64,000 bases of DNA, from IMG/VR virus record IMGVR_UViG_3300022223_000004, positions 6,499-70,498 of that record; one strand, 5' to 3'. Source of the stretch: a virus. The position numbers and the translations under genes are program-made. Below are positions 1-64,000 of the stretch, piece after piece. Below the pieces are notes generated by a model. It saw only the letters and a list, made by a program, of their open reading frames with translations, had not been told where the DNA came from and ran no database searches. Every line of letters starts with the position of its first letter. The stretch's first letter is position 1.

Positions 1-351
1 AGTCGATCCCCTTAAATATCCATTAATTGAAATATGAACACCAAACAGACAGAAACTTTCAAAAAGAACATGAGCATTTGCTCCTGTTGTTTCTATATTA
101 ATAGTATCAGAACCAGTTGAGGGAGTATAAGCGCCTGTCGCCTTGTTTACCCTGAAAACAGGTATTAACTCTGAAGCAGTCCCACCAGTGTAGGAAAGGG
201 CAGTTGCTGAGGTATTCTGATGGTCCTTATCCATCAAAATGAATTCACCAGAAACCCAAGCAGTAAATGCAGTCTGATTATCTGTATATGCATTAGCCCA
301 ACTGGAGCCATCATTTAATCCAGTTGCAGCACTATCAAGATAGATTGCCAT
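1..351 (-). CDS. 5' part of a virion/tail-associated protein, running off the window edge
   Basis: Hand-translated open frame from ATG at 351: MAIYLDSAATGLNDGSSWANAYTDNQTAF... The N-terminal 'Y.DSAATG.NDGSSWANAYT' motif is typical of beta-helix/adhesin-like proteins. Absent from the ORF track because it has no stop in the window. Confidence 0.6.
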   Translation of the reverse strand, partial: MAIYLDSAATGLNDGSSWANAYTDNQTAFTAWVSGEFILMDKDHQNTSATALSYTGGTASELIPVFRVNKATGAYTPSTGSDTINIETTGANAHVLFESFCLFGVHISINGYLRGST

Positions 352-353
352 TA

Positions 354-851
354 TTAAATCTCCATTCCTGAATAGGAATTAAATTCATTTTTTATGGACA
401 ACATTTTTGCCACCCTATTTCTTATTTGTGTTATTTTTTCCTCAGTCAAAGTAGGAAATAAATTTTGTAACTGGACATCTGAGATTCCATCTATCAAGGC
501 CATTCCGTTATATACAAACCTGTCACTAGGATCATTGATAGACACAATTCTTCTTATTAAAGAACGTAAAAGCTCCTGATTGGCATTAAATCTGGCAGGA
601 GAGGTAAAAGGGTTTCTGCCTTCCTCAATTTCTCTAATATAGAAACACTCTTCCTGCTTCGCTAAAGAGTTTAGGGCCATTTCAGATAAAACTCCTTGAA
701 GTGTGACTAAATTAGATACCCATAGTCCATTGATTTCGACATTGATTGATGCTCCGTCATTAGCTTGGACAGAGACCAGTGCCCTGCATTTAAACCCACC
801 ACCATTTTGTGGCACCTCGCTAAAGACAGTTATAAGGGTAACGGTAGTCAT
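354..851 (-). CDS. hypothetical protein (165 aa)
   Basis: ORF with AGGAGG RBS, tightly packed in the operon. Confidence 0.7.
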   Translation of the reverse strand: MTTVTLITVFSEVPQNGGGFKCRALVSVQANDGASINVEINGLWVSNLVTLQGVLSEMALNSLAKQEECFYIREIEEGRNPFTSPARFNANQELLRSLIRRIVSINDPSDRFVYNGMALIDGISDVQLQNLFPTLTEEKITQIRNRVAKMLSIKNEFNSYSGMEI

Positions 852-859
852 AAATCCTC

Positions 860-1417
860 CTAAAAATGCTGTTTGCCTTCCCTAAAATTATCCTCTGCCT
901 CTTCTGGTGTACAGGCGGCAGTAGAATAGATAGTACCATCCCTTTGAGAGTTTTTTGCCAATCGTGCATTTATCCTTAAGGCTTTCAAAAATATAGATGC
1001 CCTGTCCAACGTCATTGAAAGATGGAAATTCCCGGTAAGGAAAAAGGAAACCTGATTTTCCCGTACAGAGATGCCCATATATTCTTTCAAAAGGAAAGAA
1101 GGGTCCCGCAGGACAATAGCAGCCGACTCTTGGCTAATAGGTTTAATCGGCTTTCTAATAAATGCTTCCTCAGGATCACTAAGTATTCCAGATGCATTGA
1201 TTTTTTTTGCAAGTCCAAGATTCTTCTTTGCAGTTTTTACCACTATCCGGCCCCAATGTAGGTAGCTGAATAGATCAGCATAATGGATCTTTCCTAAAAA
1301 CCCGTTACTATCCATTTTTATTAAAACCAAAGGACCTTTATGATCCACCTTTATCCCATAAGGCATTGCCATGCCCTGGGTGGTGCCTTGTGTAGGTTGT
1401 GGGCGATTGTATATCAT
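860..1417 (-). CDS. hypothetical protein (185 aa)
   Basis: ORF with AAGGA RBS in the packed minus-strand operon. Confidence 0.7.
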   Translation of the reverse strand: MIYNRPQPTQGTTQGMAMPYGIKVDHKGPLVLIKMDSNGFLGKIHYADLFSYLHWGRIVVKTAKKNLGLAKKINASGILSDPEEAFIRKPIKPISQESAAIVLRDPSFLLKEYMGISVRENQVSFFLTGNFHLSMTLDRASIFLKALRINARLAKNSQRDGTIYSTAACTPEEAEDNFREGKQHF

Positions 1418-1428
1418 TTTATTTTCCT

Positions 1429-1872
1429 TTAGTCGATTGATATATCCAAAGCACCGGCGGCAAATTCAGGAGTGGTTCCAGTGGCTACTAAACGACTGGC
1501 AGTCAACGCTCCAAAGATTTGCAACACCCCACCACCTGTTAAAGCAAAACCAATTCCGAAGTCTGTCTCGGTCTCAGAGCCGCTAGTGGCTGTAGGGAAG
1601 GTGATGGCATTATCGTTATCTACCACTCCAGATGCCACAGTCCATTGTGCAATGGAACGGGCAACGGCTTGTCGGGCATAACTGCCATACGCAGCTTCAA
1701 ATTGGGATTGAAGTGTATGGGTTTCCAACAAGGTACCTGTATGCAGGCTAATATGTAAACTTCCTGCAACAGTGGATGGTTGTAGACCACTGGCATCCCC
1801 TACATTGGGAAGTGCGACATTGGTAAAGTATAGATCCAACCAATCATCTTCAAATAAATCCGTAGCACTCAT
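1429..1872 (-). CDS. small structural/tail-fibre-associated protein
   Basis: Pattern 'ISLHTG...YGSYARQAV...NDNAITFPTAT...FGALTASR.V..G..PEFAAGALDISID' resembles a widespread phage tail-fibre-associated family. Confidence 0.65.
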   Translation of the reverse strand: MSATDLFEDDWLDLYFTNVALPNVGDASGLQPSTVAGSLHISLHTGTLLETHTLQSQFEAAYGSYARQAVARSIAQWTVASGVVDNDNAITFPTATSGSETETDFGIGFALTGGGVLQIFGALTASRLVATGTTPEFAAGALDISID

Positions 1873-2084
1873 TTTTCACCTCCTTCGATTTTAGTAATAA
1901 TATCTGCCAATTCTTTTGAGGTTTGTTGTCTTTTTCCCTCATCCGATTTCCTTTTAACCTCCAAATCGGCTATAGCTCTGTTTGTGGCCTTGGCTTCGTC
2001 ACTCTCAAGGTAATGCAACTTTTTGCTCACCCTATTAGCTTGGGCCATTTTTCTATCCAAGCGGCTGCCTGTTTTTTTGGACAT
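1869..2084 (-). CDS. hypothetical coiled-coil protein (71 aa)
   Basis: AAGGAG RBS; ATGA overlap with the next gene. Confidence 0.65.
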   Translation of the reverse strand: MSKKTGSRLDRKMAQANRVSKKLHYLESDEAKATNRAIADLEVKRKSDEGKRQQTSKELADIITKIEGGEK

Positions 2085-2094
2085 GGTTTCCTCC

Positions 2095-2736
2095 TTATCC
2101 GTTAAGCATGTTATTTAATTTTCCTAAAAACCCTTCTGGTTGCGGGGGCCTTATAGGTTGATTGTATGCGGCCGCATACCGCATCTCCTTTTCACGGGTA
2201 CGTAGGCCCATGTATCTGTTTACCCAAAGAACCAACGGTGCTATCAATGCGGCCATGCCAAGGCCAAAATTTAAAAAGGCATTTACCGTTTCTGGCTGGT
2301 TACTATACAAAGCGGTTGCCCCTCCAATTGTCGCTATTAAAACATTGATGGCAACAATTATAAAAGAGCCTACAGCAATGAAGGGCCTCCATTGACTCCC
2401 TTTTGTTTCTGAATTATTCAAAGCTATCAGAGTCTTTGTTTCTTCCTGCTCAATTTTGGTTTCTTCCTGAATCCTCTTTGTGATTTCTTGTTGAATAAGA
2501 GCCTCCAATTCATTTTCTGATTTTTCCAATTCAACCCATTGTTCTGGTGTCATATTTTCCATCACGGCCTTGACTTCTTCCGATGGGGTGTTTTCATCAA
2601 AAGAATTACCAGTGGCTGAATTTATTTTCTCAATTATTTTTCCAGCAACACCAACTTGCGGAATAAAAGTTCCTATAACTTTCCCAATTGGTGAATTGGA
2701 TGCTTTACTAAAAAATCCTAATATTTTCTTAAACAT
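2095..2736 (-). CDS. holin-like membrane protein (3TM-holin type)
   Basis: N-terminal amphipathic segment, coiled coil, 'WRPFIA' followed by two TM helices and 'YMGLRTREK', typical of 3TM holins. Confidence 0.6.
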   Translation of the reverse strand: MFKKILGFFSKASNSPIGKVIGTFIPQVGVAGKIIEKINSATGNSFDENTPSEEVKAVMENMTPEQWVELEKSENELEALIQQEITKRIQEETKIEQEETKTLIALNNSETKGSQWRPFIAVGSFIIVAINVLIATIGGATALYSNQPETVNAFLNFGLGMAALIAPLVLWVNRYMGLRTREKEMRYAAAYNQPIRPPQPEGFLGKLNNMLNG

Positions 2737-2738
2737 AA

Positions 2739-3170
2739 TTAATTTCCTGATTTAATGGTTCTATTCTCTTCCTGTAACAATTCAATGCGCCTTTTCTTTT
2801 TTTCTATCATTGCTCTTTCTAATTGACACCTTCCACATTGTTGAAATTGTATTTTCAATTCAAGCTCTGAAATTTCTTCATCCAAATCTTGAATCTTTTG
2901 GTCATTATTTGATAGCTCAATTTTATCCTCAACCATATCATCAATTTGGGATATCTGTTCTTGGATATCATCAATCTTTGATTGTGTTTGTAATTCAATA
3001 TTTCGGTGTTCATCTTCGTCTATAAAAGTAGTATTAAGGTAATACGCGCCAGCACCAACAGCGGACGATCCAAGGAATAGCAAAATTCCAAAAACCATTT
3101 TTATGTTATTTAATATCTCACTTATTGGCATTCCCATGATCCCTCCTACTGCTAAAAGAAACTTGTGCAT
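2739..3170 (-). CDS. membrane-anchored coiled-coil protein (holin/spanin-like)
   Basis: One TM helix (VFGILLFLGSSAVGAGAYYL) plus a long coiled coil, next to the holin-like gene. Confidence 0.45.
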   Translation of the reverse strand: MHKFLLAVGGIMGMPISEILNNIKMVFGILLFLGSSAVGAGAYYLNTTFIDEDEHRNIELQTQSKIDDIQEQISQIDDMVEDKIELSNNDQKIQDLDEEISELELKIQFQQCGRCQLERAMIEKKKRRIELLQEENRTIKSGN

Positions 3171-3221
3171 TTCTATCTCCTTAAAAGTTAAAAAACCAAT
3201 CCATTGGTCTTTATATTCAGT

Positions 3222-3815
3222 TTACACTTTTATGAATTCCACTTTCAAATCCTTTACAATTTCAAACATGGTTTCCTCTATCCCAATGCTACCATCTTCA
3301 AGGACTTCCTTTTTAGAATGTGAAACAACATTGGCCCAAAATGTTTCCATATTTTTTCCAAAAATTTGTTCATGCAATGGAACAAGCCTTTCTTCAGGAA
3401 AATCATCATTGCAACAATCCTCAATTGGAAATCTATTTTTTCCTGTTCCTTCTGGCAAAGGAACTTTCCCTTTGTTCCCTGTTTCAGAATTTTTAAATGG
3501 ACCCCTTGAAAATTCCATTACACAATTACATACATTTTTGTGTGTTATTTCATCAAGTTTACTAATTGCTTTTAATATTTTAAGGCAATCATAACAAGAA
3601 GTGATTTCGCTTTTTGATCCTAGATAATATAAAAATTCTTTATAGTTTGTTGTCGTTATTTTGTCTTTTCTTGTTTCACCACAAACTGGAATATTTATTT
3701 CATCGCTATCACTTCCAGTAAATTCAAAATGGATCAAATTTGCTTTAACACTTTTTTCAAGTGTATCAATTGATAGATTTGAATTTTTATTTAACAAATT
3801 TTCTAATTCTTTCAT
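3222..3815 (-). CDS. hypothetical Cys-containing protein (197 aa)
   Basis: AAGGAGG RBS; AT-rich; CYDC, CNC and CC motifs. Confidence 0.65.
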   Translation of the reverse strand: MKELENLLNKNSNLSIDTLEKSVKANLIHFEFTGSDSDEINIPVCGETRKDKITTTNYKEFLYYLGSKSEITSCYDCLKILKAISKLDEITHKNVCNCVMEFSRGPFKNSETGNKGKVPLPEGTGKNRFPIEDCCNDDFPEERLVPLHEQIFGKNMETFWANVVSHSKKEVLEDGSIGIEETMFEIVKDLKVEFIKV

Positions 3816-3829
3816 TTTTCATTCCTCCT

Positions 3830-4438
3830 TTAAAAAATTACAGTATAGGATATTTTTTGTTGGGGAGTTAAAGAATCATTAACTTCCTGCCATGTCAATT
3901 TAATATCTTTAGTGTACATTCTACAAAATTCTGAAAATCCATTATCAATCCTTTCTGGAATTCTTGATAATGATTTTTGATAAACTGGATTCGATTCGTT
4001 CAAGTTATCTGGACTTTCTCCTTGCAATAAAACAGAATAAACACCTTCATCCGCTTTTAAAAATTGATTTGCAAACCACACAATTGATTCTTCTATTTTG
4101 TTTGTATAATGGCCAAGATTCCTTTTTGATGGATGGACAGACAAATGGTCAATTTTAAAACCTGATATTTGATAATTAAAATAATCCCATCTAAAAGCGG
4201 CAATTGGGGTGTCATCGGATAAGCAAAAAATACTGTAGACGTTTTCAATTGTTGGTTTTGTTGTTTGTGAAATTTTCGAATTTATATTTGAATAAACCGT
4301 GTTTTTGATGGCCTTTTCTATTTGTGATGGTGAATGCGCCCCTGCTGGCCAGTCTTCCATGCATTCAATAACAAAAAGAATATCGGATTCGTTTGCTTCC
4401 CTGAAATAATGTTTCAAAATATTATGTTCAACTTTCAT
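3830..4438 (-). CDS. GNAT-fold acetyltransferase-like protein
   Basis: 'FREANESD' beta1-helix start and acetyl-CoA motif A 'IDHLSVHPSKRNLGH'. Confidence 0.55.
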   Translation of the reverse strand: MKVEHNILKHYFREANESDILFVIECMEDWPAGAHSPSQIEKAIKNTVYSNINSKISQTTKPTIENVYSIFCLSDDTPIAAFRWDYFNYQISGFKIDHLSVHPSKRNLGHYTNKIEESIVWFANQFLKADEGVYSVLLQGESPDNLNESNPVYQKSLSRIPERIDNGFSEFCRMYTKDIKLTWQEVNDSLTPQQKISYTVIF

Positions 4439-7400
4439 TTATTTAACTCCTGCAACTCCCGGTGATGGTGCTATAACAACAGCGGGAATTTCAATAAACT
4501 TGCCAGTGGCTGTATGGGTAACTTTTATTGTGTACCCTGCTGAATTGCCGCCATAATTTGCCGATAAATATCTTTGGTATATTGATGATATTATAGTTCC
4601 ATCCCAAACTGATCTTCCTGTATTTGATCCTATGTCAACCGTAAAATCTCCAACAACCGCACCATATGAACTAGCAAAAGCATACCAGAATGAACGAATC
4701 TTTAAAGCAATATTTGTGCTTGATGTCTCTGAGCCATAATAAACAACATGGCGAAAAGTAAAAGTAGCAACAACAATCCCCCCTTCTTCAAAACGAATAG
4801 TGGATTCATTCCACAATTGTGTTGAATAGGTATAGGTCGCCAAATTGTCATATGTATAAATCATATAGCCGGTTCTTTTCGGCCCGTAATTTGTGCCATC
4901 GTACTCAAATTGTATTTGTGGTGTTTGTACTGGTTGCAACGAAGATTTCTCAACCGATATTCCCGCTGAAATATAAGTTGCATCAAGGGAACTTTGTAAT
5001 CTACCGACTGAGCTTAAAGCGGTTGGAACTCGACCATCTGTTAATTCGGTTGGCCTGTTTGCAAGATACGTTGACCAATTGGCACCATACCCTGCTTGGT
5101 AGCTTGAGCCATTGTGACCGTAAAAAAATCTGTTTGTGCTATGGATCCATAAATCACCTGTATCGCCTGCTGGAGTTGTTGATTGTACAAAAATATTATT
5201 ATTGGTAGCTGAGGTTTCAATTCCAGAAAGCTTTGTATTTGCAGTGCCATCAAGATTCGCCAAACTTTTATTAATAACCTGAGTTATTAAGTCTGCCGAA
5301 TTCTCTGTTGCTAATGCACCTGCATCAGAAATATTAGCCATTACATTATTGGTAACACTGGATGCCAAATCGGCCCCATTGCCTAGTTGATAACTGGAAC
5401 CGTTATGACCATAAATATATTTATTGGTACTGTGGATCCAAATATCACCAGTGTCACCTGCTGGTGTACCAGTTTGGACAAAAATATTATTATTGGTTGC
5501 TGAGGTTTCAATTCCAGAAAGCTTTGTATTTGCAGTGGCGTCCACATTGGCTAAACTTTTATTTATAACTTCACCCGTGGATAAGTCCACATTATCTTTT
5601 GTCGCCAATGCACCTGAATCTGAAATATTAACCATTTGATTATTGGAAACGGAAGTTGCCAAATCAGCACCATTACCTATTTGGAAAGAGCTTCCATTAT
5701 GCCCATAAATATATTTAGTGGTGCTGTGAATCCATATGTCGCCATTATCACCTGCTGGTGTACCAGTTTGTACGAATACCTGGTTTTTTGTTGCTCCTAC
5801 ACTTGCAGGGTTAGGGGTAATTGGTGTCCAATTGGTCCAATCCCCCACCTCTCCATTTGCGTAGTATGATCGTATCCTATAATGTCGTGGTGCTGAGTCT
5901 GACACATCATCTATAACCGCGGGTTCTACAAAGTTACGGGTTACTTCTGAAGCTCCTGGGGACCCAGCAGAATCCGCGGCCCTTTCATATTCATAATGGG
6001 AAACGGCTGTTTGCCCCTCATCCTCTATCTCAAGTAGAATTCCATCTGGGATGGTTTTAAATGGCTTTAAAACTGGCTTTCTAGGTGTACTAGTTGGCAC
6101 AGTTTCATCCGCTCCTGGAGTATTAAGGGATTCGCTACCTGTATCATATGTACCCGAATTAGCTTGTTCCATTACCAAAACAGGGAATCCATTTTCAAAG
6201 GAATATTTTTTAATTCTATAAGTTCCAGAGATATCAGGAATATCAACGGTCACCATATCCCACCATCCAACTTGCAAGGCTTTCATGTTACATGGTATAG
6301 AAAGTATCTTTTGTTCCCTGGACCTCCTCTTTTCTATATTAGCGCGATACTGAGCACGGTATTCATTATCAATACCAGGACAATCTATCTCTATTATGAT
6401 TTGATTGCCGCCGTCCGCTGTTTCGTATGAACTGTCAGTCATCAATTTACAGACTTCCTCTCTGTAATCCCTTGATGCACTTACATAGTTTACCTTCACA
6501 GCATTATAAAGATCGCTAATCTGTTTTTTAGTTGTATAGGAAATAGGACCAGCTACCCAGGATTCATCTATAGTTATAGTTGGTGCGGTATATTCTCCAG
6601 CATGGCATTTCCATGTTCCTGCTATAACGTCAAAATTAATGACTCCTGCCATACAAGCTTCCAGCATATCTATATTATCTTCCGGCTCAGAAGAGGCGAA
6701 TGCTAAATTGGCTGTATATTTTTTAATGGTAGTGGTATCCGGAGCAAGGAAAGTGGTATCACATACATTGGCAGCGGCTGCAAAGGTATCCCAACCGTCC
6801 TGTGTAAAATCCTCATCTGGATCGGAACCGAGTCCACCATCTAATTCATCCATCACTATATAAGTAGCGGCTATCACCGCTGGGTTGTCGGACCATTCCC
6901 ATGTTGAGGGATCATTGGCCCTGTGCAACCCAGAGCCTCCCCTTGTGGTATCTTTCCGAACGTCATAGCATTTATTCCCTTTAATGAGCCTATTAAGCTC
7001 AGATGGTTTTCCATTTGGAAAAGCTTTCTGGAATTTCTTCTCATTATCTGCACCCATAGGTCTTATTAATTTCAATACCGTATAGGGAATGCCTTTTAGT
7101 TTATGGTTAACAGTCCAACCATCATATGCAGCCTCCAGCCATCCATTATAGGGCTGGGTATCTAATCCCTGATAGGATTGCAAGTATACCATAGGATTCG
7201 AGGAAGCATCTTTCCATTTGAATAGGTCAACGTAATGCACTATCCCAAGGTCCAGCACTATGTCCGCATCAGGTATTCTTTCACCATCAATCCAGAGGTC
7301 CTCTAGACCCTCAATTCCCCCTGTGTGTGTGATTCCATGAGCAATCCCCACATATAATTCTTCCTTTGATCCATCACCATCAACGTCCCTAGTTTTCACA

Positions 7401-7633
7401 GGCACTATATTTTTTCCACCAACCCTTACGGTGCCCCATAAAGATGGCAGTATCTCAATACCTCTGGTAGAGTTTACCCTTAACTGGGCCACAGTGAATG
7501 GTGGAATCTGAGGTGGCCTGGTCATTCCAGAAATTAAAAGACTAAAGCCCAGATTAGTCAGGTATGGATTTTTAGTGTATCCCCCAACTATAATAAGCGT
7601 GAGTCCTACAATTATTCGAACCGCCCTAGACAT
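4439..7633 (-). CDS. tail tip / host-specificity protein (J-like central fibre)
   Basis: 1064 aa; 'LWGTVRVGG', 'IKGNKCYDVR', 'WEWSDNPA' and 'YNAVKVNY' J-like motifs; FN3-like segment and internal repeats; lies after Dit/L/NlpC genes. Confidence 0.85.
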   Translation of the reverse strand: MSRAVRIIVGLTLIIVGGYTKNPYLTNLGFSLLISGMTRPPQIPPFTVAQLRVNSTRGIEILPSLWGTVRVGGKNIVPVKTRDVDGDGSKEELYVGIAHGITHTGGIEGLEDLWIDGERIPDADIVLDLGIVHYVDLFKWKDASSNPMVYLQSYQGLDTQPYNGWLEAAYDGWTVNHKLKGIPYTVLKLIRPMGADNEKKFQKAFPNGKPSELNRLIKGNKCYDVRKDTTRGGSGLHRANDPSTWEWSDNPAVIAATYIVMDELDGGLGSDPDEDFTQDGWDTFAAAANVCDTTFLAPDTTTIKKYTANLAFASSEPEDNIDMLEACMAGVINFDVIAGTWKCHAGEYTAPTITIDESWVAGPISYTTKKQISDLYNAVKVNYVSASRDYREEVCKLMTDSSYETADGGNQIIIEIDCPGIDNEYRAQYRANIEKRRSREQKILSIPCNMKALQVGWWDMVTVDIPDISGTYRIKKYSFENGFPVLVMEQANSGTYDTGSESLNTPGADETVPTSTPRKPVLKPFKTIPDGILLEIEDEGQTAVSHYEYERAADSAGSPGASEVTRNFVEPAVIDDVSDSAPRHYRIRSYYANGEVGDWTNWTPITPNPASVGATKNQVFVQTGTPAGDNGDIWIHSTTKYIYGHNGSSFQIGNGADLATSVSNNQMVNISDSGALATKDNVDLSTGEVINKSLANVDATANTKLSGIETSATNNNIFVQTGTPAGDTGDIWIHSTNKYIYGHNGSSYQLGNGADLASSVTNNVMANISDAGALATENSADLITQVINKSLANLDGTANTKLSGIETSATNNNIFVQSTTPAGDTGDLWIHSTNRFFYGHNGSSYQAGYGANWSTYLANRPTELTDGRVPTALSSVGRLQSSLDATYISAGISVEKSSLQPVQTPQIQFEYDGTNYGPKRTGYMIYTYDNLATYTYSTQLWNESTIRFEEGGIVVATFTFRHVVYYGSETSSTNIALKIRSFWYAFASSYGAVVGDFTVDIGSNTGRSVWDGTIISSIYQRYLSANYGGNSAGYTIKVTHTATGKFIEIPAVVIAPSPGVAGVK
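5085..5790 (-). repeat. about 2.5 tandem ~97-aa (~291-294 bp) repeats within the tail tip protein
   Basis: 'N.FVQ..TPAGD.GD.WIHST....YGHNGSS.Q.G.GA' occurs three times; near-identical DNA near 5190 and 5480. Confidence 0.9.
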
Positions 7634-8048
7634 GCCAGCACCTCCTAGCCAGGTTCAATGGCATTCGAACTAATCCATGGTCGGCTACTGCTACTACCCT
7701 ATGACTTTCTACAATTCCAAAACTTTCTCCATCACCCCAGTCTCCTAAAGCAATGTCTCCTGATAGCGCCTGTAATGGTGCTATAGGATCACCATAGAAA
7801 TGGATCAATACATCCTCAAAAGGATTTGTAACTGTAATGTTTCGCTCTTTTAACCACTTAATTAGGATTTTAATTCCTCCCATTTCATCGGAATAGGTTC
7901 CATTTATTCTCTCTAATAGTGTAAGAAGCTCAGAGTCATTGGTACGTCTATATAGATATTTTGCAGTAAAAATGGCACAGTCCATTTCTCCATACTGAAA
8001 TGGTGTGTGTAATTCTTCTGTTAAAAAATCTATTAGGACTTTATCCAT
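7626..8048 (-). CDS. NlpC/P60-like tail assembly protein
   Basis: 'PFQYGEMDCAIF' catalytic Cys motif; canonical position before J. Confidence 0.8.
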   Translation of the reverse strand: MDKVLIDFLTEELHTPFQYGEMDCAIFTAKYLYRRTNDSELLTLLERINGTYSDEMGGIKILIKWLKERNITVTNPFEDVLIHFYGDPIAPLQALSGDIALGDWGDGESFGIVESHRVVAVADHGLVRMPLNLARRCWHV

Positions 8049-8671
8049 TACTTTTGCCTTGTTCTCTTAGAACCATCATAAGCTCCACCACCGCCTCCGG
8101 CTCTTATAGGTGTTCCGCCCCATTGATCACTTGAGTTTTCTATATGGAGTACCATGTTTAATCCAGTATCCCCAGGACGCCTATGCTGTTGGTCCGCATC
8201 GGAAGCACATACCCGGCGAGGTCTCAGGAGCAAGGCAGTATAGCTCTCCAAAGTCACATCCAATACAGCGGAGCCTTCATCAATATTCAGAGCGGCTTGG
8301 CTAAGATAAGGTCTTCCCGTCCTTATCAATGCATCCTCTAATGGCCTTAAATCCTCTTTTAAGAATGCAAAGGCTGTTTCCACTCTGCTAAATTGGTAGT
8401 TGCCTGCAAAGGCCGCTTTTAGATCGGCATCCGTTCCCGGAAGTTGGATCATTATCCTGCCCGGAACCCTCGATTCATTCACTTCCACCCCATCGGGATC
8501 AGTTATGGCCGCTGGAACGTAGGTAACGCTGGTACCAGGGTGCGTATACTCAAATGGCAAGGAACTATAAGCCTTAACCCCTGTTGGTGCTGGGAAAGTT
8601 ATTTTAAGGAATAAAGCTTTCCTATACGCAGGGTTTGTGGCTTCAGTCGTTTGTAGGGTAGTTAATGTCAT
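8048..8671 (-). CDS. minor tail protein (L-like/hub)
   Basis: C-terminal 'SDADQQHRRPGDTGL...WG' motif; lies between Dit and NlpC. Confidence 0.7.
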   Translation of the reverse strand: MTLTTLQTTEATNPAYRKALFLKITFPAPTGVKAYSSLPFEYTHPGTSVTYVPAAITDPDGVEVNESRVPGRIMIQLPGTDADLKAAFAGNYQFSRVETAFAFLKEDLRPLEDALIRTGRPYLSQAALNIDEGSAVLDVTLESYTALLLRPRRVCASDADQQHRRPGDTGLNMVLHIENSSDQWGGTPIRAGGGGGAYDGSKRTRQK

Positions 8672-8677
8672 TATTCA

Positions 8678-9718
8678 TCAAGCTCCGGGTGCCAATAAAT
8701 CTTCTTCAAGGTAAATACTAAAACTGGATACAACTGGCTTGCTTATGCTTTCATCATTAGAGCCAGTACCCTCTGTAGGGAATATTCCATAGAATCTGGG
8801 CCTGTGTATCATAACAGGCGCACTATCTACTGGTGACGTATAAATCGGAATATCCAAATAAGCATACCCTATGCCTCCGGAATCACTGTCCAGGTTTGCT
8901 GTTAATTTTTTCAGTTCCATTTTAGGATTCTTCTTTGATCCTGTTACATCCGTTAAGATAGTAATGTACTCATTGGCTTTTAATATGCCATCCCTTGACG
9001 CTGGCAAATCCTTTAATTTTAAAACACTGCCAGTTTGGGAGGCCCCATCTACTCTGGCACATCTGGCAAAGGAAGCTCCAGAATAGAATAGATGATTACC
9101 CGCGGCGGCTACTCTCGATGCTAGGCGAATGGTGTGATTCCTAGTGACTGAAGGAATCGCCACCCCAACTAAAAAGCCTGGAGCATCTACGTCCAAAAGG
9201 AATAGATCAACCGCACCAGTGTCATCCCTCACCTGCATTCTAGCCAAGGCATGAGTCCCTGGTTCCGCAACCACTATAAACAAATAAGGAACTCCCGCGG
9301 TCAGGCTTATGGTCTGGGAGGCAATCGCGGCATTGATTGCATCCGAATTTTGTACTTTAATTTTCCTAAGGGAATCTTTTAAACTTGCATTAGTAGCATT
9401 CCATGATGCCGTGCCATCAAAAAAGGGATTGGCTAATAGTTCAACAAATTCCGCATTACTCCCAGAAGGACTCCTGGCTGCATTAAACATTTCACCAATA
9501 GTGTAGGAGTCTCCAGCACTAGCCGTATCCAGCCATCTGCTTATCTCTTGCCGATTATCATCTTGAGTCAGTTCCCAGGTTAAAGCTATTCCTCTTTTGT
9601 CATTAGGGATCCTCTCCCTCTGGACAAAATTATAGGGGCCCTTCACTTCTCTATCTACCCTGACTAAGGATGCCCGGATAGAGGAGCTTAATACACTGGG
9701 TAATGGGTAAAATTTCAT
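8678..9718 (-). CDS. distal tail protein with inserted carbohydrate-binding-like module
   Basis: Follows the tape measure gene; C-terminal 'RVDGASQTGSVL...LKANEYITI' Dit-like motif; central 'ELLANPFFDGTASW' beta-sandwich-like insert. Confidence 0.65.
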   Translation of the reverse strand: MKFYPLPSVLSSSIRASLVRVDREVKGPYNFVQRERIPNDKRGIALTWELTQDDNRQEISRWLDTASAGDSYTIGEMFNAARSPSGSNAEFVELLANPFFDGTASWNATNASLKDSLRKIKVQNSDAINAAIASQTISLTAGVPYLFIVVAEPGTHALARMQVRDDTGAVDLFLLDVDAPGFLVGVAIPSVTRNHTIRLASRVAAAGNHLFYSGASFARCARVDGASQTGSVLKLKDLPASRDGILKANEYITILTDVTGSKKNPKMELKKLTANLDSDSGGIGYAYLDIPIYTSPVDSAPVMIHRPRFYGIFPTEGTGSNDESISKPVVSSFSIYLEEDLLAPGA

Positions 9719-9719
9719 T

Positions 9720-12116
9720 TTATGTACCTCTCGCCATCATATCTCGGACCCTTGCAATGATTTTTTGTTCAAGTTTTGGCGCCATTTGCAAAAACACCGA
9801 AGCTGCCTCTTTTGTTGCACCTTGTGCATATATACTTATTGGGACAGAAACGCCTCCTTTGGCACCATTACTGCCCCCAATAGGTGTTACTGTAACATTC
9901 TCTCCACGGGTGACCGGCATCATTAACATATTTTTATCACGACCAGGTTTGCCTCCTATTCTGAAATCGGAACCGTGGTAAGAGGGTGGACCAAACATCC
10001 CATTGGTTGTTTCGGAAAACCATCCATCTGAGAATGATCCACCTCCTCCTCCTCCTCCGGCAGTAGCTGTAGAAAATAACCCGCCTAAGAAACCTCCCAG
10101 ACCTCCTCCACTGTCGCCACTCTCCCCGAATATATTTTTTAGTATTTGAGCCGCGGCAGCTTCTGCTACCATTCTTTGGAGAGTTTTAAGGAATGACATA
10201 AGCATACCATCCAACCCTTTCTCAAAAGGATCAAACAAAAAGTCCGCAAAGGCAGATTGCATATTACGGGCGGCTTGGTCTGCAAATTGTTGCATACTGT
10301 CTGTATTTTTTTGCAACTTCCCATCCAATTCTTCCACTGACCTATTAAATGTCTCTTGGGATATTTTCCCATTGTCTAGTAATATTTTGAGTCTTTCTAA
10401 TTCCGCATTGTACACCTCTAAAGGTTTCCTCATTTTTTCAGTGAGGGCCTGTCCCTCTAAGGTCATCATTAAATCCTTGACCAAGTCTGCTTGGGTTTTA
10501 CTGGCACCCCTTGCACTAAGGGCAAACCTTTCGGCCTCAGCCGCAGCCTGCCCGTAGGTCTGGACCTGTATTTTCAGATTTTGGACAGTCTTTTCGATTT
10601 CTTCATTTAAGGCAATCTGTTCCTCTGTTAAAACTACAGGAGTCCCTCCTGCTTTGCCTTTAGTCCCATTAATAATTTCATTCATCTTGTCTGCATGTTG
10701 CTGGGCTTGTAACTGCTCCAATTCAAATTTTTCTTTCCTTAATTGGGCTTCAGCGGCGGCCGCTTCCCTTTTGGCTACTAATTCTTCGTTCCCTATTCTA
10801 CGGAGTTCCGCATTCCTTCTTTTTCGTTCTTCCTCCAATCGGTCATATACCGTTTCCTCCCCGGACATAAGATTGTCATAAAATTGTGCCATCGCAGTGG
10901 GATTGGCTGCCATATGTATGGCAGCACCTAAATGGGAAAATGCCGCTGTGGCGTTATTAAGGGTGGTCATCAAAGTTGTTTCTATTGTGGCAGAAATAAC
11001 GTCTATATTTTCTATAAAAGAGGAAGTGGTGCCCACCAAAGATATGAGCCATTGGGTCATTTGCCTAAGCTCAGTCTTATTGGACTTCCCTATTTGGATT
11101 CTTAAATCCTCAGTGACAGACCCTAAAGTTTTAAGGTCCCCTCCCAAAGTATTCACCCTGGTTCTTTGCTGTTCTTGTGCTACGTTCGTACCAGTAAGGG
11201 CTTCGGTCAGTTTTTCTTGGGCATCTACGTTTGCTGCCAAAATGGAAGCGGCTGATATATTTTCTCTACCAAATATCTTGGCCATTCTGGTAGAATCTTT
11301 AGTTAGGTCCGTGAAGGCTGATAAGGATTTATTAATCCCCACTATCTTAGGATCTAAAGAGTCTCCCTGTTGTTGTAAGGATAATAAGACCCCTCTTAAC
11401 TGGGTGCCCGCTATTGCTCCTTTAACACCATTTGCCGCTAATATCTGGATCAAGGAGTTTAATTGCTCATAGGATAATCCGGCCTGTTTAGCGATTACCC
11501 CTGATTTCTCAATGGCTGCGGCTGTGTCTGCTACCTCTGAGGCTCCATACTTTGATCCCGCCGCAAGAACATTAACATACCTAGCGGCTTGGTCTGCGCC
11601 AGCGGCAAACTGGTTTAGAGACAGGCCTACGGCATTGGCAGCACCTGCTAATTCTACTCCAGATGCCTCTGAAAGGGCAATCACCTCTTTGGTGACTTCT
11701 GACAAAGCCACTGCATTGGACAGTAAATCAGGTTTGGCACTGGCAATCAGTTTAAAGGCACCAGCGGCTTCCGTTGCGGATAAGGTAGTTGTCTTACCAA
11801 AAACCCTTGCTTGGTTTTCCAAGTATTCTAAAGAGGCTCCAGAGGCTCCAGTGATAGCCTGCAACTCAGCAATGGCATCCCCAAAATCCCTGGTAGTAGT
11901 GATCACATCCTTCAGGAATAAACCAACTCCGAGAGATAGTAAGGCCCCTTTGATAGAAAAAATGGAACTTTTTAATCTATCAAATTCCTTTTTAGTGCCA
12001 TTAACGGCAGTAGCGGCGGATCCTTTTAACTTACCAAAGGCCCTCTGTACCGCAGCCACCCCCTCTTTTGCGGAAGCAGGATCAACTTTCACTCCTAATA
12101 TAGTTAATTCAGCCAT
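9720..12116 (-). CDS. tail tape measure protein (TP901-type domain)
   Basis: 798 aa, Ala-rich and helical; 'LQAITGAS...ARVFGKTT..SATEAA', 'YVNVLAAGSKYG', 'GVKGAIAGTQLR'. Confidence 0.92.
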   Translation of the reverse strand: MAELTILGVKVDPASAKEGVAAVQRAFGKLKGSAATAVNGTKKEFDRLKSSIFSIKGALLSLGVGLFLKDVITTTRDFGDAIAELQAITGASGASLEYLENQARVFGKTTTLSATEAAGAFKLIASAKPDLLSNAVALSEVTKEVIALSEASGVELAGAANAVGLSLNQFAAGADQAARYVNVLAAGSKYGASEVADTAAAIEKSGVIAKQAGLSYEQLNSLIQILAANGVKGAIAGTQLRGVLLSLQQQGDSLDPKIVGINKSLSAFTDLTKDSTRMAKIFGRENISAASILAANVDAQEKLTEALTGTNVAQEQQRTRVNTLGGDLKTLGSVTEDLRIQIGKSNKTELRQMTQWLISLVGTTSSFIENIDVISATIETTLMTTLNNATAAFSHLGAAIHMAANPTAMAQFYDNLMSGEETVYDRLEEERKRRNAELRRIGNEELVAKREAAAAEAQLRKEKFELEQLQAQQHADKMNEIINGTKGKAGGTPVVLTEEQIALNEEIEKTVQNLKIQVQTYGQAAAEAERFALSARGASKTQADLVKDLMMTLEGQALTEKMRKPLEVYNAELERLKILLDNGKISQETFNRSVEELDGKLQKNTDSMQQFADQAARNMQSAFADFLFDPFEKGLDGMLMSFLKTLQRMVAEAAAAQILKNIFGESGDSGGGLGGFLGGLFSTATAGGGGGGGSFSDGWFSETTNGMFGPPSYHGSDFRIGGKPGRDKNMLMMPVTRGENVTVTPIGGSNGAKGGVSVPISIYAQGATKEAASVFLQMAPKLEQKIIARVRDMMARGT

Positions 12117-12122
12117 GGCACT

Positions 12123-12467
12123 TTATTCCTTATCTTTGTCCTTATCCTTTATCTGGTATAAGGTATTGACGTAATGTATGTCAATTCTCCTAATCGTGTT
12201 TGTAAAATCTTGAACACCAACTATCCCAAACAAAGAACAATAATCCTTAATTTCGGAAAGAGGAATGTGGGAGATTACTCCAAAAGCCGATGCAGGTCTG
12301 CTGGCGTTTAGGAACAAAAAAGAATCCAATACACCTTTTTCGGATTCTTGTAACTCTGGCAATTCCTCCAATGCAGGAACTTCTATCCCACATTCCCTAG
12401 CATTAAGTAAGTCTTGGTAAAACTCTCCCCATTCCAGATTCCACTGGAGAAAGTCTATAACTTTTTT
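12123..12467 (-). CDS. tail assembly chaperone GT extension, reached by -1 frameshift
   Basis: The -1 frame from A AAA AAG (12461-12467) reads VIDFLQWNLEWGEFYQDLL...ALEELPELQ without a stop into ORF 12123..12371. Confidence 0.85.
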   Translation of the reverse strand, partial: KKVIDFLQWNLEWGEFYQDLLNARECGIEVPALEELPELQESEKGVLDSFLFLNASRPASAFGVISHIPLSEIKDYCSLFGIVGVQDFTNTIRRIDIHYVNTLYQIKDKDKDKE

Positions 12468-12880
12468 GAAAGCTCTTCGGTATCTGCTAAAGCAAAATTG
12501 GCACTATTCATGGAATGGATTTGGATAAAATTCCTAAAGGTTTCCATCTCTTCCATTTGTAGTATCTTTAATGCTAATTCATAGGAGTATTTTACCTCTT
12601 GACCATTCAAGGTAATATCTTCCCAGTCCAGAATCAAAGTTTCTGCGGCCGCTCTGGTAGCCACTTCATCCCATTCAGCTTCCGTGAGGTTTTTACTGTC
12701 GTTAACCTCTCGTTTCATTTCCAAAGCATGGCGTTTCAAGGCATCATTGTATGCAGGACTTCCATAACGCCCTACTTTAATTCTACCTGGGACTCCCTCG
12801 GCATCTGAAATATTAATCCAAACACCTTCTTTTAATTTTGCTGGGTCTTGAGCAAATTTGGTGAATAAATCCACACTCAT
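12455..12880 (-). CDS. tail assembly chaperone G
   Basis: Between tail tube and tape measure genes; 'EGVWI', 'LILDWEDI', 'FRNFI'; ends ...TCA AAA AAG TTA TAG. Confidence 0.88.
   Translation of the reverse strand: MSVDLFTKFAQDPAKLKEGVWINISDAEGVPGRIKVGRYGSPAYNDALKRHALEMKREVNDSKNLTEAEWDEVATRAAAETLILDWEDITLNGQEVKYSYELALKILQMEEMETFRNFIQIHSMNSANFALADTEELSKKL
12461..12467 (-). other. -1 programmed ribosomal frameshift slippery site A AAA AAG
   Basis: X XXY YYZ heptamer in the correct phase just before the G stop codon; the -1 frame is open. Confidence 0.85.
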
Positions 12881-12955
12881 TTTTATCTCCTTCTTTTAAG
12901 TAAAAAACGGGTGACAGTTTTTTAAAAGCCCCATCACCCAATCGCCCAGCAACCG

Positions 12956-14113
12956 TTATGCAGAGAATTTATCAATTTGGATGGTACAATCTAAATCCGG
13001 ATCCGCATAAGCGGTCCATTCCATTTCTGCCATAACGTCGGTATTTTTGCCGGACGTCAATATCTTTCCGTTTGTGAATTTAAGCCGTGGGAAACTGTAT
13101 GCCATAGCGGCTCCGTTTGCATCTTGGACAATCATTGCCAAGGAGGATGCAACATCTCCCAGATACTTATCATACAGGGCATTGTTATGGAAATAGATAG
13201 TAGCCTTTCCTGTAATTGAAAGACTTCCATTTCCAAAGTCCACATTCTCCAGATTAGCAATAGCATCTCTGGGTCTGGCATTGTTCTTTAACTGGAAGTC
13301 CAAAGACTTGCAGTAAATGCCAGCGGCCAGGTCTGCGCCGCCCTCCTGGATCTTCACCACATTACTTGAAGCGTTAAGGATAGGATTGGTATTAGCCGCA
13401 ACTGGCGCTCCTGTTCCCACTGTGGACTGATCAAGCCCTCCAGAGAGTCCTACAAATCCGAATGACCCTGTTAAGACAGAACGGGAAGCAAAAGTCATGG
13501 ATAAAGTATCCACTAAACACCCTTTCAGATATTCAAATTGCACTTTATCTTGGAATTCCTTTTCTAAGGTAAAGGAACTCCTTACTACTCCATTCCTTAT
13601 CATAGTGCCCTTAATAGTGACACTATCTCCCGCAACTTCGTCTACCAGAGTACCACCAGATACTACTAATTTTGAAGCGGTCCGGGAAACTACTTTAAAG
13701 AATCCGTTATTGGCTGTTTCAGTGAACCCAGATGATTTCACCCATTGCCCTACCACAAAAGCAGGAATGCCAGCTCCCGAATCATTAAAGGAGTTGTCCG
13801 CACTGGCCGCGGATAGTGTTATAGCTGTTATGGTCAACTCAACTGGAAATGCTGCCGAATATAAAGCCGCTTCCAAATAGTCGTCATGGCTGGCATAGGA
13901 GGACTCAAAATTAATTTCCCCCCCAACCATTTTCCCTGTACGAATGATATCCGACGTTTGGCGATCCTCCCGTATCTCCGCGGATTCTTCCGTTGTCATA
14001 TCTTGACTAAGGGATTCTCCAGTAAACCTTATTGCCTCTAAAGGAGATGCAGGGGTTACCCCCAAGCTACTTTCTTTTATCCCCCTTAGTGCCACTCTAT
14101 CCGAATCAGACAT
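12956..14113 (-). CDS. major tail tube protein
   Basis: 'ESSLGVTP...RFTGESL...SAEIREDRQ', 'SFTLEKEF.D', 'ITGKATIYF' siphovirus tube motifs. Confidence 0.88.
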   Translation of the reverse strand: MSDSDRVALRGIKESSLGVTPASPLEAIRFTGESLSQDMTTEESAEIREDRQTSDIIRTGKMVGGEINFESSYASHDDYLEAALYSAAFPVELTITAITLSAASADNSFNDSGAGIPAFVVGQWVKSSGFTETANNGFFKVVSRTASKLVVSGGTLVDEVAGDSVTIKGTMIRNGVVRSSFTLEKEFQDKVQFEYLKGCLVDTLSMTFASRSVLTGSFGFVGLSGGLDQSTVGTGAPVAANTNPILNASSNVVKIQEGGADLAAGIYCKSLDFQLKNNARPRDAIANLENVDFGNGSLSITGKATIYFHNNALYDKYLGDVASSLAMIVQDANGAAMAYSFPRLKFTNGKILTSGKNTDVMAEMEWTAYADPDLDCTIQIDKFSA

Positions 14114-14125
14114 TTTATTGCCTCC

Positions 14126-14572
14126 TTAAATGGTTATAAAAGAATCCCAATAAAAAGGAATCCGTACTACTCTCCGTATCCATCCCTCACTCTTGGTAGA
14201 ATCATCATCGTTGCCAATAATGGCTCCCACTCCACAAGTGATAGTGGTACTTCCAGATTTGAATTGTTTTAATTCAAAAATTGCTTTGGCTTTATCACCC
14301 AAGGTAAGACATTTAAATACTCCCATACCTGCAGGGTAATACACACCTACATATACTATTCCAACATTCCGGGCCATCACAGTATCACCCCCACCCTTTC
14401 CTGCCACATCTCCTTCAGAGCCGATTTGGAGAGTAATCACAGCATAAGGGACACCATCATCCTTGTTAGGTGTGTTAAACTCTACGCCTGGCCATTTGAC
14501 CATACAATCATCCGTTTCATTCCATCCAGACTCGAAAGCTTCCAATAATGTTTTTTCTACAACCAGGCTCAT
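14126..14572 (-). CDS. tail terminator-like protein
   Basis: Lies before the tube gene; 'WPGVEFNTP', 'GIVYVGVYYPAGMG', 'VRIPF'. Confidence 0.75.
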   Translation of the reverse strand: MSLVVEKTLLEAFESGWNETDDCMVKWPGVEFNTPNKDDGVPYAVITLQIGSEGDVAGKGGGDTVMARNVGIVYVGVYYPAGMGVFKCLTLGDKAKAIFELKQFKSGSTTITCGVGAIIGNDDDSTKSEGWIRRVVRIPFYWDSFITI

Positions 14573-14988
14573 GCGTTTTTATCCAAAAAGGTTTGCACTT
14601 CCTCTAAAGTTAAAGCCACCATACCATTCGGTGATTGGTCTGAGGATCCATTCTCTAGTGGCTCAATGTATGGCAAACTACTTGTTATATAAATCGCAGA
14701 ATAAGGATTGCTATCATCCTTAAATCGGGACAATTTAGAAATAGCCGCAGCGGTTGCCTGCGATTTACTTTTCCCCTCTGCATCTTTTGGAGGTACTGAA
14801 GTATCAGGCTCTCCGTAATTTATATTCCACGATCCCCTAGCCCTTCCCGTATCCACTGGAGTCTTGGCTATGATCCCACTGAATATGTCAAATGCCAATT
14901 TCCGTTTCAGAGCATTTACATCAACTCCCAGCTTCCTAACGAAACGGTCTAGGCCTCTTCCAAACTCTGTCAATTCCTTATCTGCCAT
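14569..14988 (-). CDS. HK97 gp10-like neck protein
   Basis: 'TPVDTGRARGSW', 'LPYIEPLENGSSDQSPNGM'; start moved to MADKELTE. Confidence 0.85.
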   Translation of the reverse strand: MADKELTEFGRGLDRFVRKLGVDVNALKRKLAFDIFSGIIAKTPVDTGRARGSWNINYGEPDTSVPPKDAEGKSKSQATAAAISKLSRFKDDSNPYSAIYITSSLPYIEPLENGSSDQSPNGMVALTLEEVQTFLDKNA

Positions 14989-14990
14989 TT

Positions 14991-15392
14991 TTAAAACTCT
15001 GTAACAATGGACAAAACAGTGGCCCGCCTTACATGCAATATCCATAAAGCTTGAACAGGATCAGTGGCCACTCCCTCTACCTTCCATTGCTCTGTGGAAG
15101 AAACCTCTAGTCTGTCTCCATTTTTAGGCACAGTTGAAAGGTCCAAAGAGGCAATTAAAACCTTTTTATCTTCCTTTTTAACCTTATCCCCATCAATCTC
15201 CTCTTGTTTGAATTCCATCTCAACAAAAGATATAGACAGCCAAGGGGTTCCTTTATTGACTATTTCATCTTTAGAAGGAGAGTATCCGCTACCAGAGGTA
15301 GACATACTCCAATAGGTGCAAACTCCTAGGGCATCCCCAGTGGCTTTCATTGCCGTTTGGGCCGCTTTCTGTACCACACTTTTCAGTCCCAT
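14991..15392 (-). CDS. head-closure / head-tail adaptor protein
   Basis: 'EEIDGDKVKKEDKKVLI...PKNGDRL...W.V...DP'; neck gene position. Confidence 0.7.
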   Translation of the reverse strand: MGLKSVVQKAAQTAMKATGDALGVCTYWSMSTSGSGYSPSKDEIVNKGTPWLSISFVEMEFKQEEIDGDKVKKEDKKVLIASLDLSTVPKNGDRLEVSSTEQWKVEGVATDPVQALWILHVRRATVLSIVTEF

Positions 15393-15395
15393 TTT

Positions 15396-15923
15396 TTACA
15401 CCCTAACTAAGGAGACAGTTCCTGCTGGTGCATTGTCACCAGCTTTTCTGCTACCTAAGTCTTTTATCATTCCATAAATTCCATCAGGTATTAAAGAGAT
15501 TTGGTCAAATTTGTCTATCTCCAAAGAGATAGGACCAACAGTTATCTTTTTAAATCCTATGGTATCCCTGTCTGCCGCACGATCTGCATCAATCAATAAT
15601 TGAGCTAGGTCTGCTGTGGCATGCTCAATAGCTTCCGGAATGGAAGCATTATCCACAATTCTGCCTTCTTTGTCTGTGACTCCCGACCGGGGCCACCCTA
15701 AAGCTTGGCTATAGTCAACAATATTTCCTTTCCAGTCCATATTATTATCTAAAATATTCGTGGCCCAAATTAATGCGGCCTTTTTGGTATCATCTGTCAC
15801 CGTGGCATCATTCCAAGTGTCGGAATGCAGGCGATGGCTAGTATGGTAATGGTCCGCCTCTTGGGTTGTCACATAGGACGTAGAGGCGGAACCTCCCACG
15901 GTTGTGTCAAAATCGTGAGCCAT
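15396..15923 (-). CDS. head-tail connector (DnaT-like family)
   Basis: 'SYVT..EAD.YH', 'KKAALIWAT..LD', 'QALGWPRSG', 'IPEAI..ATA.LA', 'VGPIS'. Confidence 0.85.
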   Translation of the reverse strand: MAHDFDTTVGGSASTSYVTTQEADHYHTSHRLHSDTWNDATVTDDTKKAALIWATNILDNNMDWKGNIVDYSQALGWPRSGVTDKEGRIVDNASIPEAIEHATADLAQLLIDADRAADRDTIGFKKITVGPISLEIDKFDQISLIPDGIYGMIKDLGSRKAGDNAPAGTVSLVRV

Positions 15924-15934
15924 TACCGTCTCCC

Positions 15935-16258
15935 TTATTTATAGGTATGAATAAGGAAGTCCCACTCACCGGCGCCTGGCGTCAAAGCGCCTGCTGTGGG
16001 ATTAACAAAACGGATTGCAATAGTATCATCCGCTTTCACTCTTACACCCACAACACCTGTGGCATTACCAAAGTCAGGGTTTTGCACTCCGACAATTTTA
16101 TCACCAGCTTTCACACCGGTGACGGTAAAGTCCTGCTCTGCAACCGTGTTAACGGCAACGGAGGCAGGTGTCAATGTGGGGCTGTATCTCCGAATTTTGG
16201 TTATCACAGGGTTCGCATTGGAATCCCGGGAATTCGGATACATTCTTGGGTCACTCAT
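15935..16258 (-). CDS. probable head decoration/structural protein
   Basis: Beta-rich 'TLTPASVAVNTVAEQDFTVTGV..GD...RV.A.DTI.IRF.N.T'; follows the capsid gene. Confidence 0.6.
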   Translation of the reverse strand: MSDPRMYPNSRDSNANPVITKIRRYSPTLTPASVAVNTVAEQDFTVTGVKAGDKIVGVQNPDFGNATGVVGVRVKADDTIAIRFVNPTAGALTPGAGEWDFLIHTYK

Positions 16259-16331
16259 AATCCCTCTCCTTACTTTTATCTCAAAAAAGAAACGAAACCT
16301 TCCCTAGAGTCTAGTCTGTTTAACCCTATGT

Positions 16332-16580
16332 CTATGTCTCGTCGGAGGTACTAGCACCCGTTTCCGGATCGCCAGTTTCTGGAGTATCACCAGGTACTTC
16401 ACCCTCATCTCCAAGGGCAGATAGGTCAAGGGCCGTTCTGGATATTGAAGCAGACTCATGGAGATTTTCATCATAATCAGATGCATTGATAATAAAATCC
16501 CCATACTCGGCAGCTTTCTTTCCTTCAGGCCCATCTTTTCGGTACCGGACTTTCTTTGTAGGTAATCGTGACATTTCCAC
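16332..16580 (-). CDS. small hypothetical protein ('IINASDYD' family)
   Basis: AAAGGAG RBS; 'LPT.KV...IINASDYD...HE' motif often seen downstream of capsid genes. Confidence 0.65.
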   Translation of the reverse strand: MEMSRLPTKKVRYRKDGPEGKKAAEYGDFIINASDYDENLHESASISRTALDLSALGDEGEVPGDTPETGDPETGASTSDET

Positions 16581-16604
16581 TTTCTCCTTTATTTACTTAT
16601 GGAT

Positions 16605-16638
16605 AAAATCTAGGAGGAAGAGAATTCCCTTCCTCCAG
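16605..16638 (-). terminator. stem-loop after the major capsid gene
   Basis: GGAGGAAGGG-AATT-CTCTTCCTCC followed by TAGATTTT on the minus strand. Confidence 0.5.
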
Positions 16639-16649
16639 ATCATTAAAGG

Positions 16650-17774
16650 TTAACCGGCGAGTCTGGCAGCCAGTTCCCTGCGGGCGAGTGCGGCACCGTA
16701 CAGCATATCAAACGACCAACGGTATCTCTTATGCTCTCTGGTGAGTTCCAGGCGCATTGTAAGACCTGACACAGGGTCAGTAGCTGATTGAATGATAGAC
16801 CCCAACCCTTGGGATTGGAGATCAAGCAACGGACGGGAAGCAAACGCAAAGGCATCACGATGGAAGGCAAGGTTCACAGTGTGGCTATCTTTAAAAGTAA
16901 TGGCCGCATTGTCTGCCCAGGCTACCTGTATAGCAGGCTCAAAAGTCATGGCTGTGATTGGGCCAGCACCTGTGACACCTGTAATGGTGTAGGTTTGGCT
17001 ATCACCAGCAACCGTGAATATATCCCCAGTAACAGGAACTCCCGCGCCAGTATCCACTGAAACGGATTTAACCCCAGTCACAACGGCTGCATCATTTACC
17101 AGATACCCTGTAGCACCACCGGCCGTATGTACAGGAATGTCCTGGTCCATGAACCAATCGAAACCCAGCTTACGGTTGATTTTACCGTCACGGATCGCGG
17201 CAGCGTCACCACTGAAGGACATATCTTGAAAGGCCCTCAGGTCCAGCGCATTTGCTTCCGCTTCAGTATCAAAAACCAATCGGCGATCCTGTAAAGGAGC
17301 CAATTGCTGGTTGAGGATCTTTCTGACCTGTGTGGCATCAGTAGTACCAGAACCGAATGGTGTAGTACCAGGAGTACCGTAGAACCCATAGATGCCTTTA
17401 TACTGGGCCATAATATGGGCATTAACGGCATTGGCAATAGATTTTACTGCCTCTGAAGCCTGCATCGGGATAACACCGTTAACCGCTTCCTTCAAGTCCT
17501 TATCAGATAGATAGAAAGGAGCTTCCTTCCACTGATCAAGGGGTACGGATACGGTAGTGGGTGCGATGTCCGCAGTGACCGGTGGGGTTGCCGCCGGAGA
17601 CACATCTTGAGCCGCGATTGCGGAAGGGATCGGAACATCAACTGAGTTTCCCTTCTCTTTGGCTTCCTCAGAATAATCCGAGTTAACCAAAGCGGGCATA
17701 ACTACGTTTTCTCGTAATGCCATCAGACCTTGTGCAAGTATCTGAGGAATTACTTCAGCTAAGGTATTAGCCAT
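16650..17774 (-). CDS. major capsid protein (P22 coat-like, HK97 fold)
   Basis: 'MANTL', 'ALRENVVM..LVN.DY', 'KG.SV.VP.P', 'GFDWFMDQ', 'NLAFHRDAFAFA.RPL', 'FDMLYG'. Confidence 0.92.
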   Translation of the reverse strand: MANTLAEVIPQILAQGLMALRENVVMPALVNSDYSEEAKEKGNSVDVPIPSAIAAQDVSPAATPPVTADIAPTTVSVPLDQWKEAPFYLSDKDLKEAVNGVIPMQASEAVKSIANAVNAHIMAQYKGIYGFYGTPGTTPFGSGTTDATQVRKILNQQLAPLQDRRLVFDTEAEANALDLRAFQDMSFSGDAAAIRDGKINRKLGFDWFMDQDIPVHTAGGATGYLVNDAAVVTGVKSVSVDTGAGVPVTGDIFTVAGDSQTYTITGVTGAGPITAMTFEPAIQVAWADNAAITFKDSHTVNLAFHRDAFAFASRPLLDLQSQGLGSIIQSATDPVSGLTMRLELTREHKRYRWSFDMLYGAALARRELAARLAG

Positions 17775-17986
17775 TGGATTTCCTCCATTAGTTTCAAGTT
17801 TTAAACAAGGCCCGAGGAGATGAATAATACATCACTTGAGGACCACATGGTATATTGCGGTCCCCCCGGGACTCATATAAAACTCCAACACCGTTGGAGG
17901 TTAATTATGTTTTTGTGAGGCAGTCCCTTTTATTCAGGACTGCCAAACAAGGGAATAATTTACCCTAAAAGTATTTCCCGTTCCAT

Positions 17987-18790
17987 TTAGGCAGCGGGGG
18001 TAACTTTAATCTCACCTTTAGCGATTTTTTCCAAATTGGAGCTAATTGCTTGGCTATCATTAGACAGGACAGTTCCTTGCTGGCCACCACCTCTATGTCC
18101 CTGAGAGCCATCACCACCAGCACCACCACCTTGAGAACCCTCAAACAAGAATGGAGCCTCCTCTGCCAGAGAAGAACACCATTCGGTGATGGATAGAGGA
18201 TTTTTCCCATCAGACCCATACAGCACAGTGCCGTCTGGGCCTATAGGAGTAACTTCTCCCTCCCTCAATTGGAATACGCTTCTGGCTCTTGCCAAAACGT
18301 CCTTCATGGCATTCTGCCGTACCGTTCCGATAGCAGAGACCCCCTGCTGGACTTCGGAATCAATAACCACAGTGGCCAGTTTACCTTCCACAGTAGTTTT
18401 ATCGGCAGTGGCCTTTGCCAAATTTTCTTCAATCTTTTTAATGCGACCCTCATAGTCTGACCGCATTCGTTCCGTTCTGCTCTCTACCAACTTCTCCACA
18501 TCACCAGCCTCGAGGAGTTGTTTTTCCTCAATAGCCCGTAACTTCTCTTGGTATTCGGAATACTTTTCAGGATCAATTCCTTTAAACTTCTCCATTTCTT
18601 TTTGGAGTTGTTCCCGTTCTTGTGCCAACTTGATATTGTTATTCCTGAATTCCCCCAATTTATCCTTAAAGGATGAATCGTCTTGGTCCAGAATATAGCC
18701 ATCAACGTCATTCCCTGCCTCTTTATAATGCTCCTTAAGGGCATCGGGCAATTTGGCATAGTCGTCTTTACTGATTAAGGTTTTTAACAT
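17987..18790 (-). CDS. capsid scaffolding protein
   Basis: 'LKEHY', 'EFR.NNI.L', coiled coil, 'APFLFE.S.GGGA.G'; directly upstream of the capsid gene. Confidence 0.85.
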   Translation of the reverse strand: MLKTLISKDDYAKLPDALKEHYKEAGNDVDGYILDQDDSSFKDKLGEFRNNNIKLAQEREQLQKEMEKFKGIDPEKYSEYQEKLRAIEEKQLLEAGDVEKLVESRTERMRSDYEGRIKKIEENLAKATADKTTVEGKLATVVIDSEVQQGVSAIGTVRQNAMKDVLARARSVFQLREGEVTPIGPDGTVLYGSDGKNPLSITEWCSSLAEEAPFLFEGSQGGGAGGDGSQGHRGGGQQGTVLSNDSQAISSNLEKIAKGEIKVTPAA

Positions 18791-19006
18791 TTTGGTTTTT
18801 ACTCCCCGAGTAAATTAAATTTTAGGCGATTATGAAAAGGTACTGCTATCAGTAAGAATTATATCTGGGTGGTTGGGTATTCAGTCCGAAATGGACACCA
18901 TATGGAGTTTCTTTCCAAATACACTATGCAGAGCGCATAAAAAGTGGAAGAGGGATGGATATGCATGTGGGTTGTGTTTTTTGATTTTTTAAAAAGAAAA
19001 AAGGGG

Positions 19007-19225
19007 TTACCTCCGCTTTTTCTTTTGATTCCATTTATCATTGACAATCAATCCTCTTTTTACTGCCATCCTATATAATGGCCCTTTTTTAAATTCAGTC
19101 AAAGTGATCCCCTTATCAGATAAATACTGGTGAAATTCAGGCGTCCTGTATGCAGGCAAGTTCCACTCACCATGTAACCAATTTGCATTTCTGGGATTTT
19201 CGTCTAAGTTAATCTGGGAAGACAT
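19007..19225 (-). CDS. small protein coupled to MuF-ART (candidate immunity protein or detached subdomain)
   Basis: TAATG overlap with the MuF stop; AGGAG RBS; followed by a hairpin and U-tract. Confidence 0.65.
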   Translation of the reverse strand: MSSQINLDENPRNANWLHGEWNLPAYRTPEFHQYLSDKGITLTEFKKGPLYRMAVKRGLIVNDKWNQKKKRR

Positions 19226-21345
19226 TAGTCATCTCCTTTGTCTAGTAATTTAAAAATAGCCTCTTCATTAGCTCCAGAGCCTTTTTCATAAAATGAAAAC
19301 TTTTTCGGATCGTATACCACTGCTGTCACTTCATCCACACCCCCAAGAATGACTAATTCTGATTGCCACCCCTCCCCTAATGTATCTGCGGAAGTGCTGA
19401 ATATCCTTGTAGCGGGAATCTTGGAAGCGAAAATGGAAGCAGAGGCAGCATTTTCCGTACTTTCTGCAAAATCAATGGCAATTCCAAAATCAGTGGTCCA
19501 TGAATTTAAAGGCTGAGTGCTGGCCTCCACTCTTATAGTGGGCTGTCTTTCCACTCCTCCCTTCTTATTGGCTTTATTTTGTAAATAGGTAGGAGTTTTA
19601 GTATATGTGGCTCCTCGGTAGGCATATACTTCATTAATTCCATTAGCTTTTAAAAGGTCTTGGGTATTGTTATATACCGCCCGAACAAACAAACTGGCTC
19701 CTTTTGATATGCTTTTATCCTCTAAGACCCTTACTGCCTTTTTATACTCCAAAGATGATTCCAAATGGGACACAATAGAAGAAGATAGCCCCATTTCTTT
19801 CCTAACCGCTAATTGCAATATTAGGGATTGCACAGAGCCCGTCGAACTGGAGCCCCAGGCTATAGCTACCTCATTGAGGGCCTCTAAAAGATAATCATCA
19901 AGGTTCTCTAATAACAGGTTCCAATCCAAGAGTCCTTGCGATTCTGCCGATTCCATAGATTTAAAAAAATTAAATAAATCCTCTCTGTCTTTGGACTCTA
20001 AAACTGCTTTAAGTTTCCCTCTAAATTCTTTCCTACTTGCTCCTGGAAAAGCCTCTTCACTCATGTATTTGGACATTTTATTAGTAGGTTTATGTTTTAG
20101 CAGTTTATTCTTCCTATCTAAAAGACTTTCCCCTTTTATATCAAAAGGCTTTAAAGAAGCCATCTCTTTCACGACCTTTTCAATGGTATCGGAAGGACCC
20201 TCTATTTTCATCCTCAATTCTGCTAAGGACAATGGACGCCCTGTTTGGTGATCAATTAAATCCTTTAATTTTAATTCCCCTTTTGTAAACATTTTATATT
20301 TTTCATTCCCTAATACCTGTTTTTGGAAGGATTTAGGTTTTGTTTTCAACCAGGATTCATAGTTTAAGGATTGGGATACTTGACCATCCATGCTGGCCTG
20401 AGTGGATGGGGGAATCTCCCCCACTTTCTTTTTAAGTTTTTTGCCTGATTCTTCCGCAAGCTCCTGAAATGTTTTTGTGATCGGAACAAAAGTAGAACGG
20501 CAATTATAATGCCAAGGAGGAGGTCCCGGAAAAGGTTCATCGTGCCCCACTGGATTCCCTGTTGCTAATTCCCAAACTAGCCCTGATCTGGCTATACAGA
20601 TTGGTGTTGTCCTATTATCTAATGATGCCAATGTTTGGATTTTACTTATGACATCCGAATTAGCTTTGTAGGTTTCCATTCTAGCCAGATTAGCCACGTT
20701 TTGGACAGAGGTTCTGACCAAAGCCTTTGCCTGATGGCTGGGAATGTCCATCAACCCTCCTACAAACTCTCTATACTTTTTCTTTACCCCATCAATCTCA
20801 TAAGTAATGAATTTCCCTGTGGCAGTTCCTCTTAACCTTTGAACCAATTGTCCATTAGTTTCTCCCTGTAACACCCCTAAGGTCATCTGATCATTAAACT
20901 TTTGGCGCAAACCTGCTGCCTGCCTTGACCACCATTCCGCGGCGGGTGACCCTTCTATTAGAGATCCTCTGGCCAATTGTTTAAGGGTTTGGAGAGGAAC
21001 TGCCGTTGAGGCAAGCTCAACCTTAAAAGCTTTATTCAAAGCGTTTCTGGAATACTTTTCTTCTATCTGAGACAATTCCACAAGGTCATCATTCAATATT
21101 TTTTTATTCTTTGAATAGAAATTTTTAATAGAGGCAGAGGTTTGGTCTTTTAGCTTTTCCAGGCGCCCCAGTTTATAAGACCCGGATACGGATTCGGTAT
21201 CAATACTCCCGATCTTTTGGACAAGCTCATGTTCCAATGCCTTTAACTGTCCAAGAATTTTCTTAGCCGTAGCGGCCTCAACCCTCATAAGGTCTACCGA
21301 GTGTCCTGTAAGCTCATCGGACATTAAATCAGAAATGGATGCCAT
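19225..21345 (-). CDS. MuF (SPP1 gp7-like) minor head protein with C-terminal ADP-ribosyltransferase-like domain
   Basis: MuF motifs 'ALVRTSVQNVAN', 'ASLDNRTTPIC', 'PPPWHYNCRS', 'YESWLK.KP..FQ..VLG'; C-terminus has YRG...NSWTT...QSE..ILGG. Confidence 0.85.
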   Translation of the reverse strand: MASISDLMSDELTGHSVDLMRVEAATAKKILGQLKALEHELVQKIGSIDTESVSGSYKLGRLEKLKDQTSASIKNFYSKNKKILNDDLVELSQIEEKYSRNALNKAFKVELASTAVPLQTLKQLARGSLIEGSPAAEWWSRQAAGLRQKFNDQMTLGVLQGETNGQLVQRLRGTATGKFITYEIDGVKKKYREFVGGLMDIPSHQAKALVRTSVQNVANLARMETYKANSDVISKIQTLASLDNRTTPICIARSGLVWELATGNPVGHDEPFPGPPPWHYNCRSTFVPITKTFQELAEESGKKLKKKVGEIPPSTQASMDGQVSQSLNYESWLKTKPKSFQKQVLGNEKYKMFTKGELKLKDLIDHQTGRPLSLAELRMKIEGPSDTIEKVVKEMASLKPFDIKGESLLDRKNKLLKHKPTNKMSKYMSEEAFPGASRKEFRGKLKAVLESKDREDLFNFFKSMESAESQGLLDWNLLLENLDDYLLEALNEVAIAWGSSSTGSVQSLILQLAVRKEMGLSSSIVSHLESSLEYKKAVRVLEDKSISKGASLFVRAVYNNTQDLLKANGINEVYAYRGATYTKTPTYLQNKANKKGGVERQPTIRVEASTQPLNSWTTDFGIAIDFAESTENAASASIFASKIPATRIFSTSADTLGEGWQSELVILGGVDEVTAVVYDPKKFSFYEKGSGANEEAIFKLLDKGDD

Positions 21346-21374
21346 CGTATTAGGCTCCTTTTAAATTTGAAAAT

Positions 21375-21608
21375 TTAGGAAATGAAATCATTACAAAGTT
21401 TTTGCCATTTTGCCTGAAGGGAGATAATCGTTCTTTCCCAATTGTCTTCTCCATACACCTCAATACATTGGCGTTTCCAAACGTGATTCCCTTTAAAAAT
21501 AGGGTCTCGTTCTTCATTAGGAGGTATTCCTAAATACCTCATTGCATCCATTGGCAGGTTTGTATTTGCATATTCTTTGGATGAAGGGGTAGTAAATGCC
21601 ATATTCAT
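21375..21608 (-). CDS. hypothetical protein (77 aa)
   Basis: AAGGAG RBS; operon context. Confidence 0.6.
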   Translation of the reverse strand: MNMAFTTPSSKEYANTNLPMDAMRYLGIPPNEERDPIFKGNHVWKRQCIEVYGEDNWERTIISLQAKWQKLCNDFIS

Positions 21609-21622
21609 CTCCTTACTATTAA

Positions 21623-22003
21623 TTAACCTTCTGAATGTCTTGGGGTTGCCAACATAGCTTGGTACTGGTCATAATCATCTTGGGTCCAGTCTGCAAAATC
21701 CAATGGGTGTGACTCACACCCTAAAATGGATCCTTTTCTATGAGGAAAAGGAATATGCCCACAACGGCAGGTATCTTGTTTACTTACTTCCTTTTGCCTA
21801 TTAGCTTCATCTGACCGGACTCTAGTAGACTTGCAGATTGGACATTTAACACCCTTTTTATACTTTTCTGGGTGTTTTTTTATTGTGAATCTTCCTCTAG
21901 GAGTATAAGAGGAAGATTTGGCTCGCCATGCTCTTAGGTATTTCTGATAACAGTCCAGGCAATGCATTCGGTGCCTGTTGACATTAGTTCCTCCTTTAGG
22001 CAT
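21623..22003 (-). CDS. Cys/His-rich zinc-finger protein
   Basis: CLDC, CPIC and 'CRCGHIPFPHRKGS..GC..H'. Confidence 0.7.
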   Translation of the reverse strand: MPKGGTNVNRHRMHCLDCYQKYLRAWRAKSSSYTPRGRFTIKKHPEKYKKGVKCPICKSTRVRSDEANRQKEVSKQDTCRCGHIPFPHRKGSILGCESHPLDFADWTQDDYDQYQAMLATPRHSEG

Positions 22004-22010
22004 TTAAGGA

Positions 22011-22217
22011 TTAAGAAGGAAATCTTGTATCGGGATGAATAAGTTTCTTTTCCCATCCTTCCCTTGGAGGTGTTAAATTATTTACCTCTATAAACTTCGC
22101 CACCAACTCAGCTACCGGGGAACAATCGGAGTAAGCTCCTACAATGGTTTCTTCTTCCCTTGTGGTAAGCCATCCCATAAAACCATTAATTGCCTCACTT
22201 GCATTTATTTCCTTCAT
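22011..22217 (-). CDS. hypothetical protein (68 aa)
   Basis: AGGAG RBS; 'ASEAINGFMGWLTTR' phage-type small protein. Confidence 0.7.
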   Translation of the reverse strand: MKEINASEAINGFMGWLTTREEETIVGAYSDCSPVAELVAKFIEVNNLTPPREGWEKKLIHPDTRFPS

Positions 22218-22219
22218 TT

Positions 22220-22702
22220 TTAATCTCCTAGGTTGTTTTTTACTTTGGTTAAAAGGTGTTGCCTCACTTCCATCAGAGCGATACCCAATCTATTCTCCCC
22301 TTTGCGGTTACATACACCCCAATAGGTGTCTCCCCAAGTATTCCCTTCAATCAGTTTGCTTTGTCCTGTTCCTAATAATTGCTCCTGCAGTCCGTCGTCA
22401 TCCCCTGAAAACTTCCTCAATAGCAAAGCCCACATTATGTCATATTTAATGGCATCCCATCCAGACTTAATGCTCAACCCCTTTGATGCCCTTTTAACCT
22501 CTCCGGGAGTCTCTAGGGATTGTAGGTATATTTTCTCTTTAAGGGAATCAGTCTTTGTGGCCTGATAGGCATGTTCCACTGACCGGTATGCCAGACCCTC
22601 CCATTCAATTTCTACCAACCAGAAATTGGAAAGAAACCTGAAACGTCCTGTAAAGGACGTTATGGGCGTTTGGCAGGGATCATACAAAAGTAGATCAGTC
22701 AT
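22220..22702 (-). CDS. NADAR (YbiA-like) hydrolase
   Basis: 'FLSNFW', 'SVEHAYQATK', 'WDAIKYDIM...L..KF', 'LLGTG...LIEGNTWGDTYWG', 'GENRLGIALMEVR'. Confidence 0.92.
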   Translation of the reverse strand: MTDLLLYDPCQTPITSFTGRFRFLSNFWLVEIEWEGLAYRSVEHAYQATKTDSLKEKIYLQSLETPGEVKRASKGLSIKSGWDAIKYDIMWALLLRKFSGDDDGLQEQLLGTGQSKLIEGNTWGDTYWGVCNRKGENRLGIALMEVRQHLLTKVKNNLGD

Positions 22703-23228
22703 TCTGGGTCTCCTGTAAATCCTGTAAGTATCTTTCCCTGTATTTCATAACAGCAGGGTTCAAATGGTAGTTGACGCAGGATGTATTTATACTCTCTATG
22801 GTCCTTTCCTGTAATGGAGCGATATTGTGAGCAAAGCACACCAAAAAGTCTTTTATAGAAAGGAACCTATGCACTGATCCCACAGAATGGAAAATGGTTT
22901 CTTCTGGACCTATTATAGTTATGAATTTTTGCAAAGCCAGAGCATACCCAAATTCCACATGCCTCCCTCCTCTAGAGTCTCCTCTGGGATTTTCCATTAA
23001 GAAAATGCACCAATGGCTGTTTTCGATATCTTGTAAATCTTGGAGAGCATGTTCCTTATCGGATAAGGCGCTGGTACTTTCCCTATGCTGGGGGTGTATC
23101 CAACTACTCATAATTTGGAAGCCATCTTTCTCTAAGTATTGACCTAATTCGAATAAGGACTCCCTGCGCCTATAGCGTCCGCCCAAGTAAACCTTTTCTA
23201 CGGAGGCTGGAGGGTGTACTAGCTTCAC
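22695..23228 (-). CDS. nucleoside 2-deoxyribosyltransferase-like (NDT) N-glycosidase
   Basis: 'KVYLGG', 'DLQDIENSHW.IF', 'RGGRHVEFGYALA..K.I.IIG'; start placed at the GTG overlapping the upstream TGA. Confidence 0.8.
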   Translation of the reverse strand: MKLVHPPASVEKVYLGGRYRRRESLFELGQYLEKDGFQIMSSWIHPQHRESTSALSDKEHALQDLQDIENSHWCIFLMENPRGDSRGGRHVEFGYALALQKFITIIGPEETIFHSVGSVHRFLSIKDFLVCFAHNIAPLQERTIESINTSCVNYHLNPAVMKYRERYLQDLQETQND

Positions 23229-23662
23229 TTTGGATCTCCTTTTTGTTTTTCTTCCTTTTGCATATCCTCTATGGGAGGGTATTGAAAAGAAGGATCCGGA
23301 ACTGGTATCGTTTCTACCCAAACAGAGGACAAAAGGGAGTCAATTATTTTTTCTAAAGGCCTTCTTTTCTGCATTCCCTCGCTCAATTCTTTCAATACGG
23401 AGATCATTGCTTCCACTGATTTGTAGTTTTCAAACTCCAGGGCGAGCAACTGTCTGCCTATTGGAACACTATTCGCACTGCCCATAGGCCCGAACCTTAT
23501 TCCCTTTTGTTCCTTTTTAGGAATATCATAGATACAGAATTCCCCTTTTCCTGTTTTATACACTGCACCATGAACCAATTTAGTGGGTGTATTCTTAAAG
23601 AGTATTTTAAAAGCTTTTCGCTGGAAACAAGTTTTCGATAAACTTAGTAAAAATTTAAACAT
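23225..23662 (-). CDS. hypothetical protein (145 aa)
   Basis: ORF with AAGGGGG RBS in the packed operon. Confidence 0.6.
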   Translation of the reverse strand: MFKFLLSLSKTCFQRKAFKILFKNTPTKLVHGAVYKTGKGEFCIYDIPKKEQKGIRFGPMGSANSVPIGRQLLALEFENYKSVEAMISVLKELSEGMQKRRPLEKIIDSLLSSVWVETIPVPDPSFQYPPIEDMQKEEKQKGDPK

Positions 23663-23683
23663 TTTATTTCCCCCTTGTTATCT

Positions 23684-23833
23684 TCAGTTTTGGAGTATTT
23701 TCCTTTCAATGGTGTTTAATCTCTTTTCAATGTCTTGGAGTCTTTTTTGGTTCTTTTGAACGTTTAAAAAAATTTTCGACACCTTGAGTGGATCAAAAAA
23801 ATTAAATAATGAGGTTTGGTAAGGGATTGGCAT
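23684..23833 (-). CDS. unannotated 49-aa microprotein MPIPYQTSLFNFFDPLKV...KILQN
   Basis: Hand-translated; fills the gap exactly; its ATG overlaps the stop of the Ntn peptidase gene (ATGATG). Confidence 0.55.
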   Translation of the reverse strand: MPIPYQTSLFNFFDPLKVSKIFLNVQKNQKRLQDIEKRLNTIERKILQN

Positions 23834-24441
23834 CATAAGCTTTTCCCATCCCATACATCATAGCAATAGGAGAGTCCGCCTGTGTAAATATCTACCAAAG
23901 AGGCAATATGAATTGCCTCAGGTGCTGTGGCACCTCCGAGTAAAGCTCCCATGGCGATATCGGTTCCTGATCCTATAGCGACGCAATGTTCTTTCCGTGC
24001 CTCAGCTAAAGCCTTCCAATACCCCTTCCGTTCTTCAATGTCCGCAGTGGCCGAAAGGGTATCTTTTGCTATAGTCTTCCGTACACAAGGAATGGAATCA
24101 AAAAGGTCGAATATCTCTATCTCCAATGTCTGGGCACCATTGCACTTTACAGATATGGATAGGAATTTCCCTCTTGGCAAGGCAGTAGAATCTTCCAGGT
24201 CTGAAAGCATTTTAGGGAATTCAGGGTTTTTCCCTAACACGGTATCCTTATACCATTTAGTAAACCGCAGGACATTAGTACGGAGTCCCGTCCCCCCAGT
24301 ATAGTGAAATAACTCTCCTTCACCCTTAGGGTAATGGGAAAATATCTGTAACTTATTCATAGACCCTAAAAGGACAGTATCCCCTGAGGTGAATTGCCCG
24401 TCTGAAGCAAGTATCCGTCCGTCAAAAGCAATGGTGGTCAT
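23833..24441 (-). CDS. proteasome-beta/HslV-like Ntn peptidase
   Basis: N-terminal M-T-T-I-A, 'LASDGQ.T', 'AIGSG...AMGAL..GA.A.EAI..A...DIYTGG'. Confidence 0.8.
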   Translation of the reverse strand: MTTIAFDGRILASDGQFTSGDTVLLGSMNKLQIFSHYPKGEGELFHYTGGTGLRTNVLRFTKWYKDTVLGKNPEFPKMLSDLEDSTALPRGKFLSISVKCNGAQTLEIEIFDLFDSIPCVRKTIAKDTLSATADIEERKGYWKALAEARKEHCVAIGSGTDIAMGALLGGATAPEAIHIASLVDIYTGGLSYCYDVWDGKSL

Positions 24442-24498
24442 TTTATTTCTCCTTTATAGTTTAATCTTGTTTACTCACCTGTTTTTAATTATATCCCC

Positions 24499-26091
24499 TT
24501 ATTCCTTTTCTTCCTCTTCCTCTTCCTCCTCATCATCATCTATTTCCTCCTCATCTTTTTCTAATTCCATCCCACTGCCTGATGGGGTGCCCATCGGTAA
24601 AGGATCTCCCTCTAGGATCAATTGAAGCTCTTCCTCAATTGTCATATCTTCGGGGTACAATTCACCCTTTTTCAAATTATGAGCAAAAGTGCGCCAACTC
24701 ATTTTATTGGTCTGTACCAGCATAACCAATGCCGTAAGCATTTGAGGATCCAGCATCCTGGGCATATAGTCTTTATTAAAAATGCATTCTATTCCCAATG
24801 CTTTCTCTGGAGTTATTCCATACCACTGAGCTACCCACCTTAGTATTTGAGAAAAGCCAGATTCAACGGAAGCCGCAACGGAGGCTAAGGCACTGGTTTC
24901 AGCCGCCTGCCTTCTCTCCAGTGTTTCGGCTGCCTCAACAGCTTTTTTCGGTGCTTCTAAAATTCTGGCACCTAGTATTGCCATCTGGGCCTCTTTTTGT
25001 TCCAAGGCTCTTTCAATTGCAGACAAACCTTGGCCGGTGTATTCAAGATACTTTGCATCGGCTCCGGTTTGCTCTGATACCCAAGCAATTGCTGATCCTA
25101 TTTTCAATCTGGTCTCTTTAGGAAACCCTGTAACAAAGGCAGTGGGCAAGGCAGTGAAATGTCTTCCATGTTCCAGATCAGCAGATGACCTGTAATGGCT
25201 AAAATTCACATCTATCAGGTCTTCCAAAACAGGACTCTGCACCTTTGCTGTGGGTGTATCTGGTCCAAAGAATTGAAACGGAATATAATCCAGATATTTT
25301 CCTCTGATGGATACCTCAATATGCCGTTTCAATATGTATTCAGATTTATCAGCACCCTTTTGTCCATTAGGAGCCTTTTCATATAGTGAAACCAGATAGT
25401 ATCTTTTCTCCAGCCTCTCATGTTCCTCCTTCCTTCTCCTTTCTGCCTCTTCCAGAGTTTCTTCCTCTGGAGACTCCATAGCCTCCTCTGGCAACTTCAA
25501 TAGTTGGTTGATTTTCCATAAAGGCAATAATTGCAATACCCTTATCCGTTCTTTGACCACGGTAGTGAATGGGTCAGCACTATCAGGCTCTTCCGCTATC
25601 TCTGTTAAGACTACCATTGAGAGTTTCCATTCCCCTTCTACCTCTTCAGACTTCCAATTGATAATGGATTTAGGTCCATAAGATACTAGATAAGGGGCCA
25701 CATCACTGGTGGTTTCCTTATTGTCTAAAAGGACACCCTGTCTTCCTTTAGACAAAATATCAGAGAAGGTTTCCCTGGCGAAGGACTCAAAAGAAATATT
25801 TTCCTTTCCTACTCTGTCTAGGAATCCTTTACGGGATTCAGGGAATCCTATTACCTCAGGAGGTTTTCTAAAAACAATACCAACAAGCCCTCCCAATGTC
25901 CTGCCTGATGCATTGTAATAAGAGGCTCGCATTTTATAGGCATCATATTCCTGGGAATCCTGATCAGATAGCAATGGCAGTATTGCGATGCCGGCTTTCT
26001 TCACAGCCCGCTCACCAGCCACGGCAATTTCACATTTCTCCCAAACATCCAAATTGGCTGTATATTCCTTATGCTTAGTTTCAACTGGCAT
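24499..26091 (-). CDS. portal protein (DUF4055 type)
   Basis: 'YDAYKMRASYYN', 'G.VFRKPP', 'YIPFQF', 'N.SHYRSSADLEHGRHF..LPT'; follows TerL. Confidence 0.9.
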   Translation of the reverse strand: MPVETKHKEYTANLDVWEKCEIAVAGERAVKKAGIAILPLLSDQDSQEYDAYKMRASYYNASGRTLGGLVGIVFRKPPEVIGFPESRKGFLDRVGKENISFESFARETFSDILSKGRQGVLLDNKETTSDVAPYLVSYGPKSIINWKSEEVEGEWKLSMVVLTEIAEEPDSADPFTTVVKERIRVLQLLPLWKINQLLKLPEEAMESPEEETLEEAERRRKEEHERLEKRYYLVSLYEKAPNGQKGADKSEYILKRHIEVSIRGKYLDYIPFQFFGPDTPTAKVQSPVLEDLIDVNFSHYRSSADLEHGRHFTALPTAFVTGFPKETRLKIGSAIAWVSEQTGADAKYLEYTGQGLSAIERALEQKEAQMAILGARILEAPKKAVEAAETLERRQAAETSALASVAASVESGFSQILRWVAQWYGITPEKALGIECIFNKDYMPRMLDPQMLTALVMLVQTNKMSWRTFAHNLKKGELYPEDMTIEEELQLILEGDPLPMGTPSGSGMELEKDEEEIDDDEEEEEEEEKE

Positions 26092-26103
26092 GGTATTTCT
26101 CCT

Positions 26104-27438
26104 TTAGTGTCCTAACAATCTATTGGTCTTAATTTCAGGTTTGTACGCGGGGAATAGCCTATGTACTGGATACCCCACAGAGTCCAATAAGTGACTCATT
26201 GCTTTATGATCCTTTCGGTTCTTTTTCTCATGGGTGTATTTATTCATGTACCCAATTAATTTTTTACACTCAGGGTCTATTGTCAGGGTGACCTCTTTGC
26301 TTCCTGAATAAAGTTTTCCATTCACTGAATTTTCCCTATCCCTCACATTGGGGTTGGCCTCTGGTGCATCAATTTTCCATCCAAAAGATTCAATAATAGT
26401 GAAATCGGTTCTACCATATTCGGCTGAGGTCTTTCTAGCTTTTCCTGTAGCATCAGGAAAAACCGTAGTGATACGGCACTCTCCTTCTCTGGGGTGTCCT
26501 CTAGGGAATACTTGTTTCTCCCTTATTTTATCACACATGGCATAGGTATCAGCATTAGGCAATTCATACTCAGCGACTATATGCATGTGGTTACCAGACG
26601 TCCAAAAAACTACTGCGGACATAGGATCCACATTGAAGTCCATTCCTACTCCGTAATGCGTACCAGGATCAGGCAGCTTCCTTATGTTCCTTTGCCTATC
26701 AAAAGAGTAATAAACCCTCCCGCCTGTTAAGTTTACAAAATTCCCTTGCACCAGTGCCTCAACGGCTAAGGGATCAAAAGCTTTTTCCAGAGTCTCTGCA
26801 TATGATTTATCTAATGCCAAATTGGCTCTGGTTGAGGCATGAATGACACCTAAATCATAATCATCCTTTCTTTCCCCCTCACATATATCATAGCCCCAGT
26901 TTAATTCTTCAGGAGTTCCAGTAAGTATCAACTCCCTCAGGCTGGCTTGTCTATCCCGTACCCTTGCTATCGACTCCTGCAAAACCTGTCCATCTTGGAT
27001 AAAAGGTTCATCTATCCATGCCGCTCCAATGTTAGGACCTTTTAATGAGTTAGGTTCTTCCCCTGAAGCTACCCAGATGGTTCCTATTCTTCCTCTAAAG
27101 TTTATCGTAAATTGGTGTTCCGATTTATTGAATTTATATCGAAGGTCTCTATGGATTGTTTTCTTACCATCTAGCAGGTTTTGGATTGTAGGTATGATTG
27201 TCCTTTTCGCCATCTTGTATGTTGGGGATATGGCAAGATAAGGGGCTGGAGCATTATGCAATGTTACCGCTATTGCTCTTTTGGCCCCTGCTAGGGTTTT
27301 TCCCGCTCCAAAACCAGCTACCAAACCTTTAATAAAATTTTTCTGATTCCAAAAGGCTCTCTGGTGAGGGAACATGCCCCCTTTTATAATAGTTCCGTCA
27401 GGGGCTATTTCTGGATCTTCTTCTCGCCAAAACTTCAT
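26104..27438 (-). CDS. terL: terminase large subunit
   Basis: Walker A 'AGFGAGKT', Walker B 'AWIDE', 'LTGTPE', nuclease 'GMDFNVDP', 'HLLDSVGY'. Confidence 0.95.
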   Translation of the reverse strand: MKFWREEDPEIAPDGTIIKGGMFPHQRAFWNQKNFIKGLVAGFGAGKTLAGAKRAIAVTLHNAPAPYLAISPTYKMAKRTIIPTIQNLLDGKKTIHRDLRYKFNKSEHQFTINFRGRIGTIWVASGEEPNSLKGPNIGAAWIDEPFIQDGQVLQESIARVRDRQASLRELILTGTPEELNWGYDICEGERKDDYDLGVIHASTRANLALDKSYAETLEKAFDPLAVEALVQGNFVNLTGGRVYYSFDRQRNIRKLPDPGTHYGVGMDFNVDPMSAVVFWTSGNHMHIVAEYELPNADTYAMCDKIREKQVFPRGHPREGECRITTVFPDATGKARKTSAEYGRTDFTIIESFGWKIDAPEANPNVRDRENSVNGKLYSGSKEVTLTIDPECKKLIGYMNKYTHEKKNRKDHKAMSHLLDSVGYPVHRLFPAYKPEIKTNRLLGH

Positions 27439-27450
27439 GCGATTTCCTTA

Positions 27451-28959
27451 TTATTTAATGATTATGGTTCTCCCAGCGCCCCTACCATGCACAGGTACCA
27501 ATGTGGCATCTGGTACCCTTATGGATTCTTGTGCAACCTTTTCTGGAATGTCTTTGTAATAATGTTTCGCATTCTCCTTAATCCATTCTACCTGTTCCCT
27601 ATAGGTCAATTTTACATTGCCCTTAAACTGATTACGGATCCTTAAAGCAATCCCAGCAGACACGTCCCTAGACAGTGAAGGGCCTTTTTTGTTTCCATCA
27701 GAAAACATAATTCCTATCTCGGCAAAGGTTAAAAGGAATTTTATCTCCTCTATATTCATAGCCAGAACCACATTGGCCTCTGGAGATAAAAACTGAAGTC
27801 CTTTTTTACAATGAGGGCAGGGGAGGACTGTATCTAATAGGTGCCCACCTCTGAGTTCCAGAGGCACAATGTCTCCCAAAATAAAATAACCTCCACAGCG
27901 TATGCACCAGACTTCCTTTTCCAGAGTTTCTTCACTCCAAGTTCCTGTCGTCACTATTTCCAGCACATGGGGTGGCGTCCATTCCGTATAGGGGATTTCT
28001 TGTAATGTTGATGGGTCATCAAAGGTATCCACAAAGAGGTTTTCATCCTTGATCGGAGCAAAGTTGTCCATTTGAAATTTTAGGAGATCAGTTGTGGTTT
28101 CCAGAAGGTGGTACAGAAAGCTCCTACCCCTGGTATCGCTCCAGTCTATATCTTTTCCCTCTATCAGGGCTTTAGAGGTCTGGGATAATACTTGGAGCAA
28201 TTGATTAGGAGCATCGGGCAATTTAGAGGAAGAATGCAACCAATCATGTAAAAAACCTATAAGGTCTTTTGCATTAGTGTTTGTGTCATCCTGATAATGC
28301 TGATAACGGGTGACCCTAATTGGAGGCAGGCGATGGCTTTTAGGTAAGTCGGTTGTTTTACCTGCTAAGTATTGCTCCAACCTATCTTTTAAATACATTT
28401 CAGACCCTTCAGGAAAACCTAAAGGCAAATATTTCACAAAAGTCTCCACCCTTTTAAGGGCCATTGTCCGTAAGTAATTAAAAGAGACCCTTCTGTTCCT
28501 GAGGTCCATATCCATTTCCTCAATCATCCGATTAAGGAATCCCTCCAGTGATTTTATTTGCCAAGGCTCACAATCTTGTAAAGGATCTGGAGTGGAATCA
28601 ATCTCTGGCAGGACTTCACTCCCTTTTGGTATTTTCAATTGCTCCCGCATACTGGTTAAAATCATAGCGGAATCATGGGTAAGGTCTGCTATATGTGATC
28701 TGAAGTCCTCTAAGGGTTTGTCTCCACAGAGGCACTCAGCATTCAAATCTACCAAATTGGTTATAAGGGTATCCACTGTATCAGGTAGGTCACTAATGCC
28801 TAAGGGTGTATTGGGGCTATCTGCTTTCATACGCCAAACATTTTCAAATAGGTCCACAATCTGGGCCAGTTTCTCTGGCTCTGCTAGGTAGACTCTGATA
28901 ATGTCTTGGAAAATGTACAGTAATCTGGACAATAGGGAATGGGTTGTTTCCTGGTTCAT
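27451..28959 (-). CDS. hypothetical 502-aa protein with C-terminal zinc ribbon
   Basis: Long helical ORF with CIRC...CPHC; lies between TerS and TerL. Confidence 0.75.
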   Translation of the reverse strand: MNQETTHSLLSRLLYIFQDIIRVYLAEPEKLAQIVDLFENVWRMKADSPNTPLGISDLPDTVDTLITNLVDLNAECLCGDKPLEDFRSHIADLTHDSAMILTSMREQLKIPKGSEVLPEIDSTPDPLQDCEPWQIKSLEGFLNRMIEEMDMDLRNRRVSFNYLRTMALKRVETFVKYLPLGFPEGSEMYLKDRLEQYLAGKTTDLPKSHRLPPIRVTRYQHYQDDTNTNAKDLIGFLHDWLHSSSKLPDAPNQLLQVLSQTSKALIEGKDIDWSDTRGRSFLYHLLETTTDLLKFQMDNFAPIKDENLFVDTFDDPSTLQEIPYTEWTPPHVLEIVTTGTWSEETLEKEVWCIRCGGYFILGDIVPLELRGGHLLDTVLPCPHCKKGLQFLSPEANVVLAMNIEEIKFLLTFAEIGIMFSDGNKKGPSLSRDVSAGIALRIRNQFKGNVKLTYREQVEWIKENAKHYYKDIPEKVAQESIRVPDATLVPVHGRGAGRTIIIK

Positions 28960-28984
28960 TTTTTCTCTCCTCTATTTTATTTTA

Positions 28985-29626
28985 TTATAAGAATGCCTCA
29001 TCTGGATCATACGCATCTTCCGTAGTCAATCCTACGTCGGTTGCCTTGGCCCAAGTATTCTTATCCCGTCTTTCAAGTATAGTTATATCCCGTACCCAGG
29101 TAGGAACAAACTTATCTGGAGCCAAACTTCTGGTGATTATTTTCTTTCTGAATAACGCTAAGGCCCTGTTTATCGCCAAATAATAATATGCATATTTTTT
29201 ATGAGATTTGGACGCCTTCTCTTCCCAGTCATCCTCATAAGATGCCACAAAATCCTTTCCTGCCTTCATCCAGCGGTAATGGGTATTTTCAAATATGCCC
29301 AATAGGAAACAGGCGTCATGGACTGGAATAAAATGGCTCAGATAAAAACACATTACTCGGCATAACTCTGGGGAACATTCTGCGGGGGACCCTACGGGAA
29401 GGAAAAAGTTTTCTGCCTCTTCCAAAGTGGCTGTACGCATATACTCTCGGAATAGGGTATCTTCTAATGGTTTAGCACCTTTCGGCTTTTTGCTGATTTT
29501 TATCCGTTTCCCCTGTGGAGTCCTTTTTTGGTAGGTTTTTAATTTAATTCTTTTCGGTTCTGGAATACCTTTCCCTTCTTTCTTTTTCTGGGACTTCGGT
29601 TTTCTTTTAATTTTGATCATAGGCAT
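28985..29626 (-). CDS. probable terminase small subunit
   Basis: Basic N-terminus, HTH-like 'HDACFLLGIFENTHYRWM', C-terminal 'ILERRD...W'; AAGGAGGTG RBS; first gene of the packaging operon. Confidence 0.65.
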   Translation of the reverse strand: MPMIKIKRKPKSQKKKEGKGIPEPKRIKLKTYQKRTPQGKRIKISKKPKGAKPLEDTLFREYMRTATLEEAENFFLPVGSPAECSPELCRVMCFYLSHFIPVHDACFLLGIFENTHYRWMKAGKDFVASYEDDWEEKASKSHKKYAYYYLAINRALALFRKKIITRSLAPDKFVPTWVRDITILERRDKNTWAKATDVGLTTEDAYDPDEAFL

Positions 29627-29758
29627 CAGAAACAGCACCTCCTTTTGGAGGAAACTAACAAAGTCCACGTTGGAGTCGAATTTTTCTGGAATATATTATA
29701 TTTAATTGGCATCCACATTCCTATTATAAAAGGCAAAGGTTTATTTTGATCAGTAAAT

Positions 29759-29983
29759 GAAGAAAGGGAGGAAGCCGGACTGATTGAAAGCCCAAGGGAA
29801 ACTTCCTCCCCTTTCTTCTGGTGATAAGACCTCTGGGTATCAGGCGTTTTAGGTCTTATCACCTACCCCCCAAATAATAGCCAGGAAACCATTATTTGGG
29901 TTCTCTCGAAAAGGTAAAGCGATTTGGGAAACCTTACCTTTTCTATACCACTCGAATAGGCTCGGTGTACCTATTCTAAGTGG
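29759..29983 (-). ncRNA. array of five tandem stem-loops (putative structured RNA)
   Basis: Inverted repeats at 29759-29818, 29820-29863, 29869-29900, 29908-29943 and 29948-29983; extra G-U pairs form on the minus strand. Confidence 0.6.
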
Positions 29984-30026
29984 CAGACCCTATCGTTAAT
30001 TGAGGTTCTTTTGTGTTTGAAAGGAT

Positions 30027-30058
30027 TTACCCTCTCCGTTTCATAGATCACCTCCTTT
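30027..30058 (-). promoter_or_regulatory. 13-nt perfect Shine-Dalgarno followed by mini-ORF MKRRG*
   Basis: AAAGGAGGTGATC-T-ATG AAA CGG AGA GGG TAA; the + strand GATCACCTCCTTT equals the 16S rRNA 3' tail. Confidence 0.65.
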
Positions 30059-30087
30059 TTGCCTATTTAATTAAATAAATTCAGCAC

Positions 30088-30513
30088 CTAAGTATATATC
30101 TCCTTTTCTGGCTTAATTTCCAAAATTATCCTTTTCTTTTTAGTCGCATACCTCATGGTAGCCCAGGTTCCTGACCTTTTCATTTCCTTCATGGTATTAG
30201 GAACTGCTATCAATGCTTCCGTTTGGTTCACTATTTCCTTATTCCTTTCTAGGAAATGCCTGGGTGGTTCTGAAACATCATAAGGAGCATAGGCCCTAAA
30301 TTCAGTATTAATAGGAGGGTGCTGGTGTATTCTGAATCCTAAATGTTTTGCAATAGCCGCGGCATCTTCATCTGCCCCTATACAATCCCCATGGTGGAAT
30401 ACCCTAAATCCCATACCCCATAATTCCCTTAAAGTTTGCTTTAACAGAGTTAATTGCCTTGCAGTCATTCCTTTTCTGGATCCTGTAAATCCTACGTGCC
30501 TGTCTTGGAACAT
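30088..30513 (-). CDS. SLOG-superfamily (YspA/DprA-like) protein
   Basis: 'VGFTGSR', 'HHGDCIGAD', 'RNKEIV....ALIA', 'SGTWAT.RYA'. Confidence 0.85.
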   Translation of the reverse strand: MFQDRHVGFTGSRKGMTARQLTLLKQTLRELWGMGFRVFHHGDCIGADEDAAAIAKHLGFRIHQHPPINTEFRAYAPYDVSEPPRHFLERNKEIVNQTEALIAVPNTMKEMKRSGTWATMRYATKKKRIILEIKPEKEIYT

Positions 30514-30819
30514 ATCACTCTCCTACTTTCTGCTGGTTTTTTCTTCGTTTATTTAGTTTAGGAAATAAATCAAAAAGGACAATAATGTTCACCAAAGCCA
30601 CATATGCCATCAGTGCTACAAATACTACCAAATTCTCAATCACCTTCTTCCTCTCCTGTTTTTATCAATATTCCGTCCATCCATGCCTCTATAGATTCCT
30701 CTATATCGGTTGGTTTTTCTAGGCAATGAGATATTCCAATAGCCTTTTGCATATCCTTTTTCAGGGACTCTGGTATAACTTCCTTGTTTTCTTTCTCGTC
30801 CTCTTCCATTTCCTTTTCC

Positions 30820-31113
30820 TCACAACTTTTCTATCTGATTCAATTTTTTCTTGGCATACATTACAGGATCCTTCACAGACCCATTGGCTATCCTCTTTAA
30901 TGCTGCCGTGGCAAGTCCTAAAGACTTAAATGGCCTTTCATGCCTTTTCCTTTTTTCTAGGTACTTGGCTTCCTGCTCCTCTTGTCGTTTGGCAACCGTT
31001 TCTGGAGAATGCTGTTTACAGTAACCTCCCATAACAGCCTTTCTGGAACACCGATGCTGGCGATAAGTGCCGTAACCCCATACTAATTGCACACATTGGT
31101 CATTTCTACTCAT
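30820..31113 (-). CDS. small Cys/His zinc-binding protein
   Basis: 'QC...HRCSRKA..GGYCKQH'. Confidence 0.65.
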   Translation of the reverse strand: MSRNDQCVQLVWGYGTYRQHRCSRKAVMGGYCKQHSPETVAKRQEEQEAKYLEKRKRHERPFKSLGLATAALKRIANGSVKDPVMYAKKKLNQIEKL

Positions 31114-31355
31114 ATTAAAGCTCCTAACCATTTTAATATGGCAAAACAATTCTCCCCACTAGGCATTTGTCCTTTCTTCATCCTAGAAATTGTGGATTCG
31201 TTTACCCCCATCTGGACACAGGCATCTTTTATGGTAATCCCATCCACCAGTGCCTTTCTTTTAATATGGGCATATATGTTTTCCAAGTTTTCTTCCTCTG
31301 ACAATGGTGGAAGACTTGGTATTGGTGTGTTATAGTTGTTATCCTGCTTGTTCAT
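31110..31355 (-). CDS. XRE/Cro-like HTH regulator
   Basis: 'ITIKDACVQMGVNESTISRMKKG..PS..N...I..WLG'. Confidence 0.8.
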   Translation of the reverse strand: MNKQDNNYNTPIPSLPPLSEEENLENIYAHIKRKALVDGITIKDACVQMGVNESTISRMKKGQMPSGENCFAILKWLGALI

Positions 31356-31595
31356 CTATCTACCCTCTATTGGGATGGCTGACTCACTTAGCATAGGCCC
31401 AGCGGTTATGACTACCGTTGAACGTATCCCCGCCTCAACCATCCTTTTTGACATGCAGTGTATGCACAAGATTCCACCTCCTTCTTCGTTTGGCGCAATC
31501 TTTTCCCAAACTTCATCTGGGACGACGGCTTCAACCCAATCCGGTCTGTTGTAGTTGTACCCGCAATCGTAGCAACTCAATACCATATCTATCAT
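31356..31595 (-). CDS. zinc-finger hypothetical protein
   Basis: CYDC...VPDEVW..I...GILCIHCM..R. Confidence 0.7.
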   Translation of the reverse strand: MIDMVLSCYDCGYNYNRPDWVEAVVPDEVWEKIAPNEEGGGILCIHCMSKRMVEAGIRSTVVITAGPMLSESAIPIEGR

Positions 31596-31607
31596 CCTCC
31601 AGTGCTG

Positions 31608-32039
31608 TTAGCCTGAAAACTGTTCTAAGACGCTATTGCAAAGTCTATTGATCTCTGGATCTTCTCCGTTAAGAGAGTAAACCTCTCTGATAACGTCAAG
31701 TAATTTTCGTATGATTTCCTGTTGGTCAGATATTTCACCTAAATACATCTGTTCTTTAACTTTATGCTCTGTTGGATGCCATGTTGTTGCTGTATCTTTC
31801 AGAAACTCATCCACTTGAATCTCTAAAGACTCCATGTGTTCTACTGCCCGACATTCGTCGAAGTCAGTCTCTGAATCAAACCTTGCTCTCTCCAAGTGTT
31901 CTTGCGCTTCCCTGAATGACCTAAGCAAAGAGACGGCTTTGTCCTCTGCTGGGTGCCATGTGGATATAGGCTCAAAATAACTTGTTCCTTCATCGCTATG
32001 GACTACTCTTGATAAACCGCAAGGGCATTTATCTGTCAT
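31608..32039 (-). CDS. hypothetical protein (143 aa)
   Basis: AGGAGG RBS; internal 'TWHP.E.K' duplicated. Confidence 0.65.
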   Translation of the reverse strand: MTDKCPCGLSRVVHSDEGTSYFEPISTWHPAEDKAVSLLRSFREAQEHLERARFDSETDFDECRAVEHMESLEIQVDEFLKDTATTWHPTEHKVKEQMYLGEISDQQEIIRKLLDVIREVYSLNGEDPEINRLCNSVLEQFSG

Positions 32040-32383
32040 TGGGTATCCTCCTGAGCTAATTTGTTAAGCACATATGACCCACCATGTTTACCACAAAAAT
32101 ATTTTCCATCTATTTTAAAAGATGCCGCTAGATCACAAGTTTCCTTGCCTTTGGGATTCCCTGGTCTGCCTCTGCCATGCCAAAATTTTCTAGTAGCAAG
32201 GGATAGCATGGCTCCACACTTAGGAAAAGACAATCTATCCGACTTTATCCTGATTACTTTTGTTGGAAGCTCCGACCCCTCTTGGCTTTCTTCCTCACCG
32301 TACAAAACCTTTTTCATTGTCTCATTACGGTCATGTATGTAATCCATCCAATCTTCTTCATCTTCTTCAAAGTCATTATCCAT
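32036..32383 (-). CDS. hypothetical protein with C-terminal C/H motif
   Basis: AGGAGG RBS; 'C...C...IDGKYFCGKH'. Confidence 0.65.
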   Translation of the reverse strand: MDNDFEEDEEDWMDYIHDRNETMKKVLYGEEESQEGSELPTKVIRIKSDRLSFPKCGAMLSLATRKFWHGRGRPGNPKGKETCDLAASFKIDGKYFCGKHGGSYVLNKLAQEDTQ

Positions 32384-32417
32384 CTCTTCCTCCTTTTGGA
32401 TTAAAATCCCTCATTGT

Positions 32418-32616
32418 TGGCGGCTGGGGCAGGATTCGAACCTGCATGGAACGGCTGGCACTTTTGATAGGGGAGCATAACCGCATTCCACTCCTATCTC
32501 CTGTCAATTCAGGTCTACCGATGACTAATGCCTTATAAGGGTATGTCGTCTTAACCCCCTTCACCACTGGCCGTATGCTCTACACCAGTTGCGTCTTCCA
32601 ATTCCGCCACCCAGCC
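32418..32616 (-). ncRNA. 199-nt tRNA-like RNA with a greatly enlarged central region
   Basis: Acceptor stem GGCTGGG/CCCAGCC + G + CCA; Leu/Ser-type D arm TGGCGGAATTGGAAGACGC; T arm GCAGG-TTCGAAT-CCTGC; about 120 extra nt between them. Confidence 0.8.
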
Positions 32617-32623
32617 ATAAAAC

Positions 32624-33070
32624 CTAAAAAGCTTTGCCTCCTTCGGATTGCCTTTCTTCCCTCTTATGGTCACTCCGTACTTTATTATATGCCATTTTTT
32701 CTACAATGGTCCCGGATACGTCAAAACCCTTAGCACCCATATAATCCAAAAGGCGGATCAGTAGGTCCAAACATTCTACCTCTTCCGCACTTCTGTGCGG
32801 CAGATGATCATCTGGTAGTCCTTTCCTACTTCCTTCTAAAATCTCGGAAGCTTCGGAATGTATCAGGGCCAGTTTAGTGGCAAAGAAATAGGGTAAAGCT
32901 TCAGGACAAACTTTCTCAAAAAGGTCATAATCATCCCACCACCCTGCCTCTCTATTTATTCTGTGGACCTTTTTAGCCAAATCGGTTAAATTTTCAAATC
33001 CTGAGTATTGAGGATCCGAGTGGGCAATTTTAATTAATTCACTTAAATGCATACCGATATTGGATGCCAT
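32624..33070 (-). CDS. MazG-like NTP pyrophosphohydrolase
   Basis: 'KLALIHSEASEILEG.RK', 'EEVE..D.LIRLLD', 'EKMAYN..R...GGKAF'. Confidence 0.85.
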   Translation of the reverse strand: MASNIGMHLSELIKIAHSDPQYSGFENLTDLAKKVHRINREAGWWDDYDLFEKVCPEALPYFFATKLALIHSEASEILEGSRKGLPDDHLPHRSAEEVECLDLLIRLLDYMGAKGFDVSGTIVEKMAYNKVRSDHKREERQSEGGKAF

Positions 33071-33100
33071 TTTATTTCTCCTATTAGCGTTTATCTTCTA

Positions 33101-33116
33101 CTGATATCTATATCAG
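33101..33116. promoter_or_regulatory. LexA (SOS) box 2
   Basis: a-CTG ATATCTATAT CAG-t fits CTG-N10-CAG with an AT-rich spacer. Confidence 0.6.
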
Positions 33117-33161
33117 TGAGTCTTGGGTATTCACAGTATTTTGACTTAATTTTATGGAAAA

Positions 33162-33177
33162 CTGTATATACATACAG
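33162..33177. promoter_or_regulatory. LexA (SOS) box 1, overlapping a candidate -35 element
   Basis: a-CTGT ATATACAT ACAG-t is one base from the gamma/beta-proteobacterial consensus; minus strand reads CTGTAT-17 nt-TAAAAT. Confidence 0.8.
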
Positions 33178-33328
33178 TCTTTTTAACGCATCCTACTTCG
33201 ATTTGAGCGGATATCATGCATATGCGTTATGTTATACGCTGATACTGTAAAAACCCGCTAGGATCTTAAATCCTAGTGACAGGATTGATTTCAAGTAAAT
33301 GCAGACAGTCAGTGTCCTTATAACTGTA

Positions 33329-33964
33329 TCAGGTCGATTTTTTCAGTATTTTATTAAAAATACCCGACAGAAAATCTCTAGCGGTTTTGTATGACAACCT
33401 GATGGGCTTCCGTTCCGTATCAATATAATATGACCATAGGATCCGGTTTCGGGCCATTGTCCGTAATGGAAGAAAAAGATTTCCAGAAGAGACAATGGAA
33501 AAATCTTTATAGTCTTTTATAAAAAACCAAGATCCTTTTATTGTCTTAGTAGGACCAGTTATGAATAAAGTCCAAGCAGGTCCCTCTAATACTGCTATCC
33601 TGTGATAAGTGCTATGCTCTCTTTTGATTATTCCACTTTCTTTGGAAATACCCCTACTACACAACATGGTGGCATTGATGGTGCCACCATCCTCTCCCGA
33701 AATGTGGAAGAAAGCTTCGCTTGCGGGTGAACAATACTCCTCCCACAATACCCCTTTTAAACATATTGACCAAGAATCCCAGGGATGGTTATGCATCACC
33801 CCCTCCCTATCATCCCCAGTAAACCGGTGGAGATAGATATTTGGAAGCCACGGACTTTTGTTCCGGGGAAATAAATGCCATCTGGTAAGGTACCCAGGTA
33901 TCCAGAATTTGGGAATGGATAAATAAATAATAAACAGCACTAATAAAATATAAAATAAAGTCAT
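33329..33964 (-). CDS. cupin-like protein with N-terminal TM helix
   Basis: 'IYLHRF..DD...HNHPW....I.LKG...EE', 'HRI', 'WTLFITGP'. Confidence 0.7.
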   Translation of the reverse strand: MTLFYILLVLFIIYLSIPKFWIPGYLTRWHLFPRNKSPWLPNIYLHRFTGDDREGVMHNHPWDSWSICLKGVLWEEYCSPASEAFFHISGEDGGTINATMLCSRGISKESGIIKREHSTYHRIAVLEGPAWTLFITGPTKTIKGSWFFIKDYKDFSIVSSGNLFLPLRTMARNRILWSYYIDTERKPIRLSYKTARDFLSGIFNKILKKST

Positions 33965-34009
33965 TTTTATTTCTCCTTGAAATATTCCATTTGAAAGAAT
34001 CATGGCCCT

Positions 34010-34405
34010 TCAAGACCATTTTAGCGTGTCTGCAATCCAAACTTTAAATTTGGTCCAACTAGATTGCTGAGGTTTTGGGACCGGGAATTCTGGTGGTATG
34101 AGTGGTCCATAAGAAATGGAAAACTTCTCCATGGATCTGTCTGCCTCCTCAATGGATGGATACCTACTGGAAATTGCCTGTGAAGCCCTTGCCGTGGCTT
34201 TGGTTGCCTCCTCAGTGGAAGTAATCAGTTTATGGAATGCTTTCAAAGGTGCCTCTTCATTAATAGGGAGTTCGGCTGCCTTCTCTAAAATAATTTCCCT
34301 CCTAAAAGGATTTTCCTTGAAAGCCTGTCCACATCCCTTTTTTGCAAGTTTGCGTCTCCTGTGTCGAATGGCTTTCTTTGATGGCTTTTTTAAAAGTTTT
34401 TTCAT
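34010..34405 (-). CDS. hypothetical basic protein
   Basis: AGGAGG RBS; TAATG coupling to the upstream gene. Confidence 0.6.
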   Translation of the reverse strand: MKKLLKKPSKKAIRHRRRKLAKKGCGQAFKENPFRREIILEKAAELPINEEAPLKAFHKLITSTEEATKATARASQAISSRYPSIEEADRSMEKFSISYGPLIPPEFPVPKPQQSSWTKFKVWIADTLKWS

Positions 34406-34653
34406 TATAGTTTCCTCCTTCTCTCCTCTTTAACAAAAGAGGATATTAATAAAACCAATTTATTAAAGATTAAACTTTCCTTACTCATAATCCTATAATC
34501 TGATTGGAGCACCTCTCTAGTGGTATACCTAAGTCCACACCCAGTACATTCTCTCCTCCTCCGAATAGTCCCTTCCTTTTTAGAAAGTCTGGTTTCCAAA
34601 ACAGATGAAAGGGTGTGTTTACAGTATGGACATTGCATGTCCTTTCTCCTCAA
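34405..34653 (-). CDS. NrdR-like zinc-ribbon protein lacking the ATP cone
   Basis: 'MQCPYC....SSVLETR......IRRRRECTGCGLRYTTRE' matches the NrdR N-terminus; only 82 aa. Confidence 0.8.
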   Translation of the reverse strand: MRRKDMQCPYCKHTLSSVLETRLSKKEGTIRRRRECTGCGLRYTTREVLQSDYRIMSKESLIFNKLVLLISSFVKEERRRKL

Positions 34654-35171
34654 TCAAATAAAGTTTTTGGACGGGATAGCTCTTTCACATACTCAAACAT
34701 CTCAATATCCCCCTGCCTTACGGTATTCATTTTTTTGTAATTCATTTTTTTCCTTAAAGAGATGATCGGGACATTATCTGTCCTCAGTTGGGTAATTATC
34801 CTAAGACACCCTAACTCCTTTGCGAGCTTTTCAGCCCTTTTTGTCAGAGTTGCCGCAATCCCTTGTCTTTTATAATCATCGGACACGGCAGTGTACTTTA
34901 TTTGGAAATCCCCTTTAGTGATTAAAGAAGGTGGCTTGCCCTTTACCTTTCTGTGGTTCCACACAAGGAATCCCATCACTTCCCCAGTCTCAGAATATTC
35001 AATAATTACCCGATTGTCCTCAATGGCATTGGCTAAAAAAATTGTCTGGACATGCCCCAAAAAAAGCTTAGTAGAAGGCTGTTGGAGTATCTTCATAAGT
35101 ATTTTAGCCAAGTCCCTTGCAGACATTTTAATGGGACGTTTTTTGAGTTTCATTGTTTTTATTTCCTCCAT
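34650..35171 (-). CDS. GNAT acetyltransferase
   Basis: 'AVSDDYKRQGIAATL', 'GC.RI....R.DN'. Confidence 0.85.
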   Translation of the reverse strand: MEEIKTMKLKKRPIKMSARDLAKILMKILQQPSTKLFLGHVQTIFLANAIEDNRVIIEYSETGEVMGFLVWNHRKVKGKPPSLITKGDFQIKYTAVSDDYKRQGIAATLTKRAEKLAKELGCLRIITQLRTDNVPIISLRKKMNYKKMNTVRQGDIEMFEYVKELSRPKTLFD

Positions 35172-35880
35172 AGATCAAATTATCGAAATCCACAAAAATG
35201 GAAAGTAATTTTTTAAATGACCTCTCCAAAAAAGATATTGACTGGGTTTCAATACCATCATTGGAGATAGTCAACGTCAAAACCCTTTGACCTTCCTCCG
35301 GAGAGGATCCAACCAAATGGGAAGTGATGGTAGAAGTGAAGTCCTCTTCCTTATAATTAAGAAACTTTAAACTATTTCTCTCCAAAGCGGCGGACATCAT
35401 ATTAAAGAAATCCTCTCTGTTTAATTCCTCTCCACCGGAGAGGTATTCCTCAAAGTAAGAGAACAATAGACCCCCTTTAGCATGATAATCCAAATCACTA
35501 AAATGGAGATAATCGGTATCTCTGGGGAAATGGAGAACGAACATACTTGGAAGGTCCTCTTCCTCTAAAGGAAACTCCTTTGCCAATTCTTGTATTTTAC
35601 CTTCCATGAGTGGACTACTATAAGAGGCCTTAGATACAGTCCTATGCAAAGTAAGAATTCCAGAACAGTCTATACCACCCAAGAAATAGCATCTCATGTG
35701 CTCTAGGAGCATTCCACAACTTGCCACAAATAGGTAATATTTTCTGGAACAGAAAGGGCATTTATATATTAATAATTCAGGATCCTTTATTGGCTCCAAA
35801 GTCTCAGACGAATCGGGAATACTGATAAATCTATCCCCATTATCAACTCTGTACCCTCTAAAAGTGGTTCTGGTAATCAT
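35128..35880 (-). CDS. hypothetical protein with C2H2-like motif
   Basis: 'YKCPFCSR...LLEHM'. Confidence 0.65.
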   Translation of the reverse strand: MITRTTFRGYRVDNGDRFISIPDSSETLEPIKDPELLIYKCPFCSRKYYLFVASCGMLLEHMRCYFLGGIDCSGILTLHRTVSKASYSSPLMEGKIQELAKEFPLEEEDLPSMFVLHFPRDTDYLHFSDLDYHAKGGLLFSYFEEYLSGGEELNREDFFNMMSAALERNSLKFLNYKEEDFTSTITSHLVGSSPEEGQRVLTLTISNDGIETQSISFLERSFKKLLSIFVDFDNLIYGGNKNNETQKTSH

Positions 35881-36146
35881 CTTAATCTCCTTCTTTTTCT
35901 CAATATAGGTTTTTCCGTTAATGGTCTTTTTGCCAAAAGGCTATCACTGCTATCACTCTTTAAAAAATCAACAATAAAAGGACGTGGTTGGTAGGTAGGC
36001 TCTATAATAACTTTCCTTTCCTCTACCACTCGGGTATAGATAGACTGCATCAATTGGTATAGGTCTATTAAATATTCAGCCACATCGGAAGGAACGTCAT
36101 AGACTTTACCTCCTATGTCTACCTTTTTCATTTCTTTTTTATCCAT
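35877..36146 (-). CDS. hypothetical protein
   Basis: Packed ORF with ATGA overlap. Confidence 0.6.
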   Translation of the reverse strand: MDKKEMKKVDIGGKVYDVPSDVAEYLIDLYQLMQSIYTRVVEERKVIIEPTYQPRPFIVDFLKSDSSDSLLAKRPLTEKPILRKRRRLR

Positions 36147-38007
36147 GCTGGCCCCATTCAAAATGTGATCCATATTTGTCTTTTACCACAGTAACCATGT
36201 CATCAAAATTTCCATACTCCAAGAATCTTTGATCTGCCACCCATATCTGTTTATTTTCTTGGATACTATGCATTGATAGTGTTTCCAATAAATCCAAAAT
36301 GCCTTCTTCTGATAACCAAGAGGAAGGTTCATCCCAGACTTCCAAATTGGAACTGACTCCATATCTATCAAAAATCAAATTGGACAATCCAATACTACTG
36401 GAGAGTAGGAGTCTTTGCATTTCTCCTCCTGACCAAGACTCCCACGGAACAGGCTTTTTATTATAAGGACTCTGTACCATCACAGAAAATCCTTTGGAAA
36501 CTGTTTTCGATTTGGTCTCTGTCTCCACATCAAAAGATAATCCCCATTTTTCCATTCCTAATTTACTCAAATAATTATTAGCCTCTATCTCAAACTGGGT
36601 CAGGAATTCAGATACTAAAAACAATCTCACTTCCCTAAAACCCTTTTCCCAGTATTTGGAATATTCCAAATCTCTTTCTAAGTGAGAAATTGCTCGGTCC
36701 ATGACCGCACTACTTTTTTTCAGAATGTTCATTTCTTTTAGAGTGGTTTTTATTTCCTCTTTAAAAGGATTCTTTTGTTCTTGTACCTCCTGCAAATCAT
36801 TAAGGGTTTCCTTTTTCTTTTTTTCTAGGTCCCTTAAGCGCCTATTGGCAGAATGGTAGTCAGACTTAATCCCATCAACCTCTCTTAAATGGTTATTGGT
36901 TTTTCTGTCCAAAATGGATAGTTTATTTTTTATTTTTTGAATTTTCTCTTCCAACTCCTCCCTCTCTACTAAAAGGGCAGGAACTGCCTTTGATGCCTTC
37001 TTCCATTTGTCTTTCAATTTCCTTAATCGGGAATTGTAGTGGTCTTTGTCTATAATTTGCATACAGGATCCACAACGGCTTTTCTTTCCAGAGGACTCAA
37101 ATCTCCTAAACTCTGAATAATCTTCCTTAGCGGCATCTTTCTCTCCCAATGCCTGGCCTATCTTTTTATTAAGAATATCCAACCTATTAGTTTTTTTACC
37201 CAGTGTCCTATATTCCTCTCCTCTTATGCCAAGCAATTCCCTCCCCACATCATCTAAAGATTCCAAATGGTTTTGTAAGTGGGTTAAATCTTTTTTATTT
37301 TTTTTGATTTCCTTTTCCGTTGCACTTAATTCATCCTTTAAAACCCTAACTCTGGATTCTTTTGACTTGCCCCAATCTGCATGGAATTTCTGAGTCTTGC
37401 CTAAGGACTTTTTTAATTCTTCCTGCTTGCCTTTAATATAGGATAGATCCTCAGTCAGGTCTCTTTTGGTTTCCCTAGCCTCTGCATGGCTTGAGGAGGC
37501 TTTTTTACTTCTCAGTAACCAATCATCCAAGTTTAAAATATCAGTGAACAATTTTAATTTGGCTGCAGGCAGTAAATCAAAAAACTTTTGGTTTTTTTGT
37601 CCAAAGATTATTGAATACACAAAAGAATCAAAAGGGATTCGGATAGCCTCTAAAATCTCCTCCTGTGTGACCATTTTATCATCCAATAGTATTTTATTGG
37701 GCTCCATACTCCTATATATGTTTCTTTCTTTTCCCTCTTCATCCAAAAAAGTCAATGAACCATAAAAAGGCTTTTTTGCCTTCCAAGATTTAATATTGCC
37801 AGCTTTCATGCCCCTCAATGTTTTTCCATATAGAGTCCATGTCACTGTATCCCATAAACTGGATTTCCCTGCGGCATTGGAACCCATCCTGGGTTCGCTT
37901 TCATTCCTTCCAAACATAAAATAAAGTCCTGGCTTACTGGGAAACTTAAAGGTCCTTTCCTCAGAAAAAGATTTTATTCCTGCCATTTTTTGTTCTTTAA
38001 AAATCAT
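36139..38007 (-). CDS. SbcC/Rad50 (gp46-like) ATPase
   Basis: Walker A 'GSNAAGKSS', coiled coil with 'CGSC' zinc hook, 'SGGE', 'WDEP'. Confidence 0.92.
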   Translation of the reverse strand: MIFKEQKMAGIKSFSEERTFKFPSKPGLYFMFGRNESEPRMGSNAAGKSSLWDTVTWTLYGKTLRGMKAGNIKSWKAKKPFYGSLTFLDEEGKERNIYRSMEPNKILLDDKMVTQEEILEAIRIPFDSFVYSIIFGQKNQKFFDLLPAAKLKLFTDILNLDDWLLRSKKASSSHAEARETKRDLTEDLSYIKGKQEELKKSLGKTQKFHADWGKSKESRVRVLKDELSATEKEIKKNKKDLTHLQNHLESLDDVGRELLGIRGEEYRTLGKKTNRLDILNKKIGQALGEKDAAKEDYSEFRRFESSGKKSRCGSCMQIIDKDHYNSRLRKLKDKWKKASKAVPALLVEREELEEKIQKIKNKLSILDRKTNNHLREVDGIKSDYHSANRRLRDLEKKKKETLNDLQEVQEQKNPFKEEIKTTLKEMNILKKSSAVMDRAISHLERDLEYSKYWEKGFREVRLFLVSEFLTQFEIEANNYLSKLGMEKWGLSFDVETETKSKTVSKGFSVMVQSPYNKKPVPWESWSGGEMQRLLLSSSIGLSNLIFDRYGVSSNLEVWDEPSSWLSEEGILDLLETLSMHSIQENKQIWVADQRFLEYGNFDDMVTVVKDKYGSHFEWGQHG

Positions 38008-39023
38008 AGTAAATCAATTCCATATTTTAATAAGTCCCTTCCAAGCCTCTCTTTACTAGAAAACTTCTCCAAGACAGACAATTCGGTTGATGATGAAATG
38101 GGGTTTTTTACTCTCCGCTCCTCCTTATGCTGAACCTCCCTTCTCTTTATTTCCTTAATTTCAATACCCTTTACCTTTATTTTTCTATAAGCCAATTCCT
38201 GAAGGACTTCCGATTTAATTTCTTTCCATACAGGAAAGTCGGATCTTGGTAATAGATATTTCACCTTAATATAATCCCCTTCTTTTGCTTCCAAATCCCC
38301 TAAACAATCCTTTAAATGTTCCAAAGACTTGATGGTAATGCTGATCTTTGAAGGGTATCCAGTAGAAGGAATCATTTTAACTTTATTTTTTTTGACATCC
38401 AAAAGCATAATTCTGGGATTGAATACATCTCCAAAATGAACAGCATAAGGAGTCCCCACATAAGTAATGCCTCCCACAGTCTGAGGAACATGAATATCCC
38501 CAGAGAATACCCTGCCTTTAAATCCTAAATCCCTAAAAAAATGTCTAGGGAATCCTTCTAGTTTCATTCCATTAGATGCAACGGCTCCGTCAACTGATTG
38601 ATGGATAAAAATAGAATGAATTCCTGTATAGTCCAAATCCTTCCATTCGGTTATAGGATCTCTAGTATGAGGCAAAAAAAGTAAATCCTTGCCTTCTATT
38701 TCCAATATTAAAGGAGAGGACACAAAAGAAATGCCTTCCATTTTATCTAAAAATCGCATAAAAGGATTTTCTGGATCAATATAGTCGTGGTTGCCTTTTA
38801 ATATAAAAATAGGAATTTTCTGGGCTAGACTAAAAAGTGTATCGGAGATTCTATTAACCAATTCTGAGGAATGCCTATCCTTATCATGGGTTAAATCTCC
38901 TAAAATAAAAAGATATTTGACTCCATGATCAACTACCTTCCTTTTAAGTCTATTCATAAAAGTCCACCTATACCTGTCGTCTTCCCTTAGGTTTAAATGG
39001 AGGTCTGTGGTTATCAATATCAT
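38004..39023 (-). CDS. SbcD/Mre11 (gp47-like) nuclease
   Basis: 'TDLH', 'LGDL', 'GNHD', 'SGDIH' metallophosphoesterase motifs. Confidence 0.92.
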   Translation of the reverse strand: MILITTDLHLNLREDDRYRWTFMNRLKRKVVDHGVKYLFILGDLTHDKDRHSSELVNRISDTLFSLAQKIPIFILKGNHDYIDPENPFMRFLDKMEGISFVSSPLILEIEGKDLLFLPHTRDPITEWKDLDYTGIHSIFIHQSVDGAVASNGMKLEGFPRHFFRDLGFKGRVFSGDIHVPQTVGGITYVGTPYAVHFGDVFNPRIMLLDVKKNKVKMIPSTGYPSKISITIKSLEHLKDCLGDLEAKEGDYIKVKYLLPRSDFPVWKEIKSEVLQELAYRKIKVKGIEIKEIKRREVQHKEERRVKNPISSSTELSVLEKFSSKERLGRDLLKYGIDLL

Positions 39024-39024
39024 T

Positions 39025-39540
39025 CTATTTTCCCTTTTTATACTTCCAAGAATACAATGCCATTAAGGTTGCGTCTGCCCTATCTATATCCTTTTTTCTG
39101 GAAAAGAAATGCCGATGGTCAGGAAACATTTTACATACCAAATCCCTAGCGGCATCTTTATCTTTGTTAAGAAGGGAAAAGGATTTTTTCCAAATCGCTG
39201 GAGTAGTCATAATATAAGGAATATTATTATAGGCTAATGCCATTTCCAACATCCCTGCTGCCTTGCCAAAACTAAACATGGAAGTCACCCCTTGGCGGGG
39301 CATAGCTCCTACTTGTTCCATCATCCCAAATTTAATCTCATACGTTCCAGAAATAGTGCCAAACAATTGTAGGAGTTTGCTGGCATCTAGTTGATTGCCT
39401 TTTCCGCTACTCTTTGCAATTATTGGAAAATCAAAAACATCAAATAAGTCTCCTTCTTCAGAAACAAGGGATACCGCTCCTTTTAATCCAGGATCCAATC
39501 CTAAGTATGCAGGAATTTTTATGAGTTGTTTTCTATCCAT
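39025..39540 (-). CDS. RuvC-like Holliday junction resolvase
   Basis: 'LGLDPG..GA', 'EQVGAMPRQGVTSMFSFG', 'P..WK', 'RADA.LMA'. Confidence 0.88.
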   Translation of the reverse strand: MDRKQLIKIPAYLGLDPGLKGAVSLVSEEGDLFDVFDFPIIAKSSGKGNQLDASKLLQLFGTISGTYEIKFGMMEQVGAMPRQGVTSMFSFGKAAGMLEMALAYNNIPYIMTTPAIWKKSFSLLNKDKDAARDLVCKMFPDHRHFFSRKKDIDRADATLMALYSWKYKKGK

Positions 39541-40714
39541 CAAGAATCCCTGAATGTTTCCCATAAGACTCCAATAAAAGTTTGTATAAATCCTCCTCTA
39601 TTATTGTGTCTATTACTAAATGAACCCTGACAGACTTCCCATTGTTTACCGCTTGATGTGGTTTATGGATTTCTAAGTAATATAATTTTCCTGCCTCCAT
39701 GTGGTGTTTTTGTTTTCCTCCTTCCATATCCCATGTGGTAAACCAAACCTTGTTATTAGTGACCAAAGGGATATGCAATCGAGCAATGCCCTTTTTAGCG
39801 AATTTAACCTCCTTGCCCATCTTATCCGTGTGTCTACCTAGCTCTCCTCCCCCAGGAGTTAAAAACATAAATCGAATCCTATCCTTTTTCCCTGGTATGC
39901 TATTGCATAGCCTTTGCACTAAAGGAAATTTTTTCATCAAAGGGGTGTCTTTGCATTTTGCATCCAATAGATTTTCATTTTCTTTTTTCCATTTTCTAGG
40001 CATAGAGGAGGGCTTTATAATGAATCTTTCATCCCCATATCCTCGCAGACTCAAAGCTGACCAAGAATTTCCTTTATTGTAATTACTCCAATGATTTGCT
40101 CCTTGCAATTCAGAAACCTGTTTAGCCAACTTCCGCGCATCTTTTTTAAAGGAGTCACTAATCGAAATTGGAAAACAATCCAATCTATCTGGATAAAAAG
40201 CCTCAGGCTCATTTAAGTTAAAGATCACATTGGGTCCTGCTTTTACAAAGACTCCTATAACATCTGCAAAGGCCGTCACCTTTGAAGTGGCATGGAAATA
40301 CCCTCTAGTATTTAAAGGAGACAAAAGCTTATGACTATCCTCTCCTAAAGGAAGTTCCAATACCAAAGGGTTTTTCTGTTTAATGATTTCCCTCAAAAGG
40401 TGGATCCTCATTTTACAACTATCCCCTTTCATAGCAAAATAATCCAAACGGGTGTAAGGACCTATGATCTTTGCTACAGGGAATCCTGCAATATTTTGTA
40501 TCAAGGTGGTTCTCCTATTCAAGGAGGATAGTTTGCCGAATGCCACCATTCTTTTATCCTTGTGCATAGTAAAGGATAAAGCAGGATCCATTCCGTTCAA
40601 TTTATGCTTATTCATTTTCCTAAATGGATCTTTTAAAACCCTGCTCTCTTCCTCTCCACATATAGAAAGGATTTTTTTCATATTAGACTTTTTTAGGGGA
40701 ATGATAACAGTCAT
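39533..40714 (-). CDS. 2OG-Fe(II) oxygenase (Asp/Asn beta-hydroxylase-like) with N-terminal GNAT-like domain
   Basis: 'RIRFM.L.PGGGELGRHTD', 'RLHIPLVTN', 'KPHQAVN.G...RVHLVID' give HxD...H...R. Confidence 0.85.
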   Translation of the reverse strand: MTVIIPLKKSNMKKILSICGEEESRVLKDPFRKMNKHKLNGMDPALSFTMHKDKRMVAFGKLSSLNRRTTLIQNIAGFPVAKIIGPYTRLDYFAMKGDSCKMRIHLLREIIKQKNPLVLELPLGEDSHKLLSPLNTRGYFHATSKVTAFADVIGVFVKAGPNVIFNLNEPEAFYPDRLDCFPISISDSFKKDARKLAKQVSELQGANHWSNYNKGNSWSALSLRGYGDERFIIKPSSMPRKWKKENENLLDAKCKDTPLMKKFPLVQRLCNSIPGKKDRIRFMFLTPGGGELGRHTDKMGKEVKFAKKGIARLHIPLVTNNKVWFTTWDMEGGKQKHHMEAGKLYYLEIHKPHQAVNNGKSVRVHLVIDTIIEEDLYKLLLESYGKHSGILDG

Positions 40715-41649
40715 TGGTATTTCCTCTTAGCAGGCATAAAGGAAGTCTCTATCTCTCTCCATTTTTTATGTACCAATTCCCTGGTCCTTTTGTGATTGGC
40801 AGGAGCCTTAACCCCAATTTCCTTTAAAAAATGGGCACAGGCTGTTTCATCATCCATTCCATAGTTAAATAAGATAGGGAATTCACACTGCCTATAAGGC
40901 AGTCCCACTTTATTTTTTTCATTCTTGGCAATTACCTGGATTCCAATATTCCTTTTCTGTTTTTTTATTGTTTGGTTGATTTTCTTCTTTTCGGCAAGCC
41001 AGACAATCTGTGCCGCATAAAAATCTAATGCTTTGCCTCCTGACCTTTTATGCTTTTTCCCAAACATAACTCCAATATTATCCCTGATTTGAGAAATGAT
41101 CAGGAAAAAGACATTATGCCTTTCTAATCTATCCTCTAACCTCCTCAAAGCCTCCCCCACTTTCTTAGCCTTTGTTCCATAAGAACCATCATCAATCTTT
41201 CTTTTTCTTTCACCTTCATCGGAGATGGCATCTAAAGAATCCAAAATATAAACCGTAGGACCTTTGTCTTTTTTTCCTAAACAATTTTCCTCCAGATGGG
41301 AGTAAACTTCCTCTATAGTCCCTAAGGTAGTCAATGTGGCATCTTTAGGAAAACCCAGAGATCGGGCATAAGGGACATCAAAAGTTTCTCCACCACCCAC
41401 AGTATAGAAGATTTTTCCATCAGGAAAAAGTTTTCTGAAATTGGCAGTAAGCTCAATGGCAATCAATGTTTTTCCTGTAGACTTATCTCCTACAAGATTA
41501 GCGAGTCTGCCTAAAGCCCAGCCTCCTCCTAAAATGCAATCCAACAAAGCACATCCCGAAGGAATATAAGTTATATCCACTTCGTCCTCAAAGTAGAAAT
41601 TCTTAGGGGATACTTTCCTAAGACTTCCGGCTAATGCTCTTTTCTTCAT
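40711..41649 (-). CDS. recA: RecA-like recombinase
   Basis: 'SG...LD..LGGG...GR', 'GDKSTGKT', 'ILDS', 'SQIRD.IGVMFG', 'GGKALDFYA', 'KNKV..P'. Confidence 0.92.
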   Translation of the reverse strand: MKKRALAGSLRKVSPKNFYFEDEVDITYIPSGCALLDCILGGGWALGRLANLVGDKSTGKTLIAIELTANFRKLFPDGKIFYTVGGGETFDVPYARSLGFPKDATLTTLGTIEEVYSHLEENCLGKKDKGPTVYILDSLDAISDEGERKRKIDDGSYGTKAKKVGEALRRLEDRLERHNVFFLIISQIRDNIGVMFGKKHKRSGGKALDFYAAQIVWLAEKKKINQTIKKQKRNIGIQVIAKNEKNKVGLPYRQCEFPILFNYGMDDETACAHFLKEIGVKAPANHKRTRELVHKKWREIETSFMPAKRKYQ

Positions 41650-41708
41650 TACTATCTCCTTCAGGCTGGGGTTTCCCCCAGCCAGATGACCATCACAAAA
41701 AACTCAAT

Positions 41709-42875
<1,167 letters not shown>

Positions 42876-43044
42876 TTTAATACTCCTTACTTTGATTAAT
42901 AAAAATATTAAGAGGGCTTTATAGTCTCCCAAAGACTTTTAAACGATTAAAAAAGGAATACCGAAATCCAGTAAATAGAGAATAGGAATATGGCAGTAAT
43001 CAATATCATTTTTAAAATCGTATAGATCACTTCCATCATCTCCA

Positions 43045-43584
43045 TTACCGTCTCCCCCTTCCTATGCCCTTTCTGTCTACCGGGGGTCTTTGGTATTCAT
43101 TAGATGAATCCTTGCTGTAATATTGGGCAATATACAATTCCGCAAGTTTGTTCACCATAAACCCCCGTTGTCTAAAAGACTCCTGCATAATCTCCCATTG
43201 GGAAGCTTCCATTTTAGCAGTCCTATAAACATCGTATGCCTTGACCACCCTGGAATCACTCCTGACCTCTGCCTTTATGGCATAGTCAGTTGGTGCTTTT
43301 TCTTTTGTTCCCTTTTTGGAATAAGCATCTTTCTTTTCCTGGTAAACCTCTGCCTCTACCCTTTCCAATTCATCTTTAGCCCTGTCCCTGGCGCTCTGGG
43401 CAAATACACATTCCTCTCCTATTTTTTGCATTGTAGGGGAATGCTCAATCAGTTCCTCATCCAATTCATTTTTATTTATTTTAAGAGTATCTGGAGCAGA
43501 GTCCAGGGTTAAGGATCTTTTCCGTAAAGGAACCTCCCTTTCTTTTTTCCTACTACTTACTTTTAATTTTCTTTTTAGCGCCAT
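43045..43584 (-). CDS. UvsY-like recombination mediator
   Basis: Helical coiled coil 'LKIN..ELDEEL..H', 'TDYAIKAEV..D', 'SF.QRGFM...L'; lies next to SSB. Confidence 0.6.
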   Translation of the reverse strand: MALKRKLKVSSRKKEREVPLRKRSLTLDSAPDTLKINKNELDEELIEHSPTMQKIGEECVFAQSARDRAKDELERVEAEVYQEKKDAYSKKGTKEKAPTDYAIKAEVRSDSRVVKAYDVYRTAKMEASQWEIMQESFRQRGFMVNKLAELYIAQYYSKDSSNEYQRPPVDRKGIGRGRR

Positions 43585-43646
43585 CTTTTCCCTCCTTTAT
43601 AAATATCAAACTCATTATAACTATATCAAAAAATAACTCCTAAAAC

Positions 43647-44573
43647 TTAAAGCAAAAGCCTGCCTAGTGCTAATATCAACGGAGCCAATTTATCACTTTC
43701 CTGAAAAGGAGTTTCAAACTCCTCTAAAATAGCCAAAAGTTTTTCAGTTCCTTTTCTAGGGTTTTTCAATAGGCAGGCGGCGGCATAATTTACCATGATG
43801 ATACGGACAGACTCTGGATTTATTCCATCCTTAAAAGAATTAACAATGGAAATGGCATCGGAAAAATCAATCTTTTCCCAGGCTAGTTTTCTAACCAATT
43901 CTATTACCTCGGCATTCTCATAACCTGTTTTTAGCAAATCCCTAGCATCATCCGCAGTTTTGGCAGATTTACATAGAGATAGATAGGAAAGCGCCTGTCT
44001 AGGACATCCTTGTGAGGCCCGCACAATGATATCCAAAACACTATTGGGAGTTTCATACTCCTCTTCCTCGATAACTTCTTCCAAAAGGTCTCGAATCATT
44101 CCAGGAGGCACTTCATGCAAGGCGTAGTCATGGCAACGGGTACGGATGGTTTTAGGAACCTTAGAGACTTCCGTAGTGCAAAAGATCCAATAAAAGTTTT
44201 TAGGGGAATCCTCAATAGGTTTTAGTAGGGCTTGCCATGCCTGTTTTGATAAAGAATGGCATTCATCCAGTATGACCACACGGGCCTTGGATACCAGAGA
44301 ATTGAATCCTTGATGGGACGTGAGATTCCTCACCCCTTCTACTCCAGAGGAAGTGGCAGCATCCACCTCTATCAATTCAGAAGGATGGCACCCCAACTCC
44401 GATGCAAGTATCCTAGCAATGGTAGTCTTTCCTACTCCAGAAGGTCCATGAAAAAGAAAAGCTGAAGGAATCTTTCCTGGACCTTCTTCCAATTTAGACT
44501 GCAAAGAGGCAATAACCTTTTCCTGTCCTAAAACCTCTTCAAAGGTCTCTGGTCTGTAATCTGTGGTTAGCAT
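43647..44573 (-). CDS. clamp loader AAA+ subunit (DnaX gamma/tau-like)
   Basis: 'YRPETFEEVLGQ', 'GPSGVGKTT', 'ILDECH.LS..A..ALLK..E', 'TIRTRC', 'G.PR.AL'. Confidence 0.92.
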   Translation of the reverse strand: MLTTDYRPETFEEVLGQEKVIASLQSKLEEGPGKIPSAFLFHGPSGVGKTTIARILASELGCHPSELIEVDAATSSGVEGVRNLTSHQGFNSLVSKARVVILDECHSLSKQAWQALLKPIEDSPKNFYWIFCTTEVSKVPKTIRTRCHDYALHEVPPGMIRDLLEEVIEEEEYETPNSVLDIIVRASQGCPRQALSYLSLCKSAKTADDARDLLKTGYENAEVIELVRKLAWEKIDFSDAISIVNSFKDGINPESVRIIMVNYAAACLLKNPRKGTEKLLAILEEFETPFQESDKLAPLILALGRLLL

Positions 44574-44588
44574 GTTTATCTCCTATTG

Positions 44589-47183
44589 TTATTCAAAGTC
44601 AGTGGATGAAACCACCAGTAAAGTTTTTTGGTCTGCCCAATTATCCCCCACTTCAAACTCAGCGATCAGTGGCACATTAATAAAGTCAAGGTCAGGGAAA
44701 ACCATTATCTCTCCTATCAACAATACATCATCCTTATAGGTATCTGCATTTAAGTAAAAACCTATTTCATCATGGGTATTAAGTATTTGGGCAAAATCAG
44801 TTTCCGCATCAAGCCTATTCTGTGCATCAATGGTAATATCTGATGCCAACCCTTGGATACCAGTATTAATCACCTCATTATATTTGATAGGACCTTGACG
44901 GCGCCGACCTAATAATGATTCCACATATCCAAACTGGTGATAGTCCCTCAGTGTTTTATTTTGCCAATCTTTCAATCCTGGATGCTCTTCCCAAAACTCT
45001 CCTGCTAATTCAAAAGCCAGATCGGTTGTGCATTTCATATACCTTGCCAAAGAGGGAGGGGCTGCTCCATAAATTAACGGGAAAACCCATCCATTCTTTG
45101 CGGCATGTCTGGCTTGTTTTATTAAAAGTTTTTTATCCTCAATTTTGTATTCTTCATAGATTCTTTCCAGAAATCCTTTATCCTCTTCCATGAAACGATT
45201 TGCCCAGGTCTGGTGTACATCCATTCCCCCATTTAAAGACTCCACCAATTTTTCATCCCTAGATGCCATAGCCGCACAACGGAACTCAATAGCACCATAA
45301 TCTCCTAAAACCATTTTCATCCCTTTCGGTGCCTTTATAACCTTCCTTATGTATTTATTTTTATGTTTAGGGTAGTTCTGGAGATTCGGATCGGAGCTAC
45401 TTAGCCTCCCCGTAGTGGTAAATTTATCATTATAATTAGGATGAATTCTTCCATCGTCTGCGGTATAGGTATAAATAGCCTCTAGGTTGGTTCCTTTTCT
45501 GGAGTTTAATGACCTATACTCTATAATTAAATGAGGAGATTTATACTCATTTTCAGGGATGGATAGTAATGCCTTTTCATCCGTTGATTCCAACACCTCC
45601 TTCCTTTTCAAAACATCTCTAAAAAGGAAAGAAACATCTTGGGTGGATTCAGGATTAAAATCTGACTTCCCAGACATTCTTTTGAATTTTTTAAGCTCAG
45701 AGGTTTTGTCCAATTCTTTCTTGATTTCAGAGAGCCTCTTGGTAATCTTTTTATCCAATCTCTTGGTTTCTTTAAGATCAGGAACTAATCCTTTAATAGA
45801 TAGGGAAGAAAGGGTACGACTAGTCCTTATATGATGTGGATAAACAAAGTCTAAAAGCCTCCTGTTTTCCTTTCTTAATAAAACCTTGCGCTGTTGTTCA
45901 AATAGCAAATAGGTCATTTTGGCATCGGCTCCATTATATAACAGTACCTCTTCCAAATCCTCTCCAATCATATTTGTTTTATCTAAAGGGAAAAAGGATT
46001 TCATTCTAATTCCAAAATACTGGAAAACTAAAGAGTCTAAATCCAATCCAGTTTTTCCTTTCTTCCTGGGACGCTGGTCTAGGCAATAGGCTTGGGACAT
46101 GGTATCTTCCCATCGCACCTCATCTTGTCTCCTTTTTAGGTAGAGTGTGCCTATACCAAATACACTACCAGACCATTCCATTTCCATATTAGCATTATGG
46201 GCAATCTTATTTCCTGATTTAGACAAAAAGCTTTTAAACTTTTTCTTAACCTTCTCCCTTAGTTTAATTGGCCATCCTCTAGGGTGTAATAAAGGAAAAG
46301 AGTAAGTCTCCTCTCCATCAGATATGGAAGCTGTGAGTAGACAAGAATCAGAGAAGTAAGGGCGCAGTCGTTGAGTTTCATAATCAATTGCAAACTCCTC
46401 CTTTTCTGCAAATCTATCCAAAACCTTGCAGAATTTTTTATATCCTTTTTCTGAATAGTCAGACAAAACCTTAACGCCATCCAGCACCTGTTCCTTATCC
46501 TCAAAAAATGGAATAGGAATTTTTCTTTTGGACTCCCTTTTATGCTCCTTATGGATTTTTTTTAATTCTAATGTAAAAATATGCTCCTCAGGGGATTCTC
46601 TGTACCCTCCTCTTTTATCATGTATCCCAGAATCTACCAAAGAGTTTAACGAAGGTAAGCAATAATACCAGCAAGTATGCTTTCCAATCCTAATTGGAAA
46701 TCTTTTGCCTCGCCAAATCATCAGATTGCTCTCACCAGAAAATCTTTTTAATGGAGTGCTACCCAACCCTATCACTGCCCAAGGCTTTCTTTTCTCTATG
46801 TCCTTTTCTATCCGAGAATGGCAACAATTTACCTCTACCTCAGTGGGGTCCCTGTCTGAGGGAGTAACACATTTTATTACATTGGAAAACCCTGCTGATC
46901 TTTTCATCTCCCTGGGCAAAGAATCGAACAGGTACTCCTGATCATCTAAACTCAGTGGATGTCCATTCATATCGGCGGAGATGGAAGGTGCTGGTCCTAC
47001 AAAATAGAAAATAGGGTGTTTAGCACCTGCATCCTCCATTTTGGGATTTTCCATTTTTTTATTCCTGTCTAAGGGACAGGCTTTACACCCATACCCCCAA
47101 AGGTCCTCTAAAGGGATTTTTCTTAAATCCCTAACAGAGGCTTTTTTGGAAGCAATGGAATCCTGCTTAAAGAAAAAAGACAT
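44589..47183 (-). CDS. family A DNA polymerase with N-terminal family-4 UDG-like domain and 3'-5' exonuclease
   Basis: UDG 'C..CPL...NVIKC..P..R.PT..EV..C'; exonuclease 'IDYET','HNA','YNGADA'; polymerase 'TGRLSS..PNLQN','DYGAIEFR','R..AK...FP.IYG','HDEI'. Confidence 0.93.
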   Translation of the reverse strand: MSFFFKQDSIASKKASVRDLRKIPLEDLWGYGCKACPLDRNKKMENPKMEDAGAKHPIFYFVGPAPSISADMNGHPLSLDDQEYLFDSLPREMKRSAGFSNVIKCVTPSDRDPTEVEVNCCHSRIEKDIEKRKPWAVIGLGSTPLKRFSGESNLMIWRGKRFPIRIGKHTCWYYCLPSLNSLVDSGIHDKRGGYRESPEEHIFTLELKKIHKEHKRESKRKIPIPFFEDKEQVLDGVKVLSDYSEKGYKKFCKVLDRFAEKEEFAIDYETQRLRPYFSDSCLLTASISDGEETYSFPLLHPRGWPIKLREKVKKKFKSFLSKSGNKIAHNANMEMEWSGSVFGIGTLYLKRRQDEVRWEDTMSQAYCLDQRPRKKGKTGLDLDSLVFQYFGIRMKSFFPLDKTNMIGEDLEEVLLYNGADAKMTYLLFEQQRKVLLRKENRRLLDFVYPHHIRTSRTLSSLSIKGLVPDLKETKRLDKKITKRLSEIKKELDKTSELKKFKRMSGKSDFNPESTQDVSFLFRDVLKRKEVLESTDEKALLSIPENEYKSPHLIIEYRSLNSRKGTNLEAIYTYTADDGRIHPNYNDKFTTTGRLSSSDPNLQNYPKHKNKYIRKVIKAPKGMKMVLGDYGAIEFRCAAMASRDEKLVESLNGGMDVHQTWANRFMEEDKGFLERIYEEYKIEDKKLLIKQARHAAKNGWVFPLIYGAAPPSLARYMKCTTDLAFELAGEFWEEHPGLKDWQNKTLRDYHQFGYVESLLGRRRQGPIKYNEVINTGIQGLASDITIDAQNRLDAETDFAQILNTHDEIGFYLNADTYKDDVLLIGEIMVFPDLDFINVPLIAEFEVGDNWADQKTLLVVSSTDFE

Positions 47184-48334
47184 TATTTTGAATCCTTATT
47201 TTCTGGGAACACCACCTCTCGGGTAGCCAATAGGTGCAAATGATTTGCATCCGACTTAAACAAAAGGGCCTTTGGAGATATATCCCAAAAAGTATTATTT
47301 TTGAAAGCCCTTAAAGCCAATGAAGGAGTTACCATGAATTCAGTGGTTTTCATGGAAAGCTCCTCTTTCAGTATTATTTTTTCCCTTATCTCGCCTGCAA
47401 CGGAAGAGGAACGAAGTTTTAATACCTTGCCTTGCAGGGAAAAGATAACTCCAGGTCCTATAGCTGTTTCATTTTTAAGGATAATGGAAGCCCTTTCCAA
47501 AGCCTTCACTATGATAGGAGAGACTGGAGTTTGAACCGCACTCCCTTTCCCTAAATTATGTTTTATCACATCCTCATAGGGCACTTCCTTCTCCACAAAA
47601 ACAGTTTTGGATGCCATCAAGAAATCCTCTTTGGGAAAGGGTATTTTTGGAGAAATCACCCCCGCATAGTCACCATTCTTGGACAAAACCAGTTTCCCTT
47701 TTTCAAGATCCTTTTTCATTGAAAGGATTTGAAAACAGAATTTTTTTGAAAGAGTGAAGGAGTGTCTCTTTGCTTTTTTAAACACCTTGTCAGGAGCTTT
47801 GAAATGGTATTTGGAAATGGATACATTATCTGTGGAATACATAGTGTATTTTCCTTCCTTCTCCCTAATAAATGTTATCCCTGTGGTGCCTTGTGAAAGG
47901 TTTTGAGGAGTTCCATCATTGATGGAGACTAAACATTTCTCCAAACCCTTGAAAAAAGATCCAGTCAGAGAAAAGGATAGGGTCCTTTTATCTGGAGGGA
48001 AAGAATCTGATTCTAATATAAATTTTGATTTAGGAAGTAAACCTGTTTTAAATTGACTCCTTCCAGCTTTGATTTGGAAAATATCTGAATCTCCTGAAAT
48101 CTCTACCTCCTTTACCGAGAGGGAATTTACTATCTTGTATAGGGAATCCCCCTCCACTCCTCCCTCTATCCCAGTTTTAAAAGGATACTGGATTACCATA
48201 ACCCCATCATAGGCATATACCCTATTTTTGTTAAAGCAATAACAGACAGTGGTTTCTATAAAATTGTCCGTAGCAAGGGCAGGTTTTAAAGCCTGTAATA
48301 CCCTTTTAAATTCATCCTTTTTAATTTTACTCAT
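47183..48334 (-). CDS. sliding clamp (DnaN beta-like)
   Basis: 383 aa with a three-domain pattern, 'YSTDN..I', 'ALERASI', 'L.L.SSS..GE..E'; lies next to PolA and the clamp loader. Confidence 0.75.
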   Translation of the reverse strand: MSKIKKDEFKRVLQALKPALATDNFIETTVCYCFNKNRVYAYDGVMVIQYPFKTGIEGGVEGDSLYKIVNSLSVKEVEISGDSDIFQIKAGRSQFKTGLLPKSKFILESDSFPPDKRTLSFSLTGSFFKGLEKCLVSINDGTPQNLSQGTTGITFIREKEGKYTMYSTDNVSISKYHFKAPDKVFKKAKRHSFTLSKKFCFQILSMKKDLEKGKLVLSKNGDYAGVISPKIPFPKEDFLMASKTVFVEKEVPYEDVIKHNLGKGSAVQTPVSPIIVKALERASIILKNETAIGPGVIFSLQGKVLKLRSSSVAGEIREKIILKEELSMKTTEFMVTPSLALRAFKNNTFWDISPKALLFKSDANHLHLLATREVVFPENKDSK

Positions 48335-49578
48335 TAGTGCGTGCTCCCAGTTTTAAAATTATTAATAATATTACCTAAACTATCCATACTGTCTTTTTCC
48401 TTTTTCCACACCCAAATTGGTTCCACAAAAATATGTTTTTGTCCTGACTCATTCCTTTTATCTATACTGGTACTGGGTCTCGCAGAGAGGCGCAGTCCCA
48501 AACAACCCAAATAATGTGCATCTTTAAAAGTGGATATCCAATCATTCATTGGATCACAAATATCTGAGGACTTATAAGAAACTCCCAAATCGGCAATATT
48601 CAATGCCATTATTCCACCTGGCTTTAATGAATACCATATCCTCTCTACGGTCTCAAACAGATAGTCATTAAGCCACGTTTCTACTTTTCCATAACGGACC
48701 CAAGACTGTCCCTTATCCTTTTTGCTTCCATACCTTTCAGTTTCAAAATAAGGGGGAGAGGTAAAAGAAAAATCGAAAAACTCCTTGGGATAAGATCCAT
48801 CCTCTGAAGGGGACAAATTAAAGGCAAACTCTCTTCCCTCCCCATATAAAGAGATTTGTTTTTTATACCCTTCATGTAATCGGAAATTAGGATCAAACCC
48901 CATGTACCTCTCCCCTTTTTCAGAAAAACAAAAGCCCGCCAATCTATCTCCCCACCCCATAGAGGTATCCAATACTTTCTTGGCTCCAAACAAATCATAA
49001 ATAGTCTTTGCCGTGACTGGTCTAAATTGGGAAGCCACATACTGCCTCAAAGCCAAACAATTATGGAGAGAGGTACTGTCTACCTTATCTAATTTCATAG
49101 ACCATAAAGCATTTAAACAGTACGCCAGTTTCTCCTTATCGTTCCATGCATCATAAGGAGATACAAATTTAAAAGTACCACATTTCATTCTATTGTCCCT
49201 GTGGTAGTAGTCAGACACTAAATTTGCTTTGGAGTTTGACTCTAGGTAATAATTGGAAAGTCCATACCTGTACTTTTTCCTTAAAAATATCCTGTCTGGA
49301 GCCTCCTTAACCAAACTCCTAGTATCTAAGGTCTTTATATAGGAAATGGCTCTATGCAAGTTCCTGGAATGGTCTCCTTTATCTGAGGAAGGCACTGGCA
49401 ATTTATGCCTATTCACAACATCCACTATTGCCCTTTTAATTTCTTCCTTGGAAAAGCTTTGATTAATTTTACTCCAATGGTCCTTATCAATATGCAGAAA
49501 CTTAGGAGAGGAAACTATGAATTCATCCAAAAACAATTTTTTATTTTTGATGAAGTTGGTTTGTATTAAAAGAGACAT
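48334..49578 (-). CDS. amino-DNA methyltransferase-like protein (N4C/N6A type)
   Basis: SAM motif 'VLDTSMGWGDRL', catalytic 'FTSPPYF', 'SQFRP..AK.IY'. Confidence 0.85.
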   Translation of the reverse strand: MSLLIQTNFIKNKKLFLDEFIVSSPKFLHIDKDHWSKINQSFSKEEIKRAIVDVVNRHKLPVPSSDKGDHSRNLHRAISYIKTLDTRSLVKEAPDRIFLRKKYRYGLSNYYLESNSKANLVSDYYHRDNRMKCGTFKFVSPYDAWNDKEKLAYCLNALWSMKLDKVDSTSLHNCLALRQYVASQFRPVTAKTIYDLFGAKKVLDTSMGWGDRLAGFCFSEKGERYMGFDPNFRLHEGYKKQISLYGEGREFAFNLSPSEDGSYPKEFFDFSFTSPPYFETERYGSKKDKGQSWVRYGKVETWLNDYLFETVERIWYSLKPGGIMALNIADLGVSYKSSDICDPMNDWISTFKDAHYLGCLGLRLSARPSTSIDKRNESGQKHIFVEPIWVWKKEKDSMDSLGNIINNFKTGSTH

Positions 49579-50555
49579 TCTATTAAATTCCTTATCTGTT
49601 TTGGATTCAAATCCCCAGGGTCCTTCACCCCTTTAGGTAGGGTACCTATACTTATATCTTTATGGAAAGGAAATAATTCCTGATAAATATCATCGCCTTT
49701 CTCCTCCATTCCTTTATCTAAAATAATCACCACCTTCTCAAAAAGTGGGAGCAATTCAGATAAGATATTCCTTTGTTTCTTTTCCATATTCATGTTAAAA
49801 AGTGCAACGGCCCTGGCTCCTAAATCTTTCCCATACCAATCAAGTTTTAATGCATCAAAAGGACCCTCAACTAAGAATAAAACTTTTCCTCCAGAGCATG
49901 CCAAATCAAAATTGTATACGGTCTCTTTTACAGATATGGAAGACTTTCCTTTCTCTAGGGATAGATACCTCAAGTCTGAATTGGTTATGCTCCTGGCAGT
50001 GTATGTCACTATACAGTTTTTATACCTAACAGGCATGATTATTCTATTCCTGAAATCCTCCTTAACCGTATAATAGAATCCATAATACTTAGCCAACTGA
50101 ATTGGGTTCTTAAAACCCCTTTCATATTGGAGGTAGTGTAGATGATGGGTACAGGCTATATCCTTTTTCATTAACCTGAAATGCGGCGGAAGTAATATCG
50201 CCCTTGCGGACATGGGCTTCACTCTTTTTTTCTCCATTGATAGTTCCTCTATTATTGCTTCCAGAGAGTCCTCATCATGGACGTATGCCTTTTTTTCCTC
50301 TCCAAGTAGACTGACTGCCTGTCTATGTGAGATACCTAAAAGTTTTTGAAAAAGGAAAACTAAACTTTTGCCCCTATGCTTACTTGATCTCCAACAGCCC
50401 CACACTCCAGAAGATAATTTAATTCCTAAATGCTCAGACTTATCCGAAGGTCCACAAAAAGGACATTTAATATTGACGTTCCCCTTTGCGACATTGGGTC
50501 CAGATGCCACATATTTGATTCCATGTTCCTCTAATAGTGAAATTATATCTACCAT
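49566..50555 (-). CDS. DNA primase (zinc finger + TOPRIM)
   Basis: 'CPFC...H....GCW', 'RIIMP', 'LVEGPFDAL', 'KDPGD'. Confidence 0.92.
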   Translation of the reverse strand: MVDIISLLEEHGIKYVASGPNVAKGNVNIKCPFCGPSDKSEHLGIKLSSGVWGCWRSSKHRGKSLVFLFQKLLGISHRQAVSLLGEEKKAYVHDEDSLEAIIEELSMEKKRVKPMSARAILLPPHFRLMKKDIACTHHLHYLQYERGFKNPIQLAKYYGFYYTVKEDFRNRIIMPVRYKNCIVTYTARSITNSDLRYLSLEKGKSSISVKETVYNFDLACSGGKVLFLVEGPFDALKLDWYGKDLGARAVALFNMNMEKKQRNILSELLPLFEKVVIILDKGMEEKGDDIYQELFPFHKDISIGTLPKGVKDPGDLNPKQIRNLIECLF

Positions 50556-52120
50556 AGGAAATCTTCCTGAGACATCCGCCCCTCAATTAAGCATTTGAAT
50601 AAATCCTCACCCTCTGCAATAGATGCCAGAATTTTGGACTCAATAGAAATTGGATGATTTACCGCAAGGTCATAAATGAATGTCTTCCTTTTTTGGTTGG
50701 TTCTATGAATCCTTTTAATGCATTGCTTCCTTTCAAGGGGTGATACAGGACTTTCATAAAAAGTACAATAATTCCCTACTTGGAAATTCCCTCCTTTAGA
50801 GGCACTCTTCCAATTGGCCACTAATATCCTTTTCTCTGGATTATTTTTCCATTCTTTAATATTCTTGACGTTCCCCCCTTTCTTATTCCCTCCCCTTACC
50901 ACTGAATAGGGTACTTTATTTTCCAAAAGGTTTTTCTCTATCAAATCACCACTAGGATTAAACTCATAAAAAACTATCATCTTCCTTTCTTCTGGCATTG
51001 CCAATATCAATTCCTGTAATGCGAGAATCTTTGGATTCTCCTTAAAGAAAATGTATTCCTTTTTATGGCTATCCACTATTAAGAACCCAGAGGATACTTG
51101 CCTCAATTTGTTAAATCTATTTTCCACTGCCTTCTTTTTCTTATCTTTCTTTCCTAAATAGGACATCCCCTCCAATGCCTTTTCATAGTATTCCCTATTC
51201 ACTTCAGGCAAAGTATAGCGAATTACCTGCATTTTCTTTTCAGGAAGATCGGAGCACTCCCTATCCTCATACCTAAGGGATTTATTCTGTATCCTTTTAT
51301 GCAATAAATTTTTACGCCGTTTTCTTATCTCCCATTTCCTATACCCGGAAGGAGTTATAGTCTCTTTAAAAAATGCCTTTCTTAGTACCCCCATTGTGGG
51401 TCCCAGAGTCTCTCCTCTGTCTATTAAATAAAACTGGGCCCATAAATCTGCGGGGTCTCTTCCAAAAGGTGTTCCAGTCAATAGATAGGCATACTTAAAA
51501 TATGCCATTGCCTTATTCAGCATTTTAAAGGTAAGGGATTCTGGATTTTTTGTTTCATGGCATTCATCCAAGATGATCGCATCAAAATGGGACAAAACCT
51601 CTTCCATTTTCTTTTTATCAATGGTAAAAGTATTCTTATTCTTTTTAGGATTAAATTTTAAGGTGCACACCAAATGCATAAGACCTATGTAAGTCAAAAG
51701 GAAAAATTGAGCCTCCTCTGCCAATAGTTGTTTCCTCTCTTGGGTTGTTCCATACAATGGACAAGGAACCAGAGAAGAATGGATACCGATTTCTTCCTCC
51801 CAGCCCTCCACATTCACATCCGTAGGAACCAGAATCAGAGCCTTTTTAACTTGTTTTCTATTATACCTGTACCCTAGGATATCCAATGCTACCTTTGTTT
51901 TCCCTAATCCCATATCCAAGAAAAACAAAAAAGAAGGGAGACAGGCCCCTATGTAAAAACATGCCAATTGGTGTAAAAAAGGCTTAGTTTTTGAAATGTA
52001 TTCTCCCTTCAGGGCCTTTATGTTTCCTGTTAATTCTTTTCTAGATACCTTTTTAATGAAGGAGTAGTCTTCCAATTCCTCAGACAAGAAAGCCTGTATG
52101 GCCTTTTTTGAAATAATCAT
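50549..52120 (-). CDS. SNF2-like SF2 helicase
   Basis: 'DMGLGKT', 'ILDECH', 'LTGTP', 'Q...RIHR..Q'. Confidence 0.92.
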   Translation of the reverse strand: MIISKKAIQAFLSEELEDYSFIKKVSRKELTGNIKALKGEYISKTKPFLHQLACFYIGACLPSFLFFLDMGLGKTKVALDILGYRYNRKQVKKALILVPTDVNVEGWEEEIGIHSSLVPCPLYGTTQERKQLLAEEAQFFLLTYIGLMHLVCTLKFNPKKNKNTFTIDKKKMEEVLSHFDAIILDECHETKNPESLTFKMLNKAMAYFKYAYLLTGTPFGRDPADLWAQFYLIDRGETLGPTMGVLRKAFFKETITPSGYRKWEIRKRRKNLLHKRIQNKSLRYEDRECSDLPEKKMQVIRYTLPEVNREYYEKALEGMSYLGKKDKKKKAVENRFNKLRQVSSGFLIVDSHKKEYIFFKENPKILALQELILAMPEERKMIVFYEFNPSGDLIEKNLLENKVPYSVVRGGNKKGGNVKNIKEWKNNPEKRILVANWKSASKGGNFQVGNYCTFYESPVSPLERKQCIKRIHRTNQKRKTFIYDLAVNHPISIESKILASIAEGEDLFKCLIEGRMSQEDFLW

Positions 52121-52121
52121 A

Positions 52122-53546
52122 TCAGTCCTCTCTCCTAAGGGAAGGTCTTTTTTCTATTTCTTTCCAATACTCCTCTCCGTCGGCTCCAGTTATGTGGACA
52201 CTGTCTGAAATAAATTGTCCAAAAGGAATCCCCTGTGTAGTCAAAACAGTGCCAGAGTCCTCCTCATCCCTGTTTTTAGCAACAAAGAGTCTACACAATC
52301 CTAAACTCCTCTCCAAAGGAGTCTGACAGATGGAAACTACCATATCCGAAGTTGCCGCCTTAGAGTAGTCCTCTGCCATGTGTTTCATGGTCACCCATTT
52401 ACTCTCTGAGGATTCTCTATTACTTTGGGAAGCGGTAACCCCTGCCAAATTCCTTTCTATCATCAAACCCCTTAAATTTCTAAAAACCTGTCCGGTCTCC
52501 ACCCTGATATTTTTATAATCCAAATGCATTAAATCCGCATAGTCCACAATCAAAACGTCTGGAATGAATTTATATTCCCTTTCTATATTATCCAAATATG
52601 TTTCCAATTGTTTAATAGTCAAAGACCCAGTTGGGAATTGTTTAACCAAAAGTCTGTACCTGTTTAGCACAGAAGGCATCCTCCCCTGAATGAATGATGC
52701 CAATCCCTTATTCCTGAAAGTAGGTCGGGTAATTTTTGTAAATTCTATTCCATCAAAATTATTTGATTTATTTCTTTTTAAAATAGCAACTTTATTCCTT
52801 GCCTTTCTCCTTGAGATAGAAAATAGGGATTGGTAGTACCTAGTCATTATTTTTTCTTCTGACATTTCCAAAGAGATATGCAATACATTCTTCCTACGGA
52901 GTAGGCATTGCTTTCCTATATGAACCATAAACCACGTCTTTCCCCTAGAAGGAGGGGCCAAGATGGTTATAATCTCTTTAGGAGCAGGACCCAAACTGAT
53001 CGAATCAAAGTAAGGGATTCCCATAGGGATAAAAGGCGATGATGTCCTTAAATGGTTAAGGACTTTAGAAGGACTCTCACTCAAAAACATTCCATGATCA
53101 AAGGAATGCAATTTCCCTGATTTAGTGGCAGACAGGATAATAGACTCTGCCTCCTCTACGTTCCCATCTTTTAAAAATTTTGCGGCTTCGGCGATCCCTT
53201 TAGTCAACCTCCTTTCTTTAAGAAAAACCGAAAGGGAGGAAAGAATGTATTCCTTATTAATGGAATCTTTTGTACTATATAGATTTTTAAAAACCTGCCT
53301 ATACATTGAAGCTTGCCTTTGATCGGATCCATTTAGCACCTCCTCAAAAACGTCTGGAAGGTGCTCCCCTATTGGGGTATTAAATGTCTCAAAAAAATCT
53401 GCGGCCTCAAAAGCGATCTCCCTGAAAATGGATGAAGAATACATTCCTACCTCAACCGTGTTCTTAATAATGCTGGCTGAAGATGGATCAAAACAAAGCA
53501 AAGTCAAAAGGTTTTCTTGTAATACACCAGAAAAATTATTTTCCAT
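52122..53546 (-). CDS. replicative DnaB-like helicase
   Basis: 'APPSRGKT', 'HISLEMS', 'IVDYADLM', 'TASQ.NR', 'AKNR'. Confidence 0.92.
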   Translation of the reverse strand: MENNFSGVLQENLLTLLCFDPSSASIIKNTVEVGMYSSSIFREIAFEAADFFETFNTPIGEHLPDVFEEVLNGSDQRQASMYRQVFKNLYSTKDSINKEYILSSLSVFLKERRLTKGIAEAAKFLKDGNVEEAESIILSATKSGKLHSFDHGMFLSESPSKVLNHLRTSSPFIPMGIPYFDSISLGPAPKEIITILAPPSRGKTWFMVHIGKQCLLRRKNVLHISLEMSEEKIMTRYYQSLFSISRRKARNKVAILKRNKSNNFDGIEFTKITRPTFRNKGLASFIQGRMPSVLNRYRLLVKQFPTGSLTIKQLETYLDNIEREYKFIPDVLIVDYADLMHLDYKNIRVETGQVFRNLRGLMIERNLAGVTASQSNRESSESKWVTMKHMAEDYSKAATSDMVVSICQTPLERSLGLCRLFVAKNRDEEDSGTVLTTQGIPFGQFISDSVHITGADGEEYWKEIEKRPSLRRED

Positions 53547-53565
53547 TATTTCCCCTACTACTCAA

Positions 53566-54417
53566 CTACAACTGGTCATTTGCATCCCTAAAAAAGGAAG
53601 AAAAGGATATTCCATATTTGGAGAGGTACCGAATTAACTCTTTTTCAGAAGGCTTATCTCCTCCCTTTTCTTCTAGGAAGACCTCACTCCATTCCCTTAG
53701 TTTATAATAAGGAAGGCGAGTCAACCTTCTGTTTAATAATATCAAATTTTTATTGTTAATTAATAATTCTTTTTTCTTTTCCCTGAATTCAGGCTCTTTT
53801 ATTATCCTTAAAGCTGTTTTAATTCCTATCCCTTTAATGCCTGGCAATCCATTATGTCCACCGGTCATGGAAGTAACTTCATTCCACGAATGGGGGGTGA
53901 TACCGAATTCCTCAAAAAAATCCTTGGCGGTGTAAAAACCTTTTTTAGTCCCCTTATATAAGGAAAATTTTAAGTGTATAAATAATTGATAGAGGTCAGA
54001 GTCATTGGACATTGCCACCACCTCTCCATAATCATGGCTTAAATGGGTATAGATGGCTATTAAATCATCTGCTTCCAATCCCTCCCTAACAGCATAGCAG
54101 GCACCAGACATCCTCAAATAATCCATACAAATCTTTTTTGATCTATTTATATGGTCTATGACCTCTGCCTCTTCCTCAGTGAGTTGGCTTTGTTCTTTGT
54201 GGTGTTTATAGTCTCCGCAGTCAGCATACCTATGGTACGGAGGAGAATCTAAGCAATAGACCACTTTGTCTGGACGGATTTCTTTTATTCCAGTGGCAGT
54301 TTGCATTATTATTCCAAATAATGCTCCAGTAGGTTTGCCTTTATAGGACAAATCAGAATAAGCATGAAGGCTTTTATGGAATAAACTACTAAAATCAATC
54401 AATAATAATTTTTTCAT
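53566..54417 (-). CDS. 5'-3' exonuclease / flap endonuclease (T4 RNase H-like)
   Basis: 'LLLID', 'EADDLI', 'SNDSDLYQL', 'LPGIKGIGIKTA'. Confidence 0.9.
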   Translation of the reverse strand: MKKLLLIDFSSLFHKSLHAYSDLSYKGKPTGALFGIIMQTATGIKEIRPDKVVYCLDSPPYHRYADCGDYKHHKEQSQLTEEEAEVIDHINRSKKICMDYLRMSGACYAVREGLEADDLIAIYTHLSHDYGEVVAMSNDSDLYQLFIHLKFSLYKGTKKGFYTAKDFFEEFGITPHSWNEVTSMTGGHNGLPGIKGIGIKTALRIIKEPEFREKKKELLINNKNLILLNRRLTRLPYYKLREWSEVFLEEKGGDKPSEKELIRYLSKYGISFSSFFRDANDQL

Positions 54418-54433
54418 TCTTTTCCCTTGATAC

Positions 54434-54472
54434 AAAAAAAATCCCAGTAGGTAGGAAAACCTACCCACTGGG
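54434..54472 (-). terminator. rho-independent terminator
   Basis: CCCAGTGGGTAGG-TTTT-CCTACCTACTGGG followed by A and T8. Confidence 0.9.
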
Positions 54473-54476
54473 GGTG

Positions 54477-54519
54477 CTTCGGCATACCGCAAACAGGAGA
54501 GAAATAGGTATGCCAGAAG
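54477..54519 (-). ncRNA. 3'-UTR hairpin exposing an anti-SD loop UAUUUCUCUCCUGUUUGC
   Basis: Stem CTTC-T-GGCATACC/GGTATGCC-GAAG; the loop is the reverse complement of the early-gene RBS motif AAACAGGAGA. Confidence 0.55.
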
Positions 54520-54530
54520 TCTATAGGGCC

Positions 54531-56012
54531 CTATTTCATAAAGCCGTTCTCTTTCAGCAAAGATATAATCCGATGGACACGCTCAAACACCACAGACACT
54601 GTGGTGTCATTGACATCCAGTTTGGATTTCTTCAGAAGGGACCTGATTTTCTTTTCAGAGGCTTTTGGATTTTTACAGATGATTTCCATAACTTGTGAAG
54701 TGGCAGATGACTCCTCATCTTCACCATCTTCATCATCCTCTTCCTCAGCCTCCTCTTCCCCTTCAGAGGATGAAAGATAGGCAGTGTCAATGTCTGCAAA
54801 CTTCACAGTTACGATGCCATCATCCCCCTCTACCTTAAGGGCTTTCTTGGAGACTTTAACCACCTCCCCCTCAGCTAAGGTTTCTTCATCTTCATCCAGG
54901 AGAACAACTTCCATGCCTTCTTCAATGTCAGAAGGATCAATTTCTTCCCCTTCTACCTCATCGGCATCATCCTCCTCGGAATCATCCTCCTCACCTTCTT
55001 CTACCTCATCGGCATCATCATCGTAAGAAGGTTCAGGCAAAAGGGCGGCTGTGTCAATGTCCTTTACCTTGACAGTTTTAACATCACCATCCTCACCTTC
55101 TACTTTGATAGACTTCTTGGAGATTTTAATCACCTCCCCCTCAGCCAGGACCTCTTCATCTTCATCCAGGAGGACAACTTCCATGCCAATTTCGATATCA
55201 GAAGGATCAATTTCTTCCCCTTCTACCTCATCGGCATCATCCTCCTCGGAATCATCTTCCTCATCGGAATCATCGGCATCGGCATCAGTTGGATGATATA
55301 CCAGTACATGGTCAATGTCTGATTTCTCAGCCTCTACCTTATCCCCATCTTCATCTTCCAGGATGACCTTTTTCTTGGTCACTTTAAGGACCTTGCCAGT
55401 GGCCAATAGCTCGGAATCGGAATCGTAAAGCTCAACTTCCATGTCAACTTCAATATCAGAAGGATCAATTTCTTCCTCATCGGAATCATCTTCCTCATCG
55501 GAATCATCTTCCTCTTCCTCCTCACCTTCTTCCTCTTCCTCCTCGCCTTCTTCTTCCTCTTCCTCTTCCTCACCGGAAGAAAGGAGCTTTTTCTTCCATT
55601 CCTCAGGATCGAATTCAGCAAAAAGGACAGGTGATTTTTTGGAATTCACCAGGTCTACTGCGGCATTATGCCAAACCTGTGCGCCCTCTGACAATCGGTC
55701 CCAATCATCATCACCCAATTCAGCTATTTCCACTACCAGTCTTTTCAGATAGGCCTTCTCCGATTCTTTCTCGCCGCGAGGATCAGCACCGGTGACCTTC
55801 AGGATGGATTCTTCAATCACATTCCCAGGTTTTCCTTTTGCTTTCCCCTTCGCAGGTGCCTTTTTGGAAGACTTTTTGGCTGGAGCTTCTTTCTTGCCTT
55901 TGCTCTTTTTATTATCAGGTTTCTTTTTTGTGGCCGCTTTCTTCACAGGTGCCTTTTTACTACCAGCCTTACCCTTTTTTGTGGCCGCTTTCTTTTTGGC
56001 TTTTGTACTCAT
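54531..56012 (-). CDS. Lys-rich N-terminus, very acidic protein with three Sm/SH3-like repeats and C-terminal HTH-like domain
   Basis: Three ~58-aa repeats 'EIDPSDIE..MEV.L.D.D.E.LA.G.V.KV.KK.....EDG....V...DID', separated by D/E linkers. Confidence 0.8.
   Translation of the reverse strand: MSTKAKKKAATKKGKAGSKKAPVKKAATKKKPDNKKSKGKKEAPAKKSSKKAPAKGKAKGKPGNVIEESILKVTGADPRGEKESEKAYLKRLVVEIAELGDDDWDRLSEGAQVWHNAAVDLVNSKKSPVLFAEFDPEEWKKKLLSSGEEEEEEEEGEEEEEEGEEEEEDDSDEEDDSDEEEIDPSDIEVDMEVELYDSDSELLATGKVLKVTKKKVILEDEDGDKVEAEKSDIDHVLVYHPTDADADDSDEEDDSEEDDADEVEGEEIDPSDIEIGMEVVLLDEDEEVLAEGEVIKISKKSIKVEGEDGDVKTVKVKDIDTAALLPEPSYDDDADEVEEGEEDDSEEDDADEVEGEEIDPSDIEEGMEVVLLDEDEETLAEGEVVKVSKKALKVEGDDGIVTVKFADIDTAYLSSSEGEEEAEEEDDEDGEDEESSATSQVMEIICKNPKASEKKIRSLLKKSKLDVNDTTVSVVFERVHRIISLLKENGFMK
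54780..55480 (-). repeat. three ~260-270-bp tandem domain repeats
   Basis: tcagaaggatcaatttcttcc recurs at about 54928, 55198 and 55456. Confidence 0.9.
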
Positions 56013-56033
56013 AATATTTCTCCGTTTGTTTCA

Positions 56034-56618
56034 TTATAAAAAATAATCCCTCACTGATTGAATTAAATCAACCTGATCAGAATCATATCCTAACAATGCG
56101 CCTAAATGACGATTGTGTTCCGCTTTTCTCAGTCCTTGATTTTTCCAAGACTCCGTTATCTTTTCCAATAATTCCCTGGGTGCCTCTAAGAATAAACTTA
56201 AAACCGCCCTGACCTCTGGAGGAGCTTTCTCTAATAAGGAAAGCATTTCCCCCTCATTATGGGTCTTATGGATGCCTATAACATGAGAATCAGAAATATC
56301 CTCTTCCATGAAAATTTCAACACCAAACCTCTCGGTTTTTGTATTGGACAACTTATTAATATAATTAATCAAGGCCACTTTATATAGTGCCATAAACCAT
56401 TTAGGATTATCTACCTTTCTGTACATTCCCTTCATTTTTAGGAATAGACAGTGGGCCTCCTGTAACAAATCCTCCCTGTCAAATATATTAGAATCCACCC
56501 GCCAAAAGTTTTTTGTTATATAATTAACAGCAAAACCCTCCAACGGACCCTCAAAGACAGGAATGTATTTTTGTTTCCTGTCAGTTAATTTTCTCCTTTT
56601 AAGTTTACCCACGAACAA
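56034..56618 (-). CDS. sigma-70 region-2-like phage transcription factor
   Basis: 'FDREDLLQEA...FLK....Y......F..LY...L.N.I..L'. Confidence 0.65.
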   Translation of the reverse strand: MFVGKLKRRKLTDRKQKYIPVFEGPLEGFAVNYITKNFWRVDSNIFDREDLLQEAHCLFLKMKGMYRKVDNPKWFMALYKVALINYINKLSNTKTERFGVEIFMEEDISDSHVIGIHKTHNEGEMLSLLEKAPPEVRAVLSLFLEAPRELLEKITESWKNQGLRKAEHNRHLGALLGYDSDQVDLIQSVRDYFL

Positions 56619-57036
56619 GCCTCCTTCTCCTTGCCTTCGGGTTGGTTTTCTTTTTCTTAGTATCCACTTTTAAAGGGATCCTTTTCATAGGCCTATCATG
56701 TGAGGGCCTCCACCCCACAGGCATGATTCGCACTAATACTATCCCCGAAGGAGTTGGAGTGCGCCGCACTCTGATATTATATGGTTCATCTCCTTCTGGA
56801 ATGGGATGGATCTTATGGTTTAGGTACCAAGATTTAGGATTCACTTGGCAGTTACCATTAGGCTCCAAAACCCCATAGGTGGTGTAAGGACCTCCAGGCA
56901 TTTCATATAGCTCACTCCATTTTTTTGTATACTTTAACCAAACTCTTCCAACAACTTTACACTCCCTCATAAAGCTGTTCATATGTTTCCTTACCACATG
57001 CCTTGGAGGAGCCTTTAGTAGTGTATTACGCCTCAT
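56605..57036 (-). CDS. hypothetical basic protein
   Basis: AAACAGGAGA RBS. Confidence 0.65.
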   Translation of the reverse strand: MRRNTLLKAPPRHVVRKHMNSFMRECKVVGRVWLKYTKKWSELYEMPGGPYTTYGVLEPNGNCQVNPKSWYLNHKIHPIPEGDEPYNIRVRRTPTPSGIVLVRIMPVGWRPSHDRPMKRIPLKVDTKKKKTNPKARRRRLVRG

Positions 57037-57079
57037 TCTTTTTCTCCTGTTTATTTTGAATGAAATGGAATATAAAACT

Positions 57080-58066
57080 TTAGGGCCTTAATGCGCCGGA
57101 TCTTTTTAAATGTGCCAGTCTTTTCAAAAGTTTATCCAACTCCTTATACGCCGAATTCATCATTGTTGGGGGTTTTCTACTCCTATCAAAACGGCTCTTT
57201 TTGGAAGCAACCTCAAACAGGAGCTCCCTTGCTCTTTTTCCTGAAAGTTTCGTTCGGGTCAATGAAGCTTGGTCATCTGAAAGGGAAGCGGCAGCCTCTG
57301 AGGCACCTTTTTTCTTTTTCTCCTTTTTATGTTTTTTCAGAAGCTGGGTTTGGACGTCTTTGTCTTTGGAAGTCCTCACAATTCTATTTACCAGGCTCAC
57401 TGTCACCGTTCCCTCTTCTAATCCCTTTTTCAAAGCGGGTGCAGCATCTATTAATGCAAGCCTAGTCCTTATTGTCGTTACAGACTTTCCGGTTGCCGCC
57501 ATTAGCTCCTCTTCACTCATGCCCATTTCAGAGAGCCGTTTAAAGGCCACAGCCTCCTCTAAGGGAGTGAAAGGCTTTCCTTCATTGGCAATCAAGGTAT
57601 GCATCATTGCTTCCACTTCGGAGGTATTGGGGCTATCTTCTATAGCAGGAATAGAAGTGAATCCTTTATGTCCCTCCTCTATAAGGGACAATACGGCCCT
57701 CAATCTCCTAGCCCCATCTACTAAGACCAATTGTTTTTTGGCATTCCTTCTGACATGGATAGGACGATAGACACCTCCTGTTTTTATAGAAGTTTTTATT
57801 TCCTCCATGTCCCCAAAATCTATTCTAGGATTCCAATTATCCTCCACTAAGATTTTCCTGGGATCAACATGGAGTAGTTCCTCTTTTTTTACTACCACAC
57901 CCCTAGACTTGGCTTTGGCTTTGGGTTCAGCTTTGGCTTTGGGTTCAGCTTTGGCTTTGGGTTCAGCTTTGGCTTTGGGTTCAGCTTTGGCTTTTGCTGG
58001 AGCTTTGGCTTTTGCTGGAGCTTTGGCTTTGGGTTCCGAAATTTTCTTTTGCATTTTGTCTTCCAT
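57080..58066 (-). CDS. ParB/Srx-domain protein with HTH
   Basis: 'NPR', 'SIK..GV..PI.V', 'LVDGARRLRA', 'EEA.AF.RL...G....E....TGKS...I..RL.L'. Confidence 0.88.
   Translation of the reverse strand: MEDKMQKKISEPKAKAPAKAKAPAKAKAEPKAKAEPKAKAEPKAKAEPKAKAKSRGVVVKKEELLHVDPRKILVEDNWNPRIDFGDMEEIKTSIKTGGVYRPIHVRRNAKKQLVLVDGARRLRAVLSLIEEGHKGFTSIPAIEDSPNTSEVEAMMHTLIANEGKPFTPLEEAVAFKRLSEMGMSEEELMAATGKSVTTIRTRLALIDAAPALKKGLEEGTVTVSLVNRIVRTSKDKDVQTQLLKKHKKEKKKKGASEAAASLSDDQASLTRTKLSGKRARELLFEVASKKSRFDRSRKPPTMMNSAYKELDKLLKRLAHLKRSGALRP
57909..58036 (-). repeat. 18-bp tandem repeats encoding (E/A)PKAKA
   Basis: ttggctttgggttcagct x4 and ttggcttttgctggagct x2. Confidence 0.92.
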
Positions 58067-58094
58067 TTTTCCCTCCTTTAATTACACCATTTAA

Positions 58095-58658
58095 TTACTT
58101 AATAATGCTATCATCATCAATTAAGGATTCATATTCATATAAAATATGCTTTAGAACCTTAAAAGGAACCACACAAGGCAGTTCCTTTTGTTTTTTCTTT
58201 GAGTTTTTCTCCACTACCCCCGACCTAGTGGCCTTTAAGTAATGTGATCTGGAATTCTCTTCCTCCCAAACCTCTATCCTTAAAACTTCCCTAGGATCCC
58301 CCTCATAAGGAATTTCCTCAGAAGAAAGGAGTCTTAATTTAAAATCAGGAAGGGGAACCTCTTCCTTTACTTCCTCAGGAGATAAAAAAGAGTCTACCTC
58401 TTTTATATCTATTCTCCAACCAGAAGAAGGGTCCTCCGTATCCTGTATCCTCATTCCCCCTTTTCTGTAATACTTTTCCAAATAAAAGCCATCTTCATCT
58501 TTTAATTGGATAATGACAACCCTTGAATTGTATCCTTTTACTCTTCCAACCAGTACCTCTCCTGTCTTCTCTCCGAAGCCAGAAACTAAGATATCAAAAG
58601 GATTTTTCAGAAAAATGGTCCTGTCAAAAGCTTCACGCCAAAGCTTTTTTCGTTTCAT
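58095..58658 (-). CDS. hypothetical protein (187 aa)
   Basis: AAACAGGAGA RBS. Confidence 0.7.
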   Translation of the reverse strand: MKRKKLWREAFDRTIFLKNPFDILVSGFGEKTGEVLVGRVKGYNSRVVIIQLKDEDGFYLEKYYRKGGMRIQDTEDPSSGWRIDIKEVDSFLSPEEVKEEVPLPDFKLRLLSSEEIPYEGDPREVLRIEVWEEENSRSHYLKATRSGVVEKNSKKKQKELPCVVPFKVLKHILYEYESLIDDDSIIK

Positions 58659-58751
58659 TATATTTCTCCTGTTTTAAAGAAACCTGAGGTCTAGGAAAAT
58701 CTTTCTAGACCTCAAATAACCCACCGTGCTCTTCCCTTAAAGGGAATATGC

Positions 58752-59135
58752 TTACTTCCTTCGGATTTTAATTTTCTTTTTCTTGCCAGTAGCTCCCTCC
58801 TCTGAAGCTTCCTTGGCTTTCACTTTCTTTTTGGAAGTCTTTTTGGCCGGAGCCTCCTTCTTGGCTTTCTTCTTGGAAACCTTTTTATCGGTTTTCACTT
58901 TTTTGGATTTTGCAGTCTTGGTAGAGGCTTTAGCCTTTCCAGTTTTCTTTCCTGAAATTTTATCCAGGATGCATTGTGCAATGTTTTTCTGCCGGTCTGA
59001 CTCCGAGGAGCTTCTGGTTATTTTTTGCAAATCCTTTTTCACTGTGAGGGCATCAGCGGAAGGTTTTACTTCCAGCCTTTCCAGCATTTTCAATTCCCTG
59101 CTATTCAAATCTAATTCATTTAATTTGGACATCAC
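58752..59135 (-). CDS. histone-H1-like Lys/Ala-rich protein
   Basis: C-terminal half dominated by K/A/S/T; AAGGAG RBS. Confidence 0.7.
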   Translation of the reverse strand: MMSKLNELDLNSRELKMLERLEVKPSADALTVKKDLQKITRSSSESDRQKNIAQCILDKISGKKTGKAKASTKTAKSKKVKTDKKVSKKKAKKEAPAKKTSKKKVKAKEASEEGATGKKKKIKIRRK

Positions 59136-59227
59136 TTTCTCCTTTTTTTACATTGATGGTTGTGTCGGGCAAAAGTGCCCGCTATAGGCATTTCTTCCTC
59201 CTATAAAATGCCTATGGCTGGGACTCT

Positions 59228-59494
59228 CTATTTATATCTCCTTTTTTCCAATTTTTTCTCCAATTTTTTTCTCCTTAAAACCCTTTTATCCATGTTATCT
59301 ATTTGGTTCTTTAATTCCTCTTCGGAATAGGCAATAACTGTCCATTTTATTTTTTTATTTCCAGATGGTTTTGCATACCAAATATAAGGGGCTGGATCAT
59401 ATCCTCCGTACATAGGAATAAATTCCTCATACACTTCCAGCCCTTTATACACTCCATGGAATATAGGGCCCATTTTTAAAGATATCCTATCCAT
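59228..59494 (-). CDS. hypothetical protein (88 aa)
   Basis: AGGAG RBS. Confidence 0.65.
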   Translation of the reverse strand: MDRISLKMGPIFHGVYKGLEVYEEFIPMYGGYDPAPYIWYAKPSGNKKIKWTVIAYSEEELKNQIDNMDKRVLRRKKLEKKLEKRRYK

Positions 59495-59503
59495 ATGGAC
59501 TCC

Positions 59504-61072
59504 TCAATCGACGAATACCAAAATATCCTTCGCTCTGGTTATGGCAACATATTCCAAGTTGGATTCTTGCTCCAATTGCCATGGCTGTTTTGCATAAGGA
59601 CTGGGGAGTCTTTTTGCTCTCTGGTATAGAAAAACCCTGTCCCATTCTCTCCCCTTAGATTTGTGAATAGTGGAAAGGAGGACGGCAGGAACCTCTCCTT
59701 CTGTATCCACAAAATACTTTTTAATCCAGTGTACCATTTCCTTGACTTGGTTCCCACCGGAATCAATAACCCCCCGGGCAATGGCCTCAATTGCTCCAGA
59801 AAGATCAGAAAGCTGATCCATTCTGTAATGTTTATTAGAGGTCACTGCCTTTTCCATTTCCTTATCAATGTACTCCCTGAAAAGGACCATCATATCTGGA
59901 ATAGATTTGGCCTTTTTCCATTTAGAGATCACCTCAATCAATCCGCTGCCTATATCGGTCCCCTCTATTTTACAAGGGATGCCATTTGCTAAAAATGTGT
60001 AGGTAAGAGAGACAAGAGGTCCCGTATTCCGGCAGAGTATGGCATCCCCTTTACCAACACTCATGGTTTTATACCAAGGTTCCGTAGTCTTCCTTTCATC
60101 AATAGCCATTACCTTTCCTTCTGGGGCAGACTCATGGGCAATCAAATCTGGAACAATCTTATTGGCCTCCAAAACTACACTTTTGGGACAACGGTAAGTG
60201 GTGGTCAAAGGCAGTGATACGGATTCCATTTTCTTTGCTATCTTATCCATCGAGTCCGCATCGGCTCCTGTGAATCCATAGATAGCTTGCCTATCATCCC
60301 CAACAGCCACTAATCTTCCATTAGGGGAAAGCATAAGCAATGCCAATTCCCTTCTGGCATCGTTTGTATCCTGTGCCTCATCAATTAATACCCAATCCTT
60401 TTTAAATACCTTCATTCCATGGACTAAAGGTGCCAGGATCATATCGTCAAAATCAATCAGTTCCTTATCCCGATTGAATGATTCTTCCAAAACCTTCATG
60501 GAACATTTTATTATATCCTCCATTGTAATTCTTTGGGGATTGCTTATCCCATTTACATTAAACCGATCGACTAGCTCCTGCCAAATGGAAAACTCATGGA
60601 TATCATATTTGTATCCAATTGCTTTTTGTTTCGCATGGGAGACAAGTTTTTTTATAACAAACCTTTCGGTAAAATATATGCTTTCCTCTGGGGAGGAAAC
60701 TTCCTCATCCTGTTCGGCAAACTCTTTCGCTATTATCACGGTCTTGCCTGCGAACACTTTTGGACGCCTACCTCTAGCATTCCGGGATATTATTTTCATT
60801 CCAAAAGAATGGACTGTCCCTGTCTCAACCCCAGAAAAATCATGCCCCTCATTGCGCTTTTTGTCCAAACGGATTTGGAATTCTTCCGCAGCTTTTTTAT
60901 TATATGCCATCAATGATACAGTCCCCAATCCATACTCCACAATAGGGGTTACCACTCCCTCAATCAGGGTATAAGTTTTTCCACAACCTGCTCTGGCCAC
61001 TAAATTAAGGGACCCCGTTCCTGAGAGTACCCAATCACGGACGTTGGATTGTTGCTCTGATAGATTTGCCAT
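59504..61072 (-). CDS. UvrD/REP-like SF1 helicase
   Basis: 'ARAGCGKT', 'DFDDMI', 'IDEAQD', 'VGDDRQAIYGF', 'YRCP', 'STIHKSKGREW', 'YVAITRAK'. Confidence 0.93.
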   Translation of the reverse strand: MANLSEQQSNVRDWVLSGTGSLNLVARAGCGKTYTLIEGVVTPIVEYGLGTVSLMAYNKKAAEEFQIRLDKKRNEGHDFSGVETGTVHSFGMKIISRNARGRRPKVFAGKTVIIAKEFAEQDEEVSSPEESIYFTERFVIKKLVSHAKQKAIGYKYDIHEFSIWQELVDRFNVNGISNPQRITMEDIIKCSMKVLEESFNRDKELIDFDDMILAPLVHGMKVFKKDWVLIDEAQDTNDARRELALLMLSPNGRLVAVGDDRQAIYGFTGADADSMDKIAKKMESVSLPLTTTYRCPKSVVLEANKIVPDLIAHESAPEGKVMAIDERKTTEPWYKTMSVGKGDAILCRNTGPLVSLTYTFLANGIPCKIEGTDIGSGLIEVISKWKKAKSIPDMMVLFREYIDKEMEKAVTSNKHYRMDQLSDLSGAIEAIARGVIDSGGNQVKEMVHWIKKYFVDTEGEVPAVLLSTIHKSKGREWDRVFLYQRAKRLPSPYAKQPWQLEQESNLEYVAITRAKDILVFVD

Positions 61073-61162
61073 TATCTTTCTCCTGTTATTAACAAAATTA
61101 ACATCGGGATGATTCCCGGCAATGCCCTCTCCAGAGGAAAGGACATTAACTGGAATAATCCT

Positions 61163-61615
61163 CTACTCTACCACACTCTCAAAAGGAATCAGGATCCCCC
61201 TCTGGTTGGTAAGATAGGATATCTTAGCAGATACCGTAGCCCTATCCCATTCTTTGAAATGATTACCCACCTCTATAACCAGGAATTCCCTCTTCAACGG
61301 CTTTTTATGCTCCTTAAAGATATCCTTAAGGACCCGATAAATTCTTGCCGCATCCGAATTATCATCCTGATGAAAAAGCGACTGGGGATTCCTTTGGTCC
61401 AATCCCAAATACTGTGCTTTAGGTTTTCTGGCACCTGAAAGGGCCTTGCTGGAAGGCCCTTGCGTTTGGATCTCACTAAAACCCTCAGGAGCATACCACT
61501 TGGTCCCATTAAAGTCGGTGAGTAATGCCTCTGGATGATGTAACTCCAGCACCTTCGCCTCCGTCAGGGAGACTTTTTTCAGTTTCACTATTACTTCCAA
61601 TACCTGTTTGTTCAT
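61163..61615 (-). CDS. hypothetical protein with wHTH-like C-terminus
   Basis: AGGAG RBS; 'LKREFL......DRATVSAKISYL...GIL'. Confidence 0.65.
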   Translation of the reverse strand: MNKQVLEVIVKLKKVSLTEAKVLELHHPEALLTDFNGTKWYAPEGFSEIQTQGPSSKALSGARKPKAQYLGLDQRNPQSLFHQDDNSDAARIYRVLKDIFKEHKKPLKREFLVIEVGNHFKEWDRATVSAKISYLTNQRGILIPFESVVE

Positions 61616-61809
61616 TTTATTTCTCCTAATTTCCTTTCTTGTTTCCCTCGGCGCACCCTACGGATATCCCTTTTACTCATAGGGCGGTCTGGATTTTGAG
61701 AAGTCTCCGATCCTTCAAAAACCCTTTTCATTTTATTATTGCTTACTGAAACCACTACCACTTCCTCTCCAATAACGGAGTATTGGTATCGGGTCCTATT
61801 CATATTCAT
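61612..61809 (-). CDS. hypothetical protein (65 aa)
   Basis: AGGAG RBS; ATGA overlap. Confidence 0.6.
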   Translation of the reverse strand: MNMNRTRYQYSVIGEEVVVVSVSNNKMKRVFEGSETSQNPDRPMSKRDIRRVRRGKQERKLGEIK

Positions 61810-61901
61810 CCTTCTCTCCTATTTATACATTTTGGAATCAGAAACTCTATTAAAAGCTCCTGCAATTGGACACTCCGAAAAATGTCCAATAACTGCACCT
61901 C

Positions 61902-62402
61902 TCAATAATTTTTCTCCACTGATGGAATAATCAGACTCAGTGCCCGATAAACCTGTTCATCATCCAAATAAAGGTAAAGGCGTTTTTTGAATTGCTCAAA
62001 GACTGGATCCCTTCTGGCACACTCAAAGAAAAGGTCAAAACAAAATTTACGATTAAGGTTTGTAACCTTTTCTGATCCAGGAAACATTCCTAACTCATAC
62101 TGGGTTGTTAATTCCATTAGAGTATTCAAATCCTTAAGCACCAGGGATTTTATTCCCTTTTGCAGGTGGAAAAAATCCTCCTCCTTTATGTCCAGGGAAA
62201 GGATATACTCCTCTTTCTTTTTTGTTTTATCGAAAAGCGTATCCAAATCCCTCAAGACCTGCTCCCTTAGGTCACACAATGCCAGATCAAGGGAATTACC
62301 TCGCCCAAGTACATACTCGGCATGGGATGGATTAAATCTCAGTCCAATATAATATTGGCCAGATTCGTTTCTGACTTTTGTCAAAGTAAACATAGTGGTC
62401 AT
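61902..62402 (-). CDS. hypothetical protein (166 aa)
   Basis: GGAGGTG RBS. Confidence 0.7.
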   Translation of the reverse strand: MTTMFTLTKVRNESGQYYIGLRFNPSHAEYVLGRGNSLDLALCDLREQVLRDLDTLFDKTKKKEEYILSLDIKEEDFFHLQKGIKSLVLKDLNTLMELTTQYELGMFPGSEKVTNLNRKFCFDLFFECARRDPVFEQFKKRLYLYLDDEQVYRALSLIIPSVEKNY

Positions 62403-62613
62403 TTATACACCTCCCTTATCTCTAATGGTCCAAACCACAAACGACGGAATATTTTTCTATTACTGGTACGGGAAACTGATTCCATTTCCCACCAAGTTGT
62501 ATCCCATCCCCAATTTCCCCAACGCCAAAAAACGTAAAGGGTGTTTCCATTATCCAACGTCGTCTTTTTCATCAACTTCCTCCAGGTTTATAATGCTAAA
62601 CAGGCCGATGGTT

Positions 62614-63120
62614 CTATTTATGGTACCCATGAAGGTAGAAGGTTAGTCTGTCATCAGAATTGATCTCCTCTGTACATCCCTCCTCCTTATCTGCTATATG
62701 GATTACAGATTCGGAAATAATAGATGCAACACCAAAAACAATCTCCTCTCCTTCAGAGTCCTCCGCTGATATAAGCATACCACTGGCTATGTCTTTAAAA
62801 GGGATGGCAGGTGGTTCTATAAAAGCCCCCTCTGTATTTAAACAAGGACAGGTAGCTGCCGCCCTTTCATCTTCCCATGAAGTACCGCAGTTCCTACACC
62901 TGATTTCCTCCTGTTTCTCTTCCTTAGGTTTATCAAAATCAATGCATTCAGCTACCTCATATCTAAGGGTTACATCAATCACATACCCCTCCTTTTCTGG
63001 GAATTTTTTGTCAAATAATTTTTTAACAAAGCGGGCTTGGACTTCGCTAGTTACCGAATGGGTTGCGGTTGCGAATAAATGCTTTCCGTCCAGTGCGACA
63101 TTAATCTTATAATAATACAT
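62614..63120 (-). CDS. hypothetical early protein with central zinc motif
   Basis: AAACAGGAGA RBS; CRNC...CPC. Confidence 0.7.
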   Translation of the reverse strand: MYYYKINVALDGKHLFATATHSVTSEVQARFVKKLFDKKFPEKEGYVIDVTLRYEVAECIDFDKPKEEKQEEIRCRNCGTSWEDERAAATCPCLNTEGAFIEPPAIPFKDIASGMLISAEDSEGEEIVFGVASIISESVIHIADKEEGCTEEINSDDRLTFYLHGYHK

Positions 63121-63161
63121 TGTCTTTCTCCTGTTTTTAAATTTCCTGAATGGATAGTTGA

Positions 63162-63401
63162 TTAAGATAACATATCAAACCAGTCTTCGGTAGAAAGGCC
63201 ATGCCTTTCTCCTATTTCTTCCCACCGAGCGCAACAATCATCCATCTTCGACTGATAATACTGGGCGGATTTAACACAAGCCATCCTCTGTGCTTCTGCC
63301 TTAGAATCGGTCTCTGTATCTTTAAAATATTGAGACCCTTTAAATACAGCCCAAGTTCCATTCCTTGTTTTCTTCACTCGGTATTTTAATCTAATGGTCA
63401 T
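63162..63401 (-). CDS. hypothetical early protein (79 aa)
   Basis: AAACAGGAGA RBS. Confidence 0.7.
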   Translation of the reverse strand: MTIRLKYRVKKTRNGTWAVFKGSQYFKDTETDSKAEAQRMACVKSAQYYQSKMDDCCARWEEIGERHGLSTEDWFDMLS

Positions 63402-63415
63402 CTACCTTCTCCTGT

Positions 63416-63871
63416 TTATAGTGTGTTTTCAACAAAGCAAATTGATCCGGGATTGTTCCACTCCCAATACCCTTTATGCTCCTTTGCAAATTGCTCCAAA
63501 GCTTCACAGATCCATGGCAGTTCCCCACGGAACTCCCCATAGTAGTCTGCAAAGTAAAAACCGTTACCATCCTCCAAATCAATTACCAGCCTTGCTTGGC
63601 TATCAATAATGTATTTTGGAAAAACTTCCTTGCCATTAACTGGATCAATTGCTTTTGGCAATTTCTCAGCCAATGCCCTTACCCTGTCCCTTCTATATAC
63701 AAGGTTAACGGTATCTTTCGCGTCCTCTAGATCAGGGGTAAAGTAATCTGCCTTCGCCTCCCACCTGCCATCTATGTAAAACTGGACAACATATTCTTGC
63801 CATTCTGAATCATAATAGATTTTTGCTTTCTTGTTTCCATCCTCTATCGTGATTTTTAATCGCTTAGTCAT
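63416..63871 (-). CDS. hypothetical early protein
   Basis: AAACAGGAGA RBS before MTKRLK; 'IYYDSEWQEYVV.F......ADYFT.D..DA' motif. Confidence 0.7.
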   Translation of the reverse strand: MTKRLKITIEDGNKKAKIYYDSEWQEYVVQFYIDGRWEAKADYFTPDLEDAKDTVNLVYRRDRVRALAEKLPKAIDPVNGKEVFPKYIIDSQARLVIDLEDGNGFYFADYYGEFRGELPWICEALEQFAKEHKGYWEWNNPGSICFVENTL

Positions 63872-64000
63872 GTACCTTCTCCTGTTTAAGTGTATAAATT
63901 TATTTCCGGATAACTGCATCCGTGATTGGACACTCCGAAGAGTATCCAATGGCTGAGACAGTTTTAATAATCACCTACCCACATTTCCTCTTCATCATCC

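Follow-up and report, generated by a model that had tools for sequence, protein, structure and literature searches.

Introduction

The timing of phage gene expression is mostly attributed to proteins, such as sigma factors, antiterminators and translational repressors. One such protein is RegA of phage T4, which targets the start regions of many early mRNAs and represses their translation. The c4 RNA is co-transcribed with its target operon and blocks its expression through loops that base-pair with a ribosome-binding region; it lies upstream of its target, controls a single operon (icd-ant) and has an Rfam family of its own. PMC8201110 names c4 as an antisense RNA of P1 and P7.

Several described systems place an anti-Shine-Dalgarno (anti-SD) sequence at an mRNA 3′ end or in an RNA loop. 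In S. aureus, a motif in the 3′-UTR of icaR pairs with the SD and blocks initiation, and may work either in cis or in trans; it is 7 nt long, is located 260 nt past the stop codon and targets only the gene that carries it, for which cleavage by RNase III has been shown (PMC3868564). The RNAIII and RsaE RNAs of S. aureus bind the SDs of several mRNAs in trans with UCCC-type loop seeds (PMC3868564). CisR is a host 3′-UTR RNA that acts on the cep mRNA of CTX-phi (PMC13250501), and Pseudomonas phages have 3′-UTR sRNA candidates, for which no targets are known (PMC10914365). In B. subtilis, anti-SD-like (aSD-like) 8-mers hundreds of nucleotides from the ribosome-binding site (RBS) repress; PMC12697547 describes such long-range words as blocking initiation, speeding decay and being depleted from genes as harmful.

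Here we describe a hairpin at the end of the first gene block of an uncultured sediment phage, analysed in a 64 000-nt stretch of its DNA (the window). It resembles icaR in having a pyrimidine-rich 3′-UTR anti-SD motif complementary to an SD region, and differs in that its 10–16-nt complement sits in a hairpin loop by a terminator, with several candidate genes in a polycistronic setting, all known from sequence alone. RNAIII and RsaE are host RNAs with C-rich, G-pairing seeds, whereas the phage loop is CU-rich and extends past the SD into a phage-specific AAAC prefix. As in the 3′-UTR-derived sRNAs cited above, a seed hairpin stands at the mRNA end before a U-tailed intrinsic terminator, the phage RNA being a predicted one. 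Unlike c4, the hairpin region matches no Rfam family, and unlike the RegA protein, the factor proposed in this phage would be an RNA loop. Unlike the aSD-like words of B. subtilis, those of this phage are not depleted, and the one in the hairpin is exposed in a conserved loop. New here is that the loop recurs on a different stem in a distantly related second phage.

The hairpin and its terminator

A preliminary description of the window, made from the letters, had placed between the stop codon of a 493-aa gene and a strong terminator a hairpin with an open loop, exactly complementary over 10 nt to an RBS common to several genes. All of this proved real on sequence inspection, folding and counting, with the minus strand as the transcribed one (Table 1). 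The hairpin begins 12 nt after the stop codon, in the 3′-UTR, and has the intrinsic terminator of the mRNA behind it, as in 3′-UTR-derived sRNAs.

Table 1. Features of the hairpin locus and of the matching ribosome-binding sites (window coordinates)
Feature	Position	Strand	Details
P0001, upstream gene, 493 aa	54531–56012	minus	stop codon 54533–54531
RNA hairpin	54477–54519	minus	12-bp stem (4 bp + 1-nt bulge + 8 bp) closing an 18-nt loop; RNA order (54519–54477) CUUC-U-GGCAUACC [UAUUUCUCUCCUGUUUGC] GGUAUGCC-GAAG
Loop, 18 nt, UAUUUCUCUCCUGUUUGC	54489–54506	minus	almost fully unpaired; 15–16-nt core identical in the G001 loop
UCUCCUGUUU within loop	54491–54500	minus	exact complement of the RBS 10-mer AAACAGGAGA
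Intrinsic terminator	54434–54472	minus	13-bp stem, 8 GC, 4-nt loop, then 8 U; stem 54472–54443, U-tract 54441–54434
5′–3′ exonuclease (FEN), downstream gene	53566–54417	minus	ATG 54417, 17 nt after U-tract
62-aa ORF behind AAACAGGAGAGAAATAGGT-ATG	54510–54698	plus	antisense to C-terminal part of P0001
RBS copy AAACAGGAGA	57043–57052	minus	6 nt before ATG, 143-aa gene; net -14.9
RBS copy AAACAGGAGA	58665–58674	minus	6 nt before ATG, 187-aa gene; 16 nt of the start region 88% complementary to the loop
RBS copy AAACAGGAGA	63127–63136	minus	6 nt before ATG, 168-aa gene
RBS copy AAACAGGAGA	63408–63417	minus	6 nt before ATG, 79-aa gene
RBS copy AAACAGGAGA	63878–63887	minus	6 nt before ATG, 151-aa gene
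9-nt copy AACAGGAGA	61079–61087	minus	RBS of UvrD-like helicase gene
11-nt extended copy AAACAGGAGAG	30652–30661	minus	8 nt before GTG, 42-aa hydrophobic ORF
Eighth copy of AAACAGGAGA	-6073		outside the window; also an RBS

The 43-nt hairpin folds at -15.5 kcal/mol (z -5.3) and the 121-nt region at -46.3 kcal/mol (z -4.4), with 0 of 200 shuffles as good in either case. Loop bases are unpaired with a probability of 0.8–1.0, the exception being one weak C-G, and opening the loop costs 0.9 kcal/mol. The loop thus offers the single-stranded seed of 3′-UTR-derived sRNAs, a seed whose conservation is seen in two cases (n = 2). No loop among 15 intergenic hairpins is larger than its 18 nt, and only one other equals it. 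The loop holds the only one of four intergenic CUCCU sites on the transcribed strand to lie within a hairpin loop. The terminator has the GC-rich stem, short loop and U-tract of the intrinsic class and is the strongest terminator-like site of 52–64 kb. The anti-RBS hairpin itself is without a U-tract in the window; its counterpart in the second phage runs directly into one.

Rfam gave 0 matches at the gathering threshold over the whole window, and 12 at E up to 10 over 54380–54580, all far under their cut-offs. No RNA run was found among the sequencing runs matching this DNA. The matches were two DNA sediment runs: X1, which may be the source, and X2, which contains the same phage at low depth, with neither coverage nor variants over 54006–54672.

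A common ribosome-binding cassette

Counted by strand against expectation, a check put forward in the preliminary description, AAACAGGAGA has seven matches in the window (six minus; one plus, which is the loop) where 0.28 are expected, and 0 of 100 shuffles reach seven. The positions given earlier for the 10-mer copies and for the 9-mer of the UvrD-like gene were all correct. That the 10-mer is a gene RBS held for the five minus-strand copies placed 6 nt before an ATG, but the gene behind the copy at 30652 is of uncertain reality.

The cassette (A/U)AAACAGGAGAA is common to 7–8 genes, mostly in the 64–54.5 kb block, and its AAAC prefix is matched by the loop as well. The start regions of these genes are alike over 22–35 nt. 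The genes are not paralogues (best pairwise E-value 0.011 over 17 aa), which rules out gene duplication as the source of the RBS identity. We call them ‘early’ from their position only.

The plus-strand copy might instead be what its letters suggest: AAACAGGAGAGAAATAGGT-ATG as the real RBS, or the relic of one, of a 62-aa ORF, a case the preliminary description had itself set against its reading. The plus strand does resemble the full phage RBS over 16 nt before reaching an ATG. The same 16-mer is moreover often a genuine RBS elsewhere: 28 of the 120 GTDB matches listed have an ATG 3–10 nt after AGGAGA, and several of 26 IMG/VR matches also have an ATG behind the motif. We nevertheless find this explanation hardly credible, chiefly from the spacer, the codon score and the second phage. 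The GGAG–ATG spacer is 10 nt, a distance that is 6–8 nt in 49 of 67 genes and at least 10 nt in 7 of 67, and the ATG lies inside the hairpin stem. The codon score of the ORF is -0.05, ranking it 22nd of 109 spurious plus-strand ORFs (real genes, 0.13 ± 0.07). Every one of the 94 called genes lies on the minus strand, and promoter-like sites on the plus strand are at chance (24 found, 24.7 expected). The second phage has no start codon behind the motif, where a stop follows after 4 codons. The ORF is also antisense to a part of P0001 whose counterpart ends the homologue's ORF, as judged by eye, in the closest syntenic relative, L104.

Predicted pairing of the loop with start regions

When all 10-mers of the 70,498-nt transcribed strand were compared with the 94 predicted start regions, the loop 10-mer had the most partners, six. 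With k = 8, two of the top words, with eight partners each, adjoin inside the loop. The pairing of loop with phage start regions, also proposed earlier, gave a predicted net interaction of -10 kcal/mol or better for 13 of the 94 (median of all 94, -5.2), and nine of the 13 are among the 15 genes of the 54.5–64 kb block. The best predicted partner, at net -18.5, is the extended copy before the uncertain 42-aa gene. The predicted interactions of the real loop were matched by two of 150 shuffled loops, and on hybridisation energy alone the loop is only fifth of 210 CUCC-centred 18-mers on the transcribed strand. The start region of P0001 itself pairs with the loop only via bulges (net -11.1, rank 11 of 94); the partners that do better lie 2.5–9.4 kb upstream, maybe on the same transcript.

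These numbers also bear on a plainer explanation: an ordinary stabilising 3′ hairpin before a terminator, whose RBS complementarity and whose look-alike in the second phage come from CU-rich coincidence. The anti-RBS site was picked post hoc by a reader of 64 kb, and complements to any GGAG-containing 10-mer in at least five start regions are expected 0.30 times on the whole strand, which is not negligible. Other CU-rich stretches of coding sequence pair equally well with RBSs on paper, the loop is outdone in pairing with the start regions by four windows of coding sequence, and this contig often has tandem hairpins ahead of its terminators. However, the intergenic expectation is just 0.022, and no other word of the whole strand scores higher than the loop as an anti-RBS. 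Taken with the second phage, coincidence seems to us unlikely.

Depletion of aSD-like words was dropped as a sign of function, such words being not depleted in the phage coding sequence (CTCCT, 71 observed versus 55.8 expected).

Neighbouring genes

The N-terminus of P0001 is K/A-rich; three small beta-barrel repeats with acidic linkers and a C-terminal three-helix domain follow. Its earlier labelling as an ‘Sm-repeat’ protein may stand as a likeness of fold but not of sequence: a Pfam scan at E up to 0.01 found only Nodulin_C, PUA and PUA_4, without an LSM or Hfq signature. A model of a single repeat (pLDDT 87) matches Edc3/Scd6 LSm and several Hfq chains (TM 0.65–0.76, E 5e-3 to 3e-2), with MscS and Tudor domains alongside, and the best matches of a three-repeat model are Spt5 KOW and tandem Tudor (E 6e-6). 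P0001 may be an sRNA chaperone, a role to which the modelled small beta-barrel fold, itself also KOW/Tudor-like, is the one pointer.

Downstream of the hairpin lies a replication module: FEN, a DnaB-like helicase and an SNF2 helicase, then PolA, a clamp loader and RecA. Since the FEN start codon follows so closely on the U-tract, FEN must be reached by read-through of the terminator. RNA polymerase was not found among the window proteins scanned.

A second phage with the same loop

The loop 16-mer occurs in 26 IMG/VR stretches, and in one of them, on viral contig G001, it is a hairpin loop. There a perfect 13-bp stem bounds the 15–16-nt core exactly and a U-tract follows, on the transcribed strand, downstream of three small strong-SD genes that form a leftward operon, at a distance of 70–130 nt. 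The two stems share no sequence and the loop core is identical. G001 and the window share only DnaB, SNF2 and one further protein, at 20–29% identity. The proteins flanking the two hairpins give no local alignment, which rules out a common neighbour protein; no P0001 homologue was found in the G001 fragment, and a search for relatives of a 136-aa G001 gene returned only G001 itself.

The recurrence of the loop on another stem in G001 makes it probably a working RNA element, and its place at an operon 3′ end in both favours a functional loop over a plus-strand RBS or ORF. As for coincidence, 26 16-mer matches are about the chance level by our rough estimate, for an assumed collection size. But the G001 hairpin is the one clean case, in the same orientation and type of place, among 265 exact matches listed (26 + 120 + 119), and from hairpin density we estimate the chance of it at ∼0.001–0.01. 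Loops normally drift faster than stems, and here it is the stems that have nothing in common.

A DNA-level element, that is, a hairpin or cruciform or a replication-linked protein site read on double- or single-stranded DNA, is suggested by the position directly upstream of the replication module in the window and by two iteron-like arrays that adjoin the G001 hairpin (4 × 21 nt, 59–69 nt apart, and 3 × 24 nt). Beside the hairpin in the window, however, there are no iterons and no AT-rich tract, and both flanks are coding; the cumulative GC skew runs monotonically through the window and never turns, giving no origin signal. The common orientation to upstream genes and the U-tract of both phages fit an RNA role, and a role as DNA appears very improbable.

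The preliminary description had taken the hairpin for an sRNA that shuts off a regulon of early genes through a standardised RBS. Its structure and complementarity and the G001 loop speak for that reading; the covariation of loop and RBS motif looked for in relatives was not borne out. AAACAGGAGA is the RBS in 0 of 65 predicted start regions of G001, and only one start region there has a 10-nt loop complement, in another register. The loop, identical in a phage without the AAACAGGAGA RBS set, therefore does not covary with a phage-specific set and is kept for some other reason.

That reason might be a reader common to both phages, with the RBS match secondary: a host or phage RNA-binding protein (acting, for example, in termination or in read-through towards the replication genes) or a conserved host RNA. 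Such a reader would fit the identical core in G001, the dependence of the replication module on read-through with no RNA polymerase found, and the terminal GC of the core, which the phage RBSs do not explain. The 3′ ten bases of the core are moreover a perfect complement of 16S rRNA 778–787 (E. coli K-12 rrsH). That match is reached by 38 of 2000 shuffled cores (p ∼0.02 for one rRNA), falls in a structured region under E. coli numbering, which may not be the host's, and leaves the 5′ half of the core unexplained. No candidate protein is common to both hairpin neighbourhoods, P0001 included, and an alternative terminator/antiterminator pairing, sought by eye, offered at most a weak, wobble-rich option. 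We judge a common reader somewhat unlikely as the main account.

Searches for further relatives

The phage has no close relative as judged by FEN, whose best homologue among 140 matches is 43% identical. In L104 the corresponding site has just a plain terminator, and the RBS is not standardised; in 80 distant FEN loci the coding strand never showed a CUCC-loop hairpin together with a terminator. This lack of conservation counts towards coincidence. INPHARED DNA searches with 53500–56100, near and distant, gave no match. An IMG/VR search with FEN alone found no relative, and one with DnaB alone found two, at 25–26% identity, which were not useful.

The loop core with up to 3 mismatches gave no further hairpin in 213 loci (1.96 Mb), and loop-core scans of 120 GTDB and 119 further IMG/VR stretches among the matches listed gave no further clear member. 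The known hairpin family has two members. In L364, from a 15-mer scan, a long interrupted stem surrounds the core, but the opposite strand there encodes a 99-aa zinc-ribbon-like ORF that spans the core and has weak NinG and PHROG matches, so that L364 is not counted as a member. Two GTDB stretches (L295 and L216) are homologous coding sequence, not hairpins. A stem-only pattern in IMG/VR yielded 100 stretches among the matches listed, all chance palindromes by their loops and by tblastn; L097, from the stem-only scan, has an SD-like loop but no common proteins. The one JGI metagenome match to a stem-plus-flank pattern (L184) is an unrelated contig whose other strand has a real RBS and gene.

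Proposed mode of action

We tentatively favour the hairpin as a functional 3′-end anti-SD RNA loop acting on RBS regions. It would be carried at the 3′ end of transcripts of the 64–54.5 kb gene block, and would either stay on the mRNA or be left as a decay-resistant fragment of ∼85 nt (hairpin, terminator and U-tail). The open CU-rich loop would be an anti-SD seed that pairs with purine-rich ribosome-binding regions, its best partners in this phage being the 7–8 cassette genes. We infer that the RNA accumulates, pairs in cells and represses. Because the loop would pair with start regions, accumulation of such 3′ ends would lower translation of the targets, either in trans or in cis through long-range folding, and the first gene block would come under negative feedback with a delay, if its genes are indeed early.

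A bolder version, which we regard as quite doubtful, would make the invariant CU-rich loop a trans-acting, RNA-only ‘RegA’ against the cassette genes or, more boldly, an agent acting on the host translation apparatus. The latter is raised by the 10-nt 16S complement and by the keeping of the loop in a phage without the cassette.

Significance

If the favoured reading is true, the phage would have a compact, self-timed shut-down of a gene block, in which every transcript would yield, at its end, a repressor of transcripts of its own kind, and its regulon would have been built by copying start-site cassettes onto unrelated genes. A 15–16-nt loop found on unrelated stems in two phages is a small, concrete motif for reporters and for virome searches.

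Structure of the hairpin locus

The minus-strand RNA downstream of P0001, a 493-aa gene, carries a hairpin with a wide loop and then the strongest terminator-like site within 52-64 kb (see the table of features). Because the next gene, for a 5'-3' exonuclease (FEN), starts just 17 nt past the terminator U-tract, it could be reached by read-through only. The 43-nt hairpin is predicted to fold at -15.5 kcal/mol (z -5.3) and the 121-nt region at -46.3 kcal/mol (z -4.4); in each case 0 of 200 shuffles equalled the real value. The loop is accessible: its bases have unpaired probabilities of 0.8-1.0, and opening them costs 0.9 kcal/mol. The region belongs to no RNA family described in Rfam.

Other folded or symmetrical elements were seen. 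A 12-nt perfect palindrome (ATAGGGCCCTAT) at 54523-54534 spans the P0001 stop just ahead of the hairpin. At about -2977, outside the window, an intergenic hairpin (9-bp stem, 18-nt loop) has GAGGAAAUAAAAG, an SD-like word, in its transcribed-strand loop, a mirror case of the anti-RBS hairpin. Two intergenic 31-nt elements, 84% identical and upstream of small genes, have the hairpin form ATTGGA.A.TC-loop-GAGTGTCCAAT, possibly promoter-associated or regulatory.

Features of the hairpin locus, its contig and the second viral contig G001
Feature	Position	Strand	Remarks
P0001	54531-56012	minus	K/A-rich N-terminus, three repeats, C-terminal three-helix domain
P0001 stop	54533-54531	minus	
Hairpin	54519-54477	minus	4-bp stem, 1-nt bulge, 8-bp stem; begins 12 bases past P0001 stop
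18-nt loop	54506-54489	minus	closed by the 8-bp stem
Loop bases matching 16S rRNA	54491-54500		E. coli rrsH 778-787
Terminator	54472-54434	minus	13-bp stem (8 GC), 8 U; 4 bases past hairpin
FEN start	54417	minus	
PolA	44589-47183	minus	N-terminal uracil-DNA-glycosylase-like domain
393-aa protein	39533-40714	minus	Asp/Asn beta-hydroxylase domain
Similar start regions	57026-57057, 58648-58687, 61068-61101, 63116-63149, 63384-63418, 63854-63888		unrelated genes
31-nt elements	61865-61895, 63925-63955		
18-nt tandem array	57894-58055	minus	ParB-like gene; seven 54-nt copies that overlap, each starting 18 nt after the one before
G001 hairpin	L213:6791-6830	transcribed strand	perfect 13-bp stem, 16-nt loop, then U-tract
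G001 iteron-like arrays	6559-6775; 6411-6546		4 x 21 nt; 3 x 24 nt; adjoin hairpin

Gene content and the upstream protein

The IMG/VR viral contig is 70,498 nt long, with the window at bases 6499-70498, and is 76% complete by CheckV estimate. A simple gene call placed all 94 of its genes on the minus strand; among the runs containing the sequence, the phage DNA was present only in sediment metagenomes. Annotated minus-strand products include ParB-like, UvrD-like, DnaB-like helicase, SNF2 helicase, FEN, PolA, clamp-loader-like ATPase, RecA and SbcD-like phosphoesterase proteins; the window proteins scanned include no RNA polymerase. Most genes between 64000 and 54531 are small and left without function by annotation; the preliminary description called them early, a label taken from that position alone. 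The tandem array in the ParB-like gene codes for part of the protein's N-terminal region, and run contigs vary there by small insertions at 57975-57978. The sole plus-strand ORF with gene-like codon usage (163 aa, -1476 to -988, outside the window; score 0.157, top of 109) falls where the minus-strand gene call leaves a gap, and may be a genuine gene on the opposite strand.

P0001 has a histone-tail-like N-terminus and repeats 52-74% identical to one another, resembling tandem small beta-barrels (Sm/Tudor/KOW-like) and separated by long, poly-acidic linkers; its C-terminal domain weakly matches a Penicillinase_R-type HTH. For the three-repeat model (pLDDT 75) the top structural hits are Spt5 KOW repeats and tandem Tudor domains (E 6e-6). 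With one repeat modelled alone (pLDDT 87), an MscS-family domain, Edc3/Scd6 LSm domains and several Hfq chains are hit at TM 0.65-0.76, with E values of only 5e-3 to 3e-2, and the Hfq, LSM and DUF2642 clusters listed by the Atlas lie at TM < 0.35. Pfam gives no LSM or Hfq signature. The term Sm-like thus describes the fold class fairly and nothing beyond it. In both DNA runs, contigs show 18 nt inserted at 55470, within an acidic linker.

Complementarity to a shared ribosome-binding site

The loop includes UCUCCUGUUU, the complement of AAACAGGAGA. The window has seven copies of AAACAGGAGA against an expected 0.28, six of them minus-strand and the seventh, on the plus strand, being the loop itself; none of 100 shuffles gave seven copies. 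Five minus-strand copies lie 6 nt ahead of an ATG and one lies 8 nt ahead of a GTG whose 42-aa ORF is doubtful, and a further RBS copy stands on the contig beyond the window. Sequence, folding and motif counts thus bear out the hairpin, loop, terminator and 10-nt complementarity first described, with every RBS coordinate correct, including the 9-mer at the UvrD gene.

The general RBS of the phage is aaAGGAGAaauaaaAUG, whose AAAC-prefixed form clusters at 57-64 kb. When every transcribed-strand 10-mer is compared with the 94 start regions, that of the loop comes first with six partners, and at k=8 two of the top words, with eight partners each, adjoin within the loop. The family-wise expectation, counting complements to any GGAG-containing 10-mer common to at least five start regions, comes to 0.30 over the whole strand and to 0.022 over its intergenic share (7.2%). 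Predicted net energies, accessibility included, reach -10 kcal/mol or lower for 13 of 94 start regions (median -5.2), nine of which belong to the 15 genes that precede the hairpin, and only 2 of 150 shuffled loops match the real number of strong duplexes. Against a special status count the post hoc selection of the finding, the loop's rank by raw hybridisation (5th of 210 CUCC-centred 18-mers) and the lack of depletion of aSD-like words in coding sequence.

The genes with the common RBS show no paralogy among them, yet their start regions are similar over 22-35 nt, in one pair through the first six codons (MT[K/I]RLK). Start-site cassettes therefore seem, from these alignments, to have been copied onto unrelated genes.

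A second instance of the loop

An exact scan of IMG/VR with 16 nt of the loop returned 26 stretches. In 25 the word has no notable flanking stem (best 6 bp), and in several of these a genuine RBS, with its ATG, lies on the complementary strand. The exception, G001 (IMGVR_UViG_3300009788_000229; 33,098 nt, 34% complete), has the identical 15-nt core in a hairpin (-31.3 kcal/mol, z -4.5) whose stem is unrelated in sequence. It lies 70-130 nt past three small genes with strong SDs, which form a leftward operon in a genome that otherwise runs rightward, and would act as the operon's terminator. A TATAGG.CCC word, similar to ATAGGGCCCTAT, precedes it. G001 and the window have only DnaB, SNF2 and one other protein in common (20-29% identity), and no P0001-like protein occurs in the G001 fragment.

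No clear further member was found among the matches listed in GTDB (120 stretches) or in IMG/VR with a different base after the core (119); one case, L364, is ambiguous, its core lying inside a zinc-ribbon ORF on the other strand. One clean match by chance among the 265 exact matches listed has a probability of roughly 0.001-0.01, our own estimate from large-loop hairpin density in the contig, not tool output. Selection on the loop would predict an identical loop on unrelated stems. That the complementarity is a coincidence on an ordinary stabilising hairpin we hold unlikely.

The motif might instead be the start site of a plus-strand ORF, as the preliminary description allowed. This is highly improbable: the spacer would be 10 nt, against 6-8 nt in 49 of 67 genes, the codon score, ranked 22nd of 109, is like those of spurious ORFs, the ATG sits in the hairpin stem, and in G001 the RBS-like word is followed on the opposite strand by no start codon and, after four codons, by a stop. 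A 136-aa ORF covering the G001 word has no SD, which nearly all G001 genes have. A DNA-level element would suit the iteron-like arrays beside the G001 hairpin and the replication genes that follow the window hairpin, but the latter has neither iterons nor a skew signal, and we consider this quite improbable.

Relatives of the locus

No close relative was found in the databases searched, nor any DNA match in INPHARED; the best of 140 FEN homologues is 43% identical. In none of 80 distant FEN loci drawn from IMG/VR does the coding strand show a hairpin with a CUCC loop and a terminator after it. One of these loci, L104, is syntenic for nine proteins and has a plain terminator past its P0001 homologue, no anti-RBS hairpin and heterogeneous RBSs. 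Two stem-pattern matches with the same 8-bp arms and an SD-like word in the loop (L184:100-138, L097:8182-8214) were rejected as chance; in L184 the word belongs to the true start region of a signal-peptide protein. The same phage is present, with no variants, in a second sediment run, where the hairpin lies outside the covered part.

Interpretation

The observation is confirmed and strengthened. The second instance in G001 favours an RNA element in which the CU-rich strand is the one read; the tailored RBS match and the expected covariation of loop and RBS did not carry over, as G001 keeps the core yet has AAACAGGAGA in 0 of 65 predicted start regions, and only one of the 65 has a 10-nt complement, in another register (a third of the genome being covered). 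The loop may therefore be a general anti-SD seed to which genes were recruited in this phage, or may have another conserved partner. The latter we think somewhat unlikely; one low-probability lead is 16S rRNA, whose positions 778-787 (E. coli K-12 rrsH, L334) are fully complementary to the ten bases at the 3' end of the core, though 38 of 2000 shuffled cores reach such a match.

The mode of action proposed for the loop resembles that of two kinds of S. aureus RNA, the icaR 3'-UTR element and sRNAs with C-rich loops (PMC3868564), and of terminator-sharing 3'-UTR sRNAs; searches of open-access papers and bioRxiv brought up no phage RNA described as fitted to a standardised RBS that the phage's genes share. 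Our tentative reading, the most likely of those considered though short of probable, is of a 3'-end anti-Shine-Dalgarno RNA, in which a CU-rich loop at the end of the transcript would pair with ribosome-binding regions, in this phage chiefly those of the 7-8 genes that share one cassette.
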